From an uncultured Clostridia bacterium (GTDB lineage: Bacteria; Bacillota; Clostridia; Christensenellales; UBA1242), in contig CANQKH010000006.1 of the NCBI GenBank assembly GCA_947624415.1, forward strand, positions 13,910 through 77,909: 64,000 nucleotides of DNA, given 5' to 3'. Shown here piece by piece: positions 1-64,000 of the stretch. The notes beneath the pieces are model-generated. The model searched no databases, was not told where the DNA came from, and was given only the letters and a program-made list of their open reading frames with translations. How positions within the stretch are numbered: the stretch's first letter is position 1; every line of letters begins with the position of its first letter. Made by a program: the position numbers and the translations under genes.

Positions 1-175
1 AAATTTTTCGCTTTTTCTCTTCCCATTAATTATAATTTAATTACATGGTTTTTAAGGCTTTACAACACTTAAATACTAATAAATTATTAAGTTTTAATTC
101 TCTTGATTTTCTAAATATAGCCTTATTTTCTTGACATAAATTTGAAAATATGTAAACTTGTAGTAGAGGAAAAAT

Positions 176-1012
176 ATGATAAGATTAGTCAAAATTGCAT
201 ATGCGTTTGTTATTTTTGCCTTACTTATGGTGTGTGGCATAATTTTTATTGACTTTCTTCGTGCTCCAAGTGTTTCAACGACAAACAAGCCATCTCAAAG
301 TTATATAATTTCCTCCACAAAGTCGGTAGGGGATGGAAAAATAGAAAAAATGCTTGCATATCAAACAAATTATCAAAATATTGGAGTTGATAATGAATAT
401 AAAAAGCAGGTTCATGACCTCCTTGTTGAAAAAATAAAGACTGTTGCAGAGGTAGAAAAGAATAGTCTTCTTAACAAATATAATTCACAACCTGATGATT
501 TTGAAGTAATAATTTTAAACACAAATGATGTGGCTGGCTATGTGATTAGATTTTCATCGCTTGACACATATAATTTTTATTACAATTCTATACAAAGAGA
601 GGTTAAAAAGGGTTCATTTGTTAATGTTATGACCCAAAAAATGCAATATCCGTTGACAACAGAAGAGGTCGAAAACTACAAAAATCTTATGATTGATGCA
701 GTTTCTAGCATTATAAATGAAGATGTTTCAAGCAAATATGTTCCTATTGTTTATTATGAATATGTTTCACCTAATTCTCATGGAAAGGCAAACGCCAATC
801 AAATTCAGCAGGATTCTCTTGGCTTCACGCACTATATTTGGCTTAACAACGCAGCAAATCAAGCAAAGGAACTTGTAATTAAAATAAATATAATAAACTA
901 TTGGTTATGGATTGTTGTTGGGCTGTTTTTACCTCTTAGCATAATGTGTGTTGCAATAGCAATTTTGTCGTTTAAAAAGGATTTAAGTAAAAAAGGCTTA
1001 AAAAATCAATAA
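176..1012 (+). CDS. hypothetical membrane protein (TM helix at each end)
   Basis: 278-aa ORF; hydrophobic N-terminus (FVIFALLMVCGIIFIDFL) and C-terminal TM (WLWIVVGLFLPLSIMCVAIAILSF); no catalytic motif recognised. Confidence 0.45.
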   Translation: MIRLVKIAYAFVIFALLMVCGIIFIDFLRAPSVSTTNKPSQSYIISSTKSVGDGKIEKMLAYQTNYQNIGVDNEYKKQVHDLLVEKIKTVAEVEKNSLLNKYNSQPDDFEVIILNTNDVAGYVIRFSSLDTYNFYYNSIQREVKKGSFVNVMTQKMQYPLTTEEVENYKNLMIDAVSSIINEDVSSKYVPIVYYEYVSPNSHGKANANQIQQDSLGFTHYIWLNNAANQAKELVIKINIINYWLWIVVGLFLPLSIMCVAIAILSFKKDLSKKGLKNQ

Positions 1013-1024
1013 AAAAGACAATAA

Positions 1025-1060
1025 AAAATAAAGTTTATGGTTATCCAAAAACTTTATTTT
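1025..1060. terminator. bidirectional intrinsic terminator between convergent genes
   Basis: 12-bp inverted repeat AAAATAAAGTTT / AAACTTTATTTT with A/T-rich flanks. Confidence 0.5.
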
Positions 1061-1064
1061 AAAA

Positions 1065-1535
1065 TTATTCCAAATCAATATAATTGTCGCTTTGATAGGG
1101 TTTATCACTTTGAGATTGAATTTCCTTTTGCTGATTATCTTCAATTTTAGCACCATCCTGCATAACTTTATTTTTCTCTTCTAAATATTTTTTATATCCA
1201 AATGGGTCAAAGTAACTTAATGTTCTCTCGGGGTCGTAGTTATTAGCCATAAATTTTACAAAACCTTGGTCTATTGCGTGATTTTGGCATTGTGTGCTTA
1301 ATATTAAAATGTAAACAGTTTTATAAGCAATATATTTATCTAATATTTTTCTATCTCTTTTTGTTTCCGTTCGGTTTGTATTTTTGCATATTTTTGTAAA
1401 TTTTTTTCTTATTTTATCTAATTGTGTAAGAAATTTATCATATGAAATAGTTTTATTGCCAATGTATCTTGAAAAATAAGCCTCACCAATTTTAATATAA
1501 TCTTTCATTTCTGACATTGTTGCATATACTCTCAT
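1065..1535 (-). CDS. hypothetical protein
   Basis: 156-aa ORF with GGAG about 7 nt upstream of the ATG; no recognisable motif. Confidence 0.45.
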   Translation of the reverse strand: MRVYATMSEMKDYIKIGEAYFSRYIGNKTISYDKFLTQLDKIRKKFTKICKNTNRTETKRDRKILDKYIAYKTVYILILSTQCQNHAIDQGFVKFMANNYDPERTLSYFDPFGYKKYLEEKNKVMQDGAKIEDNQQKEIQSQSDKPYQSDNYIDLE

Positions 1536-1618
1536 GTTTTATCTCCTTAAATATAATTATATCATAACTATAATTTTATGTCAATATTTAAAAATTTTTA
1601 AAATTAAAAGGAAAAATT

Positions 1619-2695
1619 ATGAAAATTTTGTTTTTTGATTTAGAATATGCGAGTTCTAAAAATGGTTGTAAAATTTGTGAGTTTGGCTACGTCATAACAG
1701 ATGAAAAATTGGATGTTATCGAAAAAAACAACTTGATTATAAATCCAAATTTAAAAAATGACGAGTGGGATTGGCGTGTTTTAAGGACAATTTTAACCCG
1801 CAGTAAAAGTGAATATGAGGAAAGGTTAACTTTTCGAGAATATTATCCCAAGATAAAATCAATAATTAATAGTTGTGATTACATATTAGGGCACTCACTT
1901 TTTAATGATGCAAAAGCACTCAATGACGATTGCAAAAGGTATAATCTGCCTAGTTTGAATTTTGAATTTTATGATGTAAAACTGTTTTATCAAGAATATG
2001 CAAACACAAAGGCTGAAATTTCAGTCAACAATATTTTGAAACAATTGAATGTAAAAGGGCAACAGGGTGAACACGATGCAGAAGTAGATGCCTACAATAC
2101 AATGTTGGAATTTAAAAAAATAATAAACAATCTTGGTGTTTCATTTATTGAAATGTTGGAGTTATGCCCCAACGTTAAAGATAAAAATGAAGATTTTAAA
2201 ATTTCATCTTTGCAGGAAAAAAGGAAAAATATTGAAAAAAGTAGCAAAAATCCAAAAAATTTTACAAAATTATTAAAAAATTTATATCAAAATTATCCCC
2301 AACGTAAAAATTGGAAGGCAATATGTTTTTCTGACACAATACTAGAAGATGATGTTGAAAGTCGGTTGAAACTTATAAAGGCAGTATTTGATAGTGGATT
2401 TAACTACACCCAAAACGTGTCATTATGCTCCTATTATGTTGCCGGCGAAAGGGCGGGAAAAAGAGATGAATCATACAATTACAACGTTGAGAAAAATAAT
2501 ATGCAAATAAATAAAATAACCCTTTCTGACCTTGCAAAATTATTAAATATAAAATTAAACGAAAAGGGAGAAATTATTGAAGGAAATTTGCCAAAATATA
2601 ATGAAAATTCCACAATTTACTTAAAATTAAAAGAAAGTCTCGATAAAAAAGGAATTTCATATGAGGAATTTATTAATAAACTAAATGATAATTAA
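1619..2695 (+). CDS. DEDDh (DnaQ-like) 3'-5' exonuclease domain protein with C-terminal extension (possibly BRCT-like)
   Basis: Exo I FFDLEYAS, Exo II-like GHSLFNDAKAL, Exo III HDAEVDAYNT (H-x4-D); C-terminal KAICFSDTIL...YYVAGERAGKR resembles a BRCT pattern. Confidence 0.65.
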   Translation: MKILFFDLEYASSKNGCKICEFGYVITDEKLDVIEKNNLIINPNLKNDEWDWRVLRTILTRSKSEYEERLTFREYYPKIKSIINSCDYILGHSLFNDAKALNDDCKRYNLPSLNFEFYDVKLFYQEYANTKAEISVNNILKQLNVKGQQGEHDAEVDAYNTMLEFKKIINNLGVSFIEMLELCPNVKDKNEDFKISSLQEKRKNIEKSSKNPKNFTKLLKNLYQNYPQRKNWKAICFSDTILEDDVESRLKLIKAVFDSGFNYTQNVSLCSYYVAGERAGKRDESYNYNVEKNNMQINKITLSDLAKLLNIKLNEKGEIIEGNLPKYNENSTIYLKLKESLDKKGISYEEFINKLNDN

Positions 2696-2710
2696 ATAAG
2701 GAGAATTATT

Positions 2711-3415
2711 ATGCCGGAATCAAAAAGAATTAAAGATTTGACAAAGGTCAATAGTGCAAATTTCGACACAATTGCAGAGGAACTTTTAGCAAAGTTGAAA
2801 GCTTTTGACGATGAGTTCGATTTCAGTGATGTAGAGGCACGAGAAGATGAAACAGAACGCAGTTTTTGTAAGGGTTTCCCTGATATGGGTGATGGAAAAG
2901 CAAAGACAACAGAAAGAAGGCTGTGCAAGTGTCTGTATTACACCAATATCGACAAGGAAGTTAAAACAAGATGCGACGTGTGCAAACTTAGAGACAGGCA
3001 AAGTGAAGGTTACCATGCAATACTTACAGGAAACTTCAAGGTGATATACTATGAATTTGTGCCAACTAACAAGGGGAGGGGTATTGGAAACGTCGATTTA
3101 ATTCTTGCTGATGAGAGTTTCGCATATTTGACAGAGGTAAAACCACCAAGGGGAAATGACGAAACCCTACTTCGTATGCTCCTTGAAATTGAAACATATT
3201 ACCGCGTTACCCTTCAAGGGAAGCAATATGAAGATATAGTCAAGGACAAGCCTCTAAGAAAGGCTATTCTCTTCTTTAAGGACAGCCCTCAATACAAAGC
3301 ATATTATGATTCATCTTGTGGAGTAAACACAAAAAAATTGCTTAAAAAATTTGGCATTACAGTGTTCTGTGCAGAATTTACAGGCAAAGAGGTTTTTATT
3401 AAAGCAATAGGATAA
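2711..3415 (+). CDS. hypothetical protein with Cys cluster and PD-(D/E)xK-like nuclease motif
   Basis: CKCLYY...RCDVCKLRD Cys cluster followed by GNVDLILADESFAYLTEVKPP (D ... E-x-K spacing); 15 nt after the exonuclease gene. Confidence 0.4.
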   Translation: MPESKRIKDLTKVNSANFDTIAEELLAKLKAFDDEFDFSDVEAREDETERSFCKGFPDMGDGKAKTTERRLCKCLYYTNIDKEVKTRCDVCKLRDRQSEGYHAILTGNFKVIYYEFVPTNKGRGIGNVDLILADESFAYLTEVKPPRGNDETLLRMLLEIETYYRVTLQGKQYEDIVKDKPLRKAILFFKDSPQYKAYYDSSCGVNTKKLLKKFGITVFCAEFTGKEVFIKAIG

Positions 3416-3426
3416 TTTAAAAAACA

Positions 3427-3460
3427 AAAAATGAGTTTAACTACAAAACTCATTTTTTTA
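3427..3460. terminator. bidirectional intrinsic terminator
   Basis: AAAATGAGTT / AACTCATTTT stem followed by T-run, between convergent genes. Confidence 0.5.
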
Positions 3461-3478
3461 TTTGATAATAGAAAACTA

Positions 3479-4324
3479 TTACTCGCCATCATCTTTTAAG
3501 AAAACCATTACATATCTATGAGGTTCTTCGCCGCGGCTCATTGTAACAACTCTTGGGTCATCTGCAAGTGTTGAGTGAATTATTCTTCTTTCACTTGGGT
3601 TCATTGGGTCAAGTCTTGCATATCTTCCAGTCTTTACAACCTTCTCTGCAGTTTTTCTTGCAAGTTCTGCAAGCACTTCGCTTCTTCTTTCCTTGTATCC
3701 TCCAATATCAAGTAAAATTCTTTTTTCAGTTTTACCTGCGGCGGCACAAAGCACTCTGTTTATAGCATAGTAGCATTCTCCTCTATGGCCTATCATGTCG
3801 CCAAGATTTTCACCAACAACGCTGTAAGTTACATATTTGTCATCTTCGCTTGTATTTATTTGCACATCTTTTCCTGCGGCTTTAAACAATCCTTCAAGAA
3901 ATTCAACAGGGTCAACTCCTTTTTCTTGAGTTTTTACATTTTCTTCTTGTTCTAAGTTTTCCTGTTCTAAATCTTTAATTTCTTGTTTTTGCTCTTTTTT
4001 TAGAGTTTTTTCTTGATTTTTTACCTCTTTTTTGCTTTCTTTTGCTTCTTCTTTAGTTTCTTTCTTTTCTTCTTTTGTTTCTTTTTTATCTGTTTTTTTC
4101 TCTTCGTGTTCGGCAACTGTTGGTTTTGAATTTTCTTTAACAGTTGGTTTTTCATACTTTGCCTTTGCATCTTCAGATATTGTTACAAGCACTCTTGCCT
4201 TTTTAAACAAACCGCCTTCGCTTAATATCTTTATATCAACATCTTCGCGAGGTGCTTTTAATTCAAAAAGTGCGTTTTCAATTGCCTGTTCGATATTTTT
4301 TCCTATTCCCTCGGCTGATAACAT
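3479..4324 (-). CDS. khpB: RNA-binding protein KhpB/Jag (Jag_N, KH, R3H) with expanded K/E-rich linker
   Basis: N-terminal GKNIEQAIENALFELKAPREDVDIKILSEGG (Jag_N); C-terminal ERRIIHSTLADDPRVVTMSRGEEPHRYVMV (R3H); directly downstream of yidC as is typical. Confidence 0.85.
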   Translation of the reverse strand: MLSAEGIGKNIEQAIENALFELKAPREDVDIKILSEGGLFKKARVLVTISEDAKAKYEKPTVKENSKPTVAEHEEKKTDKKETKEEKKETKEEAKESKKEVKNQEKTLKKEQKQEIKDLEQENLEQEENVKTQEKGVDPVEFLEGLFKAAGKDVQINTSEDDKYVTYSVVGENLGDMIGHRGECYYAINRVLCAAAGKTEKRILLDIGGYKERRSEVLAELARKTAEKVVKTGRYARLDPMNPSERRIIHSTLADDPRVVTMSRGEEPHRYVMVFLKDDGE

Positions 4325-4344
4325 ATTTTTCCTCCCTAATGTTA

Positions 4345-5730
4345 TTAAAATTTTCTTGAATAGTCAACGTTTTCAAGTTCTTTTTTCTCTTTTTTGGCTT
4401 TACGCTTGTCCATAACGAAATCTACAAACATAAGTTGTGGAACTAGTAGTAGTCCTGAAACAACTTGTCCTGTAAGCATATAAATTGAGAACACGCTGTT
4501 GTAGAATAGGGCAAACACACCAAGCAAGCATGGAACGATTATTTGTGATATTTTACCTTTTTCATTGTCAACTTTTGGCAAACCTTTCTTCTTATTCTTT
4601 CTATTGTTATAGAATTTTGTAAGTTGCATTGTTAAAAATGCTGCGGCTATACACAAAATTGGCAGTAAGAAGTATCCATTTGTTTTACTTTTTTGTGCTT
4701 TTAAGTCTGGCATGAAAGCATTGTAAATTCTTTCTTCGCCTTCCTGGAATGTATTTCTTACCTGGCCTCTCAAAGTGTTGTAACTTACAATTGATTTATT
4801 GAAAGGTGTGTCGGCAATCCAAATGTTTTCAATCCATAAAAAACTATCTTTTGTTTCGTCATAAACCTTTTTGACGTTTTCAATTGCCACTCTTTGAATG
4901 GCCTGTGAAAGGTATAACTTTTCTTCAACCGTATTTCCTTCGTCATCGGTTAAAACTTTTGTGTCAAGCAAAACATCTTTACTCCACTCTTCTTCGCCTT
5001 CCTCGTAGGTTGGAAAGTAAACATCTAAGAGTTTTATAATATTTTCATTTTCTTCTACAACTATTTCAACAGTTTCTCCTTTATAGTCAAGAATTGGTCG
5101 TTTTGAAGAAAAATCTTGCTTATAATCAATTTTGTCTAATTCCACATCATTATATACAAGTGCTATTGTATTATTTTCATCATCAATGACAAACTTCAAA
5201 TTCTCATAATCTGCAAAGTATTCAAGTCTGTCAAGTTTATCCTCTTGCGATTCAAAGTTTGATAGGTAGTGGTCCGCAACGTTTACACAATTTATGTATG
5301 TGTATCTTATACTTTCATAACTGTTTGCAATCTTGTAAGCAGACATAACGTTAAGTCCAGATAGTAGTGTAAAGAATATAAGAAGGTTTAATCCCATAAC
5401 TATTATTGTTATTGCACAACTACCATAGTAACCCTTGCCATAATACTTTTTATAAACTTCGTTTTGCTTCTGTTGTAAAACTTGTGGTTGTTTTTCGTAT
5501 TTTGCTTTAATCTTTGCAAGTTCGGGTTGCATTTTTGTTTGGACTGAGTTCATGTATTGTTGATTGAACTTTGTGCCAGTGTCAACAAGACCCCAAATAA
5601 GTCTTATCACAACAGTTAGCAATATAATTGCAAGCACGTAGTTTTTTGTTGCACCCTCAAAAGCCCGTATAATGTTTATCCAAAATCCGCTTGGCTCTTG
5701 CACCGACAAAAGACTGCTTATAAAAGCCAT
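4345..5730 (-). CDS. yidC: membrane protein insertase YidC/Oxa1 family, with large extracytoplasmic insertion
   Basis: MQPELAKIKAKYEK...QQKQNEVYKKY helical hairpin, FLWIENIWIADTPF motif, multiple TM helices, basic C-tail; conserved yidD-yidC-jag order. Confidence 0.85.
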   Translation of the reverse strand: MAFISSLLSVQEPSGFWINIIRAFEGATKNYVLAIILLTVVIRLIWGLVDTGTKFNQQYMNSVQTKMQPELAKIKAKYEKQPQVLQQKQNEVYKKYYGKGYYGSCAITIIVMGLNLLIFFTLLSGLNVMSAYKIANSYESIRYTYINCVNVADHYLSNFESQEDKLDRLEYFADYENLKFVIDDENNTIALVYNDVELDKIDYKQDFSSKRPILDYKGETVEIVVEENENIIKLLDVYFPTYEEGEEEWSKDVLLDTKVLTDDEGNTVEEKLYLSQAIQRVAIENVKKVYDETKDSFLWIENIWIADTPFNKSIVSYNTLRGQVRNTFQEGEERIYNAFMPDLKAQKSKTNGYFLLPILCIAAAFLTMQLTKFYNNRKNKKKGLPKVDNEKGKISQIIVPCLLGVFALFYNSVFSIYMLTGQVVSGLLLVPQLMFVDFVMDKRKAKKEKKELENVDYSRKF

Positions 5731-5981
5731 TTTTCATCTCCTTTTATATTCATTGGAACGGGGTCGTAACCAAATTCTTCGCTTGGAACACATCTTAATA
5801 TCCTCTTTACTCCCAGCCCTATTCCCTTAAAACCAAATGACGAAATTGCATCTAGGCAATAACTAGAGCAAGTGGGATAAAATTTACAACTCTTGGGCAT
5901 TAGTGGACTTACCGCCACCTTGTAAAAATATATTGGGAGTTTTAAAATAAAGGTAAAAACTCTTTTAAATAGTTTTCTCAT
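5718..5981 (-). CDS. yidD: membrane protein insertion efficiency factor YidD
   Basis: ISPLMPKSCKFYPTCSSYCLDAI...GVKRILRCVP signature. Confidence 0.85.
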   Translation of the reverse strand: MRKLFKRVFTFILKLPIYFYKVAVSPLMPKSCKFYPTCSSYCLDAISSFGFKGIGLGVKRILRCVPSEEFGYDPVPMNIKGDEKWLL

Positions 5982-6342
5982 TTAAGTCTTTACCTTTTTT
6001 AAATATATCAAGAATTTCCTTTTCTATTTGTTTGTAGTCAAGTTCTCCAGCACCTTCTCGTGCCTTCAATACATAATTCCTCTTTGGCTGGGGCAGTTTG
6101 TTTAGTCTTACAATTTCTTTAAGTCGCCTGCGTAATAAATTTCTCTTCCAGGCTTTCCCGATTTTCTTCGAAATTGAATATCCAATCTTATAACAATTAT
6201 ACTTACTTCCGCAAGTGAATAATGTAAAATGCTTTGAACTGCTTCTCTCCCCATTTTTAAACAAAAAGTTGAACTGACTATTCCTTTTTAATCTATGGTC
6301 TGACCTCTCTTTTGTTTTAAGCAGATAATTTTTTTCTTCCAC
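5965..6342 (-). CDS. rnpA: ribonuclease P protein component
   Basis: [26 protein letters not shown] motif; immediately downstream of rpmH; GTG start as drawn overlaps rpmH by 26 nt, so the true start is uncertain. Confidence 0.8.
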
Positions 6343-6451
6343 GATTTCTTCTTCTTTTTAAAACATTTCTGCCACCTGTTGTTCTCATTCTCTCTCTAAA
6401 ACCATGAACTTTGCTTCTTTGTTTTTTCTTAGGTTGATAAGTTCTTTTCAT
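6317..6451 (-). CDS. rpmH: 50S ribosomal protein L34 (below ORF-track size cutoff)
   Basis: Hand translation: [45 protein letters not shown]; AGGAGG upstream of the ATG. Confidence 0.9.
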
Positions 6452-6574
6452 GACGTAGCCTCCTTTTTTAATATTAACTATTCAATTATATTAAAAAATT
6501 TACCATTTGTCAAGCGAAAATATATATCCATCTTTTAACAAAATTCTTTAATTTCAATATTTATTGCTTTATAG

Positions 6575-7093
6575 TCATTTATTGCTACTGCCAAACCCTT
6601 TATCACCTCGCTCAGATGGTATCTGTCGCAATGCCTCAATACTTATCTCCTGCTCTTCCATTTTCTCAACTCTATGTATTATCCCCTGTGCAATTGACTT
6701 CGATGTTGAATAAAACATAAACTCACGGTCTGGTATCTTCTTCCTTATCTCATCCTCTCCTAAAAGTGATAAAACAATTGGAAAGGTGTTGGCATTGTAT
6801 AGTGCAACTTTTATCTCTCCTCGATACCCACTATCAATTATCCCACCACATATTTTCATACCTTTAACACCAGTAGATGACCGCTCCTCAAGTTGAAGAT
6901 AATAATCCTCGCTCGAAGCCCAAGAAATCCCAGTTGGCAGCAGTCCAACATGAAAAGGCTCAATAATTATATATTCCTCGTCAAATGCAGCATAAAAGTC
7001 ATACCCCGCATTCTCAGCCTTCTTGGTTGGAATAAGTGCATCAGCCCTCGTTTTAGCCCAGTATACCTTATTGTTCTCTACAAAAAATTCCAT
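6575..7093 (-). CDS. dut: dUTP diphosphatase
   Basis: AGYDF, ERSSTG, GGIIDSGYRGE, RGDKGFGSS dUTPase motifs; internal ATG at 7093 preceded by GAGGTGG. Confidence 0.85.
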   Translation of the reverse strand: MEFFVENNKVYWAKTRADALIPTKKAENAGYDFYAAFDEEYIIIEPFHVGLLPTGISWASSEDYYLQLEERSSTGVKGMKICGGIIDSGYRGEIKVALYNANTFPIVLSLLGEDEIRKKIPDREFMFYSTSKSIAQGIIHRVEKMEEQEISIEALRQIPSERGDKGFGSSNK

Positions 7094-7140
7094 TTTCCAC
7101 CTCACTCCCTATATTATACCATACAAGTATTTTTAAAGTC

Positions 7141-7676
7141 AAAGGTTACTGACAAGAAACTTAGTTTCTATCAGTATCGAATGAGTGATATTTAAAATAT
7201 AAATTACACTCTCTCATTTATTTATAAGTGTTTAATTTTGTTTTATAAAAAATTAACATTTTCTTTTAATTTGCATTCAAATAATGTATAATGCAAATGA
7301 AGTTAAGTGTCTTTAATTTAAAGAAAACTTCATCTCCAACTCATATAGATAAGATAATTTTTTTATTGATTGATAATAATCATAATAATAATCTGTGTGG
7401 AAATGTGTATAATTTTTTTATTATACTATATATAGTGTAAAATAACAAAATTAAAAATTCAAAATACTATATATAGATAATAAAAATGTGGAATTAAAGT
7501 GGACAAGTTTATAATAATTATCCACTTTTGCACCTAAGTTTTTAAACAATGTGATTAATGAGAAAGTTTATTTTTTTATTTTTAAATATCACCCATTCGA
7601 TAATCGCCAAGCACCTGGGCTTGTAGAAACTAAGTTTTCCGTCAAACATTTGGTTTGTCGCCAAGCCTAAGGCTTG
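7141..7676. repeat. left arm of large inverted repeat flanking dnaN (hairpin modules + AT-rich DnaA-box core 7335-7563)
   Basis: Reverse complement of 7335-7563 aligns almost base-for-base with 9059-9288; flanking modules TTTAAATATCAcccATTCGAtAAtCG plus small hairpins are shared with 8846-9697. Confidence 0.85.
7518..7526 (+). promoter_or_regulatory. DnaA-box-like 9-mer TTATCCACT (1 mismatch to TTATCCACA)
   Basis: Read directly; further TCCAC-core boxes at 7396-7404, 7487-7495 and 7498-7506. Confidence 0.5.
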
Positions 7677-7694
7677 AAAAAAGATGAAAAAAGA

Positions 7695-7724
7695 TTGACA
7701 AAAATGATTTAAAGGATATATAAT
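7695..7724 (+). promoter_or_regulatory. sigma-70-type promoter of dnaN
   Basis: TTGACA (7695-7700), 18-nt spacer, TATAAT (7719-7724); AGGAG RBS before the ATG at 7745. Confidence 0.6.
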
Positions 7725-7744
7725 TAGATGTAAAAGGAGAATAT

Positions 7745-8845
7745 ATGATAGTAAGTTGTCAAGGTCTTGAACTTTCAGACGCATTACTCAAAGTTAGCAA
7801 GGCTATTTCGTCAAAAATTACAAATCCCATACTTGAGGGGATAAAGATGGTTGCTGAGGAGGATACATTAACTCTTTCCGCCACAGACACAGAACTTTCA
7901 ATTGAGAAAAAAATTAAAGCGAACGTTCGCAGTGAGGGTGAAACGGTTGTTCCTGGTCGTTTTTTGACTGAGTTTGTTAAGAAACTGACAAATTCAATTA
8001 TTGAACTTGAGGTTAACGACAAGAACCAATTATCTATAAAGTATGAAGACAGCGAGTCAAACATACAGTGCTACAGCCCTGTTGAATATCCCGGCTTTAA
8101 AAAGATTGCCACAGAGGACTATTTTGCTATAAGCAAGAAGGATTTTAAATCTTGTGTCCTTAAAACTATATTTTCTGTCGCACTTGATGACTCACGACCA
8201 ATTTTGAAAGGTGTCCTGTTTGATATATCCAAGAATGAAGTAAACGTTGTCGCACTTGACGGATATAGACTTGCAAGAGTTAAAAAGAGAGTTAATTCGA
8301 CTGTTGAAAAGGCAATTGTTATTCCTGCAAGAAGTCTTTCCGAACTTAGCAAACTTATAGATGATAGTGATGACATTATAAACATCTATATCGACCAATA
8401 CACCATTATGGCTGATTTGGGAGACACAAAGGTTACTTCAAGACTGCTCGAAGGCGACTATATTAACTATAAACAAATTATACCTGTCAATTATGAAAGT
8501 TTCGTTGTTGTCAATAAGGCATACTTCGAAGAAGCATTGGAAAGGGCAACCCTTGTTTCAAAAACAAGTAATAACAGTTTCGTTAAGTTTGACATAAAAG
8601 AAAACAATATTCTGTTGACGTCAAACTCAGAACTGGGAAACGTTCGCGAAAATATTTCAGTTGAACTTATGGGAAAAGATATTTTGATATCTTTCAATCC
8701 TCGCTATTTCCTCGAAAGTTTGAAGTCAGTTACAAACGACTTTGTAAAATTGTGCTTTAACAGCCCTTCAACACCATGTGTGATTGTCCCAACTGATAAT
8801 GATGAATTCCTTTATCTAATCCTCCCAGTCCGTGTAATTTCCTGA
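7745..8845 (+). CDS. dnaN: DNA polymerase III beta sliding clamp
   Basis: 366 aa; typical N-terminus (LLKVSKAISSK..NPILEGIKM) and three-domain length; ends ...YLILPVRVIS. Confidence 0.95.
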   Translation: MIVSCQGLELSDALLKVSKAISSKITNPILEGIKMVAEEDTLTLSATDTELSIEKKIKANVRSEGETVVPGRFLTEFVKKLTNSIIELEVNDKNQLSIKYEDSESNIQCYSPVEYPGFKKIATEDYFAISKKDFKSCVLKTIFSVALDDSRPILKGVLFDISKNEVNVVALDGYRLARVKKRVNSTVEKAIVIPARSLSELSKLIDDSDDIINIYIDQYTIMADLGDTKVTSRLLEGDYINYKQIIPVNYESFVVVNKAYFEEALERATLVSKTSNNSFVKFDIKENNILLTSNSELGNVRENISVELMGKDILISFNPRYFLESLKSVTNDFVKLCFNSPSTPCVIVPTDNDEFLYLILPVRVIS

Positions 8846-9697
8846 CAAACCAGATGTTTGACGATTATCGAATTAATGATATTTAAAAAATACAAACAAC
8901 ACTCTCTCACCAACAAACCAGATGTTTGACGATTATCGAATTAATGATATTTAAAGACATAAACAACACTCTCTCACCAACAAACCAGATGTTTGACGGA
9001 AAACTTAGTTTTCATCAGTATCGAATGAGTTATATTTAAAAATACAAATAAACTTTCTCATTAATCACATTGTTTAAAAATTTAGGTGCAAAAGTGGATA
9101 ATTATTATAGACTTGTCCACTTTAATTCCACATTTTTATTATCTATATATAGTATTTTGAATTTTTAATTTTGTTATTTTATACTATATATAGCATATTA
9201 AAAAATTTATACACATTTCCACACAGATTATTATTATGATTATTATCAATCAATAAAAAAATATCTTATCTATATGAGTTAAAAGATAAGATTTTTTTAT
9301 TATATTTTTATTTTTTATGCAATTAAAGAGAAAATATTAATTTAATAAACCCAAAATCAAACACTTATAAATAAATGAGAGAGTGTGGTTTATATTGTTT
9401 AAATATCACCCATTCGACAATCGTCAAACATCTGGTTTGTCGCCAAGCGCCTGGGCTTGATGGGAGAGTGGGTTATTTGTGTCTTTAAATATCATTAATT
9501 CGACACTGATGAAAACTAAGTTTTCCGTCAAACATCTGGTTTGTAGAAACTAAGTTTCTCGTCAAACATCTGGTTTGTCGCCAAGAGCCTGGGCTTGTTG
9601 AGAGAGTGCTTTTTATATTGTTTAAGTATCATTAATTCGATAATCGTCAAACATCTGGTTTGTAGAAACTAAGTTTTCCGTCAAACATCTGGTTTGT
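8846..9697. repeat. right arm of inverted repeat plus tandem 67-68-bp modules (8846, 8914, 8981) and forward modules (9399-9697)
   Basis: CAAACCAGATGTTTGACGATTATCGAATTAATGATATTTAAA... unit repeats at 68/67-bp spacing; core 9059-9288 is the inverted copy of 7335-7563. Confidence 0.85.
9093..9101 (-). promoter_or_regulatory. DnaA-box-like 9-mer (TTATCCACT on minus strand)
   Basis: Mirror copy of 7518-7526; additional TCCAC-core boxes at 9113-9121, 9124-9132 and 9215-9223. Confidence 0.5.
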
Positions 9698-11042
9698 TTG
9701 TTAGGAGTTTTTTTATTTCACTTATAAAGCCTTGTATTTTATGTGAGGTTTTTATTTCATCTGCTATTTTATCACGAGAGTGCATAATTGTTGTATGGTC
9801 TCGACCCCCGAAAATTTTACCTATTGACACGAGAGGGATTTCAAGTATTTCACTTATGAGATAGATTGCAATCATTCGAGGTTCAACAATTTCCTTGCTT
9901 TTTTTCTTTCCTATAATATCTTGCTTAGTTATATCAAAATACTTGCATACAGCCTCAATAATTTCATCAGGCGATAAACCTTCATTTTTATCTTCTTCTA
10001 TCTGGCCATTAAAGGCTTCCAACGCTTCTTCCATAGTTGCTGACTGCTTGTTTGATAAGTTTGCCAGGAAATGGACCTTAGCGAGCATACCTTCAAGTTC
10101 ACGGACATTTGAGTTTATATGTTCTGCGATAAAGTCAATAACATCGTCATCAATAGAATATTTTTCTATCTGGCATTTTTTGCGTAAAATAGCAATACGT
10201 GTTTCCAATTCAGGGTGCTGGATATCTTGAATAAGACCACTTGTGAAACGTGAACGCAACCTGTCTGCGAGAGTTTCAATTTCCTTTGGAGGGCGGTCAG
10301 AAGTAATAATAATTTGCTTTGACGCCATAAATAACTCATTAAAGGTGTAGAAAAATTCCTCTTGAGTTTGTATTTTTTTTGATATGAACTGAATGTCGTC
10401 AACCATTAAAACGTCAAGATTGCGATACTTTGTTCTAAACTCCAAAATTGCTTTGTTTTTGTTTGGAGAGCCTATTGAATCTATGTATTCATTTACGAAC
10501 TGCTCACAAGTAACGTAGCGAACATTTAGAGTTGGGAAATATTCTTTGTAATAATTGCCGATTGCGTGAAGTAGGTGGGTTTTTCCAAGCCCTGAGCCAC
10601 CATAAATGAATAGAGGGTTAAATTTAACACCAGAGTGTTCGGCAACGGCATGAGCGGCGGCGTAGACAAACTTGTTTGAATCACCGACAACGAAATTATC
10701 AAATGTATACTTAGGATTGAAAGGGTTTTTGTCGATATTGACTTCTTTTTCACTATTTTTATCGCCGTGGAGATTAATATATTCCATTTCTTCTGTTGGG
10801 TCTAAAATTTCAATCATAACATCTGTATCAAAAATATCATTGACGGCAGAAGATAACTTGTCAAAGTAATTTCTAGACAACTGGTTTTTTGCTGAGGTTG
10901 TGTTTGCCGACAAAATCAAGGTTTTGTTGTCGACAAAATCTATGACCTTAATAGGTTTAAACCACATAATAAAAGAGACGTTGGAAACAGTGAATTCAAG
11001 TTTGTCAAGCACGGCGTCCCAAAGGGTATTTAAATCTTTCAT
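9681..11042 (-). CDS. dnaA: chromosomal replication initiator protein DnaA
   Basis: Walker A GGSGLGKTHLLHAIGN, DDIQF, RSRF, C-terminal DNA-binding IGKIFGGRDHTTIMHSRDKI. Confidence 0.95.
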   Translation of the reverse strand: MKDLNTLWDAVLDKLEFTVSNVSFIMWFKPIKVIDFVDNKTLILSANTTSAKNQLSRNYFDKLSSAVNDIFDTDVMIEILDPTEEMEYINLHGDKNSEKEVNIDKNPFNPKYTFDNFVVGDSNKFVYAAAHAVAEHSGVKFNPLFIYGGSGLGKTHLLHAIGNYYKEYFPTLNVRYVTCEQFVNEYIDSIGSPNKNKAILEFRTKYRNLDVLMVDDIQFISKKIQTQEEFFYTFNELFMASKQIIITSDRPPKEIETLADRLRSRFTSGLIQDIQHPELETRIAILRKKCQIEKYSIDDDVIDFIAEHINSNVRELEGMLAKVHFLANLSNKQSATMEEALEAFNGQIEEDKNEGLSPDEIIEAVCKYFDITKQDIIGKKKSKEIVEPRMIAIYLISEILEIPLVSIGKIFGGRDHTTIMHSRDKIADEIKTSHKIQGFISEIKKLLTNKPDV

Positions 11043-11071
11043 AATTTCTCCATAAAATAATTTGCAATATG

Positions 11072-11100
11072 ATTATATAAAAAAAAATATTTTTTGTCAA
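11072..11100 (-). promoter_or_regulatory. consensus sigma-70-type promoter of dnaA
   Basis: On minus strand TTGACA (11100-11095), 17 nt, TATAAT (11077-11072). Confidence 0.6.
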
Positions 11101-11154
11101 TTACAAAGTGTAAAATGATTGTAAAATTTGCAAAAGTTTGATAAAATAATATCT

Positions 11155-12210
11155 ATGCTTATAAACTCACTACACCTTAAAGATTTTAGGTCATATAAAG
11201 ATAGAACAATAAAATTTAAAGAGGGAGTAAACATAATTGTTGGAAAAAATGCTCAAGGGAAAACGAATATACTTGAAGCAATCTTTTTTATGATAATAGG
11301 AAAATCGTTCCGCACATCAAAGGAAAAAGAGGTTATAAAATGGGAGGAAGATGGCGGGAAAATAGAGGGAGAATTTAAGAAAAAATATAGAGATGTCAAA
11401 ATTGAGATATTTTTTTCAAAATTTCAAAAAAAATCGATAAAAATTGATAATATTTCAATAAAAAAACTTGGTCAACTTTTAAGCACCGTTAACGGAGTTT
11501 TCTTTTCGCCAGATGAACTTAAACTTGTAAAAGAAAGCCCAGAAGAACGCAGACGATTTATGAATATAATATTATGCCAAACAGACAGAAAATACTTTTA
11601 TTTGTTAAGCAGATATGAAAAAGTGCTACAAAACCGCAATAAATTGCTTAAAACAACAAAAGATTTCAATTCATTAAAGGAAACAATTTACATTTGGGAT
11701 AAAGCACTTTGCGATTATGGTAAACAAATTTATAACGAAAGAAAAAAACTTATTGAACAACTATCGCCTTACGTTGAAAAAGCAGGCATATACCTTTCAA
11801 GTGGCAAGGAAAAAATTGAACTTGAATACAAAAGTTCATTTTCAGGTGATGATTATGACAAACAAATGGAGAATGCTTTAAGAGATAACCTTGAAAAAGA
11901 TTATAAAAGGGGCTTCACATCATGCGGCGTGCATAGAGATGAGATTGATATATTTTTAAATGGAGTTGAAGTCAAATCTTATGGCTCACAAGGTCAACAA
12001 CGAACGGTTGCATTGTCTCTTAAACTTGCCGAACTTGAAATAATAAAGGAGCGAACGGGGGAAGCACCATTACTTCTCCTCGATGATGTGTTCAGCGAAC
12101 TTGATGAAGAAAGAAGAAAAAAACTTTTAAAATTTACATCAAAGGCTCAAACAATTATAACTTGCACAGAATTTGATAAAGATGAAAATGTCAATATAAT
12201 AAAAATTTAA
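11155..12210 (+). CDS. recF: DNA replication/repair protein RecF
   Basis: LHLKDFRSY, Walker A GKNAQGKTNILEAI, LLLLDDVFSELDEERR; track ORF starts at TTG 11128, ATG at 11155 is more likely. Confidence 0.9.
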   Translation: MLINSLHLKDFRSYKDRTIKFKEGVNIIVGKNAQGKTNILEAIFFMIIGKSFRTSKEKEVIKWEEDGGKIEGEFKKKYRDVKIEIFFSKFQKKSIKIDNISIKKLGQLLSTVNGVFFSPDELKLVKESPEERRRFMNIILCQTDRKYFYLLSRYEKVLQNRNKLLKTTKDFNSLKETIYIWDKALCDYGKQIYNERKKLIEQLSPYVEKAGIYLSSGKEKIELEYKSSFSGDDYDKQMENALRDNLEKDYKRGFTSCGVHRDEIDIFLNGVEVKSYGSQGQQRTVALSLKLAELEIIKERTGEAPLLLLDDVFSELDEERRKKLLKFTSKAQTIITCTEFDKDENVNIIKI

Positions 12211-12222
12211 AAGGAGAAAATT

Positions 12223-13752
12223 ATGATAATAGCACTCACTGGGGTTACCGGTAATATGGGACGGGAAGTTTTGAAGGAAGTTTACAAGATTGAAGAAATA
12301 GAAAAAATAAAAGTTTTAGTCCTTCCCGAAGATGAAAAAAGATTAAAAAAGATTAGAAAAAATTATGATGATAAACTTGAAGTAATTTATGGCACTATTG
12401 CAAATAAAAACATTTGCAAAATGCTTGTCGAAGGCACATCTTATGTAGTAAATATGGCGGCTGTTATACCTCCACACAGCGATAAAGAACCTGAAAAAGC
12501 AGTTGAATGTAATGAAGTTGGGGCAACAATGCTGACTGAGGCAATTGAAGAAATAAAAGAAAATCAACCCAAATTTATACATATTTCAACTGTTGCTCTT
12601 TATGGAAATAGAAACAGCCTTCACCCTTGGGCGCGTGTTGGCGACCCTTTGCTTGTAAGCCCTTTTGATATTTATAGTGCAACAAAATTAAGAGGGGAGT
12701 TTAGAGTTCTTGAAAGTGAAATAGCAAACTTTGTTGTTTTAAGACAAACGGCAATGCTTCACAATAATATGCTTTTTGACAATATGAGCGATGGCTTAAT
12801 GTTCCACACCTGCTTCAACGCACCTCTTGAATGGGTAACAGCAGGCGACAGTGGAATTTTGATTGCAAACATATTAAAAAGAGATATAAAGGGTGAAATA
12901 GATGATTTTTGGAGAAAGTGCTACAATATAGGTGGCGGTAAAATTAATTGCGTTACAGGATATGACACACTCAATGACGGCTTTAAACTCATTGGTGGCT
13001 CAACAAAAGATTTCTTTGATCCAAACTATAACTCACTTAGAAATTTTCATGGTGTATGGTTTTATGATGGGGATGTGCTTGAAGACCTTTTCCATTATCA
13101 AAGACAATCAACGCAAGATTTCTGGGAACAACTTGGAGAAACTCACCCATACTTTAAACTTGCAAAAATAGTTGAAAAAAGTGTTATAAAAAAACTTGCA
13201 ATTGAAAGACTTTTGAAAGATAAAAATGCTCCTACATATTGGGTGAAAAATAATGACGAGGCAAGGGTTATTGCCTATTTTGGTGGCATGGAAAACTATG
13301 AAAAAATTCCAAAGAATTGGGAAGAATTTCCACTTCTTATTGAAAATAAAGACGAAAATGGCGAAAAAATTGACTTTTTAGCACTAAAAAACAAAGAAAA
13401 TGCTAAATTATTGAATCACGGATATAACGAGGATGGTGAAATAACAATTGAAACATTACGCGAAGTGGCAAGAGCGCATGGCGGACTTTTGCTTTCAAAA
13501 GAGTTTTCAAATATGTATGAAAAATTGCAATGGGCAAACTCAGACGGCGAAACTTTTACTGCAAGACCATACACAATTTTAAAGGCGGGACATTGGTTTA
13601 ACAGAACTTACAAGGAAAATGTTTGGGACTTTGACAGACTATCTAAGATTGATAATATTTACAAACAACTTTGGCTTGACAGCCATGGCGAAGATGAAAA
13701 CTACCTCTATATTTATGACGAAAACTTTAATGCAAAGGTGGAAAAACAATGA
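12223..13752 (+). CDS. NAD-dependent epimerase/dehydratase (extended SDR) family protein with long C-terminal extension
   Basis: Rossmann GVTGNMGREV at N-terminus; catalytic YSATK (YxxxK). Confidence 0.6.
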   Translation: MIIALTGVTGNMGREVLKEVYKIEEIEKIKVLVLPEDEKRLKKIRKNYDDKLEVIYGTIANKNICKMLVEGTSYVVNMAAVIPPHSDKEPEKAVECNEVGATMLTEAIEEIKENQPKFIHISTVALYGNRNSLHPWARVGDPLLVSPFDIYSATKLRGEFRVLESEIANFVVLRQTAMLHNNMLFDNMSDGLMFHTCFNAPLEWVTAGDSGILIANILKRDIKGEIDDFWRKCYNIGGGKINCVTGYDTLNDGFKLIGGSTKDFFDPNYNSLRNFHGVWFYDGDVLEDLFHYQRQSTQDFWEQLGETHPYFKLAKIVEKSVIKKLAIERLLKDKNAPTYWVKNNDEARVIAYFGGMENYEKIPKNWEEFPLLIENKDENGEKIDFLALKNKENAKLLNHGYNEDGEITIETLREVARAHGGLLLSKEFSNMYEKLQWANSDGETFTARPYTILKAGHWFNRTYKENVWDFDRLSKIDNIYKQLWLDSHGEDENYLYIYDENFNAKVEKQ

Positions 13753-14609
13753 AATTTTTGATTTTCTATTTCTCGGGGACTGGCAATACAAAAATGATTT
13801 TAGACCAATATGTTTGCCATTTTCAAGAAGAGGGACACAGCGTTGACATTAGAAATATTGATGATTATTTTAACAAAAAAATTGAAGATAACTTAAATAT
13901 TTATGATAAAATTGGACTATTTTATCCCATTCATGCCTTTAATGCCCCTTCAAATGTTTTGGAGTTTGCAAAGAATATACAAAAACTTGAAAGCAAAAAA
14001 CCTTTATTTATTGTCAAAACATCGGGCGAACCTCTTGCATTAAACAATATTTCATCACTTAAAGTTAAGTCAATATTGAAAAAACGTGGAATTATTCTTG
14101 AAAATGAATATCATTATTGTATGCCTTACAATATTATTTTCCGTCATAGTGATAATATGGCATACAAAATGTGGGAAAGTGCAAAAAAAGTTATACCTTA
14201 TGACTGCAAGGAAATAACGGCGGGGCAAAAACGAAAACTTAAATATATTCCATGCGGAAGATTTCTTGCCTGGGTTTTTAGAATTGAACACTGGGGCGGA
14301 AGATTTAACGGCAAAAGATATAAGGTAAAGGATGAGTGTATAAAATGTGGACTTTGTGCAAGACGATGTCCAACGCATAATATAACTATAGAAAATGGAG
14401 AGTTTAAGTTTGGCAAAAATTGTTTAATGTGTATGAGGTGTTCCTTTCATTGCCCAAAAAATGCAATAAAAATAGGACTGTTTGAAAAATGGAAAGTTAA
14501 CGGTGCATATTCATTTTTGCCAAATGAGAATGAAGAGGAAAGGCATAAAAAATATTGCAAAAAGTCTTACAAAAAATATTTTGAAAGAATTGAGCAGAGA
14601 ACAAAATAG
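13749..14609 (+). CDS. flavodoxin-like / 2x[4Fe-4S] ferredoxin fusion (EFR1-type)
   Basis: FYFSGTGNTK flavodoxin-like N-terminus; CIKCGLCARRCP and CLMCMRCSFHCP clusters; ATGA start/stop overlap with upstream gene. Confidence 0.65.
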   Translation: MKFLIFYFSGTGNTKMILDQYVCHFQEEGHSVDIRNIDDYFNKKIEDNLNIYDKIGLFYPIHAFNAPSNVLEFAKNIQKLESKKPLFIVKTSGEPLALNNISSLKVKSILKKRGIILENEYHYCMPYNIIFRHSDNMAYKMWESAKKVIPYDCKEITAGQKRKLKYIPCGRFLAWVFRIEHWGGRFNGKRYKVKDECIKCGLCARRCPTHNITIENGEFKFGKNCLMCMRCSFHCPKNAIKIGLFEKWKVNGAYSFLPNENEEERHKKYCKKSYKKYFERIEQRTK

Positions 14610-14669
14610 AAAGGAAAAATTAGATAATTTCTTTTTAAAAGTGTAAAATTTACAAAAAAATGCGAAAAA

Positions 14670-15272
14670 ATGCAAAAATTTAACAAAAAAACGATTAATT
14701 CGCAAAAGAAACACAAAATTTCAATATTAAAAAGAGCGGATGATTTAAGAAGGGATATGGAAAAATTAGATATTATTGACGAAAAAGGAAATTTAACGGG
14801 AGAGAGTGAAGGGCGAAAGATTGTCCATAAACTTGGATTACGACATCATGCCTGTGGAATTATAATTTATAATAATGATAAAATTTTATTGCAACAGCGG
14901 TCATTTAAAAAGGAAAAGAATGCAGGACTTTGGGATATTACGGCGGGACATATAATGGCAGGTGATAAAGTTTTACCTTCTCTTGCCCGGGAAGTAAAGG
15001 AAGAACTTGGAATAGACATAGCAAATGAAAAGTTAACATTGCTTGGCAAATATTGGCGTCAAGAAATATATCGCCAAGATTTTACCGAAAATGAACTTGA
15101 CTATATTTACCTTTTAGAAAAATACATTCCTATTGAAGATATAAAAATTCAAGAAAGTGAATTAGAGCAGGTTAAATATTTTACTATTCATGAATTTAAA
15201 CAACTTTTGCAAGAAAAGAAGGCGACTTCTCGAATATTTTATCAAGATTTTTTTAAAATTATCGAAAAATAG
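14670..15272 (+). CDS. Nudix hydrolase
   Basis: Nudix box GHIMAGDKVLPSLAREVKEELGI; real start may be the internal Met at about 14757. Confidence 0.7.
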   Translation: MQKFNKKTINSQKKHKISILKRADDLRRDMEKLDIIDEKGNLTGESEGRKIVHKLGLRHHACGIIIYNNDKILLQQRSFKKEKNAGLWDITAGHIMAGDKVLPSLAREVKEELGIDIANEKLTLLGKYWRQEIYRQDFTENELDYIYLLEKYIPIEDIKIQESELEQVKYFTIHEFKQLLQEKKATSRIFYQDFFKIIEK

Positions 15273-15369
15273 TTGTAAACTTGTAAATTTTTGATAATTT
15301 TAAGAAAAACAAATGAAATTTATTTGTATCAACCCTATTTTATGATATAATATTTATAAGGAGATTATT

Positions 15370-15930
15370 ATGAGCAGAATAAAAAAAGCCCCTTTTATAT
15401 ATTACAACGATGCACTGGATGGATTTACAGATGCACGAAAAACTATGAATGAAATAATTGAAAAAAAACCAGAAACTTTTAAAGATGAATTTGATTATGT
15501 CAAATACTTGGCGGCGGCTGAAGACCCTGTTGCAATGGATTTGCTTGCATATTATTATAAAACGGGAATAAGTGGTCTTTTAAAAGAAAACTACAAAATG
15601 TATATTTATTGGGAACTTTTGGCTGCGTCAAGAGGAAATGAGTTTGCAATTGAAAAACTGCAATTTTTGATTGGATATGCAATCGATGCAATAATGGTTT
15701 GTGATGACTATAACAAGATTGTATATAAAAATGATATAGATGATGTAAACTCTCTATATGTTTTAGGGAAAGCCATTTGCAAAACTATCGTAAAACAGAT
15801 TGAGTGTTATCCTGTTGACCTTGCTCAAAAAGAGGATGAATATTTGCCATTCAAACAGGAATATTTTGTAAATTTACGTAAAAATATTGATGATGCAATT
15901 CCTGCGGCAATAAACTACTTAAAGTCATAA
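15370..15930 (+). CDS. hypothetical protein, Sel1/TPR-like repeat
   Basis: AMDLLAYYYKTGISGLLKENYKMYIYWELLAASRGNEFAIEKL fits the Sel1 repeat pattern. Confidence 0.4.
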   Translation: MSRIKKAPFIYYNDALDGFTDARKTMNEIIEKKPETFKDEFDYVKYLAAAEDPVAMDLLAYYYKTGISGLLKENYKMYIYWELLAASRGNEFAIEKLQFLIGYAIDAIMVCDDYNKIVYKNDIDDVNSLYVLGKAICKTIVKQIECYPVDLAQKEDEYLPFKQEYFVNLRKNIDDAIPAAINYLKS

Positions 15931-15971
15931 AATAACAATATGTTTTCTTAAAATATAAATTATGTCAAAAA

Positions 15972-16003
15972 AATTGTATTTCAAACAATACAATTTTTTT
16001 ATG
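15972..16003. terminator. bidirectional intrinsic terminator
   Basis: AAATTGTATT / AATACAATTT stem with A- and T-runs between convergent genes. Confidence 0.45.
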
Positions 16004-16026
16004 CTCAATTACAATTTGTTTATTAT

Positions 16027-16485
16027 TTAAGAATTGCCAGAAAGAATTTGACTTAAAAGAGCAAGACGTGAATCGATAATTTCTTTAATTTGTCTTTCAT
16101 AATTGCTTTTTTCTGCAAAATTTGATAAATTTCTTATCAAAACAAGTTCATCCGCCAAAAATTTCAACAAACATCGCGTTTTATCTTTGGGCGGTTGAGG
16201 GACTTTTAAAACCTCATCAAAATCAAGCATTATTGAAAGTTTTTTAATTTGTCTTTCATTCAAGGAATAAAACTTGCTTGTTCCCAAAAAGCCTCCAAGC
16301 GTGAAAAGACTTGCTTTTATAGAATATAGAAGTTCAAAAATGGGTAACACAAGTTTTTGTGTTTCTTCATTATCAAGTGAAATAATCTTAAAACTTCTTA
16401 CACCTTTTGCGTATGCCTTTGCAATTTTTTCATAATCTTGCAAAGACAAAATTTGTTCATCATTATATTCCATACACCCTCTCAT
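16027..16485 (-). CDS. hypothetical protein
   Basis: 152-aa ORF (start possibly 16473); no motif recognised. Confidence 0.4.
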   Translation of the reverse strand: MRGCMEYNDEQILSLQDYEKIAKAYAKGVRSFKIISLDNEETQKLVLPIFELLYSIKASLFTLGGFLGTSKFYSLNERQIKKLSIMLDFDEVLKVPQPPKDKTRCLLKFLADELVLIRNLSNFAEKSNYERQIKEIIDSRLALLSQILSGNS

Positions 16486-16669
16486 GAGTATATATTCAAG
16501 TTGACAAGGAAAGGTTACATATTTTTAAGAACATTTATTTAACATTAAAATTTACTGCAAAAACAGATAATTTATTAAAAAATAATGATAATTTTTTGAA
16601 ACTTTGCAATTTTATTTGAAATAATATGCTTTTTATATATAATTATAATGTATATTTTTGGAGGAATTT

Positions 16670-17380
16670 ATGAAACCATTAATTGGAATAATAGCAAAAA
16701 ACGATTCAATAATTGATGATGACGAAGTGTGGAATTATCAAATTATAAACAGCAATGTTCGATATGCACTCTTAGATCAAGGTGCAATTGCTATTGGAAT
16801 TTTGCCTACAAACAGAACATTGCAATTTTCAAATGAGGATGACGGGAAAAACAAATACAATATATCTTTAGAGGAAGAGCAGGATTTAATTCAACAACTC
16901 AAATTAGTTGACGGTGTAATTTTGCAGGGTGGATTGTATAGTGATTATTATGAGGAATTTGTTGCAAAGTATTGCTGGGACAACGATATTCCTGTAATTG
17001 GAATTTGTGCAGGCTTTAATAATATTATAAGGGGACTAGGCGGAACGACAACAGATGATATTGACAGAAAAGTTCACTCACGCAAAAATAATGTCAACAA
17101 TGCCCATGAAATTTCAATAAAAAAGGATAGTTTGTTGTATTCAATTATTAAGCAAGAAAAAATAGAGGTTAATTCCATTCATACTTGGGCGGCAAAAGAT
17201 GTCAAAGTTGTAGAGCCAATCGCATTTGCTCCAGACGGATTGATTGAGGCAGTTGAGGGCAAGGGTAAAACCTTTTATTTAGGGTTAAAATTTCATCCAG
17301 AGTTTTTATATGATGACCAAAGATTTAAAGCCATTTTTACTGCATTCATAAATAAGGTAAAAGAAAAAATGAATGTATAA
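16670..17380 (+). CDS. class I glutamine amidotransferase / gamma-glutamyl hydrolase (peptidase C26) family
   Basis: Nucleophile elbow VIGICAGFNNI, LKFHPEF His-Glu pair; GGAGG before the ATG at 16670. Confidence 0.65.
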   Translation: MKPLIGIIAKNDSIIDDDEVWNYQIINSNVRYALLDQGAIAIGILPTNRTLQFSNEDDGKNKYNISLEEEQDLIQQLKLVDGVILQGGLYSDYYEEFVAKYCWDNDIPVIGICAGFNNIIRGLGGTTTDDIDRKVHSRKNNVNNAHEISIKKDSLLYSIIKQEKIEVNSIHTWAAKDVKVVEPIAFAPDGLIEAVEGKGKTFYLGLKFHPEFLYDDQRFKAIFTAFINKVKEKMNV

Positions 17381-17646
17381 AAATGATAATTTATAGAAAA
17401 ATGTTGTAAAATGCTTAAAAAACGTCAAAAAATGGCAATTTTTAATAAAAAACACATAAAACTTATTTATTTTTTAAAAAACAAGCCGTTTTATTTTTAA
17501 GTTTCGATAAAAGGAAAATTGTGTTAATTTGTATTTATTGTAACAAAATGCTTGCAAAAAATTTTATTGTAATGATATAATATTTTTGACTTAATAGATA
17601 TTTTATAAATATATAAGAGTAAAGATTTTCATAAAAAGGAGAAAAA

Positions 17647-20031
17647 ATGAAAAAGAAATTCTTTTTGACGGCTCTTACCTTGTGTGCTGTAATCTGCTTG
17701 GGGTTGGGTCTGACCGCCTGCGGAAAGGGAAGCAATGATAAAGTAACAGCCACAAATGGGCTTGTCTATAAGTTAAACAAAGACAAGACAAGTTATAATT
17801 TGATTGACTATGATGAAAGCGTGGGACAGCAGAGTAGTGATATTGTTATTGCCAATGAAATTAATGGAAAACCTGTAGTTGCTGTCCAAAATGCTATATT
17901 TTATGACCAAGTAAATAAAGTTGGAAATGACAATATAAAAACTTTGACAATTCCTGACAATGTTGCAAAAATTACAGAAACATCTTTTTGGGGTCTATCG
18001 GCTCTTGAAGTTGTAAATATTGGAAGCGGTTTGAAAACCATTGAAGATGTTATTAGTTACTATGTTGATAAAGACAATCTTGCAGGTATATTTTTGGGAT
18101 GTGATAACATAACCCAATTTAATGTTTCACTAAACAATACAAATTATAGAAGTGAAGGTGCTTGTCTTATTGAAAAAGCAGGTGTTTCTTCTGGAGAAAG
18201 AAAAGGTGGCTCGGTAAACCAATACGACAAATTAATTTATAGTGGCAAGGGAAATGTTATACCTGAATCTGTTGGAATTATTGGTAAATATTGCTTTTTA
18301 AACAGAAAAACTGCCCTTTCTTCAACTATACCAAGCCAAATTAAGCAAATTGACGAGTATGCTTTTGCATTTAGTCAAATGAACGGCACTTTAAATTTGC
18401 ATGAAGGAATTGTTGAAATTGGAAACAACGCTTTTGACGGAGTTAAAGGAATAAGTGGAGATTTGGTTATACCTAACAGCCTTAAACGTGTAAGAACGAG
18501 TGCTTTTAAAGATTTAAATAATTTATCAAGCATTACAATAGGCGATGGCACTGAATATATAGAAAGTCATGCATTTGATGTTTTTGAAGCCGATTCGTTG
18601 AGAACGTTGGATTTTATAGAATTTGGCAAAAATTTAAAAATGATTGATGAAAATTCATTCTCGCGAACTGTAAAAAATGGTAGCGTTCCAGTTGCAAAAG
18701 AGTTGAGAATTTTTGCTGAGGGAGAAGTTGATATTGGAGATTTTCTTTACAACTTTGTTGACGAAAGCCAGTTAAAGAAATTTACTTTTCCTGCCACACC
18801 TTCAATTTTGAGGGCATTGGAGAAAAATTATATAAATCCAGGCTATGTTGATGATGGACTTGACCTTACTATAATAAGCGGTTCAATCCCTTCAAACTTT
18901 GGGGATTTGGCATTTGAAAAGGGTGCTAATGTTGCAAACTTGGTTATAAAAGAAGATGTTTCAAAAATAGAAGAAGGTGCGTTTACTCGCTCAAGTAGAA
19001 ACCCAGCATTTGAAAATATTGTAATAGAATACAATCCAAATAGAGTTTGGGAGGGAAGTGTAAGCGACTCCTCAATTACAAGTTTAACTGCTAATGCAAG
19101 TGATGTTAAATATTTCAGCGGGATGCAAAATCTTTATGTAACAGGTGGACAAATTGGTGAAAACGCTTTTGACGATGGCTCTTGCTTAACATCAGTAAAA
19201 ACTTTAAGATTGGGACAAAGCGTAACAGTTGTTGATGCTTCAGCACTATTAAAAAGCAGTAGTCGTCAAACGATTACTGTGGACGCAGGCAACTCCAAAT
19301 ACCATGTTGATGACAGTCAAACCTGCCTTATTGATGACGCAAATACACTTGTTCTTGGTTGCAAAACTACAACAACAATCCCAAGCGAAGTTACAAAAAT
19401 AGGCATCCAAGCCTTTGCAAACACAGAAACAACATTAACAGTTATTCCAGAAGGGGTAACAACCATTTATTCAAATGCGTTTGAGGGCTGTGCAATGAGA
19501 AGTATATCTTTACCTGCAAGTTTAAATGACATGAGCACATCAAATTTATCATTCTTCGCCTTTTTGAATTGTAGAAAACTTGGCAGCATAACAGTTGACC
19601 CTTCAAATAGAAATTATTCAAGCCAAAATGGACTGCTTTACAATAAGGATAAAAGTCAACTAATTTATGTTCCATGTAACGCAACAAATATAAGAATTGC
19701 AGACACTGTTTCAACTTTAACCTCAAAAGCATTCCAAGACTTGCGAAATAGTTATGGAACTTATAGCAACAAGATTTCAATCACTTTGGGTAAAGGCGTA
19801 ACAAAGATTGAAAGAGATGTGCTAAGCGATAGAGTGTTTGAGAGAATTAATTTGCCAGAAGAATTTTATAACACAACTTGGAAATATGGCAATATGCCTG
19901 GTGAACGTTATGAAATCAAATATAATGGTGAAGGCGAAGTAACAAACGTGCAAATAACAGAGGCCTTGACCGCCGCAGCAACTTTCTTTTTGAATAATTC
20001 GACCAAAACATTTGAACTTGTTGTTGAATAA
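17647..20031 (+). CDS. surface lipoprotein with BspA-type leucine-rich repeats
   Basis: Signal peptide plus lipobox (LGLGLTAC); repeated I-P-x-x-V-x-x-I-x-x-x-A-F units throughout. Confidence 0.75.
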   Translation: MKKKFFLTALTLCAVICLGLGLTACGKGSNDKVTATNGLVYKLNKDKTSYNLIDYDESVGQQSSDIVIANEINGKPVVAVQNAIFYDQVNKVGNDNIKTLTIPDNVAKITETSFWGLSALEVVNIGSGLKTIEDVISYYVDKDNLAGIFLGCDNITQFNVSLNNTNYRSEGACLIEKAGVSSGERKGGSVNQYDKLIYSGKGNVIPESVGIIGKYCFLNRKTALSSTIPSQIKQIDEYAFAFSQMNGTLNLHEGIVEIGNNAFDGVKGISGDLVIPNSLKRVRTSAFKDLNNLSSITIGDGTEYIESHAFDVFEADSLRTLDFIEFGKNLKMIDENSFSRTVKNGSVPVAKELRIFAEGEVDIGDFLYNFVDESQLKKFTFPATPSILRALEKNYINPGYVDDGLDLTIISGSIPSNFGDLAFEKGANVANLVIKEDVSKIEEGAFTRSSRNPAFENIVIEYNPNRVWEGSVSDSSITSLTANASDVKYFSGMQNLYVTGGQIGENAFDDGSCLTSVKTLRLGQSVTVVDASALLKSSSRQTITVDAGNSKYHVDDSQTCLIDDANTLVLGCKTTTTIPSEVTKIGIQAFANTETTLTVIPEGVTTIYSNAFEGCAMRSISLPASLNDMSTSNLSFFAFLNCRKLGSITVDPSNRNYSSQNGLLYNKDKSQLIYVPCNATNIRIADTVSTLTSKAFQDLRNSYGTYSNKISITLGKGVTKIERDVLSDRVFERINLPEEFYNTTWKYGNMPGERYEIKYNGEGEVTNVQITEALTAAATFFLNNSTKTFELVVE

Positions 20032-20152
20032 AGAAATATTGCTTTTTAGATAAAATTATCATTATTAATCGAAAAAACTTGATTTTTTGATGAAAAAGTC
20101 AAAATTAATTATAAATTTTGGCTCTTGGGGACAAAAATTATAAATATTAAGC

Positions 20153-20187
20153 AAAAAAAACGCAGTAAAAAAATAACTGCGTTTTTT
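20153..20187. terminator. intrinsic terminator
   Basis: CGCAGT / ACTGCG stem embedded in A-run ... T-run. Confidence 0.45.
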
Positions 20188-20238
20188 AAGTTTTTGCAGA
20201 TAAACTAAACTGATTGTTTTAATCAATAAAAATTCGGG

Positions 20239-20691
20239 GGAAACTAAGTTTCCCAAGAGAGGGCGGAATATGTTTTTTTCAAATATAGCCAAATTCGATA
20301 ACGATGGAAACTAAGTTTCCCAAGAGAGAGCGGAATATGTTTTTTTCAAATATAGCCAAATTCGATAACGATGGAAACTAAGTTTTCTCGATAATGATGG
20401 AAACTAGGTTTCCTAAGAGAGAGCGGATTATTTTTTTTCAAGTATCACAACATTCGATAATGATGGAAACTAAGTTTCCTCGATAATGATGGAAACTAAG
20501 TTTTCCAAGAGAGAACGGAATATGTTTTTTCAAATATAGCCAAATTCGATAACGATGGAAACTAAGTTTCCTCGATAATGATGGAAACTAGGTTTCCTAA
20601 GAGAGAGCGGATTATTTTTTTTCAAGTATCACAACATTCGATAATGATGGAAACTAAGTTTCCTCGATAACGATGGAAACTTTAGTTTCCT
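20239..20691. repeat. array of 10 GGAAACTAAGTTTCC hairpins in alternating 66-67-bp and 26-bp units
   Basis: Hairpin starts at 20239, 20306, 20373, 20399, 20465, 20491, 20557, 20583, 20649, 20675; unit also carries AAGAGAGrGCGGA and CAAATATAGCCAAATTCGATAACGAT; same module grammar as the origin repeats. Confidence 0.85.
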
Positions 20692-21404
20692 GGGAAGGTG
20701 AAAAGGAGATAATGATTGTCGCCGTCAAAAATTTCAACATCTGGCAAAATCAAACGCTTTGATGCTGATGTTTTATAATCAAAATATGGATTGATTATTT
20801 GAATATATTTATTTTTGTTTAATATAACCTTCTCAAAATTTTTGTCAATGCAAGTGCTTAGTGCAAGGGTATATCTTAATTTTTCACCTCGATTATCAAG
20901 TATCCCGTATATTTTTTCATGCACATTATATTTTTTCTTAAATTTTAAAATTATCCCCTCAATTTCTTTAATTGAAAAAAGCGTATATGTAACCCCATAC
21001 AAAATAAGGCGAGGCATTTCGCACCAACTCATGTTAAGTGGCAACTTGCTAAATTCAGTTTCGTTAAATTCCAGCCTGTTTAAAAACTTAAATTCACCAC
21101 TTTGCGAAGGAGATACGCCATGGAATTTTTTAAATGCACGCGAAAAACCCTCTCGCGAATCATATCCGCACATAATTGCCACTTCAACAATCTTTTGATT
21201 TTTAAGCAAAAAAACAGCCTCACTTAACCGCCTCAGCCGAACATACTCGACGGGCGTATAGTTTGTGAGAAGTTCAAATATAATCTTGCTGTAAATCTCA
21301 TTCATTTCAAGTATTTTGGAGATTTCATTGTAATTTATATCCTCAAAAAGATGCCCCTCCAAATAATCAATTACATTATTCAATTTTCTATAAATGTTTT
21401 CCAT
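20682..21404 (-). CDS. AraC/XylS family transcriptional regulator
   Basis: N-terminal dual HTH ending GYDSREGFSRAFKKFHGVSPSQ; C-terminal effector-type domain; divergent from the 21613 operon. Confidence 0.75.
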   Translation of the reverse strand: MENIYRKLNNVIDYLEGHLFEDINYNEISKILEMNEIYSKIIFELLTNYTPVEYVRLRRLSEAVFLLKNQKIVEVAIMCGYDSREGFSRAFKKFHGVSPSQSGEFKFLNRLEFNETEFSKLPLNMSWCEMPRLILYGVTYTLFSIKEIEGIILKFKKKYNVHEKIYGILDNRGEKLRYTLALSTCIDKNFEKVILNKNKYIQIINPYFDYKTSASKRLILPDVEIFDGDNHYLLFTFPGN

Positions 21405-21612
21405 GTTTCGATGTTAACACACACCGCCACCAAAGTCAACTAAAAAGATAATTTTATCAATAATTTTATCACTATATTATTGCTTTATTTGACAATTTTA
21501 TAAATTTTTAAATCACATACAATTAAATTATATGATAATTTTATATCTAAAAATATCACGCAAAAATATATTTAATATGATATAATAATGATATAGATAT
21601 AGGGAGGCTTAT

Positions 21613-22095
21613 ATGAGAAAGATAAAATTTAATGGAAAATCGCTAAACCTAGACAAAGCAATAGATATGGCAAAAGCCATTAATGATGACAGAGTTGCCT
21701 ATTGTAAACAACTCAAAGGCGTGGCACAAAATTCAATTTCAAAACTTAATGAAACAAAGCCCACCGACCTTGATAAATTGCATGAACAAAAGATTGCATA
21801 TCTTACAAATATATATTTCAATTTAGTTAATGCAAACAAGAAAAGATTGGCTTCCTACAACACAAAAGATATTGACAAGGAGATTAAACATTCTCTTTCC
21901 TCTCAAAATTTTGAGGGCTTCGCTTCCAACTTGGAGACAATGCTCGAAGATGCAAAGAGAGTGAGCGAATATTCTGCAAAGGTTACATATCAAAGTGTAG
22001 TTGATATTACATCGGGTGTTATTGAACTGCTTGACGATAAAAATAAATTTCTCGACAACGTTTTGAATGAAAACCTTAAAGAGAGCGATTTGTAG
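21613..22095 (+). CDS. hypothetical alpha-helical protein (paralog 1 of 3)
   Basis: 160 aa, GGGAGG RBS; first gene of a tightly spaced three-gene operon. Confidence 0.5.
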   Translation: MRKIKFNGKSLNLDKAIDMAKAINDDRVAYCKQLKGVAQNSISKLNETKPTDLDKLHEQKIAYLTNIYFNLVNANKKRLASYNTKDIDKEIKHSLSSQNFEGFASNLETMLEDAKRVSEYSAKVTYQSVVDITSGVIELLDDKNKFLDNVLNENLKESDL

Positions 22096-22103
22096 GGGGA
22101 GAT

Positions 22104-22637
22104 ATGAGCGAGAAAAAATACCAATATTTTGATAAAAAATATACAAAAGAACAACTAATTTATATTTGCCATGAAGACTTAACTCGCCAGATTCGAAGAT
22201 ACAAAAACCTTTTGTATAGTTACAAAAAATTTATATCTGAGGCAAAAGAAAAAATTAATGCAAGCCAATTGGCGGAAGAAAACATGTCTTATCCTACACT
22301 AATTCATGTCAAACACCTTGATAAATTGCAACAAAAGTTTAATTCTGCATATAGTATTGATGAAGAAAAACTTAGCAATGCAATTGCAAGCGAAAATCTT
22401 CAACTTATTGCAAAATATACGCAAATTGCAACAAAAAAAGGTATAAAATTGTATAAATCGATAAGCGAAACCTTACTTATGGGCTTAAGAGACAAGGAAG
22501 ACGTTGAAACATTTAAGACTTTTGAGTTTGAGGCGAACGTTTTAAACAAAGCCATTTTGAGTTTGCGGGAAATTGACCAATATATGTGCGAACAGATTGA
22601 AAAATATGAAAACTCACAAAAAGAAATAGATGAATAG
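22104..22637 (+). CDS. hypothetical alpha-helical protein (paralog 2 of 3)
   Basis: 177 aa, AGGGGGA RBS, 8 nt after previous stop; N-terminal Y-x-x-K-x-Y-T-x-x-Q motif shared with the next gene. Confidence 0.5.
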   Translation: MSEKKYQYFDKKYTKEQLIYICHEDLTRQIRRYKNLLYSYKKFISEAKEKINASQLAEENMSYPTLIHVKHLDKLQQKFNSAYSIDEEKLSNAIASENLQLIAKYTQIATKKGIKLYKSISETLLMGLRDKEDVETFKTFEFEANVLNKAILSLREIDQYMCEQIEKYENSQKEIDE

Positions 22638-22645
22638 GGGGATTT

Positions 22646-23164
22646 ATGAGTAAAGAAGTCAATGTTGATTACCTTATGAAGGATTACACAGACCAACAAA
22701 TTGGTGAATTGTTTTGTGCAAGAATGAGCGGAAAGATTGAAAAATTAAAGGAGATTCAAGCACTTTTAGAGAATGAGATTTCTTCGCTGGGCGAGAGTAA
22801 ACAAACAAAAAATTCACTTTCCACAAAAATTGGGCTTAGAATGTATAACAAGGCAACAGAAACATTAAATAATTCTTTTAGCCAAAAAATGAAAAAGTTA
22901 CAGGGATTTTTGCAAAACGACAACATGAGAGAAATTATAAGGGATTATGAAAAAACCGATGATAAATTTTCAATGTTTTGCGATAATATAACCAAAAACG
23001 TGCTTGAAAACCTTGATAAGAGTGTTGCCAGAGATGGTGAAGTTGCACGTGCAATGTTGCAATACAATTTGTTAAGCGTGGAAAAAGCAATCGAACAATT
23101 AGATTTTCATAAACAATATTTCACCGACCTTAAAAATGAAAATGAACCATATATTGGTGAATAA
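22646..23164 (+). CDS. hypothetical alpha-helical protein (paralog 3 of 3)
   Basis: 172 aa, AGGGGGA RBS, 8 nt after previous stop. Confidence 0.5.
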   Translation: MSKEVNVDYLMKDYTDQQIGELFCARMSGKIEKLKEIQALLENEISSLGESKQTKNSLSTKIGLRMYNKATETLNNSFSQKMKKLQGFLQNDNMREIIRDYEKTDDKFSMFCDNITKNVLENLDKSVARDGEVARAMLQYNLLSVEKAIEQLDFHKQYFTDLKNENEPYIGE

Positions 23165-23249
23165 TTAAACCTTTTTTGAAAAATAACGAAAAAATGTTGC
23201 TAATTTCAATATTATATGCTAAACTAATTTAGGAAAACGAGGAGCAAAA

Positions 23250-23429
23250 ATGAAAAATTTAGACGATATAAAAAATGAAAATGAACTTATAAAAAGTTAT
23301 ATTGACGAGGCCATAAGTTTGCTTCTTCAAAAAAATATAAATGAGTGTATGAAATGCCTTGAAAATTTAAAACTTTTCGTTAGCAGTGTATACAGTATAA
23401 AATATTTTTTCTTTGATGATGAAGACTAA
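23250..23429 (+). CDS. small hypothetical protein (59 aa, below ORF-track cutoff)
   Basis: Hand translation MKNLDDIKNENELIKSYIDEAISLLLQKNINECMKCLENLKLFVSSVYSIKYFFFDDED; GAGGAG RBS; followed by a terminator. Confidence 0.4.
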   Translation: MKNLDDIKNENELIKSYIDEAISLLLQKNINECMKCLENLKLFVSSVYSIKYFFFDDED

Positions 23430-23431
23430 TT

Positions 23432-23454
23432 TCCACTTCGGTGGATTTTTTTTT
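23432..23454 (+). terminator. intrinsic terminator (UUCG tetraloop hairpin + T9)
   Basis: TCCAC-TTCG-GTGGA followed by TTTTTTTTT. Confidence 0.5.
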
Positions 23455-23663
23455 GCCCAAAACGACCTTGCCTTTAATAAATTTTCGACATATTATTACA
23501 TCTTATTTTGACATTTTTAATGTTTTATTGTTGAAAAAAGATTAAATTTCCATTATAATTATTATAAAGTTCGACAAAATTACAAAAATTTTAATTATTA
23601 TCCACTATGTGCTTTGCTTTAATTTGTTTTTGTTGTATAATATTTTTAAATTATGGGGGAAAT

Positions 23664-25025
23664 ATGGAATCTTGTGAACAATTTATCTTGCAAAACAACC
23701 TTTTTGAAAAAGGTGATGTTATAGGTGTTGGTTGCAGTGGCGGTAGCGACTCGCTTGCCCTTCTTCATTATCTTGCAAACAATCAAAGCCGCTTTGATAT
23801 TGAAGTTGTGGCAATATATGTTGACCATCAAATTCGTGAAAACAGTGAGGAAGACGGCGAATTTGTAAGACAAAAAGCAAAGGAAATGGGCGTTCGCTTT
23901 TATAAATTTAAAATAGATGTTCCTCGCCTTGCAAAAGAAAAAAATCAAAGCCTTGAAACGGCTGGCAGAGAAGGTCGAAGGGGTGTTTTCAAAGCACTTG
24001 TCGACAAAGGCGTTGTAGATAAAATCGCTCTTGCTCATCATCAACAAGACCAAGTTGAAACAATTTTGATGCACCTTTTTAGAGGTTCTGGACTTGCAGG
24101 TGTTAGGGGAATGGCGGCAAAATCATCTTTTTATGTTCGACCTTTGTTGTCAACTAAAAAAGAAGAAATTTTAGAGTATCTTTCTTTAAATCAACTTGAT
24201 TATCTTGAAGATTACACAAATGCAGAAAACAATTACAACAGAAACTTTTTGAGAAATGTTGTAATGAAAGACATCCGTTCACGTTGGCCAGGGGTTGATG
24301 ATGCGATAATAAAATTTAGCCAAACAATCAAAGAGGATGATGACTTTATAAACAGCCAAGTTTCAATGGATACAGTTATACTTGATTCAAAAGTGGCAAA
24401 AATTCCACTTTCGTATTTTATGTATTCCTCATCTCTTACAAGCAGAATGATTTTCCAAACCCTTAAAAAACTAGGAATAACTCATGATATTGAAAGAAAA
24501 CATATAGATTTAATTTTAGATTTAGTCCAAAATGGATATAATGGTAACAGAGTTTCTCTTCCTTTTGGCGTTGTTGCAGTAAAAGAGTATGATTATCTCA
24601 CTATAACCAATAATCAAAAAGTTGAAAATGAAGAATTTATAAAACCTTTCAAATGTGGTGATGTTCAAGTTCCAAACTTTGGAAAGGTGTGCGTAAAGAA
24701 AATGAAGGATTTTGACCTTGTCGATACCTGGGTTGCAGAAGAAGGTGTTTTGTTTATTGATATGAAAAAATTGCCAAAAGATGCTGTGTGGAGATTTAGA
24801 CAAGAGGGCGACAATTTCACTAAATTTGGTGGTGGAAGCAAGAAATTAAAAAGTTATTTAATAGACAAAAAAATCCCTGCAAGACTACGTAATTTCATAC
24901 CAGTTTTGGCGTCAGGAAAAGAGGTTTATGTAATTGCAGGCTTGGAAGTTTCTGACAAGGTAAAAGTGGAACGTGGCTCGATAATTTATCAAATTACAAC
25001 GAAAAATGCCCCAAAACTCGTGTAA
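23664..25025 (+). CDS. tilS: tRNA(Ile)-lysidine synthetase
   Basis: PP-loop GVGCSGGSDSLALL; C-terminal KKLKSYLIDKKIPARLRNFIPVL; ATG at 23664 preceded by GGGGGA (track start 23607 is over-extended). Confidence 0.85.
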   Translation: MESCEQFILQNNLFEKGDVIGVGCSGGSDSLALLHYLANNQSRFDIEVVAIYVDHQIRENSEEDGEFVRQKAKEMGVRFYKFKIDVPRLAKEKNQSLETAGREGRRGVFKALVDKGVVDKIALAHHQQDQVETILMHLFRGSGLAGVRGMAAKSSFYVRPLLSTKKEEILEYLSLNQLDYLEDYTNAENNYNRNFLRNVVMKDIRSRWPGVDDAIIKFSQTIKEDDDFINSQVSMDTVILDSKVAKIPLSYFMYSSSLTSRMIFQTLKKLGITHDIERKHIDLILDLVQNGYNGNRVSLPFGVVAVKEYDYLTITNNQKVENEEFIKPFKCGDVQVPNFGKVCVKKMKDFDLVDTWVAEEGVLFIDMKKLPKDAVWRFRQEGDNFTKFGGGSKKLKSYLIDKKIPARLRNFIPVLASGKEVYVIAGLEVSDKVKVERGSIIYQITTKNAPKLV

Positions 25026-25111
25026 AAAGCCCATTTTTCCAAAAATTATGCCAAAATACTTCTCAAAATGACAAAATGTTTGTATAATTATATTACACAC
25101 AAGGAGGTGTT

Positions 25112-25939
25112 ATGTTAAGAGTTTTTGTAGACTCTGGAAGCAGTATAAAACAAGAGGAAACTCAATATTATAATATAGAACTTATTCCACTTAAAATTTT
25201 GTTGGGTGAAGTTGAATATCAAGATGGCGTAGATTTGCCACTCGATGTTTTTTATGATAAACTTATTAACGAAAAATTATTTCCAAAAACATCACTTCCA
25301 AATCTAGGCGAACTTGAAGAAAGGGTCAATAGATACACCCTGGCAGGCGACAGGGTTTTAATCTTAACAATTTCGTCTGAAATTTCAGGCTCGTTCAATG
25401 CAATTAAGTTGCTCTTTAAAGACAATGAAAACGTTTTAGTCGTTGATTCCCGTATGGCGGTTGGAGGTATGCGTCTTATTGTTGATGAAATAAACAAATA
25501 TCGCGACCAACCATTTGAGGTTATTGAGGAAAAAGTCAATGCACTTATACCAAAAATAAAGATTATGGCAATCCCTGAAACACTAGAATATCTAATGCGT
25601 GGAGGAAGATTGTCAAAAAAAGATTGGCTTATTGGAAGTTTGTTGAAAATAAAACCCATTATTGGATTTTTAGACGGAAAAGTTAAAGTTCTCGCAAAGA
25701 AAATGGGACTAAAAAATGGTATGCATTCTATAGTAAGTGCCTTAGGAGAACTTGAATGTGATGAAAATTATGAAATTATTCCATCATACACATATAATGA
25801 AGATAATCTTACAAAACTCATTGAAATGACAGAGGAAAAATATAAAAAACAAATGCGTGTTCGCGACAATCTTGACCCGGCAATTGCTTGCCATTGGGGT
25901 CCTGGTGCATTTGGATATATATTTGTTTCAAAAAAATAA
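25112..25939 (+). CDS. DegV family fatty-acid-binding protein
   Basis: VDSGSSI start, TSLPNLGE, ISSEISGSFNA pattern typical of DegV. Confidence 0.8.
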   Translation: MLRVFVDSGSSIKQEETQYYNIELIPLKILLGEVEYQDGVDLPLDVFYDKLINEKLFPKTSLPNLGELEERVNRYTLAGDRVLILTISSEISGSFNAIKLLFKDNENVLVVDSRMAVGGMRLIVDEINKYRDQPFEVIEEKVNALIPKIKIMAIPETLEYLMRGGRLSKKDWLIGSLLKIKPIIGFLDGKVKVLAKKMGLKNGMHSIVSALGELECDENYEIIPSYTYNEDNLTKLIEMTEEKYKKQMRVRDNLDPAIACHWGPGAFGYIFVSKK

Positions 25940-26058
25940 GAAAGTGGCAAATGCTATTGCACCTTGAAAGTTATATGACTTAAAAGGTGCTTTTTTTAAT
26001 TTCTTATATTAGAGCCAAGCGGTTGCAAAAATCTTATTTATGTGATATAATTTTCATT

Positions 26059-27399
26059 ATGAACGATACAATTTGTGCAATTTCAACTCCACTTGGACGA
26101 GGTGCAATTTCAATAGTAAGAATGAGTGGCCCTTCTTCATTAAATATAATGAGCCAACTTTTTCATAGCAAAAAGTTGGAAAAGGAAGAAATCTTGCCAA
26201 GATATATGTATTTTGGAGAATTCTCATTGCTTAGCGGCTCGAAGGAGCAATGCTTGTCTGTGTATTTTAAATGTCCATATAGTTATACTGGGGAAGATAT
26301 GGTTGAATTCCAAATACATGGAGGGACGCTTTTGACCCAACTTGTTTTGGAGAGTATTCAAGCAAAAGGGGCAAGGCTGGCAGATGCAGGCGAATTTACT
26401 AAGCGTGCTTTCGAGAATGGGAAAATAAGCCTGGACATGGCAGAAAGTATAATAGGGGAAATTAATGCGGAAAGCGAAGGAGAACTTCGTGCTTCATTAC
26501 ATTTGGCACAAGGCTTTTTGGCAGAAAAAATAAAAAATATGCAAAATGGGCTGACTGAAATGTTGGCAGAAATTGAGGCGACCCTTGATTATCCAGAAGA
26601 AGACTTTGAGGCTTCTACAAAAGAAAAAATCTTTAAAAACATAAAAAATACACTTTTTGAGTTGAAAAATTATCAAAATTCACAAAAAAATGGCATATTA
26701 TTACAAGAAGGTGTAAAAATTGCAATTGTTGGGGCGACCAATGTTGGCAAGTCTTCAACGCTTAATGCCTTGCTTGGAGAAAACAGAGCGATTGTTACAG
26801 ACATAGAGGGAACTACTCGTGATGTCTTGACAGAAAGTATTTCATATAAGGGAATAAAGTTCAATTTTATTGACACAGCAGGCATACGTGAAAGCAGTGA
26901 TAAAATTGAAAGTCTTGGGATTGAAAAATCAAAACAATCAATAGATGAGGCAAATGTTTTGCTTTGCCTTCTTGATGGAAGCCGATTGTTAAATGAAAAT
27001 GATAAAAAAATATTAAATTTAGTAAAAGACAAGAAAAATGTTGTCTATATTGTAAATAAAAGCGACCTTCCACGTGTGCTTGAAAAATTTGATGGTGAAA
27101 TTGAAATTTCGGCACTTAACGATAAAAATATACAAGAAATTAAAGAAAGAATTTTCAATCTTGTTTGTCAAGAAAAGATTGATTATAATCAAGAAATTAT
27201 AATCTCATCTCGCCAAGCACAGTCTATAAACAATGCTGTAAATATTTGCAACAACATATTAAATGCAACATTTGAAAGCATGGATATAATTGCCATGTTA
27301 ATAAAAAATTTGTGGAACGAACTTGGAAAGATTACTGGGGAATGCGAAAATGAAAGCATAATTGATTTGATTTTTTCAAAATTTTGCCTTGGAAAATAA
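26059..27399 (+). CDS. mnmE: tRNA modification GTPase MnmE
   Basis: DTICAISTP N-terminus, G1 GATNVGKSST, DTAGIRE, C-terminal FCLGK; ATG at 26059 (track start 25987 is over-extended). Confidence 0.9.
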   Translation: MNDTICAISTPLGRGAISIVRMSGPSSLNIMSQLFHSKKLEKEEILPRYMYFGEFSLLSGSKEQCLSVYFKCPYSYTGEDMVEFQIHGGTLLTQLVLESIQAKGARLADAGEFTKRAFENGKISLDMAESIIGEINAESEGELRASLHLAQGFLAEKIKNMQNGLTEMLAEIEATLDYPEEDFEASTKEKIFKNIKNTLFELKNYQNSQKNGILLQEGVKIAIVGATNVGKSSTLNALLGENRAIVTDIEGTTRDVLTESISYKGIKFNFIDTAGIRESSDKIESLGIEKSKQSIDEANVLLCLLDGSRLLNENDKKILNLVKDKKNVVYIVNKSDLPRVLEKFDGEIEISALNDKNIQEIKERIFNLVCQEKIDYNQEIIISSRQAQSINNAVNICNNILNATFESMDIIAMLIKNLWNELGKITGECENESIIDLIFSKFCLGK

Positions 27400-27428
27400 A
27401 AATAAGTTTTATTTAAGGAGAAAGTAAA

Positions 27429-28070
27429 ATGATAAAGAATATTGTGTTTGATATTGGTGGAGTGATTACGCGATTTGACCCAAATGATTATTTAAGTCCC
27501 TTTGGCTTTGATAAAGACAAATCAAAGGCCTTAAATGAAGCAATTTTTAAGGGGGTTGCTTGGAAAGATTATATGGTGGGGAAAATTGATAAAAATCAAT
27601 ATAAAAAAATGGTTGTTGAAGAAAATTTGCACTTAAAAGATTATATTGAGTATATTTTAGATGACAAAAACACTTCAAAATTGTTGCCACCGCTCAAAGA
27701 AGGCGTTGAATTTTGTAAGGCAATGAAGAAGAAAGGATATAACATATACATTTTATCAAATATTGTTGGGGCTTCACTTGAATACTTTAAAAATTCATTT
27801 GAGGAAGTAACTGAGTGTTTAAGTGGTGCGGTGTATAGTTGTGAGGTTGGGCTTAAAAAACCAGACGAGCAAGTTTTTAAATTGTTGCTAGACAGATATA
27901 ATTTAGTTCCAAGCCAGACATTATTTTTGGATGATAGTTTTAAAAATGTAAAAAAGGCAAGGGAACTTAATATTAATGGGGAGTTATGCCAACCTCTTTT
28001 AAACAAGAATGCCTTTCAAGAGATTGCTCAAAAATATAATTTGATAAATGAAAATGAAATTGATTTATAA
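27429..28070 (+). CDS. HAD-superfamily hydrolase (subfamily IA-like)
   Basis: Motif I variant VFDIGGVI, SN motif II, LFLDDS motif. Confidence 0.65.
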   Translation: MIKNIVFDIGGVITRFDPNDYLSPFGFDKDKSKALNEAIFKGVAWKDYMVGKIDKNQYKKMVVEENLHLKDYIEYILDDKNTSKLLPPLKEGVEFCKAMKKKGYNIYILSNIVGASLEYFKNSFEEVTECLSGAVYSCEVGLKKPDEQVFKLLLDRYNLVPSQTLFLDDSFKNVKKARELNINGELCQPLLNKNAFQEIAQKYNLINENEIDL

Positions 28071-28212
28071 ATTTCTCAAATCTCGAATAGGAGGCAAGCA
28101 CAAAATCTTTTGAGCCTTAATTCAAAAAAAAATTGCTTTGAAAGCAAATTTGAATAAATGTAAAAAATAAAGGATTAGAAGGAAAATTTCAAATAATTTG
28201 ATGAAAAAAGAG

Positions 28213-28241
28213 AAAAAAACGCCAAAATTTTGGCGTTTTTT
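28213..28241. terminator. bidirectional intrinsic terminator
   Basis: Perfect palindrome AAAAAACGCCAAAATTTTGGCGTTTTTT between convergent genes. Confidence 0.7.
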
Positions 28242-28282
28242 ATTAAAAAATGGTGTTTAAAAGTAAAATTAACTAAAAAAGT

Positions 28283-29008
28283 TTATTCGTCTAAGGCATC
28301 TTTTAATGACTGGTGAGCATCCAAAACATCTTTAGTTTTATTTGACAGTGCATTAATTTTGCTTGTTTCACCAGCGACAATCAATGTGTCTCCCTTTAAA
28401 ATCACTGTGCTTTGTTCTGGAGATATTATTTCATTTTCACGCTTGATAAAAATAATTGTAATTTTATATTTATTCCTTATATTCATGTCGCCAAGTGAAC
28501 GGTCAACCCATATGTCGGGAGTTGCCATTTCAACAATTTTGAAGTCGGCGGTGAGTGAAAGAATGACGTTTTGGCTTGGGTTTGCAAGAGTTGATGCAAC
28601 CTTTCTGCCCATATATGTTTCTGGAAAGACAACCATGTCCGCTCCAATTTTTTCAAGCACCTTTTTGTGCTGTTCTGTTTGTGCTTTTGCAACTATATAT
28701 TTAACCCCAAGTTCTTTACAAATTAAAGTGGTGAGTATGCTTGCCTGCATATCTTCGCCAATGCAATTTATTACGCAGTCAAAGTTTTGAACTCCTAGTG
28801 AATGAAGCACGTCAGTTGCCGTTGAGTCGCACACGACAGCACTTGAAACTTGATTTTCAATCTGTTTAATTGCATCGGGATGGGTGTCGAGGACAAGAAC
28901 TTCCTTTCCAAGAGATGCCAAAGTTAATGCAACGCTTTTGCCAAACCTACCAAGTCCAATTACAACAAATTGGTCCATTTCTTTATCTATTTTTTTTATT
29001 TCGTTCAT
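28283..29008 (-). CDS. trkA: Trk/Ktr K+ uptake system NAD-binding peripheral subunit
   Basis: Rossmann VVIGLGRFGKSVA, RCK_N plus RCK_C length (241 aa); downstream of the membrane subunit. Confidence 0.8.
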   Translation of the reverse strand: MNEIKKIDKEMDQFVVIGLGRFGKSVALTLASLGKEVLVLDTHPDAIKQIENQVSSAVVCDSTATDVLHSLGVQNFDCVINCIGEDMQASILTTLICKELGVKYIVAKAQTEQHKKVLEKIGADMVVFPETYMGRKVASTLANPSQNVILSLTADFKIVEMATPDIWVDRSLGDMNIRNKYKITIIFIKRENEIISPEQSTVILKGDTLIVAGETSKINALSNKTKDVLDAHQSLKDALDE

Positions 29009-29017
29009 AATTTCTCC

Positions 29018-30394
29018 TTATCCAATCATTATTTTACTATCTGGGTATTCGATTTCTTCATTTATACTTTTCATCTTGCCTACAAATGCAACTAGAAGGG
29101 TTATTGCTCCAACTCTCCCCACAAACATTAAAAGAATAAGCAAAAGTTTGCTAAGGAGGGCAAGCCCTGGCGTTATACCCAGCGACAGCCCCACAGTTGA
29201 AAGAGCGGATATTACTTCAAACATTGCCGCACCTATTGTAACGCTTCCCCCTTCAATTATTACAATAAGAAAGGTTGAAACGAAGGTTATAAGCAAAGCC
29301 AAATTGACAATGCGTGTGCTTTTTCTTATTAGTTTGTTTGGAATTTGTTTTTTCATAAACACGACATCGCCTTTAGAGTTTGACCTTCTAAAAATTGCAA
29401 GAAGTGCTACAAACAGGGTTGTTGTTTTTATACCGCCGGCAGTTGAGGCAGGGCTTCCGCCAATAAGCATCAAAACATCGGTCAGCATTCGACTTTGAGG
29501 CTTGAGCAAACTCATGTCATAAGTTGCAAAACCTGCCGTTCGAGGCGTTATACTTTGGAAAAGACAGTTTACTATTTTATCCCAAGTGTTGAAAGAGCCA
29601 ATTGTTCCTGGATTGTTCCATTCAAATATACCAAATAGTAATGCTGGAACAAAAATCAAAAATGCCGTTATAGATAAAACAAGTTTGCTGTGGAAGGACA
29701 TCTTTCTTCTATGCTTTGTAAACTTATTTCCAATATCGAAGGCAACTGCAAATCCAATTCCGCCAATAACTATAAGAAGCATAATAGGAATAAGAATAAG
29801 GGAGTTTTGAGAATAGGATGCAATGCTTTGAAATTCAAGAGTATGAGAATCTGTAACGTTAAATCCTGCATTACAGAAGGCAGATATTGAAAGGAAAAGT
29901 GCCCGAAAAATTCCATATCCTCCACCATAAAGGTGTATCATAGAAGGAAGGAGGGCGACAAAACCCACAAATTCCATTACGAAAACAAATATAATAATTT
30001 TTCTCAAAAATGATACAACGCCTTGATTATTGTCTTTATTAAAACTTTCTTGTATTGCAACTCTATTGCCATAAGACAATTTTTTGCCAAATATTAGAAA
30101 TACAAGAGAGGTTAATGCGATAAAGCCAAGACCACCAATTTGTATTAAAAGCATTATGACAATTTGTCCAAACAGTGAAAAATAAATTGATGTGTCTACT
30201 ACAATAAGTCCTGTAACGCACACTGCACTTGTGCTTGTGAACAATGCATTGATGAATGGAATCCAATGTCCACTTGCCGATGAAAAGGGAAGGCAAAGCA
30301 GAAAAGTTCCAACAAGAATAACTCCAAGGAAGCCAAGCACAATTGATGTGGCGGCGTTGATTTTTTTGTTTTTAAATCTTTTTATCATACTCAT
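29018..30394 (-). CDS. trkH: TrkH/KtrB family K+ transporter membrane subunit
   Basis: 458 aa polytopic; repeated pore-loop-like segments (TSAVCVTG, AFCNAGF, TPRTAGF, STVGLS). Confidence 0.8.
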   Translation of the reverse strand: MSMIKRFKNKKINAATSIVLGFLGVILVGTFLLCLPFSSASGHWIPFINALFTSTSAVCVTGLIVVDTSIYFSLFGQIVIMLLIQIGGLGFIALTSLVFLIFGKKLSYGNRVAIQESFNKDNNQGVVSFLRKIIIFVFVMEFVGFVALLPSMIHLYGGGYGIFRALFLSISAFCNAGFNVTDSHTLEFQSIASYSQNSLILIPIMLLIVIGGIGFAVAFDIGNKFTKHRRKMSFHSKLVLSITAFLIFVPALLFGIFEWNNPGTIGSFNTWDKIVNCLFQSITPRTAGFATYDMSLLKPQSRMLTDVLMLIGGSPASTAGGIKTTTLFVALLAIFRRSNSKGDVVFMKKQIPNKLIRKSTRIVNLALLITFVSTFLIVIIEGGSVTIGAAMFEVISALSTVGLSLGITPGLALLSKLLLILLMFVGRVGAITLLVAFVGKMKSINEEIEYPDSKIMIG

Positions 30395-30701
30395 AAATTA
30401 TATAACAAATTGATATTTAAAGCAAGTATATTATATAAAATATTATATTTTACCTTATAAATATATGTAAGCACAAAATCAATCTATACAAATAAAATTG
30501 ATTAAATTTTTTGATTTTTGCCGAAAATTGCAAAAAAATGAGTGTTTTTGCTTGTTTTTACACTAAAAAAATGTTAATTATCCTTTTTTTGCATTAAAAC
30601 AATGATAGAAAAGTTAAAAAACATCGCCAAAATTTTAACTCAATAAATTATTGACAATATAATCAAATTGTGATAAAATAAAAATGTGTTTAGGGGGATT
30701 T

Positions 30702-31352
30702 ATGAATTATATTAATTATTTTGATAACAAAGTAAAAGAAAAACTTGACCAGAATGCAATTTATCAACTCGCTAAAAATTCTAATATGAAACTCAATAAC
30801 GAGATTGAGAACATGAGAAATGTCTATCCACTCGTTTTCCGTAAAAATATGAGTTTTGAAAATCTTGTTGATGAGTCAAGGTCATTTGAACAATCTTATG
30901 ATGAAAGAGATGACGAAATCGATGAATATGACTATAAAATAAGCCGAAACTTTTTCGACAAGACTGAGGCAGGAAAACTTGCAGAGGCAAAGGCAAATGC
31001 CATTAAGTATTTTGAAGAACTTGGAAGATTTATAAAAGATTATCCAACTGACAAATTGGCAAAAATGTCTAAGGATTTGACAAGCCAAAACAAGGAAATG
31101 CGTCATTGCGTTGACAACACCGTAAAGAAGGTAATAGTTGAGCAAATTTCAAGCCCAGAACTTACATCTTTTATCAATGATTTTTTCAATGATGCTCTTC
31201 CAACAAACCTTGGTGAATATGGCAATAAGATTAAAGACGTCATAAGCGAAGAATATGTAGCAATGAAAAACGAAGATAATATGCTTAGAAGACAAATCCA
31301 AAATGAAATTCAACGTTTGGATAATGAAAAAGACTTAAATGATTTGAATTAA
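30702..31352 (+). CDS. hypothetical acidic helical protein
   Basis: 216 aa from ATG 30702 (AGGGGGA RBS); no motif recognised. Confidence 0.45.
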   Translation: MNYINYFDNKVKEKLDQNAIYQLAKNSNMKLNNEIENMRNVYPLVFRKNMSFENLVDESRSFEQSYDERDDEIDEYDYKISRNFFDKTEAGKLAEAKANAIKYFEELGRFIKDYPTDKLAKMSKDLTSQNKEMRHCVDNTVKKVIVEQISSPELTSFINDFFNDALPTNLGEYGNKIKDVISEEYVAMKNEDNMLRRQIQNEIQRLDNEKDLNDLN

Positions 31353-31385
31353 TTAGTCTATGCAAAGTGGCAAGCGTAAAAATTA

Positions 31386-31412
31386 AAGTCAGGGTTAAAG
31401 CCTGGCTTTTTT
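31386..31412 (+). terminator. intrinsic terminator
   Basis: AGTCAGG-GTTAAAG-CCTGGCT followed by TTTTTT. Confidence 0.5.
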
Positions 31413-31544
31413 GTAATATTAAGAGATAGTTTTAATTTCAATTTGCATTGTGTAGACCCCTAATGTGAATTAAATGTTTAATTTTTGCAATTAAAATAGT
31501 TGAAAAAATTTTACAATATGATATAATAATTTTAAGGAGTAAAA

Positions 31545-33545
31545 ATGGCAAAAATATTAACAGGTTCAAAACTTAACAAGGCGTTGAACAAATGTATAAA
31601 TGATATTGCGAAGGATATTGACAGATTAATGGGCGAAAATGGAAACGAAGGAGATTTGAAAAAATTGGTGGGTGATATTATGACTTATAACGTATACGAC
31701 ACCGACCCAAGTTTAATGTCTTACATCCCTCCAATTGACCTCGAAGAGAAGGAAGGCTTAAAAAATACAAATGGTCAATTTTCTGTTGATAGGTCATATC
31801 AAAGTTTGTGGATAAATAGAAATACTTTTAGCCCTGAAAATATTAGAAAAAATCCCCAAGTGCTTGCAAAATTATTAACCACCGTTTCTCACGAAATGCG
31901 ACACTGGTATCAACATAATTACAAAAACAGCACCCAAAGTCAAGACCTTGTTTTGGCAGGGCAAGATAATGATTTGTTCCAAGATGCGACAAAGGATTTT
32001 TCATTGCCACGTGCACTTGGCTCTCAAGATTTGAACGCACTTTATGCCAAAGTTGGTCATGATGACCTTGTAAATGATGTTATGATTATGGCAGAACAGG
32101 GAGTTGTGGGTAATGAGGACTTGGAGACTTTGCTAAAAAGTAATGACAATGCTATGAGAAATTGGATTTCAAATCAAATTGCGTGGGCTGGTTATTCGTC
32201 TTCAAGTTATGAATTGGACGCAAGACTTACCGGCACATCGGAAATGGCAAATATTGTCAGTGCTTTAAGAAATGTAAAATCCAAAAATGTTAAATCTTGG
32301 GCAAATGAAACAGATATTCACGCTTTAATTGAAAATGAATTAAATAATGAAGAAGTTAACTATAATGTTGCAGAAGGAAAAGCAGGCTTACCAATAAATA
32401 GAGTTGTCCAATTGATGGGCAATGTAGAGGACGGAACAACATTTGAAGAATTTAAGGCAAGTTTCTTTAATGACAGAACAGATGAGGAAATTGATAAACT
32501 TATGAACATAGCCGTTGCTCAAGGAGTTCCAATGAGGCAACGAGTCCAATTATCAAATGAACAATATCTAAACTTGTTTAGAGAGGGCAAGATTGATGGC
32601 TTTGAAGGAGAAAAAGTTGACGTTACACCAAGAGCATACAAGGAAATTTTAAATTCAATAAAGGACTTGGTGGGAATGGATGAAGTTTATGACAGGGCAA
32701 AAGACCTCTTTTTGGAAGGCAAGTTCGAAGAAGCATATTCGCTGAATGGAGTTAAGGGGACAGGGCTAAAATCATTAATGAAATTTAATGACCACTTAAA
32801 CAAAGTTGCCGAAGAAAATATTGACACATTATGCCAGTATCTAAAAGATGGAAAGGCGGATGAGAATGTTTTAAGAAAATGCCTGACAACAAAGACAAAA
32901 ACCGAGTTTGCTGGGCAATTAAATGATGCAAGACTTGAACATATAAATTCTGTTCAAAATGATATTGAAACCAAAAACCTAAACTTTTATGAAGCAAACG
33001 AAACAACTTTGAAAACTTTGACTGACTTAAATTTGATTGTTAAAGATATTGAAACTATGGGGGAAGACCTCGATAATGACACTATTGCACAATATTTCAA
33101 ACTCACCGACCAATATATTGAAACTTTAAACAACTTATCAGAGGCACAAAAAAATAACTTGTATGAGAATGAATTAGAGAGATATAATAAGTATTTTAAC
33201 AGTCCTTCACTAGAAGATGATTATAGGAATGCGGTGCAGACTGACCCTGAAATTTATGACTATCTAATTGAACAAATAGGCAAAAATCAAAATAATATTA
33301 ATTGCGTAATTGATTCAAGGGATTTGATAGGAGTTTTTAAGGAAAAAGTTAAAGATTTGAAGGAAATTTATATACTTGATGAGAATGAAAACTCAAGCGA
33401 AAACAAGGTTCAACAAGAGGTTGATAAGGTAACGCAGGATAACGAGTTGCAAGAGCCTTCAACACAAACCCCACAAAGCGGTGAAACAGAAGTTAAAGAT
33501 GATGACACAAATAAAGGTGATGATGACGATTTTTCTTTGGAATAG
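31545..33545 (+). CDS. large hypothetical protein with N-terminal HExxH zincin-like motif
   Basis: TVSHEMRHWYQH at about residue 115; rest helical/acidic, poly-D C-tail; own extended -10 promoter (TTGAAA 31500-31505, TGATATAAT ending at 31527). Confidence 0.5.
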   Translation: MAKILTGSKLNKALNKCINDIAKDIDRLMGENGNEGDLKKLVGDIMTYNVYDTDPSLMSYIPPIDLEEKEGLKNTNGQFSVDRSYQSLWINRNTFSPENIRKNPQVLAKLLTTVSHEMRHWYQHNYKNSTQSQDLVLAGQDNDLFQDATKDFSLPRALGSQDLNALYAKVGHDDLVNDVMIMAEQGVVGNEDLETLLKSNDNAMRNWISNQIAWAGYSSSSYELDARLTGTSEMANIVSALRNVKSKNVKSWANETDIHALIENELNNEEVNYNVAEGKAGLPINRVVQLMGNVEDGTTFEEFKASFFNDRTDEEIDKLMNIAVAQGVPMRQRVQLSNEQYLNLFREGKIDGFEGEKVDVTPRAYKEILNSIKDLVGMDEVYDRAKDLFLEGKFEEAYSLNGVKGTGLKSLMKFNDHLNKVAEENIDTLCQYLKDGKADENVLRKCLTTKTKTEFAGQLNDARLEHINSVQNDIETKNLNFYEANETTLKTLTDLNLIVKDIETMGEDLDNDTIAQYFKLTDQYIETLNNLSEAQKNNLYENELERYNKYFNSPSLEDDYRNAVQTDPEIYDYLIEQIGKNQNNINCVIDSRDLIGVFKEKVKDLKEIYILDENENSSENKVQQEVDKVTQDNELQEPSTQTPQSGETEVKDDDTNKGDDDDFSLE

Positions 33546-33597
33546 GTTATAATTTATCAAAATTTCGTTTAAAATAATCTAAATAGAGAGAAATTTT

Positions 33598-34491
33598 ATG
33601 GAAAAACTTGATTTTATATCATTTGACGAAGAAATATTAAAAGGTTATTTGTTTTTGCCTAAACAGCCCCTGTGTATAGTTCAAATTGTGCATGGACTTG
33701 AAGAACATGGAATGCGATATAAAAAATTTGCTGAAGAGTTGAAGGAAAAGGGAATAGGGGTGTTTGTTTGCGACCAACGTCTTCATGGAAAAACGGCGAC
33801 ACGCATTGGCCATACAAATATAAAAGACATTTTCCCTATAATGGTGAAAGACCAATGCCTTATTTCAAATATGCTTTTACAAAAATTTAATTTGCCACTT
33901 GTTATTTTTGGTCATTCCTATGGTTCATTTATTGTGCAAAGATACTTGCAAGTTTGCAAAAATTACACCTCAGCAATATTGTCGGGTTCGGCATACATGA
34001 AAAGGGCGGACACATTTTTGGCAAAAATAATTTCGCATATGACTATAAAAATAAAGGGTGGAGATGAAGACGCAAAACAAATTGAAAATTTGGTTATAGG
34101 TTCCTTCAATCGTAAGTTTAAAAAGGAAAATGGCAGTTGGATATCCTTTAACAAAGCAAATGTAAAAAGTTATGAGGAAGATGAACTTTGTGGCATTCCT
34201 CTTTGTGGTAATTTTTACTATTCTATGTTTAAAAACACAAGAAAGTTATATAAAGAAAGAGAAATGCAAAAAATAGACAAAGAAAAACCAATATTAATTG
34301 CAAGCGGCAGTGATGACCCTGTCGGCAAAGATGGTAAAAGCGTTAAAAAACTGTTTGAAAACTATGAAAAATATGGTATAAAATGCCAGTTAAAACTTTA
34401 TTCAGGGTTACGACATGAAATAATAAACGAGGGCGAGGAGATTGTAATTGATGACATTATAAACTTCATATTGTCTTCAATAAAACATTAA
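33598..34491 (+). CDS. alpha/beta hydrolase (lysophospholipase/monoacylglycerol-lipase-like)
   Basis: VHGLEEHGMRY, nucleophile elbow GHSYGS, late GSDDPV and RHE. Confidence 0.7.
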   Translation: MEKLDFISFDEEILKGYLFLPKQPLCIVQIVHGLEEHGMRYKKFAEELKEKGIGVFVCDQRLHGKTATRIGHTNIKDIFPIMVKDQCLISNMLLQKFNLPLVIFGHSYGSFIVQRYLQVCKNYTSAILSGSAYMKRADTFLAKIISHMTIKIKGGDEDAKQIENLVIGSFNRKFKKENGSWISFNKANVKSYEEDELCGIPLCGNFYYSMFKNTRKLYKEREMQKIDKEKPILIASGSDDPVGKDGKSVKKLFENYEKYGIKCQLKLYSGLRHEIINEGEEIVIDDIINFILSSIKH

Positions 34492-34624
34492 TTCGTTACC
34501 AGAGATTAAAGAAAATTTATTCAAAATATATAAAAAACAATGAAAAAACCGCAAAAATTTGCAATTTTTTAATAAAAAACACAAAATTTTATAAAATTTG
34601 CAGTTTTTGACTAAAATTATTTAC

Positions 34625-34660
34625 AAAAAAAATAGGTAGAAAGTAATTTCTACCTATTTT
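34625..34660 (-). terminator. intrinsic terminator (12-bp stem) after the 737-aa gene
   Basis: AATAGGTAGAAA-GTAA-TTTCTACCTATT flanked by A- and T-runs. Confidence 0.65.
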
Positions 34661-34663
34661 AAT

Positions 34664-36877
34664 TTACCTTATTCCCTCTATACGTGTAACGTAATAGTTT
34701 TTATCTAAACGACCATGCTCCCATGTTATTGCACCTGTGTTTTTGTCATAACTATACTTTGAATATCCCAAAATCATAAAGCGTAAATTGAAGGTTGGAA
34801 TGCTAAGTTGCATGAAGTATATATCTGTTTGTCCCGTTGACATACCAGTTATAACCAAGTCGTTCTTCTCTCTATTTTTTAAGTTTATAAAGGCTTGACC
34901 ACCATATCCAGAACTTAATGTTGTGTTCACCCAAATATATCTATATTGGCTTAACCCCAAATCCAAGTTAGTGCCTGTTACCAATCCGTCAGGATATCCG
35001 CGATTAATATTAGGGTCGGTAGATTTTCTGTCATATATGACTTCAGCTTCCCCAAGCGTTTCCGAGCCAGAGCCTGAACCTGATGATTGATTTTTTATCT
35101 CCTCCAATTTTGCCTCCAAAGATGCAATATCTTTTTTAAGGGACTCTATGTCGGTGTTTTGTGTGGAATTTTCACTTTGCAAGTTTGTAATATTTGTGTT
35201 TGCTGTGTTTAAATTTGTGTTGACGGTTGATAAACTGCCTTGAAGAGATGCAATAGTGTTGTCTTGGTCAGTGTTTTTGCTTTCTATTGAAGTTGCACGC
35301 TTTTCTAATTTTTGAATTGAACTTGTATTTTTAAGCACACTATCGGCATAGTCAAGCATACTTTGTTTTACAATGTCCATTTCACTATTGACGGTCTCAA
35401 TGTTCTTGTTGACGGTGTCAATATTTTGATTTACAGTGTCTATATTTTCATTAACAGAATTTATATTTGTTTGAATCCCGGCAATAACTGTGTCCTGAGA
35501 TGTATTTTTTTCTTCTATTGAAGTTGCACGTTTTTCCAATTTTTGAATTGAACTTGTATTTTTAAGCACACTATCGGCATAGTCAAGCATACTTTGTTTT
35601 ACAATATCCATTTCACTATTGACAGTTTCAATGTTTTTGTTGACGGTGTCAATGTTTTGATTTACTGTGTCTATATTTTCATTAACAGTATTTATGTTCG
35701 TTTGTATTCCTGCAATAACTGTGTCCTGAGATGTATTTTTTTCTTCTATTGAAGTTGCACGTTTTTCAACTGCCTGTATAGAAGATGTGTTTTTTGCAAC
35801 ATTGCCTTCACAGGTGTCTAAATCTTTTTTGATTGTGGTTATTTCACCATTAATTGAACTAATATCTGTGTTAACTGTGTCAATTTTGCTATTAATAGTG
35901 CTAATATTTCCTTGCAAATCCTGTATTGAAGTGTCTTGTTGAGTGTTTTTTTCTTCAATGTCGGTTGCACGTTTTTCCAATTTTTGTATTGAACTTGTAT
36001 TTTTAAGCACACTATCGGCATAGTCAAGCATACTTTGTTTTACAATATCCATTTCACTATTGACGCTTTCTATATTTTGGTTGACGGTGTCAATGTTTTG
36101 ATTTACTGCATCAATGTTTTTATTTACATTTTCAATGTCGCTTTGCAGTCCAGTTATAGAATTATCTTGGGCTGTGTTTTTTTCTTCAATATCGGTTGCA
36201 CGTTTTTCCAATTTTTGAATTGAACTTGTATTTTTAAGCACACTATCGGCGTAGTCAAGCATACTTTGTTTTACAATGTCCATTTCACTATTGACACTTT
36301 CTATATTTTGATTTACGGTGTCAATATTTTGATTTACAGTGTCTATATTTTGATTTATAGTGTCAATGTCTTGTTCCATGCTGTCGGCACGCTTGTCAAG
36401 TTTTTGGATTTCTGCGGTATTTTTTAGAATGCTATCGGTATAACTTAGCAAATTTTCGTTGACTATTTGTATATTTTGATATAACTCATCAAATTTTTGG
36501 CTTGCATTTTCTTGAAAAGATGAAAAAGAATCACTTAAAGATGTTAAGTTTCCTTCAACTAAGTCAATAGATTGATTTATATTTGTTATAGACAAATTCA
36601 AACTATCAATTGTGGCAGAAATTTCTGTAATTTGGGTTGCAAGTGCCAAAATAGTGCTAGAATTTTCATCGACTTTTGGTTTTAACGAATTAAGTGTTTC
36701 ACTTAAATTCTCAATTACAGAAGAAATGTCTGTAACCTTTTTTTGAAGTTGGTCAAGCAGGGTGCTGCTCCCTCCAGAAAAGGCGTCAAGTTTTCCTTCC
36801 AAGCGAGGCAGAGTAATTTTTTTGATATACCACACCTCTCTTTTTAAATTTTCATAATTTTGATAAACATCTTTCAT
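34664..36877 (-). CDS. repetitive coiled-coil protein with C-terminal globular (beta-rich) domain
   Basis: 737 aa; about six units containing (S)EMDIVKQSMLDYADSVLKNTSSIQKLEKRAT-IEEKNT plus heptads QNIDTVN; GSGSGS linker then ~130-aa non-repetitive tail; no signal peptide. Confidence 0.7.
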   Translation of the reverse strand: MKDVYQNYENLKREVWYIKKITLPRLEGKLDAFSGGSSTLLDQLQKKVTDISSVIENLSETLNSLKPKVDENSSTILALATQITEISATIDSLNLSITNINQSIDLVEGNLTSLSDSFSSFQENASQKFDELYQNIQIVNENLLSYTDSILKNTAEIQKLDKRADSMEQDIDTINQNIDTVNQNIDTVNQNIESVNSEMDIVKQSMLDYADSVLKNTSSIQKLEKRATDIEEKNTAQDNSITGLQSDIENVNKNIDAVNQNIDTVNQNIESVNSEMDIVKQSMLDYADSVLKNTSSIQKLEKRATDIEEKNTQQDTSIQDLQGNISTINSKIDTVNTDISSINGEITTIKKDLDTCEGNVAKNTSSIQAVEKRATSIEEKNTSQDTVIAGIQTNINTVNENIDTVNQNIDTVNKNIETVNSEMDIVKQSMLDYADSVLKNTSSIQKLEKRATSIEEKNTSQDTVIAGIQTNINSVNENIDTVNQNIDTVNKNIETVNSEMDIVKQSMLDYADSVLKNTSSIQKLEKRATSIESKNTDQDNTIASLQGSLSTVNTNLNTANTNITNLQSENSTQNTDIESLKKDIASLEAKLEEIKNQSSGSGSGSETLGEAEVIYDRKSTDPNINRGYPDGLVTGTNLDLGLSQYRYIWVNTTLSSGYGGQAFINLKNREKNDLVITGMSTGQTDIYFMQLSIPTFNLRFMILGYSKYSYDKNTGAITWEHGRLDKNYYVTRIEGIR
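35242..36460. repeat. intragenic tandem DNA repeats (mostly 231-bp period, 21-bp sub-repeats)
   Basis: Long near-identical stretches, e.g. 35290-35530 vs 35530-35770 and again around 35960-36330. Confidence 0.8.
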
Positions 36878-36949
36878 ATTAAAAACTCCTCGAAGAATAT
36901 TTTAATCGTCGAGGAGTGCAAAATTCAATAAATGATGACAAAATCTTTA

Positions 36950-37609
36950 TTATTTTTTCTTCTTTTTTATGAAAATAAGGGACAAAATTATTGTAACTGC
37001 TGAAATTATTATTGTTATTCCTAAAATCAACAAACTGCTTACACCATCTGGGTCAACAAATTGCTTGTCAACATAGCCATTGTATAGACTGCCATCTTCC
37101 AATATGAATTGAACGGCTGTGTAATCTTGCTTGCTGCTGTATCCCTCATAAACAAAAATGCGAGTGTTTTTCTTTAATGTATATCCGCTGTCTTCAAAAT
37201 CGTAGTCAAAAACGGTGCAGTCTTTTCTTATTGTTGCGTTAAAGACGGGATATACAATTGGGGAGGAGTTGTTTGTGAGATAAAATTTATAAACGTAACC
37301 CTTGACATTTTCCACTTCAATATATGCAAAATCGTTAATTATCTCCAAAATATTCACAATTTGCTTGTGTTTTAATGAAATTATATTGTTATTTTCATCT
37401 AAAAGTTTGTCTGAACTAAAATCGGGAAGAGAGTAGATGTCGCATTTTGAAGTTATAACATATGCTTGTCCGCTGTCAAGTGCTTCACTTTTTGGAAAGG
37501 CACATTTAATGGGGCATAGCAATAAAAACATCAAAATTATAATGGCAGAAATTCTTTTCATGACTATATTATTCATCTTTTTAATATTTTTGTCAAGATG
37601 TTTGTGCAT
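36950..37609 (-). CDS. membrane-anchored protein with SH3-like domains
   Basis: Signal-like MKRISAIIILMFLLLCP (real start probably internal, near 37561-37576), C-terminal TM plus KKKKK. Confidence 0.45.
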   Translation of the reverse strand: MHKHLDKNIKKMNNIVMKRISAIIILMFLLLCPIKCAFPKSEALDSGQAYVITSKCDIYSLPDFSSDKLLDENNNIISLKHKQIVNILEIINDFAYIEVENVKGYVYKFYLTNNSSPIVYPVFNATIRKDCTVFDYDFEDSGYTLKKNTRIFVYEGYSSKQDYTAVQFILEDGSLYNGYVDKQFVDPDGVSSLLILGITIIISAVTIILSLIFIKKKKK

Positions 37610-37640
37610 ACTTTAATCAATTATTTGACATTATATCTTT

Positions 37641-39152
37641 ATGAAAAATACTGTTGGAAATGGGGCGTTTGTTTTGATTTTAAGCGGACTTATCTGCAAA
37701 TTTTTTGGTGGACTTTTTAGACTCCCTCTTACAAATATTGTTGGAATAGAGGGGATTGGCATTTTTCAAATGGTTATGTCCTTGTATTCGCTTGCATTGG
37801 TATTTGTGAGCGGAGGGGTTACAAATTCACTTTCAAAACTTGTTTCAAGTGCAAGGGCAAGAGGTGATAATCAAAAAATTGGCTCATATTTGAGATATGG
37901 TTTTGTGTTTACATTGTCGCTAAGCCTTATTTTGTCTTTGATTTTTATATTTTTCGCAAAGCCAATATCGTCATTTCAGGGAATAAGTCAAAATTCGGGT
38001 TGCTATTTTATCGTTGCATTAACCCTTCCGCTTGGAGGGCTTGTCGGTGCTTTGCGAGGAATATTGCAGGGGTATGAAAACATGAAGCCCACAGCAATAA
38101 GTCAAATAATAGAGCAGGTGTTAAAATTTGCATTTGGCTTGATTTTTGCATACTTTTTTTCAAAAATTGGACTTGGGGGTGTTGTTGGGGCTTTTTGCGG
38201 AATATTAACTTGTGAGGTGTTCGCACTTTTTTATCTGTTTTTTGCTACAAGCCAAAATGATAAATATTCATATGGCAGTGAGGGAAGGAATGAGTTTTTA
38301 AATGCCACCCTGCCTTTAACCTTTGGAAGTGTGATTGTGCCTTTCACTCATGCTGTCGAGGGACTATTTGCAAGCAAACTTTTAATAAAATCTGGGCTTA
38401 CAAGCGAAAGAGCGACTGCACTTTATGGAGTTCAAACGGGGGTTGTGGGTGCAATTTTAAATTTCCCCCTTATAATATCTCTTGCACTTGCTTCAAGCCT
38501 TCTTCCAAATCTTTCCTTTCTCTCTGCATCGGGGGATATTGATGGGCAAAGGAAAATTATAAAAAAATCCTTTCTGTCAATGTGGTATATTCTTCTGCCA
38601 CTTGTGGTTGGACTTGTTGCAATCTCTCAAACCCTTTATCCCATAATTTACCCAAACATAATTGACGAATATTTGAAAATTTCAACAAAAATAACAATTT
38701 TAAGCGGTTTTTCAATCATTTTTACTGCAATTATGCAATTTTTACTTTCAATTTTGCAGGCCAACGGTTACTTTAATTATTCATTATTGTTCAGCGTTTT
38801 TGGTGGCGTGGGAAAACTTTTGGTGCTTTTTGTGCTTACACCAATAAAGGGAATTTCCATATATGCACTTTCACTTTCAAATATAGTTCTTGCGTCAATA
38901 GTTTCAATTTGTATACTTTTAAAAATAGGTCATCTTATTTCATTTCCCTTTTATGATATCGTCTTGCCCATCCTTGCCTGCATAATAATGTTTATGGCTG
39001 TTAAGATATTCCTTTCACTGGTTGGGGGAATATGGGGGCTTATGCTTGCTGTAATTATTGGAATGGCTTCCTATTTCGTTTCATCACTCCCACTTTTTGT
39101 GGGCTACGCAAAAGATATATTTGCTAAACTTAAAATTAATATTGACAGATAA
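37641..39152 (+). CDS. MOP-superfamily polysaccharide/lipid II flippase (MurJ/SpoVB-like)
   Basis: 503 aa, about 14 TM helices, N-terminal GNGAFVLILSGLICKFFGGLFRLPLTNIVG typical of the family. Confidence 0.7.
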   Translation: MKNTVGNGAFVLILSGLICKFFGGLFRLPLTNIVGIEGIGIFQMVMSLYSLALVFVSGGVTNSLSKLVSSARARGDNQKIGSYLRYGFVFTLSLSLILSLIFIFFAKPISSFQGISQNSGCYFIVALTLPLGGLVGALRGILQGYENMKPTAISQIIEQVLKFAFGLIFAYFFSKIGLGGVVGAFCGILTCEVFALFYLFFATSQNDKYSYGSEGRNEFLNATLPLTFGSVIVPFTHAVEGLFASKLLIKSGLTSERATALYGVQTGVVGAILNFPLIISLALASSLLPNLSFLSASGDIDGQRKIIKKSFLSMWYILLPLVVGLVAISQTLYPIIYPNIIDEYLKISTKITILSGFSIIFTAIMQFLLSILQANGYFNYSLLFSVFGGVGKLLVLFVLTPIKGISIYALSLSNIVLASIVSICILLKIGHLISFPFYDIVLPILACIIMFMAVKIFLSLVGGIWGLMLAVIIGMASYFVSSLPLFVGYAKDIFAKLKINIDR

Positions 39153-39189
39153 AAATTTTTATGGTAAAATAATACTAAGAGGTGAAATT

Positions 39190-39696
39190 ATGAAATATAA
39201 AAGTATTTATGAAATTGGTTTAAGATATAGGTCGCTTTTTGGCATATACAATGCGACTGAAAAACTTCCTGTTTTTGAAAATGTTGAGGAATTTAAAAGT
39301 TATACATTTCCAAAACAGATTGATTTCCAAAAAGCCACTCAAGAATTATATGATATGAGAAGCGAGGAAGAAAAATATAATTATGGCGATGATGCTGTTT
39401 GGAGAAAGTGCGAAAGAGCGGTAAAAAGCCAAATAAGTGCCGACCTTGCAGCAAAAAGAGCAGTTATGTTGGAAGAAGCACAACACTTTGACAAAAATGT
39501 TGTTGGCTTGAAGGAAGAACGCACTATTGGAAGATTGGATGAAACAGGTTATTATTTCCTTGGCTTGTTTGCAAACGAAGACGTAGCACGCAAATGTGTG
39601 GATGTGCTTGTTGAACGCGATTTGTCAAGCGAAGATAAAGTTGTATTTTTAAATGAAGAAGGAGTAGACCTTCACCAAGACATTGAAAAGGAATAA
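39190..39696 (+). CDS. hypothetical protein
   Basis: 168 aa from ATG 39190 (AGAGGTG RBS); the track extension to 39058 overlaps the flippase gene. Confidence 0.45.
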   Translation: MKYKSIYEIGLRYRSLFGIYNATEKLPVFENVEEFKSYTFPKQIDFQKATQELYDMRSEEEKYNYGDDAVWRKCERAVKSQISADLAAKRAVMLEEAQHFDKNVVGLKEERTIGRLDETGYYFLGLFANEDVARKCVDVLVERDLSSEDKVVFLNEEGVDLHQDIEKE

Positions 39697-39706
39697 GTTT
39701 ATTTAG

Positions 39707-39735
39707 AAGGAAAGATATTGTCTTTCCTTTTTTTG
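39707..39735 (+). terminator. intrinsic terminator
   Basis: AAGGAAAGA-TATTG-TCTTTCCTT followed by TTTTT. Confidence 0.65.
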
Positions 39736-39789
39736 TTTGCATTAAATATATTATTATGATATACTTTTAAAGATAAAATGGAGGAAAAG

Positions 39790-40050
39790 ATGAGATACAC
39801 ATACAAAACAAATGGCGTTTGCTCGTCAAAGATTGAGTTTGATATTAATGATGATGTTATTACAAACATCGCCTTTACTGGAGGTTGCAACGGAAATTTA
39901 AAGGCTCTTTCAAAGGTGCTTGATGGTTGGACAGTGGGTCAAATTGTTGAAAAATTGAAGGGTAATTTGTGCGGTTTTAGGTCAACTTCATGTGCTGACC
40001 AATTGGCACAAGCAGTTCAAAAAGCAAGTGAAGAAATGAGAAAAAATTAA
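39790..40050 (+). CDS. TSCPD-domain small protein (TIGR03905-like)
   Basis: CSSKIEFDI...ITNIAFTGGCNGNLKALSKVL...CGFRSTSCADQLAQAV; GGAGG before the ATG at 39790. Confidence 0.65.
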   Translation: MRYTYKTNGVCSSKIEFDINDDVITNIAFTGGCNGNLKALSKVLDGWTVGQIVEKLKGNLCGFRSTSCADQLAQAVQKASEEMRKN

Positions 40051-40097
40051 AAAAATAGCAAAAAAACACGTTTTTTGACTGTTTTTAAGGAGAAAAA

Positions 40098-40505
40098 ATG
40101 AAATTTTCGCATAAAGTTCAATATTATGAAACGGATAAGATGCAAATTACACATCATTCCAATTATATAAGATTTATGGAGGAGGCAAGAAGTTCTTTTC
40201 TTGAAAATGTTGGGTATAGTTACAAGCGAATGGAAGAAGAAAACATTGTGTCGCCGGTGATTGATGTCCATGCTAAATTTGTAAAAAGCACAACTTATGG
40301 TGATGTTATTGATATTAACGTTGGAGTGAAGGATTTGACGCCTGCCGTTGTTACAATTGGTTATACAATGTATGTTGACGGCGAAATTGTGTGCGTGGGT
40401 GAAAGTAAACACTGCTTTTTAAAAGAGGGCAGGCCGACTGCAATAAAAAAGGTAAACATGGGCTTGTATGAAATGTTTTTGAAATATAAAGAGGAAAAAT
40501 TATGA
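40098..40505 (+). CDS. acyl-CoA thioesterase (4HBT/YbgC hotdog family)
   Basis: VQYYETDKMQITHHSNYIRFMEEAR motif, 135 aa. Confidence 0.75.
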   Translation: MKFSHKVQYYETDKMQITHHSNYIRFMEEARSSFLENVGYSYKRMEEENIVSPVIDVHAKFVKSTTYGDVIDINVGVKDLTPAVVTIGYTMYVDGEIVCVGESKHCFLKEGRPTAIKKVNMGLYEMFLKYKEEKL

Positions 40506-41020
40506 GGGATGTGGAACTGTATTGTCCAAGTTTAGAAGAACTCTTTTTTAGGCAACAACTCCTCAACGATTCAAAAACTATGGAATATAATGCAGGATAT
40601 AATGTCGATTATTATGGCTATAATTATAATAGTGGTCAAATAGATTTTCCAAAAACAAAGTGGGAGGAGTGGTATAACAAACACATAAACAACACCTCAT
40701 TTTTCTATGCTTACATTAAGGACGTTGCCCTAGATAAATTTGTTGGAGAGGTGAATTTTTCTAAAAATGGTGATTTTGCAAGTATGGGCATTGTCATCAA
40801 ATATGAATTTCGTGGCAAAGGATATATGCGTCCAACTCTCGATAAACTTATATTAAAAGCGAGGGAAATGGGTGTAAAATTTCTTACTGACACAATTCCA
40901 TATACGCGAGAAAATGCTTTACGAGTCTTTTACGATTACGGGTTCAAGGTGAAGGAAGATGAAATTTTGAAAAAATTTAATAAAGAGGAAAAGGTGGCAA
41001 AAATTGTATTAGAACTTTAA
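40502..41020 (+). CDS. GNAT family N-acetyltransferase
   Basis: IKYEFRGKGYMRPTLDKLILKAREMG acetyl-CoA-binding pattern; 4-nt overlap with upstream gene. Confidence 0.7.
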   Translation: MRDVELYCPSLEELFFRQQLLNDSKTMEYNAGYNVDYYGYNYNSGQIDFPKTKWEEWYNKHINNTSFFYAYIKDVALDKFVGEVNFSKNGDFASMGIVIKYEFRGKGYMRPTLDKLILKAREMGVKFLTDTIPYTRENALRVFYDYGFKVKEDEILKKFNKEEKVAKIVLEL

Positions 41021-41031
41021 AATTAAATAAT

Positions 41032-41064
41032 TCTCTCTTGATTGTTTCAAGAGGGATTTTTTTT
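41032..41064 (+). terminator. intrinsic terminator
   Basis: TCTCTCTTGA-TTGTT-TCAAGAGGGA followed by T8. Confidence 0.65.
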
Positions 41065-41210
41065 ATTTAAAGACCCCACAACAAATTAAACATATTTGCT
41101 GAAAAAAGATAAACTTTTAATATAGAAAATGTTTAAAAATTTATAAAATGATATTATATTGCCAAGCAGGATTGAAACTAAGTGCATAAATAATATATTG
41201 GGAGGTTAAT

Positions 41211-42065
41211 ATGTTTTTTAAAGGTGTTTGCACTGCTCTTATAACACCCTTCGACAGAAATTGCAAGGTTGATTTTAAGGCGCTTAGAAAATTGCTTGAT
41301 TTTCAAATACAAAATGGGGTCAAAAATGTTTTATTGTTGGGGTCAACGGGCGAAGGTGAGGCCCTTACTCAAAAGGAGAGAGATGAAATTGTTGAATTTG
41401 CAAGATTTATATTGCCCAAAAAGATAAAATTAATTGTTGGTGCAGGCTCAAATACACCTGAAAAATCAATTTCGCTTATCCAACAAGCGGAGAAATTTGG
41501 TGCGGATTGCTGCCTCGTTCAAACTCCATATTTCAATCGTTGCACCCAACATGGTATAGTTGAACATTTTCAAAAAATTTGTGAAAATGTTGAAATGCCA
41601 CTTATTGTTTACAATATTCCATCACGTTCTGGGGTGGATATTTTGCCAAAAACAATGACCGAACTTGAAAAATTTGAAAATATAGTTGGACTAAAAGAGG
41701 CAAATGGAAATATTGACCATATTCTTGATATGTTTAATAAAGTTGGAGACCGACTGCCAATATATTGCGGAAATGATAATCTTAACTATATTTTTAAATG
41801 CCTTGGTGGTGCGGGAACAATTTCTGTTACAAGCAATGTATTTCCAAAAGAGATTAATGATGTTTTTGAGGGCAAAAAGGAGGTTGACGATAAACTTTTT
41901 GACTTCAACAAACTTATGTTTTGCCAGCCAAACCCCATACCTATCAAATATGCAGTGAGCAAACTTGGACTTGCACAAAACAATCTCCGCTTACCACTTA
42001 CACGCCTTTCCAAAAATTTTCAAATTAAAGTGGGGGCTGAAATGAAAAAATTGGGGGCAATATGA
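41211..42065 (+). CDS. dapA: 4-hydroxy-tetrahydrodipicolinate synthase
   Basis: ALITPF, GSTGEGEAL, YNIPSRSG, GLKEANG motifs. Confidence 0.9.
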   Translation: MFFKGVCTALITPFDRNCKVDFKALRKLLDFQIQNGVKNVLLLGSTGEGEALTQKERDEIVEFARFILPKKIKLIVGAGSNTPEKSISLIQQAEKFGADCCLVQTPYFNRCTQHGIVEHFQKICENVEMPLIVYNIPSRSGVDILPKTMTELEKFENIVGLKEANGNIDHILDMFNKVGDRLPIYCGNDNLNYIFKCLGGAGTISVTSNVFPKEINDVFEGKKEVDDKLFDFNKLMFCQPNPIPIKYAVSKLGLAQNNLRLPLTRLSKNFQIKVGAEMKKLGAI

Positions 42066-42709
42066 AGGTTTTATTGATTGGTTGCAACGGAAAAATGGGA
42101 AAAGAAATGGCAGCACTTTTAAATGAACGTGGGATTGAATTTTTGGGAATAGACAAAGAAAACAGAGATGATGCAATAAATTTTTCACCCGATGTGGCAC
42201 TGGATTTTTCATCAAGTGCCTGCCTTGAAGAAAATTTGATTTTGTCATCATCTAAGGGTTGTCCCATAGTGATTGCGACAACAAATCACAATGAAAATAA
42301 TATTAAACTTATAGAGAAATATAAAAATGAAATTCCAATATTTCTATCGACAAATTTTAGTATTTTGTTTAATTTGATGTTAAAAATGCTAAAAAACATC
42401 AAAAAAATCGATAATTTTGATATAATTGTCGAAGAAACGCATCATAAACATAAAAAAGATTCACCAAGCGGCTCGTGTAAAGAGATTATTAAAACTCTGT
42501 CGCAAGAGGGTTTTTTTCCTCAAGTGTGTGCGTATAGAGTGGGCGAAATTGTGGGAGAACATAGCGTTAAAGTGGTTTTTAACAATGAGATTTTGCAAAT
42601 TTCTCACACCGCACTAAATCGAAGGGTGTTTTGCGAAGGGGCACTTAATGCCTGCCAATTTGTCATATCAAAAAAGAGCGGACTTTATTGTATGAACGAC
42701 ATTCTTTAA
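42062..42709 (+). CDS. dapB: 4-hydroxy-tetrahydrodipicolinate reductase (short form)
   Basis: KVLLIGCNGKMGKEM, EETHHKHKKDSPSGS (E-x-HH-x-x-K-x-D-x-PSG); ATGA overlap with dapA. Confidence 0.8.
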   Translation: MKVLLIGCNGKMGKEMAALLNERGIEFLGIDKENRDDAINFSPDVALDFSSSACLEENLILSSSKGCPIVIATTNHNENNIKLIEKYKNEIPIFLSTNFSILFNLMLKMLKNIKKIDNFDIIVEETHHKHKKDSPSGSCKEIIKTLSQEGFFPQVCAYRVGEIVGEHSVKVVFNNEILQISHTALNRRVFCEGALNACQFVISKKSGLYCMNDIL

Positions 42710-42759
42710 AAATTGTAGACTTTTATTACCTTTTATGATATACTCATAAAGGGTTTTTT

Positions 42760-43548
42760 ATGAATATTGTAAGTTATAATATAAATGGTATTCGTTCTAG
42801 TTTTAAAAAGGGGTTGCTTGACTGGATAAAAGAATTTGATGCCGATGTCTATTGCTTTCAAGAGGTAAGGGCGGATGAAAATATTGTAAAAAATTTGCTT
42901 TTCGGCGAGGGACAGGTTGATATGTTTTCAAACAAAGACAAGCCCTGCAATTATATTGCCCTTTTAAATTGTGGTGGCAGACCAGGATATGCCGGAACTG
43001 CCATTCTTTGCAAACATAAGCCAGACAATGTGCTTTATGATATGGAGGAATTTTGGCATGACGAAGAGGGGAGAACGCTTACTGCAATTTTTGGTAATAT
43101 TGCTATTGTCAACACCTATGTCCCAAACGGCAATTCTCGTCTTGACTTTAAAATGCAATATTTGAAGGCTTTAACAAAATTTATAAAGAAAATGCGAGAA
43201 AGGTATAAGGTGGTATGCCTGGGAGATTTCAATATTGCACACAATGAAATTGACTTGACAAATCCTAAGGAATGTAAAAACAAATCTGTGTTTTTGCCTG
43301 TTGAAAGAGAGGCTTTTGGGGAAATTTTAAAGGTGGGACTGGTTGACAGTTTTAGATTGTGCAACCCCACAAAAAGGGAATATTCATGGCGAAGTTATCG
43401 CTCAATAAATGACAGCCAACATAATGGATGGAAATATAGAATTGATTATGTGCTTGTTGACCAAGGACTAAAAGAGAATATTTCCTCTGCAAATATACTC
43501 GACCTTGCTTATAGTGATCACCTGCCTGCTGTGGCGGAAATTAAATAA
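42760..43548 (+). CDS. xth: exodeoxyribonuclease III
   Basis: SYNINGIRS, CFQEV, GDFNIAH, WRSYR, YSDHLP. Confidence 0.9.
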   Translation: MNIVSYNINGIRSSFKKGLLDWIKEFDADVYCFQEVRADENIVKNLLFGEGQVDMFSNKDKPCNYIALLNCGGRPGYAGTAILCKHKPDNVLYDMEEFWHDEEGRTLTAIFGNIAIVNTYVPNGNSRLDFKMQYLKALTKFIKKMRERYKVVCLGDFNIAHNEIDLTNPKECKNKSVFLPVEREAFGEILKVGLVDSFRLCNPTKREYSWRSYRSINDSQHNGWKYRIDYVLVDQGLKENISSANILDLAYSDHLPAVAEIK

Positions 43549-43632
43549 AAAGAGTGATAATTTATCAAAAAATAGTTAAAAAACAATAAAAAACCAGTAA
43601 AAAAGTGGAATTTTGCAAAAAAAAAGAGAAAA

Positions 43633-43901
43633 ATGTTAAAAGCGTTGACAATTAAAGATAGTGAAGAATTTTTGAGGCAGATTTCAAAACCTGTTGATTT
43701 ACTGTTTTGTCTCATGAACTTGACCATTTAGAGGGCATTTTTCATTTTGACAGAGCAAAAAAGGTGCTTGTTATGCCGGCATCAGAAAGGGCCGAGTTTA
43801 GAAAAACTCATGGCTACAAAATAATATCAAAAACCTGTGAATTTAAATATAAGGAGTTGAAGAATGACAATAGGGATAGATTTGGACGGAGTGCTTTTTG
43901 A
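43633..43901 (+). pseudogene. def: peptide deformylase remnant (internal deletion plus frameshift)
   Basis: Frame 1 MLKALTIKDSEEFLRQISKPVD (Def N-terminus) runs into a stop at 43731; another frame from 43707 reads SHELDHLEGIFHFDRA (Def motif 3). Motifs 1 (GxGxAAxQ) and 2 (EGCLS) are absent. Confidence 0.55.
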
Positions 43902-44451
43902 CAGTGAAAGTTGGTATAGGTCATATGCCGAGTTGTATGATATAAAACTTAATCGTGAGGGAAGTTATAATGACAAAGAAATGATTGTTGAAAATAAGTA
44001 TAATTGGACAACCCAAGAATTTAAACAATTTATTGATGAATGCTTGCCCACAATAACATTGGATGCACCCCTAAAACCTTATGCCAAAGAGGTTTTAAAA
44101 CTTTTGAAGGCAAGAGGTCATAAACTTATTATTGTAAGTGCAAGGGGTGATTTAAGTGATTGGGAAGTTGGAGCAACATATGAGAGGCTTAAAAAAGAGG
44201 GGCTGGCTTTTGATAAAATCTACTTAAACCAGACAAACAAGGCTATAACGTGTAAAGAAGAAGGAGTTGACGTTATGATTGAGGATTCAATAAATAATGT
44301 CAACCTGCTTGCTCAAAATGAAATAAGGTGTTTGTATTTTAGAGAGTTGCCTTCCCCATCATCAAATAATAGTTATATAACTGAAATATATTCATGGGGC
44401 GAGGCTTATAGAAAAATATTGGAAATGGAAGAGGCTGAAAAGAAAAATTAA
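43864..44451 (+). CDS. HAD-superfamily hydrolase (5'(3')-deoxyribonucleotidase-like)
   Basis: IGIDLDGVLFDS (DxDxV), VSAR, IEDS; AAGGAG RBS. Confidence 0.6.
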   Translation: MTIGIDLDGVLFDSESWYRSYAELYDIKLNREGSYNDKEMIVENKYNWTTQEFKQFIDECLPTITLDAPLKPYAKEVLKLLKARGHKLIIVSARGDLSDWEVGATYERLKKEGLAFDKIYLNQTNKAITCKEEGVDVMIEDSINNVNLLAQNEIRCLYFRELPSPSSNNSYITEIYSWGEAYRKILEMEEAEKKN

Positions 44452-44694
44452 TGGCAAAAGCCAAGCGACATTAAAAATTTTTTTTAAATTTAATTTATTA
44501 AAGTTTGAAGTGTTTATCCGTTTGTGAAGGTTTCATTAAGCAAAAATTAAGTGAAAAACACGTTTAAATGGTGATTTTTTGCAAAAAAGCCTAAATCTTT
44601 TAAATTTATAGTTTTTTGCAACAAAAATATTAAAAGATATAAAAATTTGCTTAGCAAAATAAAATTTATTTGTTATAATAAAAAAGGAGGCAAT

Positions 44695-45486
44695 ATGAAA
44701 TTACATATTTTAGGGACTGGCCATGCAATGACATTTAAAAATTATAACACCTGCTATGTTATTGAGGAAAATGGTCAATTTATGCTTGTTGATGCAGGTG
44801 GAGGAAATAGAATTATAACAAGGCTTGGCGAGGCGGAAATTGATATTGTAAAGATAGATTACGCATTTTGCACTCACACCCACACCGACCATTTGCTGGG
44901 TTTTGCATGGGTTGTAAGATTGAATTATCATGCATTTAAAGCAGGCCTTAGAGAAACACCATTCACCATTGTTGGCAGTCATGAATGCGTGTCGGCAATC
45001 AAAACTTTGGCAAAAATAACTTTAGGTGAAAGTGCATATGATAGTGTTATAGATAAGAAAATTTTGTTCAAAGAGGTTAAAAATGGCGAAAAAATGCAAA
45101 TTTTAGGGCTAAATTTTCAATTTTTTGATACTTACGCTGTTGATATGCCTCAAATGGGCTTTTATATTGAAGAAAAAGATTTTGTTTTTGCGGGTGATGT
45201 TCCGCTGAATGAAAGATATTTTGAAAAGTTTAACAATGCCAAATATCTTTGCCTTGAAGCACTTTGTTCTGTAAACGAATTAAAAAAGGGTGGACTTCCA
45301 AACAAACATTTCCCAGTTGTTAAATCGGCAGAAACTGCTCAAAAAATTCATGCTCAAAATTTGATTTTATGGCACACGGCAGACAGACTTCCAAACAGAC
45401 AAGAGGTTTATTTGAAAGAGGCAAAAAGTGTATATGATGGAAATGTAATAGTTCCAAATGACCTTGACGTTGTGGAAATAATTTAA
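44695..45486 (+). CDS. MBL-fold metallo-hydrolase (RNase Z/BN-like)
   Basis: LHILGTGHA, VDAGGG, CTHTHTDHLLG (HxHxDH); AAGGAGG before the ATG at 44695. Confidence 0.7.
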   Translation: MKLHILGTGHAMTFKNYNTCYVIEENGQFMLVDAGGGNRIITRLGEAEIDIVKIDYAFCTHTHTDHLLGFAWVVRLNYHAFKAGLRETPFTIVGSHECVSAIKTLAKITLGESAYDSVIDKKILFKEVKNGEKMQILGLNFQFFDTYAVDMPQMGFYIEEKDFVFAGDVPLNERYFEKFNNAKYLCLEALCSVNELKKGGLPNKHFPVVKSAETAQKIHAQNLILWHTADRLPNRQEVYLKEAKSVYDGNVIVPNDLDVVEII

Positions 45487-45580
45487 GCCTACTACATATT
45501 AAAAAATAATTGCATTTTTATTGGCACAAATCTCATATGAAATTCATATGAAATTTATATAAAAAATTTTGAAAAAACTG

Positions 45581-45609
45581 TTGACAAATATTTTTTAATG
45601 TGTTATTAT
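45581..45609 (+). promoter_or_regulatory. extended -10 promoter driving the Y-RNA-like genes
   Basis: TTGACA (45581-45586), 17 nt, TGT-TATTAT (45601-45609); predicted start near G45616. Confidence 0.6.
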
Positions 45610-45615
45610 AATACT

Positions 45616-45708
45616 GCCGTAGTGTAGAGAACAGTTACTTCGTCATTAAGGATTTGCCCGACGATCGACGGTCGGGCAGTGCTGTTCTCGCCCTTTCTCG
45701 GCAATTTT
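45616..45708 (+). ncRNA. Y-RNA-like structured RNA 1
   Basis: 5'/3' closing stem GCCG/CGGC (45616-19 / 45699-702), internal loop UAGUGUA vs GCCCUUUCU, 8-bp stem GAGAACAG/CTGTTCTC (45627-34 / 45682-89), inner 8-bp hairpin TGCCCGAC/GTCGGGCA; adjacent to a TROVE gene. Confidence 0.6.
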
Positions 45709-45716
45709 AAATATTC

Positions 45717-45815
45717 TGGTTGTGGTAGTGTGGATAAGAGTTACTTCGGTCAATTGTATTCTCCTGCTTGCAGGAGAGAGATCCCTTATCGCCTTTATTC
45801 TCCACAACTCCATTT
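45717..45815 (+). ncRNA. Y-RNA-like structured RNA 2 (paralog of RNA 1)
   Basis: Same architecture with different stem sequences: GTTGTGG/CCACAAC, loop UAGUGUG vs GCCUUUAUUCU, GATAAG-G/C-CTTATC, inner hairpin CTCCTG-CTTG-CAGGAG; shares GTAGTGTrGA..AGTTACTTCG with RNA 1. Confidence 0.6.
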
Positions 45816-45818
45816 TTA

Positions 45819-45846
45819 AAGTTGCCTTTTCGGGCAACTTTTTATA
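45819..45846 (+). terminator. intrinsic terminator after the Y-RNA-like genes
   Basis: GTTGCC-TTTTCG-GGCAAC followed by TTTTT. Confidence 0.65.
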
Positions 45847-45906
45847 TTGTAATAACTTACTAAGTAAAAACATAAAAAGAAAATAATAAGTAATAAGGAG
45901 GAAAGT

Positions 45907-47430
45907 ATGTCAAAATTTAATTGGGATAAGATTAATCAAACATTAAACAAATCGGGATTTGAGGCCTATAAATTAACAGACAAGGAAAAACTTGTTTCTA
46001 TGGTTTTAACTACAATGTTTGGTGAAGAAAAATTTTATGGCGACAACACAAGCGAACTTGCAAGGCTTGCTGTCAAAATGATTGAAAAAGGAAATGGACA
46101 ATTTGTTGCAAATCTCGCAGTTTTTGCAAGAAATGAAATGGGGTTAAGGAGTGTATCGCACGCACTCTGTGCTATTCTTGCCGGAAATGAAAAAGGCAAG
46201 GAATATGTCAAATATGCAGTGCTTGGTGTTTGCAGAAGGGCTGACGACATCCTTGAAATTTTGTCATGCTATCTCCATGTTTATGGAAAACCAGTAGCCA
46301 ACTCCCTTAAAAAGGCACTCGCAAAAGCAATGAACAACTTTGACGAATATAGTTTTGGAAAATATAAGGGAGGAAATAGGGCTGTGAAATTTGCTGACGT
46401 TTTAAAAATTACACACCCAAAGGCAAAAAACGAAGAACAAAACAAAATTTTCAATGCTATAATCAATGACACTTTGAAAACTCCTTACACTTGGGAAACT
46501 CAACTTAGCGAAAGAGGTAACACAAAGGAGGTTTGGGAAGAACTTATTGACAGTGGAAAATTGGGCATGATGGCATTGACTCGCAATCTTAACAATATTC
46601 TTAATGTAAAAGCAGAAAATCTTGATAAAGTTTTGGATGCTTTGAAAAATGAAGAAGCAATTAAGAAAAGCAAGATTTTGCCATTTAGATTCTATTCTGC
46701 ATATCTTAAAGTTGAAAACAATCCTAATTGCTCCTCAAAAGTGCTTAATGCACTTGAAAGAGCGGTTGAGGCAAGTGTAAAAAACATTCCTGTTCTAAAA
46801 GGCAAAACTTGTATTGCAATTGATGTGAGCGGGTCTATGGATGGTGAAATATCATATAACAGTCAAATTCGTTGTGCAGATATAGCCGCATTATTGGGTG
46901 CAATGGCAAACTATATTTGCGAAGATTCTATTATAATGACATTTGATACAACTTTAAAAAGACAAATTTTGCCTTCAACAAATGGAATTATTGCAAACGC
47001 AAAGTCTATAAAAAACACAGAGGGCGGAACGGCGATTGGGCTTCCTATTGCTGAACTTTTAAACGAAAATATTTATGTCGACAGAATTATACTTTTATCT
47101 GACAATGAAGTTAACCACTCTGTTGACAGGCCAATTCAATACACAAACAGCAAAAATAGTAAATCTTTGGGCAGACCACTTTCTTGCCAAGAACTTCTTA
47201 ATCTTTACAAACAACACGTAAACAAGAAGGTTTTCCTTCATGGTGTTGACTTGCAAGGATATGGGACTACCCAGTTTAGGGGAGAAAGAGAGTCTTTTAT
47301 ATCTGGTTGGAATGAAAAAATATTTGACTTTATTCACCTTGAAGAGGAGGGCTTTGGCAGTATTGTAAAAGTCGTTGAACTATACAATGAAGTGAGCGGA
47401 AATAATGTTGACGATGATGCAGAGGGCTAA
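45907..47430 (+). CDS. rsr: Ro60-related TROVE-domain protein with C-terminal vWA domain (Rsr-like)
   Basis: TROVE-like N-terminal two thirds (FYGDN..., FVANLAVFARNEMGLR, LPFRFYSAY); vWA MIDAS DVSGSM ... GGT; AAGGAGG RBS. Confidence 0.75.
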   Translation: MSKFNWDKINQTLNKSGFEAYKLTDKEKLVSMVLTTMFGEEKFYGDNTSELARLAVKMIEKGNGQFVANLAVFARNEMGLRSVSHALCAILAGNEKGKEYVKYAVLGVCRRADDILEILSCYLHVYGKPVANSLKKALAKAMNNFDEYSFGKYKGGNRAVKFADVLKITHPKAKNEEQNKIFNAIINDTLKTPYTWETQLSERGNTKEVWEELIDSGKLGMMALTRNLNNILNVKAENLDKVLDALKNEEAIKKSKILPFRFYSAYLKVENNPNCSSKVLNALERAVEASVKNIPVLKGKTCIAIDVSGSMDGEISYNSQIRCADIAALLGAMANYICEDSIIMTFDTTLKRQILPSTNGIIANAKSIKNTEGGTAIGLPIAELLNENIYVDRIILLSDNEVNHSVDRPIQYTNSKNSKSLGRPLSCQELLNLYKQHVNKKVFLHGVDLQGYGTTQFRGERESFISGWNEKIFDFIHLEEEGFGSIVKVVELYNEVSGNNVDDDAEG

Positions 47431-47584
47431 ACTCGCACAAAAGAAAAAAGACCTCCATATAACCACAAAGGAACTAGCCCTCCAACTCGGTGTCAAGTAT
47501 GGGACACTATCTATGGTGCTTTGTGGCAGTTATTCAAATGAAGAAGTTGAGAAAGTTGTGCTTGATTGGCTCAAACGAAAATAA
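47414..47584 (+). CDS. small HTH-like protein (56 aa, below ORF-track cutoff)
   Basis: Hand translation MMQRAKLAQKKKDLHITTKELALQLGVKYGTLSMVLCGSYSNEEVEKVVLDWLKRK; overlaps the rsr 3' end by 17 nt in another frame. Confidence 0.4.
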   Translation: MMQRAKLAQKKKDLHITTKELALQLGVKYGTLSMVLCGSYSNEEVEKVVLDWLKRK

Positions 47585-47589
47585 TTATA

Positions 47590-47625
47590 AACATCATATT
47601 GATTTTTCAATATGGTGTTTTTTTT
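47590..47625 (+). terminator. intrinsic terminator
   Basis: CATCATATTG / CAATATGGTG stem (one G-U) followed by T8. Confidence 0.6.
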
Positions 47626-47729
47626 AAATAATGGTGTTTTTTTTAAAAAATATAGTAATATTTTGAAAATTATTGTGTTTTTTTAATAAAAATGGGAAAT
47701 TTTTTTAAAATTTAGTCGTGTGAGCAAAG

Positions 47730-47763
47730 AAAAAAGTTAAGATTTAAACATCTTAACTTTTTC
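47730..47763. terminator. bidirectional intrinsic terminator
   Basis: AAAAGTTAAGAT / ATCTTAACTTTT 12-bp stem between convergent genes. Confidence 0.55.
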
Positions 47764-47838
47764 TAATAAGCACATTATATTTGTCGGTTTTTTTAAATAA
47801 TTTTATTTGTCTACTTTTTTTTAGACTTAACTATTCTA

Positions 47839-50800
47839 TTAAATATGTTGCCACTCAACATACAAGTCCTTATTTGAGTCTATAACTATAAGGCTCATGT
47901 CTGCATCGGCGTTCCCAAATGCTGAATTGTATAAGTTTTTGCAACCGCTTGTATTCCATGATGCACTGTTAAAACTATATCTTACTCCTATATATTTTCT
48001 TGATACATCAATTATAAGTGTTCGCTGTGTTATTGTTCCATTGAGGTCGGAAACCATATATAGTGTTGTGCCAATAATATAAGAGCCTTCAAGAACATAC
48101 ATTTCATCTAGTGTTCGGCGAGTTGATGTTTCATCATAACTGCTTATCCACCATGCAGGGTCAACCCAGTCGCAGTGGAAGGTTAGTTTATGATAAGACC
48201 TGCTTTGAGTTGTGTAAGTTGCAGAGAATGTAAGGTCATAATTTGGAACAATATTTGAAGTTATTTCCTTGCCGTCTGTCGTTTTGTATCCTTGGAAGTA
48301 GTAACCCACACGCTTAATAGGAATATTAGCCTCTCTTACAACCTCTTCAAAATCTTTTAGAGGTTGGAGTGTAAATCTTGTGCCTTGATAAAGCGATGAT
48401 GAGAAGGTTTTTGCCGTAAACTTACTATTTTCAAGCACATAATAGGTGTAAGTAATGGTGTATTTGTTTCTAATATAGAAAGTTAAATCACATTCTGGCA
48501 TAAGAATTGGTCGAGATGATTGAATTGTATATTCACTATCTGTATACCAACGTGTATTGCTGTAAATTGGGAATCCTGCAGGGAAAACGACAGGGGTGTT
48601 TGGTTCAAAGTAGGCAGAATATACTATGTCATTGTCATGGATTGTAATTTTGTAAAGTTTATCAATTGTTTTTAAGTATTCCCACTTTGCATAAACGGTG
48701 AGATTGTTGGATGGCATTAGTGATGGTGCAGGGGTTGAATAACTGCTGTCAACAAACCAGCCTTTAAACAAATACACGAGTGTCTTTCCATCTTGTTTGA
48801 GTAAAATTTGCTTATAATTTGGAAGGCAACTTGTAAGTTCAACCCTTTCAAAGGTATGAATTGTAAGTGTTTCGCCAGCCAAACCTTGCACAACTGTTAA
48901 AGTTTGAGCCTTTAAAGTTTGATAAGTTTGATAGGTTGCATATAGGTTTTCGCTTTCTTCTGGCACAATTTCAACTGTTACGCCATCTGCATCTCTCCAT
49001 CCAATAAACTCTTGCTTGTATAATATTCCATCAATTTCATATTCAATATATTTATCTACTATATCACTTCGCAACTGAGAACCTACAAGGGCATAATCAT
49101 TTGCAATAAGTTTGCCATTATTGTAATAATTAATTGTTCTGTAGCCCTCTTTGATTGTCCATTTACCATAGAGGGTTATATTTTTTGCAGGAATTATACC
49201 TTTTTTAAATTCACTTCCTTTTGCAAAGTTTTCACTTGTAAACCAGCCCTCAAAAGAGTAGAGTGTATAATCAATACCTGGATGATTTGTGCCTATAACT
49301 TTATCACTATATTTTGGCAATATAAATCTTTCATTAGGGCTTCCCGATATAGAAGGTTGGGATATGTCATCAAAGCCAGTTACAAATGTTATTGTATAAA
49401 GTCGTTCTCCAGTTTTTGTCCAATTGCCATTTTCTGCCGAATATTCAACGCTTTCCTTACCTCGTTTAAAGCCTTGCTCAAATTTATTGATTGTAGTGGC
49501 GTTAAAGTCAACACCATGAGAAACTGTCAAAGGATTTGCCTTTATGTAAAGGGTTGTTCCCCAAATTAGTGGCATATCAACATTGAGCGAGAGACCACCA
49601 ATTACATTTTGACCATTAATATTTTTTATGCTTGCACCAACCTCTAAATTTCCCATTTTGTCATCGCCTGTGAGTTCGTTGAGGTTGAGATTTAAAGTGT
49701 AAAATTCTGTGTTGTTTTGATAAGGGCAGGAGAAACTATTTATAATATTATTTAAGTTTGGAGTGTGATTGTCTGATGCTTCAAGTGATTTTTGTATCGC
49801 ACCAATTACATCGTCATTAAAGCCCGTTCCCCATTTTACATAATATAGTATGTCATCAAGCACGCTGTCTATGTGTGCCTTTATTGTCTTTTCATATTGG
49901 TCGCCATCGCCATTTGTCTCATGCCTATAGAAGTAGAAGTAGTTATCCTTGAAATAAATGTAAAGCATTCTGTCTGTAACTGAAAGGGGACTAAAGAGTC
50001 CGTTTGACCATGGAGTATCGTTGTTTAAGTTATATACAAGAAAATCAAGAACAGGAATAGCACCAATAGCAGCCTGCATCTGCAATTTTCCATCTGCAAG
50101 ACTTATTTGCATATTGACAGAAATATCCCAGTTTATATCTATAAATCCCACCCTCAATTTTATATTAATGTAACCTTTTATTTCAAAGGTTTTATTTGAG
50201 GAAATTGTATTTATTAAAGCCTCAATCAAATCACTTGACCCTGTCAAATCTATGTAATTTTTGTTTTGATTTGGTGCTGTTACCCCATTAAATTCATTAA
50301 AGTAAACATCAAAATCGAAATGTTCATTGTGCGTAACGCCGGTGTAGAAGTTTTTAAATGAAATTTGAGATATAGAGCCGTTGTTTGTGTAAACAACAAT
50401 TTCCATTTGAGTTGCTTTGGCGTTTGTTGAAAGGGTAATTCCGTCAATGACAATTGTAAGTGCATTATCTTCAACATCTAGTTTTTTAAGCATATTTACA
50501 TAAGAAGGTGATATTCCTTGTGTGTTTTGTGAAATTATATTTACAATTTGGAAAATGTCTATGTCTTGACCATTTAAAAGGTTTTCTGCCACTCCACCCA
50601 AACTTTCCATATTGAATAGTTTCAAAGCAACACTAATTATTTTTTCAAAGTCGCCCTGTGAAACTTTGAGGGCAAGGCTGTTATAGTCTACATAAATGTT
50701 TGACTGGTCGCCACTTGCACTTAAATTCAAATCAAATCCCTCAGTCTTCGTGTTTTTAACTCCACGAACTTGGGCGTTTGCATAAAATTTTATTTTGCCT

Positions 50801-53800
50801 GTTAAATCAAGTTGCAAAAGCATATTTTGTGCAGAGTAAATTTGGGTGTTCTTTTCATAAACGTTGGCATTTGCCGATATATTGTATTGCCTTGAATATA
50901 TATAATCCTTAATGGCTTTCACGAAAGGCAATAGTTCTTCAATGGAAGTGTATTTGCCTTTAATTTCAACTTTACCCTTTGTTGGAACAACTTTGCCCAC
51001 AATTTCAATGTCATTATATCTTACATTTAAGCCCGTCAGCCCATTTTCATTAAAGTTTATTTGTCCTGCCAGGTCGCCCAGTTTAAAATTCAAGGTGTTG
51101 TCTTCAAATCTAAAATTCGATGATGCGAGAATGTTTGCCAAATTGATTTTGTCAAGCCCAGAGCTTATTAGTGATAAAATGTCTATATTAAATTCATCTT
51201 TTAAGAATTGTGCCACATTGCCAATTTGGTCGAGATTGAATTGCAATTTTAAATTTTCTTTTTCAATATAAATTATATTGTCAATAAGTTTTATTCCAAG
51301 TTCAATTCCCTCAATTTGAGCATTTGCAGAAAGGGTTATTCCTGTTCCGTCAATGTTTAAATTGCCATTCAATGAAAATGAAGGATTTGTAGCCGTGAAG
51401 TCAATATAAAGTTGTTTGCTTTTTACAAGTGCAAGCACCGATTCAATTTTGCCCATCAAACTGCTTAATGGAAGATAATCGTCTTCATTAACCTCTGGCA
51501 AAACTTTTGGTGAAGAATTTATATTTAATGTAAATGCAACGTCTAAAACATATAATTTAACATCTTTAATCATGCTTTGGTTGAAGTTTATCTCAATAAG
51601 CACTCTGTCAAAGCCAAATGCCAATGTGTCATCATTAAATTTAAGTTTGCTGTTTGAAAGGATTGTATCAATTAGAGAACTGTCAAAATTTATGTTGTCA
51701 ATGACAAGGTTTAAAATTTCTGTCATGTTTGCATCAATTTTTTCAGTTATAAGTTTGAAAAGTCCTTCGAGTTCATCTGCTTTGCAAGAAATGTGCAAGT
51801 CGTTATAGTCAAAGAATAATGTGCGATTTTGCAATTTAAGGCTTGCCGCAACACTTCCACTTCTCAATTGTAAGAGGGCGGAAAGACTTTCATTTTCATG
51901 ATTCAAAACCCCTTCAATTTCAATGTCTTTATATGTTGCGTTGACTGTCAAATAATGCGTGTTGCGTGTTATATATTCTCTTAGCGATGTCGCCTTTTCT
52001 ATTAAGGTTGTAATAGGGGTGAAGTTAGATTTGTCAAATTGTGGCATTGCGTGGGCATCGTCTTGAATTTTTACATATCCATTAAAGTCTAAGCCTTCAA
52101 TTTGTGCAATGCGAGGATTATCACCCTCAAAGCCAACATTAAGATTTAAGTCCTTGTATGCAAACATAATATTGTTTTGCTCAATTTTAAGAACGGTTGC
52201 CTTTAAAATATTTTCCAAAATGCTGTTTAAGTCTAATTTGTTTGCAATATTTACAAGGTCTGGGGTCAGCCCGCTTTGTAAAACATTTACAGCATCATTG
52301 AAATCTTGCGCTAAGAATGAAACTCTTTCATCATTTACAGTAAGATAAACCATTTTGTCTAAAACTATAAGACTAAAAATATTGTTATCTCCAAAAACAT
52401 TAAAGTTTGCTTGAAGATTGCCATTACTGTAATTTACAAACCCTTCAATAGTGTTTAAAGGAGTTTTGCCCCCAATTTCTATGTAATATGTTTTTGATTT
52501 AATATAATCATAGATTTTTGTAATTTTGTTTAGAATTATATTTGCCGATAAATATTGTTCTTCATTTATTGGCGAGAAATCTATTTGGGTGGCGGAAGAG
52601 AGGTTTAATGATATTTGAGTTGTTTCCAAATTGATTTTAAGCCCAGTTAATATAGTGTCATAGTAAAGTGTAACTGTTTGATTATTTAAAAGATTTAAAG
52701 TCAAAGAGTCATCCCCAGCCACAATATTTTTGACAAAACTTTCATTCTTTTGAGGGTCAAGCCAGTTTGCGAGTGCGTCAATAATTGTTTGAGGGTTTAT
52801 TTCCACGCCAAGGCTTTTAAGCATTGAAGCAATATCATCTTTTGTTCCATAAAGATAAACGTCATCAAAATTTATATATGCTTTGCCATTCAAATAGTCA
52901 AGTGAAATTTCTTTGCCCAGTGCAAGTAAATCTAAATGCAAGCGTGAATTTTTAATGTCTGCTTTTAAAGAAATATCTCCCTTTATGCCGGCAATGGACA
53001 TTTCGCCCTCTGCCACAATGTAGTTTTGCTCTGTTGTGCTTATTGCCGCATCAATTGCAGGCAATGTTAGGGCAAGGTCGATATAACTGTCAATGCTGTT
53101 TGCAAGGTCGATGTTTCTTGCAGGAATTGAAGTTACATTTATTGTCAAGTCATCTGCCTTAAATGTAAGGCTTTCAAAATATCCTTCATTTACTACAAAT
53201 TCAATCTGGCCAATATTTTTTATTGTCAATGTGTAATTGTTGCCATTTTGGGTGAAGTTTTCAATTATGCTTAAATCCAAATCTGATAGCATTGAATTTT
53301 GGTCGCCTGGCAAAAGTTGAGAAAGGTTTAAATTTGAAAAGGCCTCTTTTGGCTTTGTAAGAAGGTCTGTTATAAACTCAACAGGCAAATTTGTGTTAAA
53401 ATGAGTGTTTAATATTTGCAAAGCCTCGGGTAGAGAGGATAAATCAAATTTAAAATTCAAGTTGCCAAGTTCAATATATAAAACTTTGTTTAACACAAGA
53501 AGTTTTGCATTTTGTCCCAAAAGTTCCATTTCATATTTGGCATTTTGTTCTTTCAAGTTTGCATAGAGATTGCCGGCAAAGTTTAATTCGCCCATGCCAA
53601 AGTCTATTTTTGCTCCAAACTTGTCATTTGTAATATAGTTTAGTGTTGAACTTAAAACCTCAAACATTGAACTTACATCCAAGTATTGCTCAGCAGGTGC
53701 TTTAACTTCAATGTTTGAAGGGTAGGACACGCCAACATCAAGTCCAACTGTTACGTTTTCAATTTGAGATTGAGGCATTGAAAGGGATAAAACATTGTAA

Positions 53801-54408
53801 TCGGTGTCGCAAACAACCTGCATTGCCCCAACAACAGGGACATTTATGTCAAGAATAATTACATCCTTTTCAACTCTCTCCTTTAAATCGGATAGCATTC
53901 CAAGTATGCTTTCCAAACTTAAATCTTCCACGTTAAGCCCGAGCGAAGATAGTGAAAAGCCGAGAGATGACAATATTTGCTCAATTGAACTTGAAAAGTT
54001 TTGGGTGTTAAAGGTAAATTTAGCGTTGCACATTTCAAGATAAATATTTCCGCCTGTAAAACAAAAGTCTATTGGCAGGCTGTCTTCATTTATCCTTAAT
54101 TCTACATTTCCTTGCAACTGCAAATTTTCATTTTGGTCATCTTTTTTAATGTCGGTGTCAAGGTTGACGGTAACTTCACTGTCTGTTTTGACGACAAGTG
54201 CAAGGTCAAGATGAATATTATTTGTTGCGGAAAGGTTGTTGTAAATTTTGCTTATTTGTGGTGCTATTGTTACTTTGTTTCCATTTGACTCTGAAAAAGG
54301 AATTGATGTCAGCAAAAATAAACTGCCGACAGCAGTGCCCAAGGTTATAATAAGATATACAAGACAGTATCCTAATATTTTTTTTACTTTATTTAACTTT
54401 TTTTTCAT
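47839..54408 (-). CDS. giant N-terminally anchored surface protein: ~7 internal ~170-190-aa modules plus C-terminal Listeria/Bacteroides-type (Flg_new) repeats
   Basis: ATG at 54408 has a GGGAG RBS (track start 54459 lacks one); TM ILGYCLVYLIITLGTAVGSLFLL; C-terminal units F-x-G-W...(L/V)-(Y/F)-(A/G)-x-W (FEGWFTSE..LYGKWT, FKGWFVDS..VYAKWE, FIGWRDAD..LYATYQ, FQGYKTTD..FSATYT) within about 47842-49410. Confidence 0.8.
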   Translation of the reverse strand: MKKKLNKVKKILGYCLVYLIITLGTAVGSLFLLTSIPFSESNGNKVTIAPQISKIYNNLSATNNIHLDLALVVKTDSEVTVNLDTDIKKDDQNENLQLQGNVELRINEDSLPIDFCFTGGNIYLEMCNAKFTFNTQNFSSSIEQILSSLGFSLSSLGLNVEDLSLESILGMLSDLKERVEKDVIILDINVPVVGAMQVVCDTDYNVLSLSMPQSQIENVTVGLDVGVSYPSNIEVKAPAEQYLDVSSMFEVLSSTLNYITNDKFGAKIDFGMGELNFAGNLYANLKEQNAKYEMELLGQNAKLLVLNKVLYIELGNLNFKFDLSSLPEALQILNTHFNTNLPVEFITDLLTKPKEAFSNLNLSQLLPGDQNSMLSDLDLSIIENFTQNGNNYTLTIKNIGQIEFVVNEGYFESLTFKADDLTINVTSIPARNIDLANSIDSYIDLALTLPAIDAAISTTEQNYIVAEGEMSIAGIKGDISLKADIKNSRLHLDLLALGKEISLDYLNGKAYINFDDVYLYGTKDDIASMLKSLGVEINPQTIIDALANWLDPQKNESFVKNIVAGDDSLTLNLLNNQTVTLYYDTILTGLKINLETTQISLNLSSATQIDFSPINEEQYLSANIILNKITKIYDYIKSKTYYIEIGGKTPLNTIEGFVNYSNGNLQANFNVFGDNNIFSLIVLDKMVYLTVNDERVSFLAQDFNDAVNVLQSGLTPDLVNIANKLDLNSILENILKATVLKIEQNNIMFAYKDLNLNVGFEGDNPRIAQIEGLDFNGYVKIQDDAHAMPQFDKSNFTPITTLIEKATSLREYITRNTHYLTVNATYKDIEIEGVLNHENESLSALLQLRSGSVAASLKLQNRTLFFDYNDLHISCKADELEGLFKLITEKIDANMTEILNLVIDNINFDSSLIDTILSNSKLKFNDDTLAFGFDRVLIEINFNQSMIKDVKLYVLDVAFTLNINSSPKVLPEVNEDDYLPLSSLMGKIESVLALVKSKQLYIDFTATNPSFSLNGNLNIDGTGITLSANAQIEGIELGIKLIDNIIYIEKENLKLQFNLDQIGNVAQFLKDEFNIDILSLISSGLDKINLANILASSNFRFEDNTLNFKLGDLAGQINFNENGLTGLNVRYNDIEIVGKVVPTKGKVEIKGKYTSIEELLPFVKAIKDYIYSRQYNISANANVYEKNTQIYSAQNMLLQLDLTGKIKFYANAQVRGVKNTKTEGFDLNLSASGDQSNIYVDYNSLALKVSQGDFEKIISVALKLFNMESLGGVAENLLNGQDIDIFQIVNIISQNTQGISPSYVNMLKKLDVEDNALTIVIDGITLSTNAKATQMEIVVYTNNGSISQISFKNFYTGVTHNEHFDFDVYFNEFNGVTAPNQNKNYIDLTGSSDLIEALINTISSNKTFEIKGYINIKLRVGFIDINWDISVNMQISLADGKLQMQAAIGAIPVLDFLVYNLNNDTPWSNGLFSPLSVTDRMLYIYFKDNYFYFYRHETNGDGDQYEKTIKAHIDSVLDDILYYVKWGTGFNDDVIGAIQKSLEASDNHTPNLNNIINSFSCPYQNNTEFYTLNLNLNELTGDDKMGNLEVGASIKNINGQNVIGGLSLNVDMPLIWGTTLYIKANPLTVSHGVDFNATTINKFEQGFKRGKESVEYSAENGNWTKTGERLYTITFVTGFDDISQPSISGSPNERFILPKYSDKVIGTNHPGIDYTLYSFEGWFTSENFAKGSEFKKGIIPAKNITLYGKWTIKEGYRTINYYNNGKLIANDYALVGSQLRSDIVDKYIEYEIDGILYKQEFIGWRDADGVTVEIVPEESENLYATYQTYQTLKAQTLTVVQGLAGETLTIHTFERVELTSCLPNYKQILLKQDGKTLVYLFKGWFVDSSYSTPAPSLMPSNNLTVYAKWEYLKTIDKLYKITIHDNDIVYSAYFEPNTPVVFPAGFPIYSNTRWYTDSEYTIQSSRPILMPECDLTFYIRNKYTITYTYYVLENSKFTAKTFSSSLYQGTRFTLQPLKDFEEVVREANIPIKRVGYYFQGYKTTDGKEITSNIVPNYDLTFSATYTTQSRSYHKLTFHCDWVDPAWWISSYDETSTRRTLDEMYVLEGSYIIGTTLYMVSDLNGTITQRTLIIDVSRKYIGVRYSFNSASWNTSGCKNLYNSAFGNADADMSLIVIDSNKDLYVEWQHI

Positions 54409-54777
54409 TCTTACTCCCAAAGTGAATTGTAATTGTTTGAGGTTATATTTTTTCATCAATGAATATTTTTTTCATTGAATGAATTACTTCTTCCTTGCGT
54501 TGCAATAAAAATTGCGGAGACATTTTACCTGCCTGTGAAAGGGCAAAACAAAGTTTGTGCTTGAAACCTTTTCACCTATGCAATGTAAAACTTATATTAA
54601 TTAATTCTATTATATTATAAATAAAATTAATTTTCAAGTGGAAATAGTAAAATTTTTGCCAAGAAAGGGCTTTCTTTAACGAAAAAAATCCAAAATAGCA
54701 CAATTTTGGTTAAAAATATATAAAAATATAAAAAATTTACCAAAAAATTAAATCAAAATAATTTTAAAATTTGCAAA

Positions 54778-54804
54778 GAAAAAAACAGCAAAAATTTGCT
54801 GTTT
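54778..54804 (-). terminator. intrinsic terminator
   Basis: AACAGCA / TGCTGTT stem, T-run on minus strand. Confidence 0.55.
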
Positions 54805-54824
54805 AGTCTGTTAATTTGTCTACA

Positions 54825-55295
54825 CTAGTTTAATTCTGGCTCTGGCTCTCTTTCTTCCTTGCGTTTACTAATCTTGTTTGAAATTGTCTCTGTTATGCTT
54901 TCAGGTTTTGCAATTTCGACGAATGCGCCTGCAGTCCCGGCACACAAAGTCAAAGTTGGAACTAATGCCCAATACAAATCATTTTGGTTTTTCTGTGCCT
55001 GAGTAAATTTGTCGCCATAAATCTCTTGTGCTGAGTTTTCTTTCAAAGTGTTTACTGCGTGTGTGTAAGAACCTTGGTCGATAACTCCCTTGTCATAAAG
55101 ACTATTTAAATTGTCAAGGTCGTCTTGAATGCTTTCTATGACTTGGTCGTCATTTATCATAGTTTTATAGTCTTCCCAAGCCTTTGCGTCGCTTGCTTTT
55201 AGAGAACAAATCCCAATAACTGATGACGCTGCAAGGCCAAGAAAAAATGTAATTTCTGCTGCTTTTACTATACCTTTTATAATGGGATTTTTCAT
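54825..55295 (-). CDS. two-TM membrane protein, paralog family member A
   Basis: 156 aa from ATG 55295 (GAGGTG RBS); TM-helical segment (IQDDLDNLNSLYDKGVIDQGSY..VNTLKEN)-TM-charged tail. Confidence 0.55.
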   Translation of the reverse strand: MKNPIIKGIVKAAEITFFLGLAASSVIGICSLKASDAKAWEDYKTMINDDQVIESIQDDLDNLNSLYDKGVIDQGSYTHAVNTLKENSAQEIYGDKFTQAQKNQNDLYWALVPTLTLCAGTAGAFVEIAKPESITETISNKISKRKEEREPEPELN

Positions 55296-55386
55296 ATTTT
55301 CACCTCTTTTCATATATTATTATACGCAAATACTTAAATTTGTCAAGAGGGGATGAGTGATTTTATTTTCTTTAAGCCCTTCTTAA

Positions 55387-55412
55387 ACAAAAAAACAGCA
55401 TTTCTGCTGTTT
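55387..55412 (-). terminator. intrinsic terminator
   Basis: ACAGCA-TTTC-TGCTGT with T-run on minus strand. Confidence 0.55.
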
Positions 55413-55418
55413 CATTAT

Positions 55419-55925
55419 TTAAACATTTTCTGGTTCTGGGGTTTCTTCCTTCTTTGCTTTTTGGGACTTTTGATATTTTTTTAATTCCCTACGCTGTTCG
55501 AGTTCATCTGAAAGTAAACTTAAAAAACTATCTTTGCCGTCATGCACGAGAAAATCATATAAAATTGTAGTAGCACCAAGGGCAAGAGTAGGAGTAGGAA
55601 CAAAAGCCAAGAAACGTTTGTTTATATTCTTCTTTGCAGTTTCATATTTTCCGCCAAAGACTTCCTTTGCTGCATTTTCCTTTAAAGTGTTTACTTGCTG
55701 TCTGTAAGCATCATAGTCAACACTTCCTTCATTGAATTTGTTATTTAAAACTGATAAATCATCTTGAATATATTCGATAACTTCAGGCGAAGAAAGCATA
55801 TCGCTAACATCCTTTTTTGCACTATTTCCGGCATTTATAGCGGCGGCAATTCCGGCGATTGAGCCTGCTACAACTCCAGCCATAGTAACAACTTCAATTG
55901 TTTTAAGAATATGATATTTTGACAT
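55419..55925 (-). CDS. two-TM membrane protein, paralog family member B
   Basis: 168 aa from ATG 55925 (AAGGAG RBS); IQDDLSVLNNKFNEGSVDYDAYRQQVNTLKENAAKEVFG identical to member C. Confidence 0.6.
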   Translation of the reverse strand: MSKYHILKTIEVVTMAGVVAGSIAGIAAAINAGNSAKKDVSDMLSSPEVIEYIQDDLSVLNNKFNEGSVDYDAYRQQVNTLKENAAKEVFGGKYETAKKNINKRFLAFVPTPTLALGATTILYDFLVHDGKDSFLSLLSDELEQRRELKKYQKSQKAKKEETPEPENV

Positions 55926-55947
55926 AATTTTTCTCCTTCTTACTTTA

Positions 55948-55976
55948 ATTATATCATTTATAATATTTACTGTCAA
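55948..55976 (-). promoter_or_regulatory. perfect consensus promoter of member B
   Basis: Minus strand TTGACA (55976-55971), 17 nt, TATAAT (55953-55948). Confidence 0.65.
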
Positions 55977-56148
55977 TAGGATTTTTTTTGATTTTAAAGC
56001 ACATTACAACCTTTTGCGAAGGCAAAAATTTGTATAAGAATGAATAATAAAATGACCTTTATTTAAAGAAATCGCAGAGATTTTAATATTTTTAAAATAT
56101 GCTTTTTTATTTAAAAAAATTATGATATAATGCTTAAAAGGAGTTGCT

Positions 56149-56484
56149 ATGGATACAAGAAATTTTATTGGGAAAAAAGTATATGTTGAAATAGACAGAC
56201 CACTTGGGAGCAGACATCCACAATATGGAAATATTTATCCTTTAAATTATGGCTTTGTTCCAAACACCATTTCGGGAGATGGTGCAGAAATTGATGCATA
56301 TATTTTGGGGGAATTTGAACCCCTTGAAGATTTTGAGGGAGTTGTCATTGCAGTAATAAGAAGAACAAATGACAATGATGATAAACTTGTTGTTGTGCGA
56401 GAGGGCAAAACATATAACGAAGACCAAATCAAGGCTTTGACAGAGTTTCAAGAGCGTTACTTCAATTCTAAGATTATTTTTTAA
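56149..56484 (+). CDS. truncated family I inorganic pyrophosphatase-like protein
   Basis: YPLNYGFVPNT and GDGAEIDAYILG resemble the PPase YPxNYGFIPxT / DGDPLDVLVL motifs, but the second Asp is replaced; only 111 aa. Confidence 0.5.
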   Translation: MDTRNFIGKKVYVEIDRPLGSRHPQYGNIYPLNYGFVPNTISGDGAEIDAYILGEFEPLEDFEGVVIAVIRRTNDNDDKLVVVREGKTYNEDQIKALTEFQERYFNSKIIF

Positions 56485-56574
56485 AACCCTTTATTTATCA
56501 AAAAAATGCACCTCCTAAGTTGTCTAACTTTTGGGGTGCAGTTCATTTTTGGGGTGCACTTTAATTTTTTTTCT

Positions 56575-57144
56575 TTATGCTTTCTCAATTTCTGTAGATT
56601 TAATGTCTGTAGTTTCAGTTTCTTTTGGCTCTTCTTTAGACTCTTTTTCCTTCTTTTCTTTTAAGGCTTTTTGTATTTCTTTTATTCTTTTTTCTTCATC
56701 TTTTATTCTTTTACGCTCTGCCAATGCTGCACTAAACTCGCTCAAGAAAGATTCATCGCCTTTATTAAAAATAACATCAGATAAAAGAACCCCGCCTGCG
56801 ACGGGCACGAAAGGAAAGGGAACAATCATAAAGAGACCTTTGTTTGAATCCTTCTTTGCAGTTTCGTATTTTTCGCCAAAGACTTCCTTTGCTGCATTTT
56901 CCTTTAAAGTGTTTACTTGCTGTCTGTAAGCATCATAGTCAACACTTCCTTCATTGAATTTGTTATTTAAAACTGATAAATCATCTTGAATATACTCGTT
57001 AACTTCAGGTGAAGAAAGCATATTGCTAACATCCTTTTCTGCATTGCTTCCCACTTTTCCAGCGACTACCATTCCGGCAATCCCGCCTGCCATTATTCCG
57101 GCTGCAGTAACCATTTCTATTGTTTTAAGTATTCCTTTTTTCAT
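56575..57144 (-). CDS. two-TM membrane protein, paralog family member C (long K/E-rich tail)
   Basis: 189 aa from ATG 57144 (AAGGAG RBS). Confidence 0.6.
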   Translation of the reverse strand: MKKGILKTIEMVTAAGIMAGGIAGMVVAGKVGSNAEKDVSNMLSSPEVNEYIQDDLSVLNNKFNEGSVDYDAYRQQVNTLKENAAKEVFGEKYETAKKDSNKGLFMIVPFPFVPVAGGVLLSDVIFNKGDESFLSEFSAALAERKRIKDEEKRIKEIQKALKEKKEKESKEEPKETETTDIKSTEIEKA

Positions 57145-57163
57145 GGTTTTCTCCTTTATTGAA

Positions 57164-57192
57164 ATTATATCATTAATTAAATTTGTTGTCAA
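57164..57192 (-). promoter_or_regulatory. perfect consensus promoter of member C
   Basis: Minus strand TTGACA (57192-57187), 17 nt, TATAAT (57169-57164). Confidence 0.65.
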
Positions 57193-57261
57193 TAGGTTTT
57201 AAAAAAATACAGTCCAAAATTTTTGACAAGGCAAAGGTCATATTTACTTTAAAAATTTAAT

Positions 57262-57696
57262 TTATCTTCTCCCAATAAGTTTATCAATTGAGCCACCAAG
57301 ATTTGAGGCAATATAGCAAATAATGTTAAGCCTAGGTTTTGCCCCTGCCTTCCAATGTCTTATAACACTTTCATCAAAATTACTGTTTTTCATAAATTTA
57401 TAATTTGTCAAATTATTTTTATTTAAAAGAGATTGATAGTTATATAAAAACTTTGACATATCATAATAACAAGTTTTATATTTGCCCTCCTCTTTTTCTG
57501 TGCTAATTCCAAAAAGATAATCAAGTGAACAATTAAAATATAGTGCAAGTTTAAGTGCCAGGTCTATTGTTGGCGTTGAACCTCTTAAATATCGACTTAA
57601 CTGCATTGCATTGACTTTGCTTTCTATTGATATTTGGCGTAAAGATAACCCCTTTTCATCAATTAAATCTTTGAGAATTTCTACAAAACTTTCCAT
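57262..57696 (-). CDS. XRE-family HTH transcriptional regulator (tandem HTH-like halves)
   Basis: GLSLRQISIESKVNAMQLSRYLRGSTPTIDLALKLALYFNCSLDYLFG; divergent from the 57949 gene. Confidence 0.75.
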   Translation of the reverse strand: MESFVEILKDLIDEKGLSLRQISIESKVNAMQLSRYLRGSTPTIDLALKLALYFNCSLDYLFGISTEKEEGKYKTCYYDMSKFLYNYQSLLNKNNLTNYKFMKNSNFDESVIRHWKAGAKPRLNIICYIASNLGGSIDKLIGRR

Positions 57697-57948
57697 TTTT
57701 CCTTCTTTAAAAACATCTTTTAAATTACTTTTATTTTATAGGAAATTGTGTTACAATACTTGTGTATAACAGATATGCCTAGTGTGTGTTATAAAAATTT
57801 TTATATTCAAAGGGGATATTAAAAAAAGGCAAAAAATTTTTTGCAAAGGGCGACAATGTTTAAAAAACTCAAAAAAATTTTTATTATGCTTGTCGAAATC
57901 CATTTTTTGGGACATCGTGTATGATATAAATATAACAAAGGAGGAGTT

Positions 57949-59718
57949 ATGGAAATTGATTTTTTGAAAGGGGAATATGTGCTTGTGGACAAACAGCATT
58001 TACCTTTCACCGTTAAAGGGAAAAATGAACTTATTTTATTTAAACAAAAAGAAGGTTGCGACTATTATGCTTTTGAAAGTGGGCAGTTAAGTGATGAAGA
58101 GGGCAAATTTTTTAAATTTTGTATGCGTGCCGTCCATCCTGTATTTTATCAATTTAAATATGGTGATGATTTCTTCAGCGAGGCAAAGGAGTTTCATGAA
58201 GATAACGAGGCATACAGGCTTTCAGAGGGACTGGAATCGCAAAGTTATGATTATGATTTTAAAAACTTTGAGTTAAATGCAGAAAAAGAATTTCAAGAGG
58301 GTCTGGGAGAAAACAGACTATATCCTGCCATAGTTGTAAAAAAGGGTGGCATAAGATGGAAACAATATAATGACTTTATGAGAGATAGCCTTGCTGTGGG
58401 CGATAACAAAATGATTTTGGAGGAACTTAAACGACACAGCATTGCATTATTTTGTTTGGAGCAGGACGGGACTCTTACACTTTTGCGTCATTTTACACAA
58501 GATTTAAGTTATTATATTTTGCGTGGGAAGGATGAAATTGGAAATTTAATTGAATTAAATTATGGCTCAATAAAAATTCTACTAGATTGCGGAAAAGAGT
58601 TGAATGAAAATTTAGAGGAGGACAGCGAACTTGAAAAAATGGTGCTGTCGAAAAATTATGATGGGGTTTTAATTAGTCATTATCATATTGACCATGCCGG
58701 GCTTGTCGGCAAAGTTAAATGTCCGATATATATGGGAAAGGGATGTCTCAAAGTTTTAAATGCTCAAAATAATTACAAGAATGAGCCACTTCTAAAAAAT
58801 ATAAACTGCTTTGAGCCAAACGAGGAGTTTGCAATAAAGAAGAATGGCTTTGAAATTAAAGTCAAGCCAATTCTTGTTGACCATTCGGCATATGACAGTT
58901 ATATGTTTTTGATACGTGGTGGCGGAAAGACATTGCTCTATACAGGTGATTTTCGTGCACATGGAAGAAAAAACTTTTCCCAAACCCTTAAAAATTTGCC
59001 AAACAAGGTGGATGTTTTGATTTGCGAAGCCACCAATATGTTCTGCCCAAATGAAAATATGCTTGAAGAGGAAGTTGAGATGAAGGCTACTCAATTAATG
59101 AAGGACTACAAACACGTCTTTGTCTTCCAAGCAGGGACAAATATTGACAGGCTTGTTTCTTTTTACAAGGCAAGTATAAAAAACAAAAAGGTGTTTTTAA
59201 TGGACACGTATGTGTCGGGGATTTGCGAAAACTTGCCAAATATTCCAAATCCAAAAACATTTAAAGATGTTTATTGCTTCTGGGATGTGCCAAAACGATT
59301 TGGCAGAGATGGTGTAAGGAAATATGAAATTGACTGGCGACAGTTTCACAAATTAAACAAGGGACTTGGCTATTGCGATGTGGGAAGCCCAAAAAATGAA
59401 AATTTTGGCGACCTGTCAAACTTCACTATGATTGTTAGGCCATCAATGCTAAATTATTTGAAAAGGGCAGACGAAGACAAATTGTCAAGATTTAAAACTT
59501 CAATTTTCGATAATTCAATTTTAATTTACTCACTTTGGCAGGGCTACAAAGAAAAAGATGATGTTAAAAGTTTTCTTGAAGAAATGGAAAAAATGGGAGT
59601 TAAAATTGTTGACCTTCACACAAGTGGGCACTGCGACAAACAAACAATTGATAGACTTAAACAAAAAGTCAATCCAAGCATTATTGAATATGTCCACTTT
59701 ATAAAAAAGGCATTATAA
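57949..59718 (+). CDS. beta-CASP-type MBL-fold nuclease with ~200-aa N-terminal domain of unknown function
   Basis: LLDCG, ISHYHIDHAG (HxHxDH), VDHS, YTGDF, CEAT, late DLHTSGH; AAGGAGG RBS. Confidence 0.65.
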   Translation: MEIDFLKGEYVLVDKQHLPFTVKGKNELILFKQKEGCDYYAFESGQLSDEEGKFFKFCMRAVHPVFYQFKYGDDFFSEAKEFHEDNEAYRLSEGLESQSYDYDFKNFELNAEKEFQEGLGENRLYPAIVVKKGGIRWKQYNDFMRDSLAVGDNKMILEELKRHSIALFCLEQDGTLTLLRHFTQDLSYYILRGKDEIGNLIELNYGSIKILLDCGKELNENLEEDSELEKMVLSKNYDGVLISHYHIDHAGLVGKVKCPIYMGKGCLKVLNAQNNYKNEPLLKNINCFEPNEEFAIKKNGFEIKVKPILVDHSAYDSYMFLIRGGGKTLLYTGDFRAHGRKNFSQTLKNLPNKVDVLICEATNMFCPNENMLEEEVEMKATQLMKDYKHVFVFQAGTNIDRLVSFYKASIKNKKVFLMDTYVSGICENLPNIPNPKTFKDVYCFWDVPKRFGRDGVRKYEIDWRQFHKLNKGLGYCDVGSPKNENFGDLSNFTMIVRPSMLNYLKRADEDKLSRFKTSIFDNSILIYSLWQGYKEKDDVKSFLEEMEKMGVKIVDLHTSGHCDKQTIDRLKQKVNPSIIEYVHFIKKAL

Positions 59719-59798
59719 TTTATCAAAATTTAAAATTGTTTGCAAAATCCTTTTGCTTATAATTCAAATGTGCTAATATATAATAAAGGAGAAAGTCT

Positions 59799-60788
59799 AT
59801 GATTAATGGCGAGAAGAAAGGCTCAATACTTTACGTCCTTGAAATATTAAAAAGGTATACTGACAAAAATCACTCGCTTACATACTCACAAATCCTTGAA
59901 AAACTCGAAAACGAATATGACTTGGCTATTGACAGAAAAACTGTTGCTCGCGATATTGATATTTTGTCTTCATTTGGATATGAGATAATAAAGAGAGGAA
60001 ATTATGGTGTTTACTTAGGTTTTCGAGACTTTGAGGAAGGGCAGTTGAGATTTTTGGTTGATGCCATATATTCCTCAAGGTCAATGCCAACTCAATATGC
60101 ACGCGAACTTGTCAAGCAACTCACAAAAGACCACAGCATATATGACAGGAGAAAATTTCAACATCTTGAAAAAATTGATGATGATGTAAGGTCTGACAGC
60201 CGTCAATTATTTCTTACAATTGAGTTGCTAGAGGATGCTATAAGCGGGGGCAAGAAAGTTGAATTTCAATATAACGCATATGGCACAAACAAAAAATTGA
60301 AGCCTAAAAAAGATGGAAAGATTTACAAAATCAATCCCTATTATATGGTAAACACGCATGGCAACTATTATCTTGTTTGCAATTATGACAAATATGACAA
60401 TCTTGGCAATTACAAAATTGAATTTATTTCCGATTTAAAGATTTTGGATGAACCCGTCAAGCCACTTTCTTCCCTGCCTGGACAAGAAAATTTTTCAATA
60501 AAAGATTACATAAAAGAGCATATTTATATGAATGCCGGCGAGTCGGTTGAGGCAAAAATTAAGATTGATGACGAGGGAAAAGTTAGTGATATTATAAGTT
60601 GGTTTGGCAATAGGGTTGGAATATTTTTTGAAAATGACAAATTGTATGCAAGCATACGTGTCAATGAAAATTCCCTTATTTATTGGGCACTTCAATATGG
60701 ACAATCGGTTGAGGTCGTCGAGCCTGCATCGACCCGTGAAAAAATTTTAAATATTTTAGATAAAATGGTTGAAAAATACAAAAATTAG
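59799..60788 (+). CDS. WYL-domain transcriptional regulator (wHTH-WYL-C-terminal extension)
   Basis: N-terminal wHTH ILYVLEILKRYTD...TYSQILEKLE...IDRKTVARDIDIL; WYL-type core YKINPYYMVNTHGNYYLVCNYDKYDNLGNYKIEFI. Confidence 0.7.
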   Translation: MINGEKKGSILYVLEILKRYTDKNHSLTYSQILEKLENEYDLAIDRKTVARDIDILSSFGYEIIKRGNYGVYLGFRDFEEGQLRFLVDAIYSSRSMPTQYARELVKQLTKDHSIYDRRKFQHLEKIDDDVRSDSRQLFLTIELLEDAISGGKKVEFQYNAYGTNKKLKPKKDGKIYKINPYYMVNTHGNYYLVCNYDKYDNLGNYKIEFISDLKILDEPVKPLSSLPGQENFSIKDYIKEHIYMNAGESVEAKIKIDDEGKVSDIISWFGNRVGIFFENDKLYASIRVNENSLIYWALQYGQSVEVVEPASTREKILNILDKMVEKYKN

Positions 60789-60798
60789 GAGAAAAATT

Positions 60799-60993
60799 AT
60801 GAAAATTAAGCAAAAAATCAAGAAATTTTTGAATATTCAAACAAAATTACCAAAAAAAATTGAAATTAATGACAATCAAAATGCCAATTATATAAACAAG
60901 CCACGCGAAGAGTTTGACAAAGTTGAAAAGAGAAAAATTTACTTGCCAAATGAAAATGTTGACGATTTAGACACATTTGAAAATGATTTATAA
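60799..60993 (+). CDS. small hypothetical protein
   Basis: 64 aa from ATG 60799 (AGGAG RBS); basic N-terminus, acidic C-terminus. Confidence 0.4.
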   Translation: MKIKQKIKKFLNIQTKLPKKIEINDNQNANYINKPREEFDKVEKRKIYLPNENVDDLDTFENDL

Positions 60994-61004
60994 GGAGGAA
61001 AATT

Positions 61005-61700
61005 ATGAAATTAAAAAGTAGAAAAGAATATTATGATATTGACCCTTTGCTCCCTGAGGTTTTGGAGTTTGCAGTAGTCCAACAGATATTGTCAATAACC
61101 TCAATCCAACGTGCATTTCAAATAGGTTATCCACGTGCTGCAAAACTTATGGACCGCTTAGTGGAAGAGGGACTTGTTGACAGTGCTAATGATGGCCCTA
61201 AAAAAGTTTTGGTGTCCAAAAAAGAATATTGCCGTGCATACAGAATTTTGCCATCAAGGCTCAAAGAAGTTGAAAACCGCGTCTCAACTTCGCCAAAGCC
61301 TAGAAAGGGAACTGTTAGACTTGAAAAACTAAAACTTGACAAAGTTAAATTTTATGACGAGTTTGACAAAGTAGTTGATGAAGAGTGTCAAAAAGAATTA
61401 AACAAAATCCTTCTTGACATCTTATGCCAAGAGGCACTTGTCAATCTTTCAAGTGATTTCCTTCTTGATTTTTTAAGGAAAAAGAAATATAAAGTTAAAT
61501 ATTTAAGGCTTAACCTTGATGATATAAGTGGAATTTTTAGGGCAGTTGAAAAAATCAATTCTCCTGTTATTTATGTTATTGATGTTGCAACAGGCAACGT
61601 AATGGAAATATTGGAACAAACTAATTTGCTTGTAATAGAGGGAGCGATTGTTATGAGAAAAAATGACGATGAACAATCGAGGCTTACAATCTTTTATTAA
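61005..61700 (+). CDS. protein with N-terminal FtsK-gamma-type winged helix, unknown C-terminal domain
   Basis: DPLLPEVLEFAVVQQILSITSIQRAFQIGYPRAAKLMDRLVEEGLVDSANDGPKKVLVS closely follows the FtsK gamma pattern (DPL..A..fV......S.S.lQR...IGY.RAArl.d.lE..GiV......k.R.VL). Confidence 0.65.
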   Translation: MKLKSRKEYYDIDPLLPEVLEFAVVQQILSITSIQRAFQIGYPRAAKLMDRLVEEGLVDSANDGPKKVLVSKKEYCRAYRILPSRLKEVENRVSTSPKPRKGTVRLEKLKLDKVKFYDEFDKVVDEECQKELNKILLDILCQEALVNLSSDFLLDFLRKKKYKVKYLRLNLDDISGIFRAVEKINSPVIYVIDVATGNVMEILEQTNLLVIEGAIVMRKNDDEQSRLTIFY

Positions 61701-61806
61701 TTTTCAAAAGTCTAATTTATCAATCTTCTTTTCATTTGGTCAATTTGTATAAACAAAAAAGGGGCAAACCATTTGAAAAAAGATGTAATTTAATTAAGGA
61801 GACGTT

Positions 61807-62112
61807 ATGAAAGATAACATACCTTTTTCAAAATTTTATGAATACTATAAACAAGAAGAGGATACAAAATTTCAATTCTCAAAGGAAAAAACAAACAGAC
61901 AGACACAGTGGCTTAATGCCATGGCGGATGTTACTTGGGAAGACCTAGAAAGCCTAAAACCCGATGAAATGATTAAAATTCCAATAGCATGGATTTATGA
62001 TTGGACTCATGTAACTGCGAATTATATCTTACAAGACCAAGTCCAGTCCCTTTATAATAGATATCACTTGCCAATTTATTCAATAAAAGAATATTTGTCC
62101 TTTTTTAAGTGA
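61807..62112 (+). CDS. hypothetical protein
   Basis: 101-aa ORF with AAGGAG RBS. Confidence 0.4.
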   Translation: MKDNIPFSKFYEYYKQEEDTKFQFSKEKTNRQTQWLNAMADVTWEDLESLKPDEMIKIPIAWIYDWTHVTANYILQDQVQSLYNRYHLPIYSIKEYLSFFK

Positions 62113-62187
62113 TAGGAAATTTTGTTTCTTTAAAAATGGACAAGCGGGCGGAAAAAGTTGTGATTTAGAAAAAAAAAAGGAGTGAAT

Positions 62188-62826
62188 ATGGAAGGAGAAT
62201 TTGACGAAAAACTCTGCTTGTGTATTGGAAATTACATTTGGCAGGGAAAGGTTGAGGGGATTTTGCTTGCTGATGGAAAGTTTGTTGAAGATTTGGACAA
62301 TTTCCCCGGCCTTTTGATGGGCGAAAAATTTAAGGATAAATCTATTGACGAAAAGAAAGAATTTTTGCACCAATGTGTTATTGGAAACACCAGCAGAACT
62401 TTTATTTTAAACGTTTTGGCCTTAAAACACCTTTCACGAATTCTTAACAGTGAAGCACATGGCCAACTCGATAACTTTTGGCAATCTCGCCTTGATAAAT
62501 TTACACTTTTTGGGCGTGGCGATGAAAATAAATTATTTGATAAAATCAATTTGGGGCAAACGATTGGGCTTGTCGAAACTCTTTTGAGGGAGGATGACGA
62601 TTTTATAAATTTATTTGAAAAGGCCTTTTGCAAGGAGGGCAGTCTCAATAGAGAAAATATTGTAAAGGTGGTTACTTCAATATTGACTTGCAGTCCCACG
62701 CTTGAATTTGCAGTTACTTTATTTATTTTTAAATATATTTCAAATGCCCTAGAAAACAGCAAGGCAGAATTTATTGACGATGAAGAGTTTGTCAAGATGA
62801 TAGAAAAAATTTCAAAAATTTTGTAA
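62188..62826 (+). CDS. hypothetical protein
   Basis: 212 aa from ATG 62188 (AGGAG RBS preceded by an A10 run). Confidence 0.4.
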   Translation: MEGEFDEKLCLCIGNYIWQGKVEGILLADGKFVEDLDNFPGLLMGEKFKDKSIDEKKEFLHQCVIGNTSRTFILNVLALKHLSRILNSEAHGQLDNFWQSRLDKFTLFGRGDENKLFDKINLGQTIGLVETLLREDDDFINLFEKAFCKEGSLNRENIVKVVTSILTCSPTLEFAVTLFIFKYISNALENSKAEFIDDEEFVKMIEKISKIL

Positions 62827-62932
62827 AATTAAAGAAAATTACTAAAAAAAACAAAAAAAAGAGTAAAAAAACGCAAAAAAAAGGAAATTTTTGAAGAAAG
62901 TGAAGGCGTAGACAAAAATTTATGGAGGAAGC

Positions 62933-63529
62933 ATGGAAGAAAATTTAACAATAAAAATTGGAGAAATCATAAACGGCAAAGCAGTTGATCTAGATTTAAA
63001 TGCAATCAAAAATTTGCTTGTTGTAGGAAAAGTTGGAAGGGGCAAAACAATTTTTCTAAAACAATTTTTATCAAATTTTAAAAACACAAATGCTAATGTC
63101 TTGGTCTTTGACCCAAAGGGTGTTGAATATAATGATGAAACAAATTGCAAAGTAATAACTACAATGGAGGAGGCAAAAGACACTTTGCAATCTTTACAGC
63201 AAAAAATTAAAGATGGCAATTTGGACACCACAATTTTTGTCGTCGACGAAAGTGCCGATTATCTTTTGGAAGATGGCAAAACCAAAAGAATTATGTGCAA
63301 AATTTTTGAAAATGGGTGTAAAGGGGGAATTTTGCCTGTTTTTGCGACATATAATTTTAAATTTTTACCCAAAAAACTTTTAAAAAGCGTAAATTGTATG
63401 GTTGCTTTTGATTATCAAGATAACACTTTGCTAAAAAATAACACCATGTCAGAACTAGAAAAATATGAAAGCATTTTTTATAAAAAGGGAGTTTTGCTCA
63501 CCCAATTAAAACCTGTCAAAATGTATTAA
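62933..63529 (+). CDS. minimal FtsK/SpoIIIE-like P-loop ATPase (198 aa)
   Basis: VDLDLNAIKNLLVVGKVGRGKT (Walker A in FtsK-like context), VLVFDPKGVEY, Walker B IFVVDESADYL, ILPVFATYN. Confidence 0.6.
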   Translation: MEENLTIKIGEIINGKAVDLDLNAIKNLLVVGKVGRGKTIFLKQFLSNFKNTNANVLVFDPKGVEYNDETNCKVITTMEEAKDTLQSLQQKIKDGNLDTTIFVVDESADYLLEDGKTKRIMCKIFENGCKGGILPVFATYNFKFLPKKLLKSVNCMVAFDYQDNTLLKNNTMSELEKYESIFYKKGVLLTQLKPVKMY

Positions 63530-63568
63530 TTCCCCTCTTGCCAACTAATAATAAATTTGGAGGAAAAT

Positions 63569-63979
63569 ATGAAAACAATAAAAGCGGGTTGTTTCTTAGT
63601 AAACAAAGAAAATAAAACGGTTGCAATAATTTATAGGACAAAACAGCAAGACTACTCTTTCCCTAAAGGTCATCTCGAAGAAGGTGAGGATATAGAGACG
63701 TGTGCTTTAAGAGAAACGGCAGAAGAAACAAAAAGAGAAGGCGAAATCGTAAAAGAATTTGAGCCATATATTGAAAGTTATACAACGCCAAGTGGCGAGG
63801 AGTGTCTTTGCTATATGTTTATAGCCTTAGACAAGGGGAAAAGTGATAACGACAGCACCGACACCCATGAAGTTCATTGGATTCCTTTTGAGGAAGTTGA
63901 AGATAAATTATCTTATCCAAGTCTTAAAAGCACATGGAACAGCGTTAAAGATAATGTTTTAAAAGTTTTGGAAAATTAA
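63569..63979 (+). CDS. Nudix hydrolase
   Basis: Nudix box GHLEEGEDIETCALRETAEETKREG; GGAGG before the ATG at 63569. Confidence 0.75.
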   Translation: MKTIKAGCFLVNKENKTVAIIYRTKQQDYSFPKGHLEEGEDIETCALRETAEETKREGEIVKEFEPYIESYTTPSGEECLCYMFIALDKGKSDNDSTDTHEVHWIPFEEVEDKLSYPSLKSTWNSVKDNVLKVLEN

Positions 63980-64000
63980 TGTTTTTTAAATTCACTGATT

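Follow-up and report, generated by a model that had tools for sequence, protein, structure and literature searches.

The window analysed here, a 64,000-nucleotide stretch of clostridial DNA, contains rpmH(-), dut(-), dnaN(+), dnaA(-) and recF(+) in this order, with dnaN convergent with dnaA. NCBIfam profiles agreed with the genes and strands that an earlier note had read from the sequence: rpmH was identified at 6317-6451 (minus strand), dnaN, encoding the DNA polymerase III beta clamp, at 7745-8845 (plus strand; TIGR00663, 283.9 bits), dnaA at 9681-11042 (minus strand; TIGR00362, 492 bits) and recF at 11128-12210 (plus strand; TIGR00611, 376.9 bits), the last being divergent from dnaA, as in related species. 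The gene at 6575-7105 (minus strand) is a dut-like member of the dUTPase family that scored 83.6 bits with TIGR00576, under the family cutoff, and Pfam dUTPase is annotated for it on contigs in ENA.

As had been proposed, the segment that could be flipped includes a consensus promoter for dnaN itself (7695-7724, plus strand; TTGACA, 18 nt, TATAAT; 12/12 consensus positions), and an identical sequence lies 5' of dnaN in the sister species L080, L082 and L004. The dnaA promoter at 11072-11100 (minus strand; 12/12 consensus positions) is located in the dnaA-recF spacer, which the earlier note had described as free of DnaA boxes and in which a scan at ≤1 mismatch likewise found none. A dut promoter-like site (TTGACT, 18 nt, TG-TATAAT; 11/12 consensus positions) was found at 7113-7142 on the minus strand, abutting the first of the repeat units described below (U1). 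Since a separate promoter serves each of dnaN, dnaA, dut and rpmH, expression would survive shuffling of these genes. An Rfam scan of 6400-11200 returned as its sole match a sub-threshold AsdA within dnaA, leaving the repeats of this region unmatched.

Large inverted repeats bracket dnaN. A self-BLASTN of the two regions, the check suggested when the repeats were first noticed, aligned the left arm (7177-7602) with the right arm (9417-9019) in inverted orientation at 87% identity across 431 aligned columns, and an ungapped repeat finder matched 7357-7588 with 9031-9262 (232 nt, 95%), a core of 95-96% identity. This similarity is far above chance expectation. The identity is unevenly distributed: it is 94.8% in the segment 7336-7602 and 85.7% in 7177-7270, and falls to 56% in the indel-rich segment 7271-7335, with a 45-nt block at 7277-7325 that is specific to the left arm and missing from the right. 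The core, which differs at 9/232 columns, is significantly more alike than the periphery (14/98 columns). Exact runs shared between the arms are 71, 56, 32, 28 and 28 nt long, and 57/431 columns differ in all. A weaker similarity had been thought to extend the arms to 7141-7676 and 8990-9470; it was indeed seen, but it consists of separate copies of a ~67-nt repeat family that match, directly and in inverted orientation, in several registers.

Each arm contains a candidate oriC core that points away from dnaN. The left core (7336-7545, minus strand) is collinear with the dnaA-dnaN spacers of relatives. From its inner end outward, in plus-strand coordinates, it comprises a DnaA box plus a dnaA 3' remnant (7518-7529), two further boxes (7498-7506 and 7487-7495), two NrdR-like palindromes (7464-7479 and 7423-7438), tandem boxes (7404-7412 and 7396-7404), a trio-like tract (7372-7392) and an AT tract (7344-7371). 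The right core (9076-9283, plus strand) points towards dnaA and repeats this series: dnaA 3' remnant plus box (9090-9101), two further boxes (9113-9121 and 9124-9132), palindrome cores (9143-9152 and 9184-9193), tandem boxes (9207-9215 and 9215-9223), trio-like tract (9227-9247) and AT tract (9248-9275). The ancestral final dnaA codons are thus found at the inner end of both copies. The two arms agree completely in their DnaA boxes, trio tract and AT tract, and 0/9 core differences fall in a box or trio. The earlier note had listed four DnaA-box-like 9-mers per arm, at positions that proved right; it overlooked a fifth in each, TGTGTATAA at 7404-7412 and TTATACACA at 9207-9215, which is one mismatch from the consensus and, of the tandem pair adjoining the trios, is the conserved box. 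The palindromes were also considered as canonical parS sites, and this assignment was rejected, with no parS found within 2 mismatches anywhere in the window.

By count, these box clusters are modest: at ≤1 mismatch there are 2 boxes per arm, compared with 20 in the whole 64 kb, and their reality therefore rests on conservation in relatives. We also applied the rules for the basal unwinding system (BUS) of Pelliciari et al. 2021 (PMC8287927), namely a box with ≤2 mismatches to TTATCCACA, a tandem box with ≤4 mismatches and ≥3 DnaA-trios (3'-NAN-5') within 16 bp. Each arm shows this pattern once: the box TTATACACA has 1 mismatch (9207-9215 and its mirror 7404-7412), the tandem box ATTTCCACA has 2 mismatches (9215-9223 and 7396-7404), and seven consecutive NTN triplets begin 11 nt past the first box and 3 nt past the second. 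The pattern is permissive in a genome of 32% G+C, with ~5.5 chance matches per 64 kb of shuffled sequence, and we consequently place the weight on conservation: two tandem boxes with ≥5 trios after them occur on the dnaN strand in 30/69 species, compared with 2 for the opposite strand.

The earlier note had proposed cumulative GC skew as a further check. Within the 64-kb window, the minimum lies at ~8-10 kb; the skew switch hence coincides with the locus, where dnaA and dnaN adjoin. At 176-3415, the genes lie on the plus strand and the skew is positive, contrary to expectation for the left side of an origin.

We compared the locus with those of related species. In ~35 of them, a single oriC module lies between dnaA and dnaN and points at dnaN. 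Its order, completely visible in 25 spacers, starts with a box that overlaps the stop codon of dnaA and continues with two more boxes, a pair of palindromes, two tandem boxes, a trio-like tract of 3-nt periodicity, an AT tract and the dnaN promoter. Both arms are homologous to this region 5' of dnaN in ~35 species, always in one orientation, which bears out the suggestion that the arms are origin DNA; the alternative of a mobile element or MITE with no relation to the origin was rejected on the collinearity of the core with these syntenic spacers. In 30 relatives, the dnaA-dnaN spacers contain 106 DnaA boxes, compared with 8 in the recF-dnaA spacers. The commonest gene order by synteny across 74 species is recF- dnaA+ dnaN+ dut+ rpmH+, with dut 3' of dnaN on the same strand. 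This replaces the order rpmH(-) | dnaA(+) that the earlier note had taken as its reference, and the window corresponds to it with dnaN alone inverted. Flipping dnaN between the arms would, as had been foreseen, recreate the dnaA-then-dnaN order that most relatives carry. The same comparison of loci, also suggested beforehand, showed the inverted repeat around dnaN to be confined to this species among the 74. Sister species (94-96% DnaN identity) contain these modules and repeats arranged in other orders, with one core adjoining dnaN and with dnaA elsewhere, unlinked from dnaN.

Repeats absent from the earlier note separate all of these modules. Between each neighbouring pair of dut, left core, dnaN, right core and dnaA lie ~67-nt mosaic repeat units, which occur in both orientations. 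U1 (7141-7220; nhmmer match 7156-7217; repeat families D1 and D6) has its GAGAGAG end facing the left core. U2, one or more units at 7558-7676, lies between the left core and the dnaN promoter and contains one copy (7641-7658) of the 18-mer GTCAAACATCTGGTTTGT. U3-U5 are three tandem units (8845-9063, period 67), each of which begins with the 18-mer, and U3 starts at the final base of the dnaN stop codon. U6-U8 (9375-9697) contain five 18-mers, and the last unit holds the dnaA stop codon. Accordingly, the last residues of DnaA, LLTNKPDV-stop, come from repeat sequence and replace the ancestral MLKGG-stop; this dnaA-repeat junction is common to the sister species L179, L180 and L181.

Taken together, these observations suggest that the locus is the chromosomal origin of this uncultured gut species, in which an originally single oriC module is present as two mutually inverted copies flanking a reversed dnaN (probability about 0.7). 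Judging from their element order, the arms are two full copies of the single module of the lineage rather than halves of one, and the arrangement is best read as a fixed, repeat-mediated rearrangement. Both cores point outward, reversed with respect to dnaA as well as dnaN, so that at least two events must have occurred, and the single inversion between the arms that had been offered as an explanation does not suffice. One-step inversion of dnaN, or of the core plus dnaN, staggered-break duplication-inversion and intramolecular replicative transposition were all rejected, as each predicts a dnaA-side core in the ancestral orientation and the observed one is flipped. In the path that we propose, the mosaic repeats would have recombined or mediated template switching, thereby freeing the core from dnaA and from the dnaN promoter and flipping it; a second event would then have inverted dnaN, with a core copy remaining on either side. 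These two steps would reproduce all four junctions, and we found no shorter path. The predicted intermediate, with the core flipped and dnaN unflipped, was not encountered among the relatives. The mosaic repeats are the likeliest agents of the rearrangement, on the basis of their position at every junction.

DnaA probably binds both copies, and we infer that either or both could fire; being 1.85 kb apart, the copies would behave as one origin region. It is somewhat unlikely, although a serious possibility, that only one arm is a functional origin and that the other, left over from the rearrangement, is decaying or simply titrates DnaA. Relatives need one module only, the outer arm parts are already at 56-86% identity with indels, and the block at 7277-7325 is present in the left arm only. 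However, the boxes, trios and AT tract have all remained identical, and at the divergence of the periphery, an unconstrained copy that had not undergone conversion should have shed some of them. The earlier note had instead raised a bipartite oriC flanking dnaN. In such an origin, DnaA bound to both arms would form a bridge and loop out dnaN, as happens with dnaA in B. subtilis and H. pylori, and both arms would be required. Two DnaA-box clusters 1.4-1.9 kb apart with one gene between them are reminiscent of the looping bipartite origins established in Bacillota and C. difficile (PMC7561715), but we consider this improbable. Known bipartite origins consist of two unlike parts that are separated by dnaA and of which a single one contains the unwinding element (PMC7561715), whereas here dnaN separates the clusters, and each arm is a complete duplicate with the same boxes, trios and AT tract. 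Moreover, the 106 versus 8 boxes of the relatives indicate a monopartite origin in the lineage, the duplication is limited to one species, and sister species have one core beside dnaN with dnaA elsewhere.

A further question is whether dnaN is still flipping, one of the options that the earlier note had raised. Frequent recombination between the arms would maintain both dnaN orientations as coexisting origin isomers, similar to the isomers of plastid inverted repeats, and such flipping could be neutral or could tune dnaN expression or replication-transcription conflict. The exact runs of 56 and 71 nt, the 96% identity of the core and the location of the dnaN promoter inside the segment are compatible with this idea. 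The core is also more alike than the periphery even in spacer DNA that is not conserved between species, which suggests past gene conversion. In addition, a comparison of the window with the contigs L001 and L002 over 8.4 kb revealed, besides one additional SNP in L002, no differences other than four clustered left-arm sites (7413-7437), all switched to the right-arm state, for which the window contains no alternative donor. We initially counted this tract as a firm sign of active recombination but downgraded it, as it lies precisely between two exact runs of ≥55 nt, the only ones of this length shared by the arms. The default largest k of metaSPAdes is 55, and the ENA contigs have SPAdes-style names and ~3x coverage; such a pattern is therefore also what a collapsed assembly bulge would yield, and the hint of exchange could equally be explained as an assembly artefact. 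New mutations in one arm, moreover, automatically resemble the state of the other arm in the comparison strain. A single dnaN orientation was found in all four assemblies (3 samples and the MAG), among which the ~3x short-read contigs would leave a minority orientation invisible, and exact-protein look-ups of DnaN, DnaA and Dut for a second orientation retrieved the same three ENA contigs only. No recombinase, resolvase or integrase domain was detected in the 20 ORFs scanned, spanning 176-21404; the locus also differs from an inverton, with its short inverted repeats of tens of bp and adjacent recombinase or invertase, in having arms of ~430 nt. The arms would be long enough for RecA-type recombination to re-flip dnaN, and the available assemblies show a fixed arrangement; active flipping has no support, and we regard it as unlikely. 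That short-read metagenome assembly itself produced the inverted duplicate or the dnaN orientation is highly improbable. Every source is metagenomic, three are at ~3x coverage, and contigs of sister species end inside the mosaic repeats. However, the structure was assembled independently from three samples (99.9-100% identity with the window) and in the 81.7-kb NCBI contig, with differences at 4-5 sites, and the junctions are coherent, with dnaA reading into the repeat to a new stop codon and this junction kept in sister species. With 57/431 differing columns and no exact run longer than 71 nt between the arms, reads of 100-150 nt would span unique arm combinations.

We compared the locus with known systems. 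It shares with the BUS-type oriC in the dnaA-dnaN spacer (B. subtilis incC and C. difficile oriC2) a tandem box pair, trinucleotides within 16 nt and a subsequent AT-rich tract, as well as a position adjoining dnaA and dnaN. On the box strand, the middle base of BUS triplets is T (3'-NAN-5' on the opposite one), and the TTA TTA TTA seen here corresponds to CTA CTA CTA TTA in C. difficile. Unlike the BUS-type oriC of Bacillota, the present locus has two complete inverted copies flanking dnaN, neither of them in the ancestral orientation, and no box cluster upstream of dnaA. The bipartite origins of B. subtilis (incAB/incC), H. pylori and C. difficile (both oriC1/oriC2) likewise have two box clusters around one replication gene, and by analogy bridging by DnaA is conceivable here too; in our case, the gene is dnaN, and the clusters are 87-96% identical inverted duplicates, each with its own unwinding module. 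Flip-flop recombination between long inverted repeats is known from plastid isomers and the yeast 2-micron plasmid. The present repeats, hundreds of bp long around a unique and potentially invertible segment, are similar; in contrast to those systems, no second isomer was observed, no dedicated recombinase was found nearby, and the repeats are 87-96% identical.

More than one complete origin per chromosome is tolerated in nature. The origins of Pseudomonas are non-identical and situated at separate loci. Pseudomonas and Halomonadaceae contain a dual oriC1/oriC2 (Weigel 2025 preprint), and M. bovis BCG Pasteur has DU1, a 29.7-kb direct tandem duplication with two oriC copies (PMC2448323); the copies described here differ from these in being inverted, ~0.4 kb long, 1.4 kb apart and tied to the inversion of an essential gene.

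Few gene neighbourhoods in bacteria are as conserved as rnpA-rpmH-dnaA-oriC-dnaN, on which origin predictors depend. A natural gut Clostridia lineage appears to have dismantled it: the unwinding module was detached from dnaA with loss of the final dnaA codons, turned and duplicated, and dnaN was inverted to become convergent with dnaA. Should both copies prove active, the species would offer a naturally occurring chromosome in which two complete and identical unwinding modules lie 1.85 kb from each other, and with it a test of the role of module orientation and copy number in initiation. It would likewise make a demanding and useful benchmark for Ori-Finder and DoriC-type tools. The locus also suggests that the mosaic repeat family drives rearrangements of the origin.

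Enterobacteria carry mosaic intergenic repeats of the REP/BIME type. The units described here are similarly short, intergenic, modular, palindrome-containing and arrayed in tandem, in both orientations and at more than one locus, and they lie at rearrangement junctions. They have no sequence relationship to REP, are longer (~67 nt) and, in the 64 kb covered, were seen only near the origin, at two loci within 13 kb that together comprise 14 units. The 18-mer GTCAAACATCTGGTTTGT, which within the window occurs at the origin only, was rejected as an origin-specific protein site, being an optional insert in a wider family that is also arrayed at 20.2 kb. Palindrome-pattern scans gave single chance matches (85 in JGI metagenome contigs and 4 in IMG/VR) and no arrays. 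One could speculate, although we find it quite doubtful, that the origin of this subclade is a recombinationally dynamic cassette system, in which mosaic repeats colonised oriC and keep reshuffling dnaA, core, dnaN and dut; the present species would then have two live back-to-back origins still flipping dnaN within populations, and the arrays may be protein-binding sites close to the origin, like centromere arrays. Mosaic arrays are also present in the relatives L009, L048, L078 and L080, and the second array of the window (6-7 units at 20239-20690, 10.5 kb from the origin) coincides with a synteny breakpoint relative to L083.

We assigned genes in the window by an NCBIfam profile search of its ORFs. 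A group running from jag (3479–4324, minus) to rpmH (6317–6451, minus) includes a YidC-family insertase gene (4345–5730, minus; score under the family cutoff), yidD and rnpA, and a dUTPase-family gene (dut, 6575–7105, minus; score also under the cutoff) lies beyond it, followed by dnaN (7745–8845, plus), dnaA (9681–11042, minus) and recF (11128–12210, plus). These assignments confirmed the order dut(–) dnaN(+) dnaA(–) recF(+) described in the earlier note. Consensus or near-consensus promoters precede dnaN (7695–7724), dnaA (11100–11072), rpmH (6513–6485) and dut (7142–7113), so that each of these modules would be expressible wherever it was placed.

The large inverted repeat reported around dnaN was also recovered: a repeat finder returned arms of 232 nt with 95% complementarity (7357–7588 and 9031–9262), and gapped BLASTN widened the match to 7177–7602 versus 9019–9417 (431 columns, 87% identity). 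Identity was 94.8% over 7336–7602, 85.7% over 7177–7270 and 56% over 7271–7335, where indels were numerous; a block of ~45 nt in the left arm is missing from the right arm, and the longest exact runs common to both are 71 nt (7438–7508) and 56 nt (7357–7412). A 49-aa ORF in the left arm (7291–7440, plus strand), annotated as a 47-aa gene on the ENA contigs described below, had neither a right-arm counterpart nor a family match and is probably spurious.

For comparison, we scanned GTDB species genomes for DnaN and obtained 74 loci, all from uncultured gut Clostridia, with dnaN set on the plus strand. BLASTN against these loci detected no repeat of at least 60 nt around dnaN in any other species, and the arms matched the DNA directly upstream of dnaN in ~35 species, the right arm always in plus and the left arm always in minus orientation. 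One architecture is common to the dnaA–dnaN spacers of 25 species and consists of the 3΄-terminal codons of dnaA with its stop, doubling as a DnaA box (AAAGGTGGATAA), two tandem boxes (TTATCCACAAnTTATCCACA), two palindromes (CTATATATAG), GTTATCCACATTTgCACA, a tract with a 3-nt period (TTATTATTAATATTATTAT), AATAAATAAAAAA, a G+C cluster and finally the dnaN promoter. The plus strand of the right arm (9084–9290) is collinear with these spacers up to the AT tract and includes a dnaA remnant, AAAAGTGGATAA, at 9090–9101.

Each arm contains one match to the rules for a basal unwinding system (BUS), namely a box with at most two mismatches, a tandem box with at most four, a spacer of at most 16 nt and at least three NAN trios (PMC8287927): TTATACACA is followed by ATTTCCACA, 'cag' and seven NTN triplets. 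These rules are loose at 32% G+C, at which ~5.5 chance matches per 64 kb are expected, and stronger evidence comes from conservation of the box pair and trio layout, which 30 of 69 species have on the same strand as dnaN and 2 have on the other strand. Moreover, where the gene order is recF(–) dnaA(+) dnaN(+) (30 species), boxes with at most one mismatch numbered 106 in the dnaA–dnaN spacers versus 8 in the recF–dnaA spacers, indicating that the oriC of this lineage is monopartite and located downstream of dnaA. Judged from its sequence, each arm is a complete copy of this monopartite oriC and not half of a bipartite one, contrary to what had been proposed. The boxes and trios are the same in both arms, none of the nine differences between the cores (the unwinding modules, 7336–7545 and 9076–9283) touching them, and on these grounds both copies look competent.

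Two 16-bp palindromes occur in each core (7423–7438 and 7464–7479, with the centers of the mirror copies at 9143–9152 and 9184–9193). They resemble NrdR boxes, ATACTATATATAGTGT agreeing with the consensus at 15 of 16 positions; their linker is 25 nt, compared with the usual 15–16 nt. Such palindromes are kept in the dnaA–dnaN spacer of most relatives, which hints that NrdR, a dNTP-sensing repressor, could bind inside the oriC of this clade.

The module found in the arms is the same as that of BUS-type origins in the dnaA–dnaN spacer, such as those of B. subtilis and C. difficile (oriC2). In bipartite origins, dnaA lies between two unlike halves with one unwinding element (PMC7561715), whereas here dnaN separates two complete oriC copies. 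Two oriC copies arose by a 29.7-kb direct duplication in BCG Pasteur DU1 (PMC2448323), and natural chromosomes with dual origins have been described in Pseudomonas and Halomonadaceae (Weigel 2025 preprint). Our literature searches yielded no account of an inverted dnaN bracketed by a short, inverted duplicate of a whole unwinding module.

We then considered how this arrangement arose, using gene orders of relatives from a tblastn map and longer contigs. The commonest order is recF(–) dnaA(+) core dnaN(+) dut(+) rpmH(+) rnpA(+) yidD(+) yidC(+) jag(+) mnmE(+) rsmG(+), in which, compared with the canonical Bacillota order, the dnaA–oriC–dnaN block is inverted and dut inserted; more distant relatives on the tblastn map retain rnpA(–) rpmH(–) dnaA(+). 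Among the relatives, L019, L032, L034, L041, L042, L043 and L067 carry an inversion of dut only, and L036, L040 and L084 have recF 3΄ of dnaN. Read on its minus strand, the window has recF(–) dnaA(+) core dnaN(–) core dut(+) rpmH(+); its genes keep to the lineage order except that dnaN is turned. The dnaA-proximal core is reversed with respect to dnaA, and so is the core upstream of dnaN with respect to dnaN; both face outward. Thus, of the earlier interpretation, the inversion of dnaN stands, but neither a single simple event nor the bipartite oriC does.

Recombination following an inverted duplication, a staggered-break duplication–inversion and intramolecular replicative transposition each predict a dnaA-proximal core in the ancestral orientation, and it is flipped here. 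The shortest path that we found to the window layout has two steps and accounts for all four junctions. First, the core, situated between the 3΄ end of dnaA and the promoter of dnaN, would have turned around without changing place, so that its inner end came to adjoin the dnaN promoter and its outer end the dnaA 3΄ end. Inversion of dnaN with duplication of the core would have followed, bringing an inner core end next to the dnaN 3΄ end and an outer one next to dut. Traces of breakage are visible at these places. DnaA ends in ...SEIKKMLKGG in relatives and in ...SEIKKLLTNKPDV in the window, where, at the dnaA 3΄ end (9681–9700), the tail ...KKLLTNKPDV and the stop codon (9681–9683) are encoded by a repeat unit; the severed ancestral dnaA end, which is also a DnaA box, lies in each arm at its inner end (7518–7529 and 9090–9101); and the ancestral connection of the outer core end to the dnaN promoter, which reads ATCTATATGCTAAAAAGAGGGAAAAAAGATTGACA in the related species L080, L082 and L004, is broken ~15 nt upstream of the –35 element.

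The repeat unit belongs to a mosaic family of ~67 nt, eight copies of which lie at 7141–7220, 7558–7676, 8845–9063 (three) and 9375–9697 (three), bracketing each core as inverted pairs and also bracketing dnaN. A unit comprises GAGAGAG, ~18 nt, TTTAAATATCA, ATTCGATAA, an optional 18-mer (CGTCAAACATCTGGTTTGT; nine copies, all inside 7641–9697) and a 15-bp palindrome (GRAAACTAAGTTTYC). A second array of this family (20239–20690; 6–7 units with periods of 67 and 92 nt) is flanked by genes for a BspA-type LRR protein (17647–20031, plus) and an AraC-type regulator (20682–21404, minus), and synteny with the relative L083 breaks at this array. L009 and L048 have related arrays just 5΄ of dnaN, and L006–L008 have them 3΄ of dut. 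The units had no match in Rfam, and the palindrome pattern gave single chance matches only in the JGI metagenome and IMG/VR collections.

Sister species (DnaN 94–96% identical, ~82% identity at the DNA level) carry other permutations. L080, L081 and L082 have rpmH(–) dut(–), a unit, a core directed towards dnaN, dnaN(+) and a unit array at the contig end; L078 and L079 have rnpA(–) rpmH(–) dut(–) ORF225(+), a unit, dnaN(+), a unit, a core directed towards dnaN from downstream, a further unit and unrelated genes; and L180 has recF(–) dnaA(+) and two units before an unrelated gene run. In L083 (DnaN 91%), dnaA(–) recF(+) sdr(+) stand apart from core dnaN(+) dut(+) rnpA(+). The dnaA–repeat fusion (KKLLT...) is common to the window, L179/L180 and L181 and thus predates the duplication seen only in the window. 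Sister contigs tend to stop right after dnaA or within the core or repeats, as expected for multi-copy sequence. On this comparison, the origin region of the subclade is a rearrangement hotspot; mosaic repeats were found at every rearrangement junction, which is positional evidence, not proof, that they caused the rearrangements.

To ask whether dnaN still flips, we searched for exact matches to the DnaN, DnaA and Dut proteins, which returned three ENA contigs from the three samples behind ERZ27249662, ERZ27249657 and ERZ27249187 (SPAdes-style names, ~3x coverage; the window itself comes from an NCBI contig of 81.7 kb). All three had the window's arrangement, at 99.92–100% identity to the window. 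Over 8.4 kb, the same-strain contig L001 departs from the window at only four sites; L002, also of this strain, shares these four and has one additional SNP. The four sites (7413, 7421, 7425 and 7437) all lie in the left arm and are all in the right arm's state in L001 and L002, which looks like a 25-nt gene-conversion tract between the arms, and the window holds no further donor for 7413–7437. However, a new mutation in one arm always gives such a pattern on comparison, and the tract is flanked exactly by the only two perfect inter-arm runs of at least 55 nt (one of 56 nt, the other of 71 nt). By default, metaSPAdes uses 55 as its largest k, and a collapsed assembly bulge at k = 55, which predicts the same pattern, could be the source of the cluster. 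Past conversion between the arms is suggested by the higher identity of the cores, including spacer DNA not conserved between species. No recombinase, resolvase or integrase domain was detected in the 20 ORFs scanned (spanning 176–21404), and any flipping would thus proceed by general homologous recombination. Most likely, the locus is a rearrangement mediated by the repeats and now fixed, from which two intact copies of the origin remain; an active flip-flop of dnaN is possible but less probable.

The cumulative GC skew within the window has its minimum at 8–10 kb, and the long ORFs between 3.5 and 7.1 kb are minus-strand, those from 11 kb on mainly plus-strand. Positions 1–3415 have positive skew and mostly plus-strand genes, where minus-strand genes are expected left of an origin, and this may reflect a further recent rearrangement with its boundary near 3450. 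At 10525–10604 (plus strand), antisense to dnaA, there is a sub-threshold Rfam match (35.2 bits versus a gathering score of 52; E = 1.4e-4) to AsdA, an antisense RNA of dnaA mRNA, which probably reflects conserved dnaA coding sequence. Farther along, a 737-aa ORF (34664–36877, minus) containing ~4.8 copies of a 231-nt tandem repeat (35274–36355) and a 2206-aa ORF (47839–54459, minus) probably encode large repetitive surface proteins.

What the first reader, a model, noticed from the sequence alone, without database searches (positions are those of the whole stretch)
45581..47584. Ro60/Rsr-like TROVE-vWA gene preceded by two tandem Y-RNA-like RNAs with compensatory stem changes
Seen: the region 45616-45815 is relatively GC-rich for intergenic DNA here. 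It has a strong extended -10 promoter (45581-45609) and a clean terminator (45819-45846). It folds into two similar modules, each built as closing stem, asymmetric internal loop, 8-bp stem, then inner hairpin. The loop and linker sequences are conserved between the modules: 5' side GTAGTGTrGA, then AGTTACTTCG, and 3' side GCCyTT..CT. The paired stems differ in a compensatory way: GCCG/CGGC vs GTTGTGG/CCACAAC, GAGAACAG/CTGTTCTC vs GATAAG-G/C-CTTATC, and TGCCCGAC/GTCGGGCA vs CTCCTG/CAGGAG. The next gene (45907-47430) has a TROVE-like body plus a vWA MIDAS motif (DVSGSM). Established: bacterial Ro60 orthologues (Rsr) are typically encoded next to one or more Y-RNA-like genes (Deinococcus Y RNA, Salmonella YrlA/YrlB), which tether Rsr to exoribonucleases. 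Inference: this is an Rsr/Y-RNA module in this lineage. An RNase Z-like MBL gene (44695-45486) lies immediately upstream and may be a partner. A 56-aa HTH-like ORF (47414-47584) overlaps the rsr stop. I saw no tRNA-like arm of the YrlA type, so these RNAs may be a divergent Y-RNA class.
Basis: partly seen in the sequence, partly recalled or inferred. Interest (0 to 1): 0.7.

Follow-up and report, generated by a model that had tools for sequence, protein, structure and literature searches.

The report
Two short Y RNAs beside rsr
An uncultured gut Clostridia bacterium encodes a Ro60/Rsr ring protein directly preceded by two small tandem Y RNAs that carry a variant Rsr-binding motif and no tRNA-like arm, so this is a fairly ordinary Rsr/Y-RNA locus of a subtype that has no Rfam model.

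Summary
Window 45907-47430 encodes a Ro60/Rsr protein: TROVE plus Ro60-type vWA domains, a DVSGSM MIDAS motif, and a predicted fold matching Ro60 structures. Between a conserved promoter (45581-45609) and a terminator (45818-45846) lie two ~90-nt RNAs (45614-45704 and 45718-45809).

Both RNAs belong to a large family found next to rsr in about 160 public loci, with about 380 covariance-model hits, all but one on the rsr strand. The shared core is:
- a closing helix P1, a one-base bulge, then two more pairs;
- a conserved loop (5' UGYA / 3' GAUUUU);
- an 8-bp helix P2;
- a near-invariant UUACUUC.

P1 and P2 covary strongly (95-97% paired, against 39-49% when partners are slid). The loop is the positional equivalent of the published "CGAA" Rsr-binding motif. 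Family members fall into two classes: long ones with a YrlA-type tRNA-like domain and short ones without. Both window RNAs are short, as are those at the rsr loci of the six closest relatives (61-82%) with upstream sequence. Rfam has no matching model.

The upstream MBL gene is linked to rsr only in very close relatives, so a partnership is not supported. A small HTH-like ORF overlapping the rsr stop is conserved more widely. A possible Rsr-sensing attenuator is suggested but unproven.

The parts
45581..45609 (+). Promoter of the Y-RNA transcript: TTGACA, 17 nt, TG-extended TATTAT. The predicted start lies at about 45615-45618, which is the first bases of the module-1 closing helix.
   Evidence: matches 11 of 12 consensus positions, with the TG extension; both hexamers are invariant in four relatives (78-82% Rsr identity) while nearby intergenic DNA diverges.
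45614..45704 (+). Y RNA-like module 1, short class.
- P1: 45615-45619 pairs with 45699-45703.
- Bulge: U45620.
- P1b: A45621:U45698 and G45622:C45697.
- Loop: 5' UGUA 45623-45626 opposite 3' GCCCUUU 45690-45696.
- P2: 45627-45634 pairs with 45682-45689.
- Invariant motif: UUACUUCG 45635-45642.
- 8-bp GC-rich hairpin: 45655-45662 pairs with 45671-45678.
   Evidence: model R1 hit at 45612-45706, 61 bits (this sequence was in the seed); covariation of P1, P1b and P2; fold z = -4.2; structure conserved in relatives.
45705..45717 (+). AU-rich linker between the modules (UUUUAAAUAUUCU). It is a likely processing site. It can also pair with the A-tract and 5' arm of the terminator.
   Evidence: AAUUUUA conserved in four relatives; alternative 12-bp helix 45700-45711 with 45815-45826.
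45718..45809 (+). Y RNA-like module 2, short class.
- P1: 45719-45725 pairs with 45802-45808.
- Bulge: U45726.
- P1b: A45727:U45801 and G45728:C45800.
- Loop: 5' UGUG 45729-45732.
- P2: 45733-45740 pairs with 45783-45790, with one A.C mismatch.
- Invariant motif: UUACUUCG 45741-45748.
- Hairpin: 45760-45767 pairs with 45770-45777.
   Evidence: R1 hit, 55 bits (this sequence was in the seed). RNAalifold independently recovers P1, the bulge, the two P1b pairs and P2. The mismatched P2 pair is A-U in L002 and L166, and G-C in L169. The hairpin sequence differs in each relative but remains paired.
45818..45846 (+). Intrinsic terminator of the Y-RNA transcript, about 60 nt upstream of the rsr start codon. 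No promoter-like site lies between it and rsr.
   Evidence: the hairpin is kept in four relatives, with a conserved 5' arm and a variable loop and 3' arm.
45907..47430 (+). rsr, a Ro60-related ring protein of 507 aa: TROVE/HEAT-repeat ring plus a vWA domain with MIDAS motif DVSGSM (residues 306-311).
   Evidence: Pfam TROVE E = 4.9e-31 and vWA_Ro60 E = 3.2e-8. PDB sequence hits to phage Ro60 9KOP (1.5e-37) and Xenopus Ro60 1YVP (9e-7). AlphaFold2 model with pLDDT 84; TM-score 0.75 to 1YVP and 0.58 to D. radiodurans Rsr 2NVO; invariant residues.
47405..47584 (+). Small basic ORF of 56-59 aa that overlaps the rsr stop codon and is probably translationally coupled. It may be a helix-turn-helix protein.
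   Evidence: tblastn finds it at 48-88% identity at the same position in L001-L007; an ORF of 59-71 aa overlapping the rsr end is called in L168 and L172-L175. HTH_3 E = 0.0038, for the L003 orthologue only.
47589..47628 (+). Terminator that closes the rsr/small-ORF unit.
   Evidence: 14-pair stem followed by a T-run.
44695..45486 (+). Upstream MBL-fold hydrolase. It is a neighbour; a functional link to rsr is not supported.
   Evidence: Lactamase_B and Lactamase_B_2. RNase Z models 81 bits against a cut-off of 252; adjacent to rsr only in L002, L166 and L169.

Best explanation
The locus is an Rsr (bacterial Ro60) ribonucleoprotein module in a chromosomal region of an uncultured Clostridia bacterium. 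One promoter drives a transcript of about 230 nt that contains two tandem short Y RNAs and ends at an intrinsic terminator just upstream of rsr.

Each Y RNA pairs its 5' and 3' ends into a helix (P1). P1 is interrupted by a single bulged pyrimidine, continues for two more pairs, and opens into a conserved asymmetric loop (5' UGYA / 3' G-A/C-UUUU). An 8-bp helix (P2) and an invariant single-stranded UUACUUC follow.

By position, this bulged helix and loop are the counterpart of the 'GNCGAA / CGAA' Rsr-binding site of published bacterial and phage Y RNAs. I therefore infer that one Rsr ring binds each module here. The distal part is a simple GC-rich hairpin rather than the tRNA-like domain of YrlA. 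I infer that it acts as the effector or gating module: it would either block access to the Rsr cavity or tether another factor, such as a 3'-to-5' exoribonuclease.

Shown here: gene identities; RNA family membership; helices supported by covariation; strand and position linkage to rsr; absence of a tRNA-like domain.

Inferred, not shown: Rsr binding; processing into two RNAs; the effector.
For: Protein:
- TROVE plus vWA_Ro60 domains.
- Sequence hits to solved Ro60 structures.
- Full-length fold match to Ro60/Rsr structures.
- Invariant MIDAS residues.

RNA family:
- GTTACTTCG occurs 187 times in 162 rsr loci. Every occurrence in a fetched locus is on the rsr strand; most lie just upstream of rsr.
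- Model R1 gives 182 and 201 hits at E <= 1e-3 in the two sets of loci. Only one of these 383 hits is on the opposite strand.
- In the 64-kb window R1 finds only the two modules plus one weak hit.

Structure:
- 94.8% and 96.8% of cells are paired, with 396 and 716 double-sided changes. Slid-partner controls give 39-49%.
- Loop pair J3:J'-2 has mutual information 1.07 bits (G:C 137, U:A 58, C:G 15). Loop pair J2:J'-1 is A:U 189 and G:C 17.
- RNAalifold recovers the bulged helix independently.

Link to known Y RNAs:
- Long family members carry GGTTCRA T-loops and TAGCTCA D-arms in the V, T, AS, D order described for YrlA (PMC4201824).
- In Gordonia phage Neville, the units upstream of the Ro-like gene read P1-AUGCGAA/AUGCGUA-P2-GUUACUUC. 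This places CGAA at loop positions 4-7, where the window has UGUA and UGUG.
- R1 also finds units beside the TROVE genes of Bacillus phage G and crAss001.
- The CGAA internal-loop motif contributes to phage Ro60 binding: single substitutions raise KD three- to four-fold (PMC12135203).

Conservation: the promoter, both modules and the terminator are conserved, with compensatory hairpin changes, in four close relatives.
Against: - There are no expression or binding data.
- Rfam has no hit, even at E <= 10.
- The literal GNCGAAN0-1G motif is absent.
- NCBIfam's Rsr equivalog model scores only 42 bits against a cut-off of 900, so the protein is a distant Rsr relative.
- Module 2 alone does not fold significantly better than shuffles (z = -1.6), and its P2 carries an A.C mismatch.
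- The effector for short Y RNAs is unknown, even in model organisms.
- A tRNA-like YrlA could exist elsewhere in the genome, outside the window.
Confidence: 0.8

Rival explanations
1. The tandem RNA region acts mainly, or additionally, in cis as an Rsr-sensing transcription attenuator for rsr. In this model Rsr bound to nascent module 1 locks its closing helix, the terminator then forms, and rsr is not transcribed. When Rsr is scarce, the 3' strand of that helix plus the linker pairs with the 5' arm of the terminator, and transcription reads through. The logic resembles PyrR-type attenuation.
For: - A 12-bp alternative helix, 45700-45711 with 45815-45826, has -13 kcal/mol, against -3.3 +/- 1.6 for shuffles.
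- Both the MFE fold of the whole region and the RNAalifold consensus of four relatives use this helix in place of module-1 P1 and the terminator.
- Duplex energies within a clade are -12 to -17 kcal/mol, against -5.7 to -13.6 across clades. There is a concerted change: CGGCAA with GUUGCC in one clade, CGGCAG with ACUGCC in the other.
- Unrelated sequences give the same relationship in L033 and L049, and in L009 and L027.
- No promoter-like site lies between the terminator and rsr.
Against: - The extension beyond the shared GGCAR core is AU-rich and not individually significant.
- The relationship is absent in L012, L035, L103, L130 and L137 and in L176 and L177.
- In L172-L174 the two 'terminator' arms enclose a third Y module. 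The terminator stem may therefore be a duplicated or vestigial P1, and the complementarity a by-product of descent.
- Family members also occur downstream of rsr, for example in crAss001, L055 and L141. A leader role cannot explain those.
Confidence: 0.2
2. The upstream MBL-fold (RNase Z-like) hydrolase is the nuclease partner that these Y RNAs tether to Rsr.
For: - It is adjacent, on the same strand, in the window and in three close relatives.
- Its best NCBIfam matches are RNase Z models.
Against: - The RNase Z scores are 81 and 73 bits, against cut-offs of 252 and 293.
- It aligns end to end with a cyclic-nucleotide phosphodiesterase model (36 bits against a cut-off of 400) and gives a sub-threshold Apyc1 hit.
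- tblastn finds it near rsr in none of the other ~160 loci, including the 60-65% relatives.
- It has its own promoter-like site, and its neighbours are housekeeping genes: xth, dapA and dapB.
Confidence: 0.07
3. The two elements are decaying remnants of tRNA-like YrlA genes and have no present function.
For: - They lack T and D arms.
- Module 2 has a mismatch in P2 and a rare G at loop position 7.
Against: - The promoter, both cores and both hairpins are kept in relatives at 78-82% Rsr identity, while the surrounding intergenic DNA diverges and the hairpin sequences change in a compensatory way.
- The same two-module pair, with P1 sequences UGCCG and UUGUGG, persists in the 59-65% relatives.
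- Short forms make up about 40% of 247 unique family members.
Confidence: 0.04

Closest known systems
Short bacterial and phage Y RNAs without a full tRNA-like domain: S. Typhimurium and M. smegmatis YrlB, D. radiodurans Yrn2 (Chen et al. 2014, PMC4201824), and Thermus phage phiLo Yrl1/Yrl2 (PMC12135203)
   Same: - Encoded next to rsr on the same strand.
- Two or more Y RNAs per locus, made from one precursor upstream of rsr in M. smegmatis.
- A 5'/3' stem flanks an internal loop that carries the Rsr-binding motif.
- The distal part is a plain hairpin.
   Different: - The loop reads UGUA or UGUG where those RNAs have CGAA.
- The window RNAs keep the invariant UUACUUC, whose UUAC fits the YUAY consensus that Chen et al. 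report for YrlA; I could not check it in the published YrlB/Yrn2 sequences.
- The hairpin loops are not both the small pyrimidine-rich loops described for YrlB and Yrn2.
- Direct sequence comparison was not possible, because those sequences are not in the collections on hand.
YrlA, the tRNA-like bacterial Y RNA (Chen et al. 2014; Wang et al. 2018, bioRxiv 10.1101/312249)
   Same: - The same Rsr-binding core: P1, loop, P2, then UUAC, which fits the conserved YUAY that starts the V loop.
- Long members of the same covariance-model family in related loci have V, T, AS and D arms in the YrlA order.
   Different: - The window RNAs have no T, acceptor-like or D arm. A 20-25-nt hairpin takes their place.
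- The literal GNCGAAN0-1G motif is absent.
Metazoan Y RNAs and the Ro60-binding bulged helix (Stein et al. 2005, Green et al. 1998, as summarised in PMC4201824 and PMC12135203)
   Same: - A terminal stem formed by the 5' and 3' ends.
- A conserved helix with a single bulged pyrimidine next to a conserved 5'-strand sequence.
- The partner protein has the same fold (TM-score 0.75 to Xenopus Ro60).
   Different: - No sequence similarity is detectable by Rfam's models (no hit at E <= 10).
- These RNAs would be made by the bacterial RNA polymerase with an intrinsic terminator.
- The loop and motif sequences differ.
PyrR-type protein-mediated transcription attenuation. This comparison applies only to the secondary hypothesis and rests on my own knowledge.
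   Same: A protein-binding stem whose 3' strand can alternatively pair with the 5' arm of a downstream terminator placed just before the regulated gene.
   Different: Not demonstrated here. The protein-binding stem would itself be a stable trans-acting RNA, and the complementarity may simply reflect the duplication history of the modules.

Membership tests
Ro60/Rsr protein | TROVE (HEAT-repeat ring) domain | tested here: met
   Pfam PF05731, E = 4.9e-31, 108.8 bits against a cut-off of 23. The AlphaFold2 model (pLDDT 84) aligns full-length to Ro60 structures: 1YVP TM-score 0.75, 9KOP 0.65, 2NVO 0.58.
Ro60/Rsr protein | C-terminal vWA domain with a MIDAS motif (DxSxS) | tested here: met
   PF25045 vWA_Ro60, 34.1 bits against a cut-off of 27.7. 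DVSGSM lies at residues 306-311. D306, S308 and S310 are invariant in 35 homologues.
Ro60/Rsr protein | NCBIfam equivalog RNA-bind_Rsr (NF041674) | tested here: not met
   42 bits against a cut-off of 900. The protein is a distant TROVE/Ro60 homologue, not an equivalog of the curated Rsr set.
Ro60/Rsr protein | Binds Y RNA and misfolded RNA | not testable with these tools
   This needs biochemistry.
Bacterial Y RNA (general) | Encoded within a few kb of rsr, on the same strand | tested here: met
   The RNAs end 60-100 nt upstream of rsr. Across about 160 loci, 382 of 383 model hits lie on the rsr strand.
Bacterial Y RNA (general) | The 5' and 3' ends pair into a stem that holds a conserved protein-binding helix or loop | tested here: met
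   P1, bulge, P1b, loop and P2 are supported by covariation.
Bacterial Y RNA (general) | CGAA / GNCGAAN0-1G motif in the 5' strand | tested here: not met
   The window has UAGUGUA and UAGUGUG. By position, UGUA and UGUG occupy the CGAA slot. Other loci show intermediates between the two forms: UGGCGAA, UGGCGUA, CAGCGUA, UAGUGUA.
Bacterial Y RNA (general) | Stable small RNA bound by Rsr | not testable with these tools
   No expression or immunoprecipitation data are available.
YrlA | tRNA-like domain (T, acceptor-like and D arms) | tested here: not met
   ARAGORN finds no tRNA-like element in the window. Neither module has a GTTCRA T-loop or a D-arm motif. The inserts are 47 and 42 nt, against 80-99 nt in the long forms.
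YrlA | Conserved YUAY after the stem that corresponds to the anticodon stem | tested here: met
   UUAC lies directly after P2 in both modules. UUACUUC is near-invariant in the family.
Rfam Y_RNA or any other Rfam 15 family | Covariance-model match | tested here: not met
   No hit at gathering threshold in the window or in 10 related loci, and no Y RNA hit at E <= 10 in 45480-45920.

The most novel reading that the evidence does not exclude
The Y-RNA pair may be more than an Rsr partner: it may also be an Rsr-sensing attenuator for rsr. In this reading the closing helix of module 1 is an anti-antiterminator that bound Rsr stabilises. Its 3' strand plus the linker can otherwise pair with the 5' arm of the terminator and let transcription run into rsr. 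This would give direct feedback between free Rsr and rsr transcription. In addition, this lineage may have dispensed with the tRNA-like YrlA altogether, contrary to the published generalisation that each species has at least one.
Probability: 0.2. Interest if true: 0.6.

Novelty: new variant of a known kind. Interest (0 to 1): 0.4.

Why it matters
Bacterial Ro60/Y-RNA particles are the model for how a non-coding RNA adapts an RNA-quality-control ring to particular nucleases. Gut-bacterial Ro60 orthologues have also been discussed as triggers of anti-Ro autoimmunity (my own knowledge, not tested here).

This locus led to a covariation-supported consensus for the Rsr-binding module as it occurs in Clostridia and in gut and soil phages, including crAss001 and Bacillus phage G. 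Three points follow:
- The published CGAA motif is only one version of this loop.
- An invariant UUACUUC is shared by long and short forms, which makes it a candidate second contact site.
- About 40% of family members are short RNAs that searches built on the tRNA-like domain would be expected to miss.

A covariance model like R1 could annotate these RNAs. It could also correct spurious small CDS calls over them, for example in Gordonia phage Neville. If the attenuator idea were confirmed, it would be a new way for Ro60 levels to be set.

Tried and rejected
- **Rfam.** I scanned the whole window and 10 related loci at gathering threshold, and 45480-45920 at E <= 10. Only noise hits appeared (RT-6, Phe leader, snoRNAs). 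No Y RNA family matched.
- **tRNA-like domain.** ARAGORN and T-loop/D-arm pattern searches found none in the window.
- **Additional family members in the window.** There is only a weak hit at 62650-62721 (21 bits). It lies inside an ORF and its P1 is unpaired, so I judged it chance.
- **MBL as a conserved partner.** Rejected on synteny and on curated scores.
- **Prophage context.** Rejected for the window: dapA, dapB, xth, a GNAT acetyltransferase and a polysaccharide flippase lie upstream. Many relatives do sit on contigs that IMG/VR classifies as viral.
- **Small ORFs across the RNA region (45646-45873 minus strand; 45679-45819 and 45722-45886 plus strand).** Treated as spurious. Relatives differ there by indels that are not multiples of three.
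- **Model R1 on an actinophage Ro locus (Gordonia phage Neville).** No hit at E <= 1. Reading the sequence by eye showed the same architecture with CGAA or CGUA in the loop.
- **Supplementary tables of Chen et al. 2014.** They are not held, so I could not check which Firmicutes that study covered. The 2020 Annual Review article is not held either.
- **Literature searches for the motif or for Clostridial or crAss Y RNAs.** Nothing relevant was found.
- **General test of the attenuator pairing across loci.** The result was mixed: 5 of 12 clean loci at p <= 0.01, confounded by relatedness between loci.
Full report
**What is in the window**

The stretch 45581-47628 reads as one compact unit on the + strand:
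- A near-consensus promoter, TTGACA-17-TGnTATTAT, at 45581-45609. It matches 11 of 12 positions and is the best site in the 3.5 kb scanned.
- About 200 nt of comparatively GC-rich non-coding sequence: GC 0.44, against 0.22-0.27 in the neighbouring intergenic DNA.
- An intrinsic terminator at 45818-45846.
- A 507-codon gene at 45907-47430.
- A 56-59-codon ORF overlapping its stop codon, at 47405-47584.
- A second terminator at 47589-47628.

The surrounding genes are ordinary chromosomal ones. Upstream lie dapA, dapB, exodeoxyribonuclease III, a HAD-family hydrolase and an MBL-fold hydrolase. Downstream, on the other strand, is a 2206-aa repeat protein. The closest relatives of the protein are in rabbit-gut MAGs labelled "uncultured Clostridia bacterium".

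**The protein**

It matches Pfam TROVE (E = 4.9e-31) and the Ro60-type vWA domain. Its closest solved relatives by sequence are the Ro60 of Thermus phage phiLo (9KOP/9L5Y, E = 1.5e-37) and Xenopus Ro60 (1YVP, E = 9e-7).

An AlphaFold2 model (mean pLDDT 84, pTM 0.83) superposes full-length on Ro60 structures: TM-score 0.75 to 1YVP, 0.65 to 9KOP and 0.58 to D. radiodurans Rsr 2NVO. The MIDAS residues of DVSGSM are invariant in 35 homologues. It does not reach NCBIfam's strict Rsr equivalog cut-off (42 bits against 900). It is therefore a distant but clear Ro60/Rsr homologue.

The region folds better than shuffles: z = -5.2 overall and -4.2 for module 1, but only -1.6 for module 2. The decisive evidence is comparative.

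I fetched 162 loci that encode relatives of the protein, with 31-82% identity: 2 from genomes, 80 from metagenomes and 80 from IMG/VR. Every occurrence in a fetched locus is on the rsr strand. The only minus-strand match is a stray one in the window at 19943. Most lie within a few hundred bases upstream of rsr.

Parsing these instances gave one architecture:
- P1, 6 bp of variable sequence.
- A 7-nt 5' segment, YAGUGYA, with clade variants CAUUGYA, AACUGYA and UGGCGUA.
- P2, 8 bp of variable sequence ending in an invariant G:C.
- UUACUUC(G).
- A variable insert.
- The P2 3' strand.
- A 3' segment, G-A/C-UUUU-C/A/G-U.
- The P1 3' strand.

Because I had selected instances by their pairing, I ran a non-circular control. 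A strict P1 6/6 plus P2 8/8 arrangement follows 124 of 257 motif occurrences, against 0-5 when the downstream 330 nt are shuffled.

**Covariation**

On a MAFFT alignment of 70 short members (A2), the 16 pairs are 94.8% paired, with 396 cells changed on both sides. No shuffle out of 500 reached these values, and sliding the partners by 1-3 columns gave 43-49% pairing.

A covariance model built from A2 (R1) found 182 hits in the first 82 loci, all on the + strand. It found 201 hits in the 80 viral loci, 200 of them on the + strand. Many of these are long forms that were not in the seed. On the resulting alignment of 150 hits, pairing is 96.8% with 716 double-sided changes. That alignment is fitted to the model, so it leans towards the structure.

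Inside the "internal loop", two further pairs covary:
- Position 3 of the 5' segment with the penultimate base of the 3' segment: G:C 137, U:A 58, C:G 15, mutual information 1.07 bits.
- Position 2 with the last base: A:U 189, G:C 17.

P1 therefore continues for two pairs beyond a single bulged nucleotide, usually a pyrimidine. RNAalifold on four close relatives recovers this bulged helix for module 2 without being told about it.

In the window, R1 finds the two modules (61 and 55 bits; both were in the seed) and otherwise only a weak, probably chance, hit inside an ORF at 62650-62721.

**Relation to known Y RNAs**

Insert length in 247 unique family members is bimodal. Ninety-six have 20-59 nt, and only 5 of these contain a GTTCRA T-loop. 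Ninety-nine have 80-99 nt, and 86 of these contain a T-loop.

The long forms show a V hairpin, a T arm (GGUUCGAAUCC), a variable hairpin and a D arm (UAGCUCA..GGUAGAGC), in the order Chen et al. (2014, PMC4201824) describe for YrlA. That paper also reports a conserved YUAY at the start of the V loop, which the family's UUAC fits. It reports a 5' motif GNCGAAN0-1G as well, and a later phage study calls this the CGAA motif and shows that it contributes to Ro60 binding (PMC12135203).

I read the region upstream of the Ro-like gene of Gordonia phage Neville by eye. It contains three or four units that read P1-AUGCGAA or AUGCGUA-P2-GUUACUUC, one of them with full T and D arms. This puts CGAA at positions 4-7 of the 5' segment, exactly where the window RNAs have UGUA (module 1) and UGUG (module 2). 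Other loci supply intermediates: UGGCGAA, UGGCGUA, CAGCGUA, UAGCGUA.

R1 does not detect the Neville units at E <= 1. It does detect four tandem units upstream of the TROVE gene of Bacillus phage G, a fifth in that phage's tRNA cluster, and one unit just downstream of the Ro gene of crAss001.

Rfam 15 has nothing that matches any of these, in the window or in ten related loci.

The window RNAs are therefore members of the bacterial Y-RNA family. They belong to the short class, like YrlB and Yrn2 in lacking the tRNA-like domain, and they carry a clade-specific version of the Rsr-binding loop.

**The window's own lineage**

Four close relatives (78-82% Rsr identity) have sequence upstream of rsr. 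In all of them the promoter, both modules, the AU-rich linker and the terminator are conserved, while the distal hairpins change in a compensatory way:
- Module 2 reads CUCCUG/CAGGAG in the window, CCCCUG/CAGGGG in L002 and UCUCCGAA/UUCGGAGA in L169.
- The mismatched P2 pair of the window (A.C) is A-U in two relatives and G-C in a third.

The same orthologous pair, with P1 sequences UGCCG and UUGUGG, persists in the 59-65% relatives. It is accompanied there by a third short module (L172-L174), or by a long form with a degenerate tRNA-like domain plus a true tRNA gene (L003, L175).

No long form occurs in the 64-kb window or at the rsr loci of the six closest relatives with upstream sequence: L002, L166 and L169 at 78-82%, and L004/L005/L006 and L007 at about 61-62%. 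I cannot exclude a long form elsewhere in the genome.

**Neighbours**

The MBL gene is real. Its RNase Z matches are far below the curated cut-offs, and it also aligns end to end with a cyclic-nucleotide phosphodiesterase model. It is adjacent to rsr only in the 78-82% relatives and in none of about 160 other loci. I do not regard it as a supported partner.

The small ORF overlapping the rsr stop is conserved at the same position in L001-L007 (48-88% identity). An ORF of 59-71 aa is also called there in L168 and L172-L175. It is therefore a real gene and probably translationally coupled to rsr. Its HTH nature rests on a single sub-threshold HTH_3 match.

**Mechanism**

I infer that each module binds one Rsr ring through the bulged helix and the UGYA/GAUUUU loop, by analogy with the CGAA site. 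I further infer that the distal hairpin serves as gate or tether, as proposed for Y RNAs generally (PMC4201824; bioRxiv 10.1101/312249).

The predicted transcription start coincides with the first bases of module-1 P1, so the 5' end would need no processing. The two RNAs may be separated in the AU-rich linker, or they may act as a dimer. None of this is shown experimentally.

**A secondary lead**

The 3' strand of module-1 P1 plus the linker (45700-45711) can form 12 pairs with the A-tract and 5' arm of the terminator (45815-45826). Both the MFE fold of the whole region and RNAalifold prefer this helix.

The complementarity is kept across clades, with a concerted change: CGGCAA with GUUGCC in one clade, CGGCAG with ACUGCC in the other. 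It recurs with unrelated sequences in L033, L049, L009 and L027. No promoter-like site separates the terminator from rsr. This would fit an Rsr-sensing attenuator.

Two points count against it. The pattern is missing in several loci. In L172-L174 the two terminator arms enclose a third module, so the terminator may simply be a duplicated P1. I rate this lead at about 0.2.

**Verdict**

The locus is an Rsr/Y-RNA module of a known kind. It represents a variant that has no Rfam model and that I did not find described in the papers available to me: short Y RNAs only at the locus, UGYA in place of CGAA, and an invariant UUACUUC.

Noticed in passing
L004/L005/L006 1568-2148 (+): An OLE RNA (Rfam RF01071, 365 bits) lies directly upstream of the two short Y RNAs and rsr in a relative with 62% Rsr identity.
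   Followed up: no
L003 403-474; L098 1496-1578: True tRNA genes are embedded inside the Y-RNA arrays. In L003, and in the similar L175, the tRNA follows a long Y RNA whose tRNA-like domain looks degenerate.
   Followed up: partly
window 45534-45560: The tandem, palindromic element CATATGAAATTCATATGAAATTTATAT lies about 20-50 nt upstream of the -35 box. It is invariant in four relatives while the flanking intergenic DNA diverges. It is a candidate operator, possibly for the small HTH-like protein.
   Followed up: partly
window 62650-62721 (+): A weak hit of the Y-RNA model (21 bits, E about 1e-3) contains GGUUACUUC inside an ORF. Its P1 is not paired, so it is probably chance.
   Followed up: partly
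L164 (Gordonia phage Neville) 2202-2670: Three or four Y RNA-like units, one of them with full T and D arms, overlap the annotated small hypothetical CDSs gp88-gp90 and the start of the Ro-like CDS. Those CDS calls are probably spurious or mis-started.
   Followed up: partly
L163 (Bacillus phage G) 2790-3296 and 8895-8963; L165 (crAss001) 4449-4534: Bacillus phage G has four tandem short Y RNA-like units upstream of the TROVE gene gp540 and a fifth inside its tRNA/tmRNA cluster. crAss001 has one unit just downstream of the Ro-like gene gp96. None of these is annotated in the records.
   Followed up: partly
L172-L174, about 1365-1500: The two arms of what serves as the terminator in the window clade (ACUGCUG ... 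CAGCAGU followed by a U-run) here enclose a third Y module. This suggests that terminators in these arrays derive from module closing helices.
   Followed up: partly
L175 3215-4494: In a relative with 59% Rsr identity, rsr and the small ORF are followed directly by a T4 RNA ligase 1-family gene and a KTI12/AAA_33 kinase-like gene. This is an RNA-repair neighbourhood reminiscent of rsr-rtcBA.
   Followed up: no
window 57949-64000: This stretch holds a cluster of genes: a 589-aa MBL-fold protein, a WYL/WCX-domain regulator, an FtsK-gamma-domain protein and a HerA/FtsK-like ATPase. It may be a mobile or defence island.
   Followed up: no
window 47839-54459 (-): A 2206-aa ORF whose only Pfam match is one Listeria-Bacteroides repeat. 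It is probably a large surface protein.
   Followed up: no
IMG/VR loci L083-L162: At least 526 IMG/VR stretches encode relatives of this Rsr. Many of the 80 loci fetched carry arrays of up to about eight Y RNA-like units, for example L090 and L098. Rsr/Y-RNA modules therefore appear common on contigs that IMG/VR classifies as viral.
   Followed up: partly

Follow-up and report, generated by a model that had tools for sequence, protein, structure and literature searches.

Whether the nine genes at the far end of a 64,000-nucleotide stretch of clostridial DNA (the whole of which is referred to here as the window) work together as one system, and what such a system might do, is the question raised by this locus. 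The original prediction, made from the sequence alone, saw in them a single undescribed system. On re-reading the window sequence, we found all nine open reading frames at the coordinates given at the time, and Pfam matches bear out the domain calls. The features are as follows:

57262..57696, minus strand: XRE-family HTH regulator, 144 aa (HTH_3, 1.2e-10), divergent from the MBL gene
57697..57948, no strand: XRE/MBL divergent intergenic region, 252 bp, presumed promoter/operator region
57949..59718, plus strand: beta-CASP metallo-beta-lactamase (MBL) nuclease, 589 aa (Lactamase_B_2, 1.8e-12, from residue ~203)
59799..60788, plus strand: HTH-WYL-WCX transcription regulator, 329 aa (WYL 2.7e-8, WCX 4.3e-7, HTH_11)
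60799..60993, plus strand: cassette protein of 64 aa, basic at its N-terminus and ending in an acidic tail
61005..61700, plus strand: gamma protein, 231 aa (FtsK_gamma, 4.4e-16, residues 12-70)
61807..62112, plus strand: 101-aa protein, lineage-specific, between the gamma and ATPase genes
62188..62826, plus strand: 212-aa protein, occasional partner of the gamma gene
62933..63529, plus strand: FtsK-beta-type P-loop ATPase, 198 aa (DUF87 4.4e-8, FtsK_SpoIIIE 2.1e-6)
63569..63979, plus strand: Nudix hydrolase, 136 aa (NUDIX 3.3e-18), variable downstream neighbour

The run from the MBL to the Nudix gene had been described as tightly spaced, which is not uniformly so: the successive gaps measure 80, 10, 11, 106, 75, 106 and 39 bp, and none of them contains a convincing intrinsic terminator. 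Nor does the cluster continue past the window, as had been considered, since metagenome contigs whose sequence is identical to that of the window continue with a spacer of ~300 bp and then a convergent transglutaminase-like gene of >338 aa; the Nudix gene is the end of the gene run. The 57 kb upstream hold ordinary chromosomal genes, and the base composition of the cluster is like that of housekeeping genes. The cluster proteins, none of which has membrane segments, were compared with Pfam, PHROGs, PADLOC, NCBIfam and PDB sequences, and the gamma protein and the ATPase were modelled with AF2.

A unit of four genes recurs elsewhere, namely those for the WYL/WCX regulator, a ~65-aa basic/acidic protein, the 231-aa gamma protein and the 198-aa ATPase. 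In six related loci (L005, L007, L011, L012, L013 and L037) the WYL gene, a gene for a 67-aa protein, the gamma gene and the ATPase gene are contiguous. The cassette DNA is 95-97% identical across five contigs, and homology among the relatives stops ~60-100 bp past the ATPase stop codon, after which the genes differ. Relative to the window, the identity is 81% for the WYL protein, 59% for the gamma protein, 55% for the ATPase and 42% for the small protein, and the gene order is kept across 53-82% protein divergence. The cassette is therefore a conserved unit, and it is an extremely rare one: it was found in 2 of ~185,000 species genomes, both of them rabbit-gut Clostridia MAGs, and the database counts 4 clusters of the ATPase and 7 of the gamma protein among 5.8 billion. 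With so small a family, confined to a few uncultured gut Clostridia, guilt by association draws on few independent contexts. The gamma gene also occurs without the ATPase or WYL gene (L008, L009, L036 and L010), which means that the cassette is subject to decay or else that the gamma protein also acts independently. The co-occurrence of genes in other genomes, proposed at the outset as a test, thus holds for the WYL, gamma and mini-ATPase genes; homologues of the XRE, MBL and Nudix genes, in contrast, were found near the cassette in none of the relatives. The expectation that the combination would resemble no named system has stood, in that the cassette matched no PADLOC system and we found no paper describing it.

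The three small proteins have no family match in Pfam, PHROGs or NCBIfam, and differ in how closely they follow the cassette. The 64-aa protein is conserved at 34-42% identity in L013, L008, L007, L011 and L037 and absent in L010; in the relatives its ~65-aa counterpart is encoded by a gene that overlaps the gamma gene by 4 bp. The 101-aa protein, for which PADLOC also gave no match, is absent from all relatives. A homologue of the 212-aa protein (57-61% identity) lies 3' of the gamma gene in L010, and a PDB sequence search with this protein was likewise without a match. The 101-aa and 212-aa genes separate gamma from ATPase in the window lineage only, the two being adjacent in five relatives.

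Together, the gamma protein and the 198-aa ATPase are best explained as a soluble, split 'mini-FtsK'. The ATPase, encoded by the last cassette gene, consists of the beta core only, without membrane anchor, alpha domain or gamma domain; its Walker A and B motifs are invariant among homologues at 55% identity, and its AF2 model (pLDDT 80) best matches TcpA and the beta domain of the FtsK motor (TMq 0.77-0.79). Its best PADLOC match, mad8 (3e-10), covers only part of the mad8 profile. The arginine of the FtsK ATQR motif is the arginine finger; the cassette ATPase reads ATYN at this place, losing this residue, so that its motor activity may be altered. The gamma protein has an N-terminal FtsK-gamma winged helix (residues ~10-75; 3.3e-10 against FtsK gamma in the PDB), by analogy with which it is the presumed DNA-recognition subunit, and a C-terminal domain of ~135 aa. 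AF2 is confident at residues 1-93 and falls below a pLDDT of 50 beyond, giving no usable model of the C-terminal domain, for which no match was found either. In the relatives P0012 and P0161, ATPase and gamma domain are fused in a single chain, and this natural fusion links the two genes functionally; with the structural match, it upholds the prediction of a split FtsK encoded by the two FtsK-like genes.

The WYL regulator, encoded by the first cassette gene, is the best-conserved member, with 79-82% identity between window and relatives and 64% to the protein in L017, and it matches the PADLOC WYL profile (2e-23). An operator search yielded one palindrome, which is unconserved. Regulators of the BrxR family co-localise with defence systems (PMC9122601), and WYL regulators such as DriD sense single-stranded DNA (PMC9186387). 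On Clostridia plasmids, homologues of the cassette regulator adjoin McrBC, MBL, an ImmA/IrrE protease with an AAA ATPase, and other nucleases, so the pairing of MBL and WYL is unspecific. It is seen on the Butyrivibrio plasmid pCY186, where an MBL homologue (28% identity) adjoins a WYL homologue (34%) and no gamma-protein or mini-ATPase homologue was found, and on a Prevotella plasmid.

The genes flanking the cassette in the window are not part of it. The MBL protein was rightly called a beta-CASP enzyme: it resembles RNase J and CPSF73 in PDB sequence matches, has partial NCBIfam matches to RNase J and aCPSF1, and carries the motifs HxHxDH at 244, DHS at 311 and SGH at 559. Its N-terminal ~190-200 aa, predicted to match nothing recognisable, indeed lack a match (residues 1-190) in Pfam, PHROGs, PADLOC, NCBIfam, the PDB or plasmid homologues; the latter align from residues ~186-198, one of them from 149, and over its C-terminal 400 aa the protein is a member of a widespread family of stand-alone plasmid MBL proteins. 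The enzyme is a candidate local effector that is not conserved with the cassette. The XRE protein matches a PHROG of transcriptional regulators (1.9e-19), its best NCBIfam match being the RstR family, below cutoff; promoter-like hexamers lie at 57859-57887 in the region that it shares with the MBL gene. The Nudix protein matches the PADLOC candidate PDC-S07 (1.9e-8), and other genes occupy its position 3' of the cassette in the relatives. The XRE and Nudix genes thus appear to be local add-ons, and the claim that all nine genes form one system does not hold; the locus is best explained as a mosaic accessory island, its nine genes a patchwork.

Rolling-circle elements, in part inovirus-like, and chromosomal islands carry the cassette as cargo, in the company of nucleases, restriction enzymes and toxins that vary from locus to locus. 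In L013 the order is Rep, BroN, a 109-aa gene, the cassette, a 330-aa gene and a ResIII/Eco57I enzyme, with PcfJ further along, and L017 carries a Zot-like ATPase, a Rep 70% identical to that of L013, a fused mini-FtsK, a 137-aa gene, the WYL gene, DUF4391 and PemK. That rolling-circle Rep genes lie so close by is as compatible with handling of the element's own DNA as with a role in defence. A serine-recombinase-like gene adjoins the cassette in L037. The L013-type Rep/PcfJ backbone recurs in L019 with a phosphorothioation-type defence system in the slot of the cassette, which is therefore dispensable for this backbone. The combination of WYL regulator, nuclease, separate gamma protein and FtsK ATPase is also met in an unrelated lineage: L031 encodes on one strand a WYL/WCX protein dissimilar to that of the window, GmrSD, an 83-aa gamma protein, an ABC ATPase and an FtsK-only ATPase. 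No Rep, Zot or conjugation genes were found near the copies in the window, L008, L010 and L031. The suspicion that the locus might belong to an ICE or prophage is thus partly borne out for the relatives (rolling-circle Rep, Zot-like ATPase, PcfJ, serine recombinase) and not for the window; that of housekeeping genes in a fixed core context is contradicted by a context that differs in every lineage. No nuclease is a constant partner, and the MBL gene lies beside the cassette in the window only.

Since the cassette is rare and moves among mobile elements and islands beside changing nucleases, it may be an undescribed DNA-handling conflict module. Our preferred reading, to which we give a probability of roughly 0.45, is that the cassette encodes a soluble mini-FtsK translocase, split in two and under WYL control, which mobile elements or defence islands carry as cargo and which acts where host and mobile DNA, or two mobile elements, are in conflict; a defence role is what we infer. 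In the proposed model, the WYL protein would keep the operon silent in the absence of a nucleic-acid or nucleotide ligand, as is the case for BrxR, CapW and DriD; the gamma protein would recognise a short DNA motif and, like its counterparts in FtsK and SpoIIIE, load or direct the ATPase ring, which would pump double-stranded DNA; and the module would trap specific DNA, foreign or replicating, and pass it to whichever nuclease adjoins, in the window the beta-CASP MBL enzyme.

It is also possible, if rather doubtful, that the cassette works for the mobile element that carries it: the gamma protein would recognise a cis site on the element, the mini-ATPase would pump or segregate the element's double-stranded DNA, and the WYL protein, like DriD, would be an induction switch responding to DNA damage, which would make the copy in the window a remnant left behind. 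By analogy with TraB of Streptomyces plasmids and TcpA of pCW3, such movement might serve partition, dimer handling or cell-to-cell transfer. In its favour are the position of the cassette or its fused form just downstream of the G2P-type rolling-circle Rep of both L013 and L017, the Zot-like inovirus ATPase, PcfJ and serine recombinase of L017, L013 and L037, TcpA as best structural match of the ATPase, and the sensing of single-stranded DNA by WYL regulators such as DriD (PMC9186387). It sits less easily with L019, which shares the Rep/PcfJ backbone yet lacks the cassette, and with the four copies around which Rep, Zot and conjugation genes are all missing. TcpA and TraB, moreover, are membrane proteins, whereas the cassette proteins have no membrane anchor; neither a repeated 8-mer nor a clt-like site was found, and the cassette has no matches in IMG/VR or among PLSDB plasmids. 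In a separate and highly improbable reading, the gamma protein would be a Xer-recombination activation factor, much like XafT of TLC-phi or an FtsK gamma domain on its own, that switches on host XerD for integration or excision of an integrase-less rolling-circle or filamentous element at a dif-like site. Some elements do encode Xer activators (PMC6744903, PMC9226527), no cassette member persists as well as the gamma gene, which is found without the ATPase, and no integrase was seen in L013 or in L017 with its inovirus hallmarks. However, these loci are incomplete and an integrase may lie beyond them, L037 has a serine recombinase, dif-like sites do not exceed chance in the window (4 matches versus 7.6 expected) or the loci, and both the ATPase and the 135-aa C-terminal domain of the gamma protein would be left unexplained.

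The arrangement first proposed, a single WYL-controlled DNA-sensing and DNA-processing operon with MBL and Nudix as obligate effectors and XRE as second regulator, now seems unlikely. The shared strand, the lack of convincing terminators, the MBL/WYL pairs on pCY186 and the Prevotella plasmid and the PDC-S07 match are consistent with it, but the three flanking genes accompany the cassette in no relative, homology ends just past the ATPase gene, pCY186 has neither gamma nor mini-ATPase homologue, and WYL homologues adjoin many different nucleases. Equally hard to credit is the absence of any joint function, with decaying mobile-element remnants and unrelated accessory genes juxtaposed by chance in a variable chromosomal region. 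Partial versions in L008, L036 and L010, mosaic contexts and the very narrow distribution are in keeping with this, yet every ORF is intact, the catalytic motifs are invariant at 55% identity and the order survives the protein divergence given above; the P0012 fusion and the recurrence in L031 suggest that the combination has been under selection.

How, then, does the split mini-FtsK cassette compare with known systems? With FtsK/SpoIIIE, and soluble proteins of the SftA type, it shares the RecA-like beta core, the Walker A and B motifs and the DNA-binding gamma winged helix. It differs in lacking membrane anchor, linker and alpha domain, in having gamma and beta on separate polypeptides with reversed gene order, in the extra 135-aa domain of the gamma protein, in the change from ATQR to ATYN, and in a context that is accessory or mobile rather than one of cell division. 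TcpA (pCW3), the best structural match, and TraB are the closest transfer ATPases, and a Rep gene and PcfJ lie near the cassette of relatives; in contrast to them, the cassette ATPase has no membrane segments, reaches only about half their size, can be dispensed with by the related L019 backbone and was seen without other conjugation genes. 'Capture systems' of HerA/FtsK, HTH and nuclease are a published anti-invader concept (PMC10853773), and those of the DndH-like type (PMC10853773, PMC12839542) resemble the cassette in combining an FtsK/HerA-type ATPase with a fast-evolving HTH/wHTH DNA-binding part and in their mobile or defence neighbourhood beside nucleases. The cassette, however, lacks DndFGH, an Orc/Cdc6 partner, a D5 helicase and BREX-related parts; its nuclease partner is inconstant, its WYL and ~65-aa proteins are integral, and its ATPase is minimal, at 198 aa. 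The 589-aa nuclease of the window resembles RNase J, CPSF73 and EF2904-type beta-CASP enzymes in sequence and in its MBL and beta-CASP motifs, and is set apart by its unique N-terminal ~190 aa and its membership of a stand-alone plasmid-borne MBL family. Finally, the regulator has the same HTH-WYL-WCX architecture as BrxR, CapW and DriD and, like them, stands first in a set of accessory or defence genes, but the set is a split mini-FtsK instead of BREX, CBASS or a damage regulon.

The nine open reading frames (ORFs) at window positions 57262-63979 were originally suggested as a possible WYL-controlled DNA-sensing or DNA-processing system. Each ORF proved to be correctly placed, and the domains read from the sequence hold in Pfam:

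XRE protein: HTH_3 (Pfam)
589-aa protein: metallo-beta-lactamase (MBL) fold starting at residue ~203 (Pfam)
329-aa protein: HTH_11, WYL and WCX (Pfam); PADLOC WYL, 2e-23
231-aa protein: FtsK_gamma, residues 12-70 (Pfam)
198-aa protein: DUF87 and FtsK_SpoIIIE (Pfam)
last ORF: NUDIX (Pfam)

The 64-, 101- and 212-aa proteins have no family match in Pfam, PHROGs or NCBIfam, and a PDB sequence search with the 212-aa protein gave no match. The run is looser than the 'tightly spaced' one first described, with gaps of 10-106 bp that are not uniformly tight, and no convincing terminator was found in any of its intergenic gaps. Nor does it continue past the window, as had been considered; it stops at the Nudix gene, beyond which metagenome contigs identical to the window carry a convergent transglutaminase-like gene. 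The products are all predicted to be soluble, and the base composition of the cluster is that of housekeeping genes.

The conserved part of this cluster is a cassette of four genes, encoding the WYL/WCX regulator, a basic/acidic protein of ~65 aa, the 231-aa FtsK-gamma protein and the 198-aa mini-ATPase. These genes (the small one here encoding 67 aa) are contiguous in six other loci (L005, L007, L011, L012, L013 and L037). A further locus, L010, has the WYL gene, the gamma gene and a homologue of the 212-aa gene of the window, and in L008, L009 and L036 a gamma gene, sometimes accompanied by the small gene, adjoins M60-type peptidase genes. No homologues of the XRE, MBL or Nudix genes were found near the cassette or gamma genes of the relatives in the neighbourhoods that could be read. 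On five contigs the four-gene block is 95-97% identical at the DNA level, and this similarity stops just past the stop codon of the ATPase gene, downstream of which at least three different genes are found. Protein identity to the window is 79-82% for the WYL regulator, 53-61% for the gamma protein, 55% for the ATPase and 34-42% for the small protein; only in the window are the gamma and ATPase genes separated by the 101- and 212-aa genes. Since the relatives lack the XRE, MBL and Nudix genes and share a conserved four-gene DNA block, the cassette is the conserved unit and the nine-gene set is a mosaic. The cassette is narrowly distributed, in a handful of uncultured gut Clostridia: the mini-ATPase forms four and the gamma protein seven protein clusters among 5.8 billion, and an HMMER profile search run exhaustively on 1.8 billion representatives brought in a single further clear relative (the protein P0012). 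At species level, relatives occur in just two genomes, both rabbit-gut MAGs labelled 'uncultured Clostridia'.

The mini-ATPase is a RecA-like beta motor domain with Walker A and Walker B motifs, in which GxVGxGKT and DES are invariant. Its AF2 model (pLDDT 80) is most similar in Foldseek to TcpA of pCW3 and the beta domain of the FtsK motor (TMq 0.77-0.79), and among viral models it matches phage FtsK-like proteins. The protein begins at the beta domain, with no FtsK_alpha match in Pfam, and with maximum 19-residue hydropathy values below 1.6, neither the ATPase nor the gamma and small proteins show any sign of a membrane anchor. The gamma winged helix resides on the separate 231-aa chain, encoded upstream of the ATPase, and shares a chain with the motor only in P0012 and P0161, where the same ATPase (~40% identity) is fused to a C-terminal gamma domain; because of these fusions, the ATPase and gamma genes belong together. 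The position of the FtsK ATQR motif reads ATYN in the window clade (window 63350-63362, ATPase residues ~139-142) and STYN in P0012. The arginine of ATQR is the arginine finger, and its replacement could reflect an altered or partner-dependent hydrolysis mechanism. In the gamma protein, AF2 predicts a confident winged helix at the N-terminus, followed by ~135 C-terminal residues with confidence below 50. A role of this C-terminal domain as a stand-in alpha domain was rejected (hhalign probability <1% against FtsK proteins), and it shows no similarity to the neighbouring uncharacterized proteins (also <1%). Two small FtsK relatives, P0163 and P0167, were likewise dismissed as variants of the same theme, being housekeeping genes of reduced genomes. 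A housekeeping FtsK that is naturally split occurs in L035 (GCA_964646325.1, 8001-10042), where an alpha-beta gene (546 aa) and a gamma gene (129 aa) lie between rpoC and recA in a reduced genome.

The WYL protein has the HTH, WYL and WCX architecture of BrxR/CapW-type regulators. Such regulators repress their own operon from inverted repeats that lie upstream of it. A palindrome in the gap between the MBL and WYL genes (59740-59756) is neither conserved in relatives nor enriched and is a poor candidate for the WYL operator. On Clostridia plasmids, WYL homologues adjoin McrBC, an ImmA/IrrE protease with an AAA ATPase, and various nucleases, which fits the picture of BrxR-type regulators, known to be located in defence islands (PMC9122601). 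As these homologues adjoin many different genes, having a WYL gene nearby says little about any particular partnership. The 589-aa MBL protein is a beta-CASP member, as first proposed, with MBL motifs (HYHIDH, of the form HxHxDH, at 244 and DHS at 311), the beta-CASP motif-C SGH at 559 and similarity to RNase J and CPSF73; its closest solved relatives by sequence are EF2904 (4.6e-10), RNase J (1.6e-9) and CPSF73 (2.3e-5). The N-terminal ~190 residues, already noted as unfamiliar, are unmatched in Pfam, PADLOC, PHROGs, NCBIfam and plasmid-borne homologues. An origin of this part by fusion of a neighbouring gene was rejected, as nothing in the plasmid loci matches the 190 aa, and the unannotated neighbours of the plasmid MBL genes lack any Pfam domain. 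The catalytic part belongs to a widespread stand-alone plasmid family. Butyrivibrio pCY186 encodes an MBL homologue and, two genes away, a WYL protein 34% identical to that of the window (E 6e-60), and an MBL and a WYL gene are also paired on a Prevotella plasmid; the pairing is absent in four proteobacterial examples.

Several relatives lie in recognizable mobile contexts. In L013, a G2P-type rolling-circle Rep, a Bro-N protein and a 109-aa gene lie 5' of the cassette, and a 330-aa gene and a 1359-aa ResIII and Eco57I enzyme lie 3' of it, with a PcfJ-like gene at the end of the region. L017, which has a fused mini-FtsK, is ordered as Zot-like ATPase, Rep, fused mini-FtsK, 137-aa gene, WYL, a DUF4391 match (weak, below cutoff) and a PemK-like toxin. 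Its Zot-like ATPase is 33.7% identical to an annotated inovirus Zot (2e-18), its Rep 70% identical to the L013 Rep and its WYL protein 64% identical to that of the window. A relationship of the L013 330-aa protein to the L017 DUF4391 protein or to the gene downstream of the L005 cassette did not hold in either case. The Zot-like ATPase and G2P-type Rep (L017 1491-3625) sit on a low-GC contig (31%), apparently from a gut Firmicute, and L017 may be a Gram-positive inovirus-like element that carries defence or toxin genes. The human-faecal contig L019 has the Rep and PcfJ genes too, at 52-60% identity, and the stretch between them is occupied by what looks like a complete defence set of the phosphorothioation type:

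MT835493.1 14962-31021: PAPS reductase, DUF4007, 1202-aa protein, cysteine desulfurase, PLD helicase, SMC-like ATPase

MT835493.1 was deposited as 'Bacteriophage sp.'; its gene content suggests a rolling-circle mobile element carrying defence genes, not a tailed phage. In L037, a serine-recombinase-like gene adjoins the cassette. From the contexts of L013, L017, L019 and L037 it follows that the cassette does not belong to the element backbone but is accessory cargo, occupying a position where defence systems are found as well, and the comparison flags a family of rolling-circle, partly inovirus-like elements carrying defence cargo in gut Clostridia. A viral origin was rejected, as IMG/VR searches found no relatives of the L017 Rep or of the two FtsK-like cassette proteins (INPHARED gave generic FtsK or gamma matches only), and so was a plasmid origin, the ATPase being unmatched in PLSDB; plasmid searches with the protein P0013 and the L031 ATPase retrieved generic FtsK only (25-37% identity). 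A metagenome scan gave one match, 24% identical, and the faecal contigs L015 and L016 were rejected as relatives, having high GC and full-length FtsK-like genes.

An independent echo of the same pattern, WYL, nuclease, separate gamma protein and FtsK ATPase, is found in L031, a 142-kb chromosomal contig with a same-strand run that includes a distantly related FtsK-only ATPase (331 aa, 24% identity):

L031 2033-8996, one strand: 80-aa membrane protein, WYL/WCX, 193-aa protein, GmrSD, 83-aa gamma protein, ABC-type ATPase, 159-aa HExxH protein, FtsK-only ATPase

The WYL/WCX protein has no sequence similarity to that of the window, the 193-aa protein is a candidate GNAT-like protein by reading, and the cluster as a whole may represent another, independent system that has yet to be described.

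In the window itself, the 57 kb upstream of the cluster hold ordinary chromosomal genes (among them a flippase, a thioesterase, DapA, DapB, an exonuclease III-like protein and TrkH), and the source bacterium is low in GC (about 32%). The genes closer to the cluster include the following:

44647-45486, + strand: second, unrelated MBL-fold protein, 279 aa, among housekeeping genes; weak match, below cutoff, to the anti-Pycsar Apyc1 family
45907-47430, + strand: Ro60 orthologue; TROVE (4.9e-31) and Ro60 vWA domain
47839-54459, - strand: 2206-aa surface protein with Listeria-Bacteroides repeats, 3 kb upstream of the cluster
54825-57192, - strand: three paralogous small proteins (162, 185 and 205 aa), 300-nt repeat with 85% identity
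56149-56484, + strand: short inorganic-pyrophosphatase-like ORF (111 aa), among the three small paralogues

The three paralogues, which lie between the surface protein and the XRE gene, have a candidate hydrophobic N-terminal segment by reading. No tRNA, integrase, Rep or flanking att-like repeats were found in the window, and no composition shift or conjugation genes at the locus. Rfam models at gathering thresholds detected no RNA family, Y-RNA-like or other, in any part of the window. The Rep, Zot, BroN and PcfJ proteins of L013 and L017 have no match among the window ORFs; inovirus or rolling-circle hallmarks are found only in the relatives L013, L017 and L037. Giant secreted or surface proteins (M60 peptidase, Flg_new, Big_2) adjoin the gamma gene or cassette in four other lineages, which may only reflect variable genome regions:

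L008 5550-10124
L010 3026-4771
L036 1303-2901
L031 73-1392

By analogy with the respective families, the gamma domain would read a short DNA motif and direct the mini-ATPase ring, which would pump double-stranded DNA, and a WYL dimer would gate transcription on a nucleic-acid or nucleotide ligand, as BrxR, CapW and DriD do (PMC9122601, PMC9186387). The most likely reading of the cassette, to which we give a probability of roughly 45%, is a role in conflicts of the 'HerA/FtsK capture' type (PMC10853773). Against this stand the lack of a constant nuclease partner, the persistence of gamma genes without the ATPase, the missing ATQR arginine and the few independent contexts. The neighbours are variable nucleases or toxins (the beta-CASP MBL in the window, ResIII/Eco57I in L013, GmrSD in L031 and PemK in L017); no single nuclease is conserved across cassettes, and L005 and L037 have none in the sequence available. 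More tentatively, the WYL regulator, small acidic-tailed protein, gamma protein and minimal FtsK ATPase might together be an undescribed system for immunity or inter-element competition, in which a sequence-reading motor captures invading or replicating DNA and feeds it to interchangeable neighbouring nucleases (the beta-CASP MBL; elsewhere GmrSD, a type ISP-like restriction enzyme or PemK), with expression gated by a ligand-sensing WYL switch.

It is possible, if rather doubtful, that the cassette instead serves the DNA handling of the element that carries it. Joint function of all nine genes is unlikely, with only the cassette conserved, and it is equally improbable that the genes are remnants without joint function. 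Least probable is a gamma protein acting as an Xer activator, a concept taken from earlier work (PMC6744903), as dif-like sites are not above chance. With a motor reduced to the beta domain and its DNA-reading gamma domain on a separate subunit, the cassette would be smaller than any FtsK-type machine known, and would show how little directed DNA pumping requires. It would also give a concrete, testable case of a proposal so far made on purely computational grounds, namely that the conflicts between bacteria and mobile DNA draw in FtsK/HerA pumps, whose nuclease partners can be swapped. The range of modules under WYL regulators is widened, within the practical limits of a very narrow distribution and uncultured hosts.

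The original claim that the cluster matches no named module stands, in that its component proteins have no full-length match to any PADLOC-DB 2.0 system: the ATPase matches mad8 (partially, 3e-10), HerA and PtuA, the WYL protein generic WYL models and the Nudix protein PDC-S07, with nothing for the MBL, 101-aa and 212-aa proteins. Our literature search found no paper linking the FtsK gamma domain with WYL. Unlike TcpA-type coupling proteins, the ATPase has no membrane segment and no conjugation genes near its locus, and in structure comparison the likeness to TcpA is confined to the ATPase core. With FtsK/SpoIIIE, the cassette ATPase shares the beta motor with its Walker A and B motifs; it differs in having no alpha domain, no membrane anchor or linker and no ATQR arginine, and in carrying the gamma domain off-chain. 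The cassette would thus appear to work like a pared-down, split FtsK that departs from FtsK proper in several defining features. A further parallel is with the HerA/FtsK capture defence systems (PMC10853773), with which it has in common a mini-ATPase and a gamma winged-helix protein, adjacent or fused; none of the architectures described there fits the cassette, whereas the loose published concept does.
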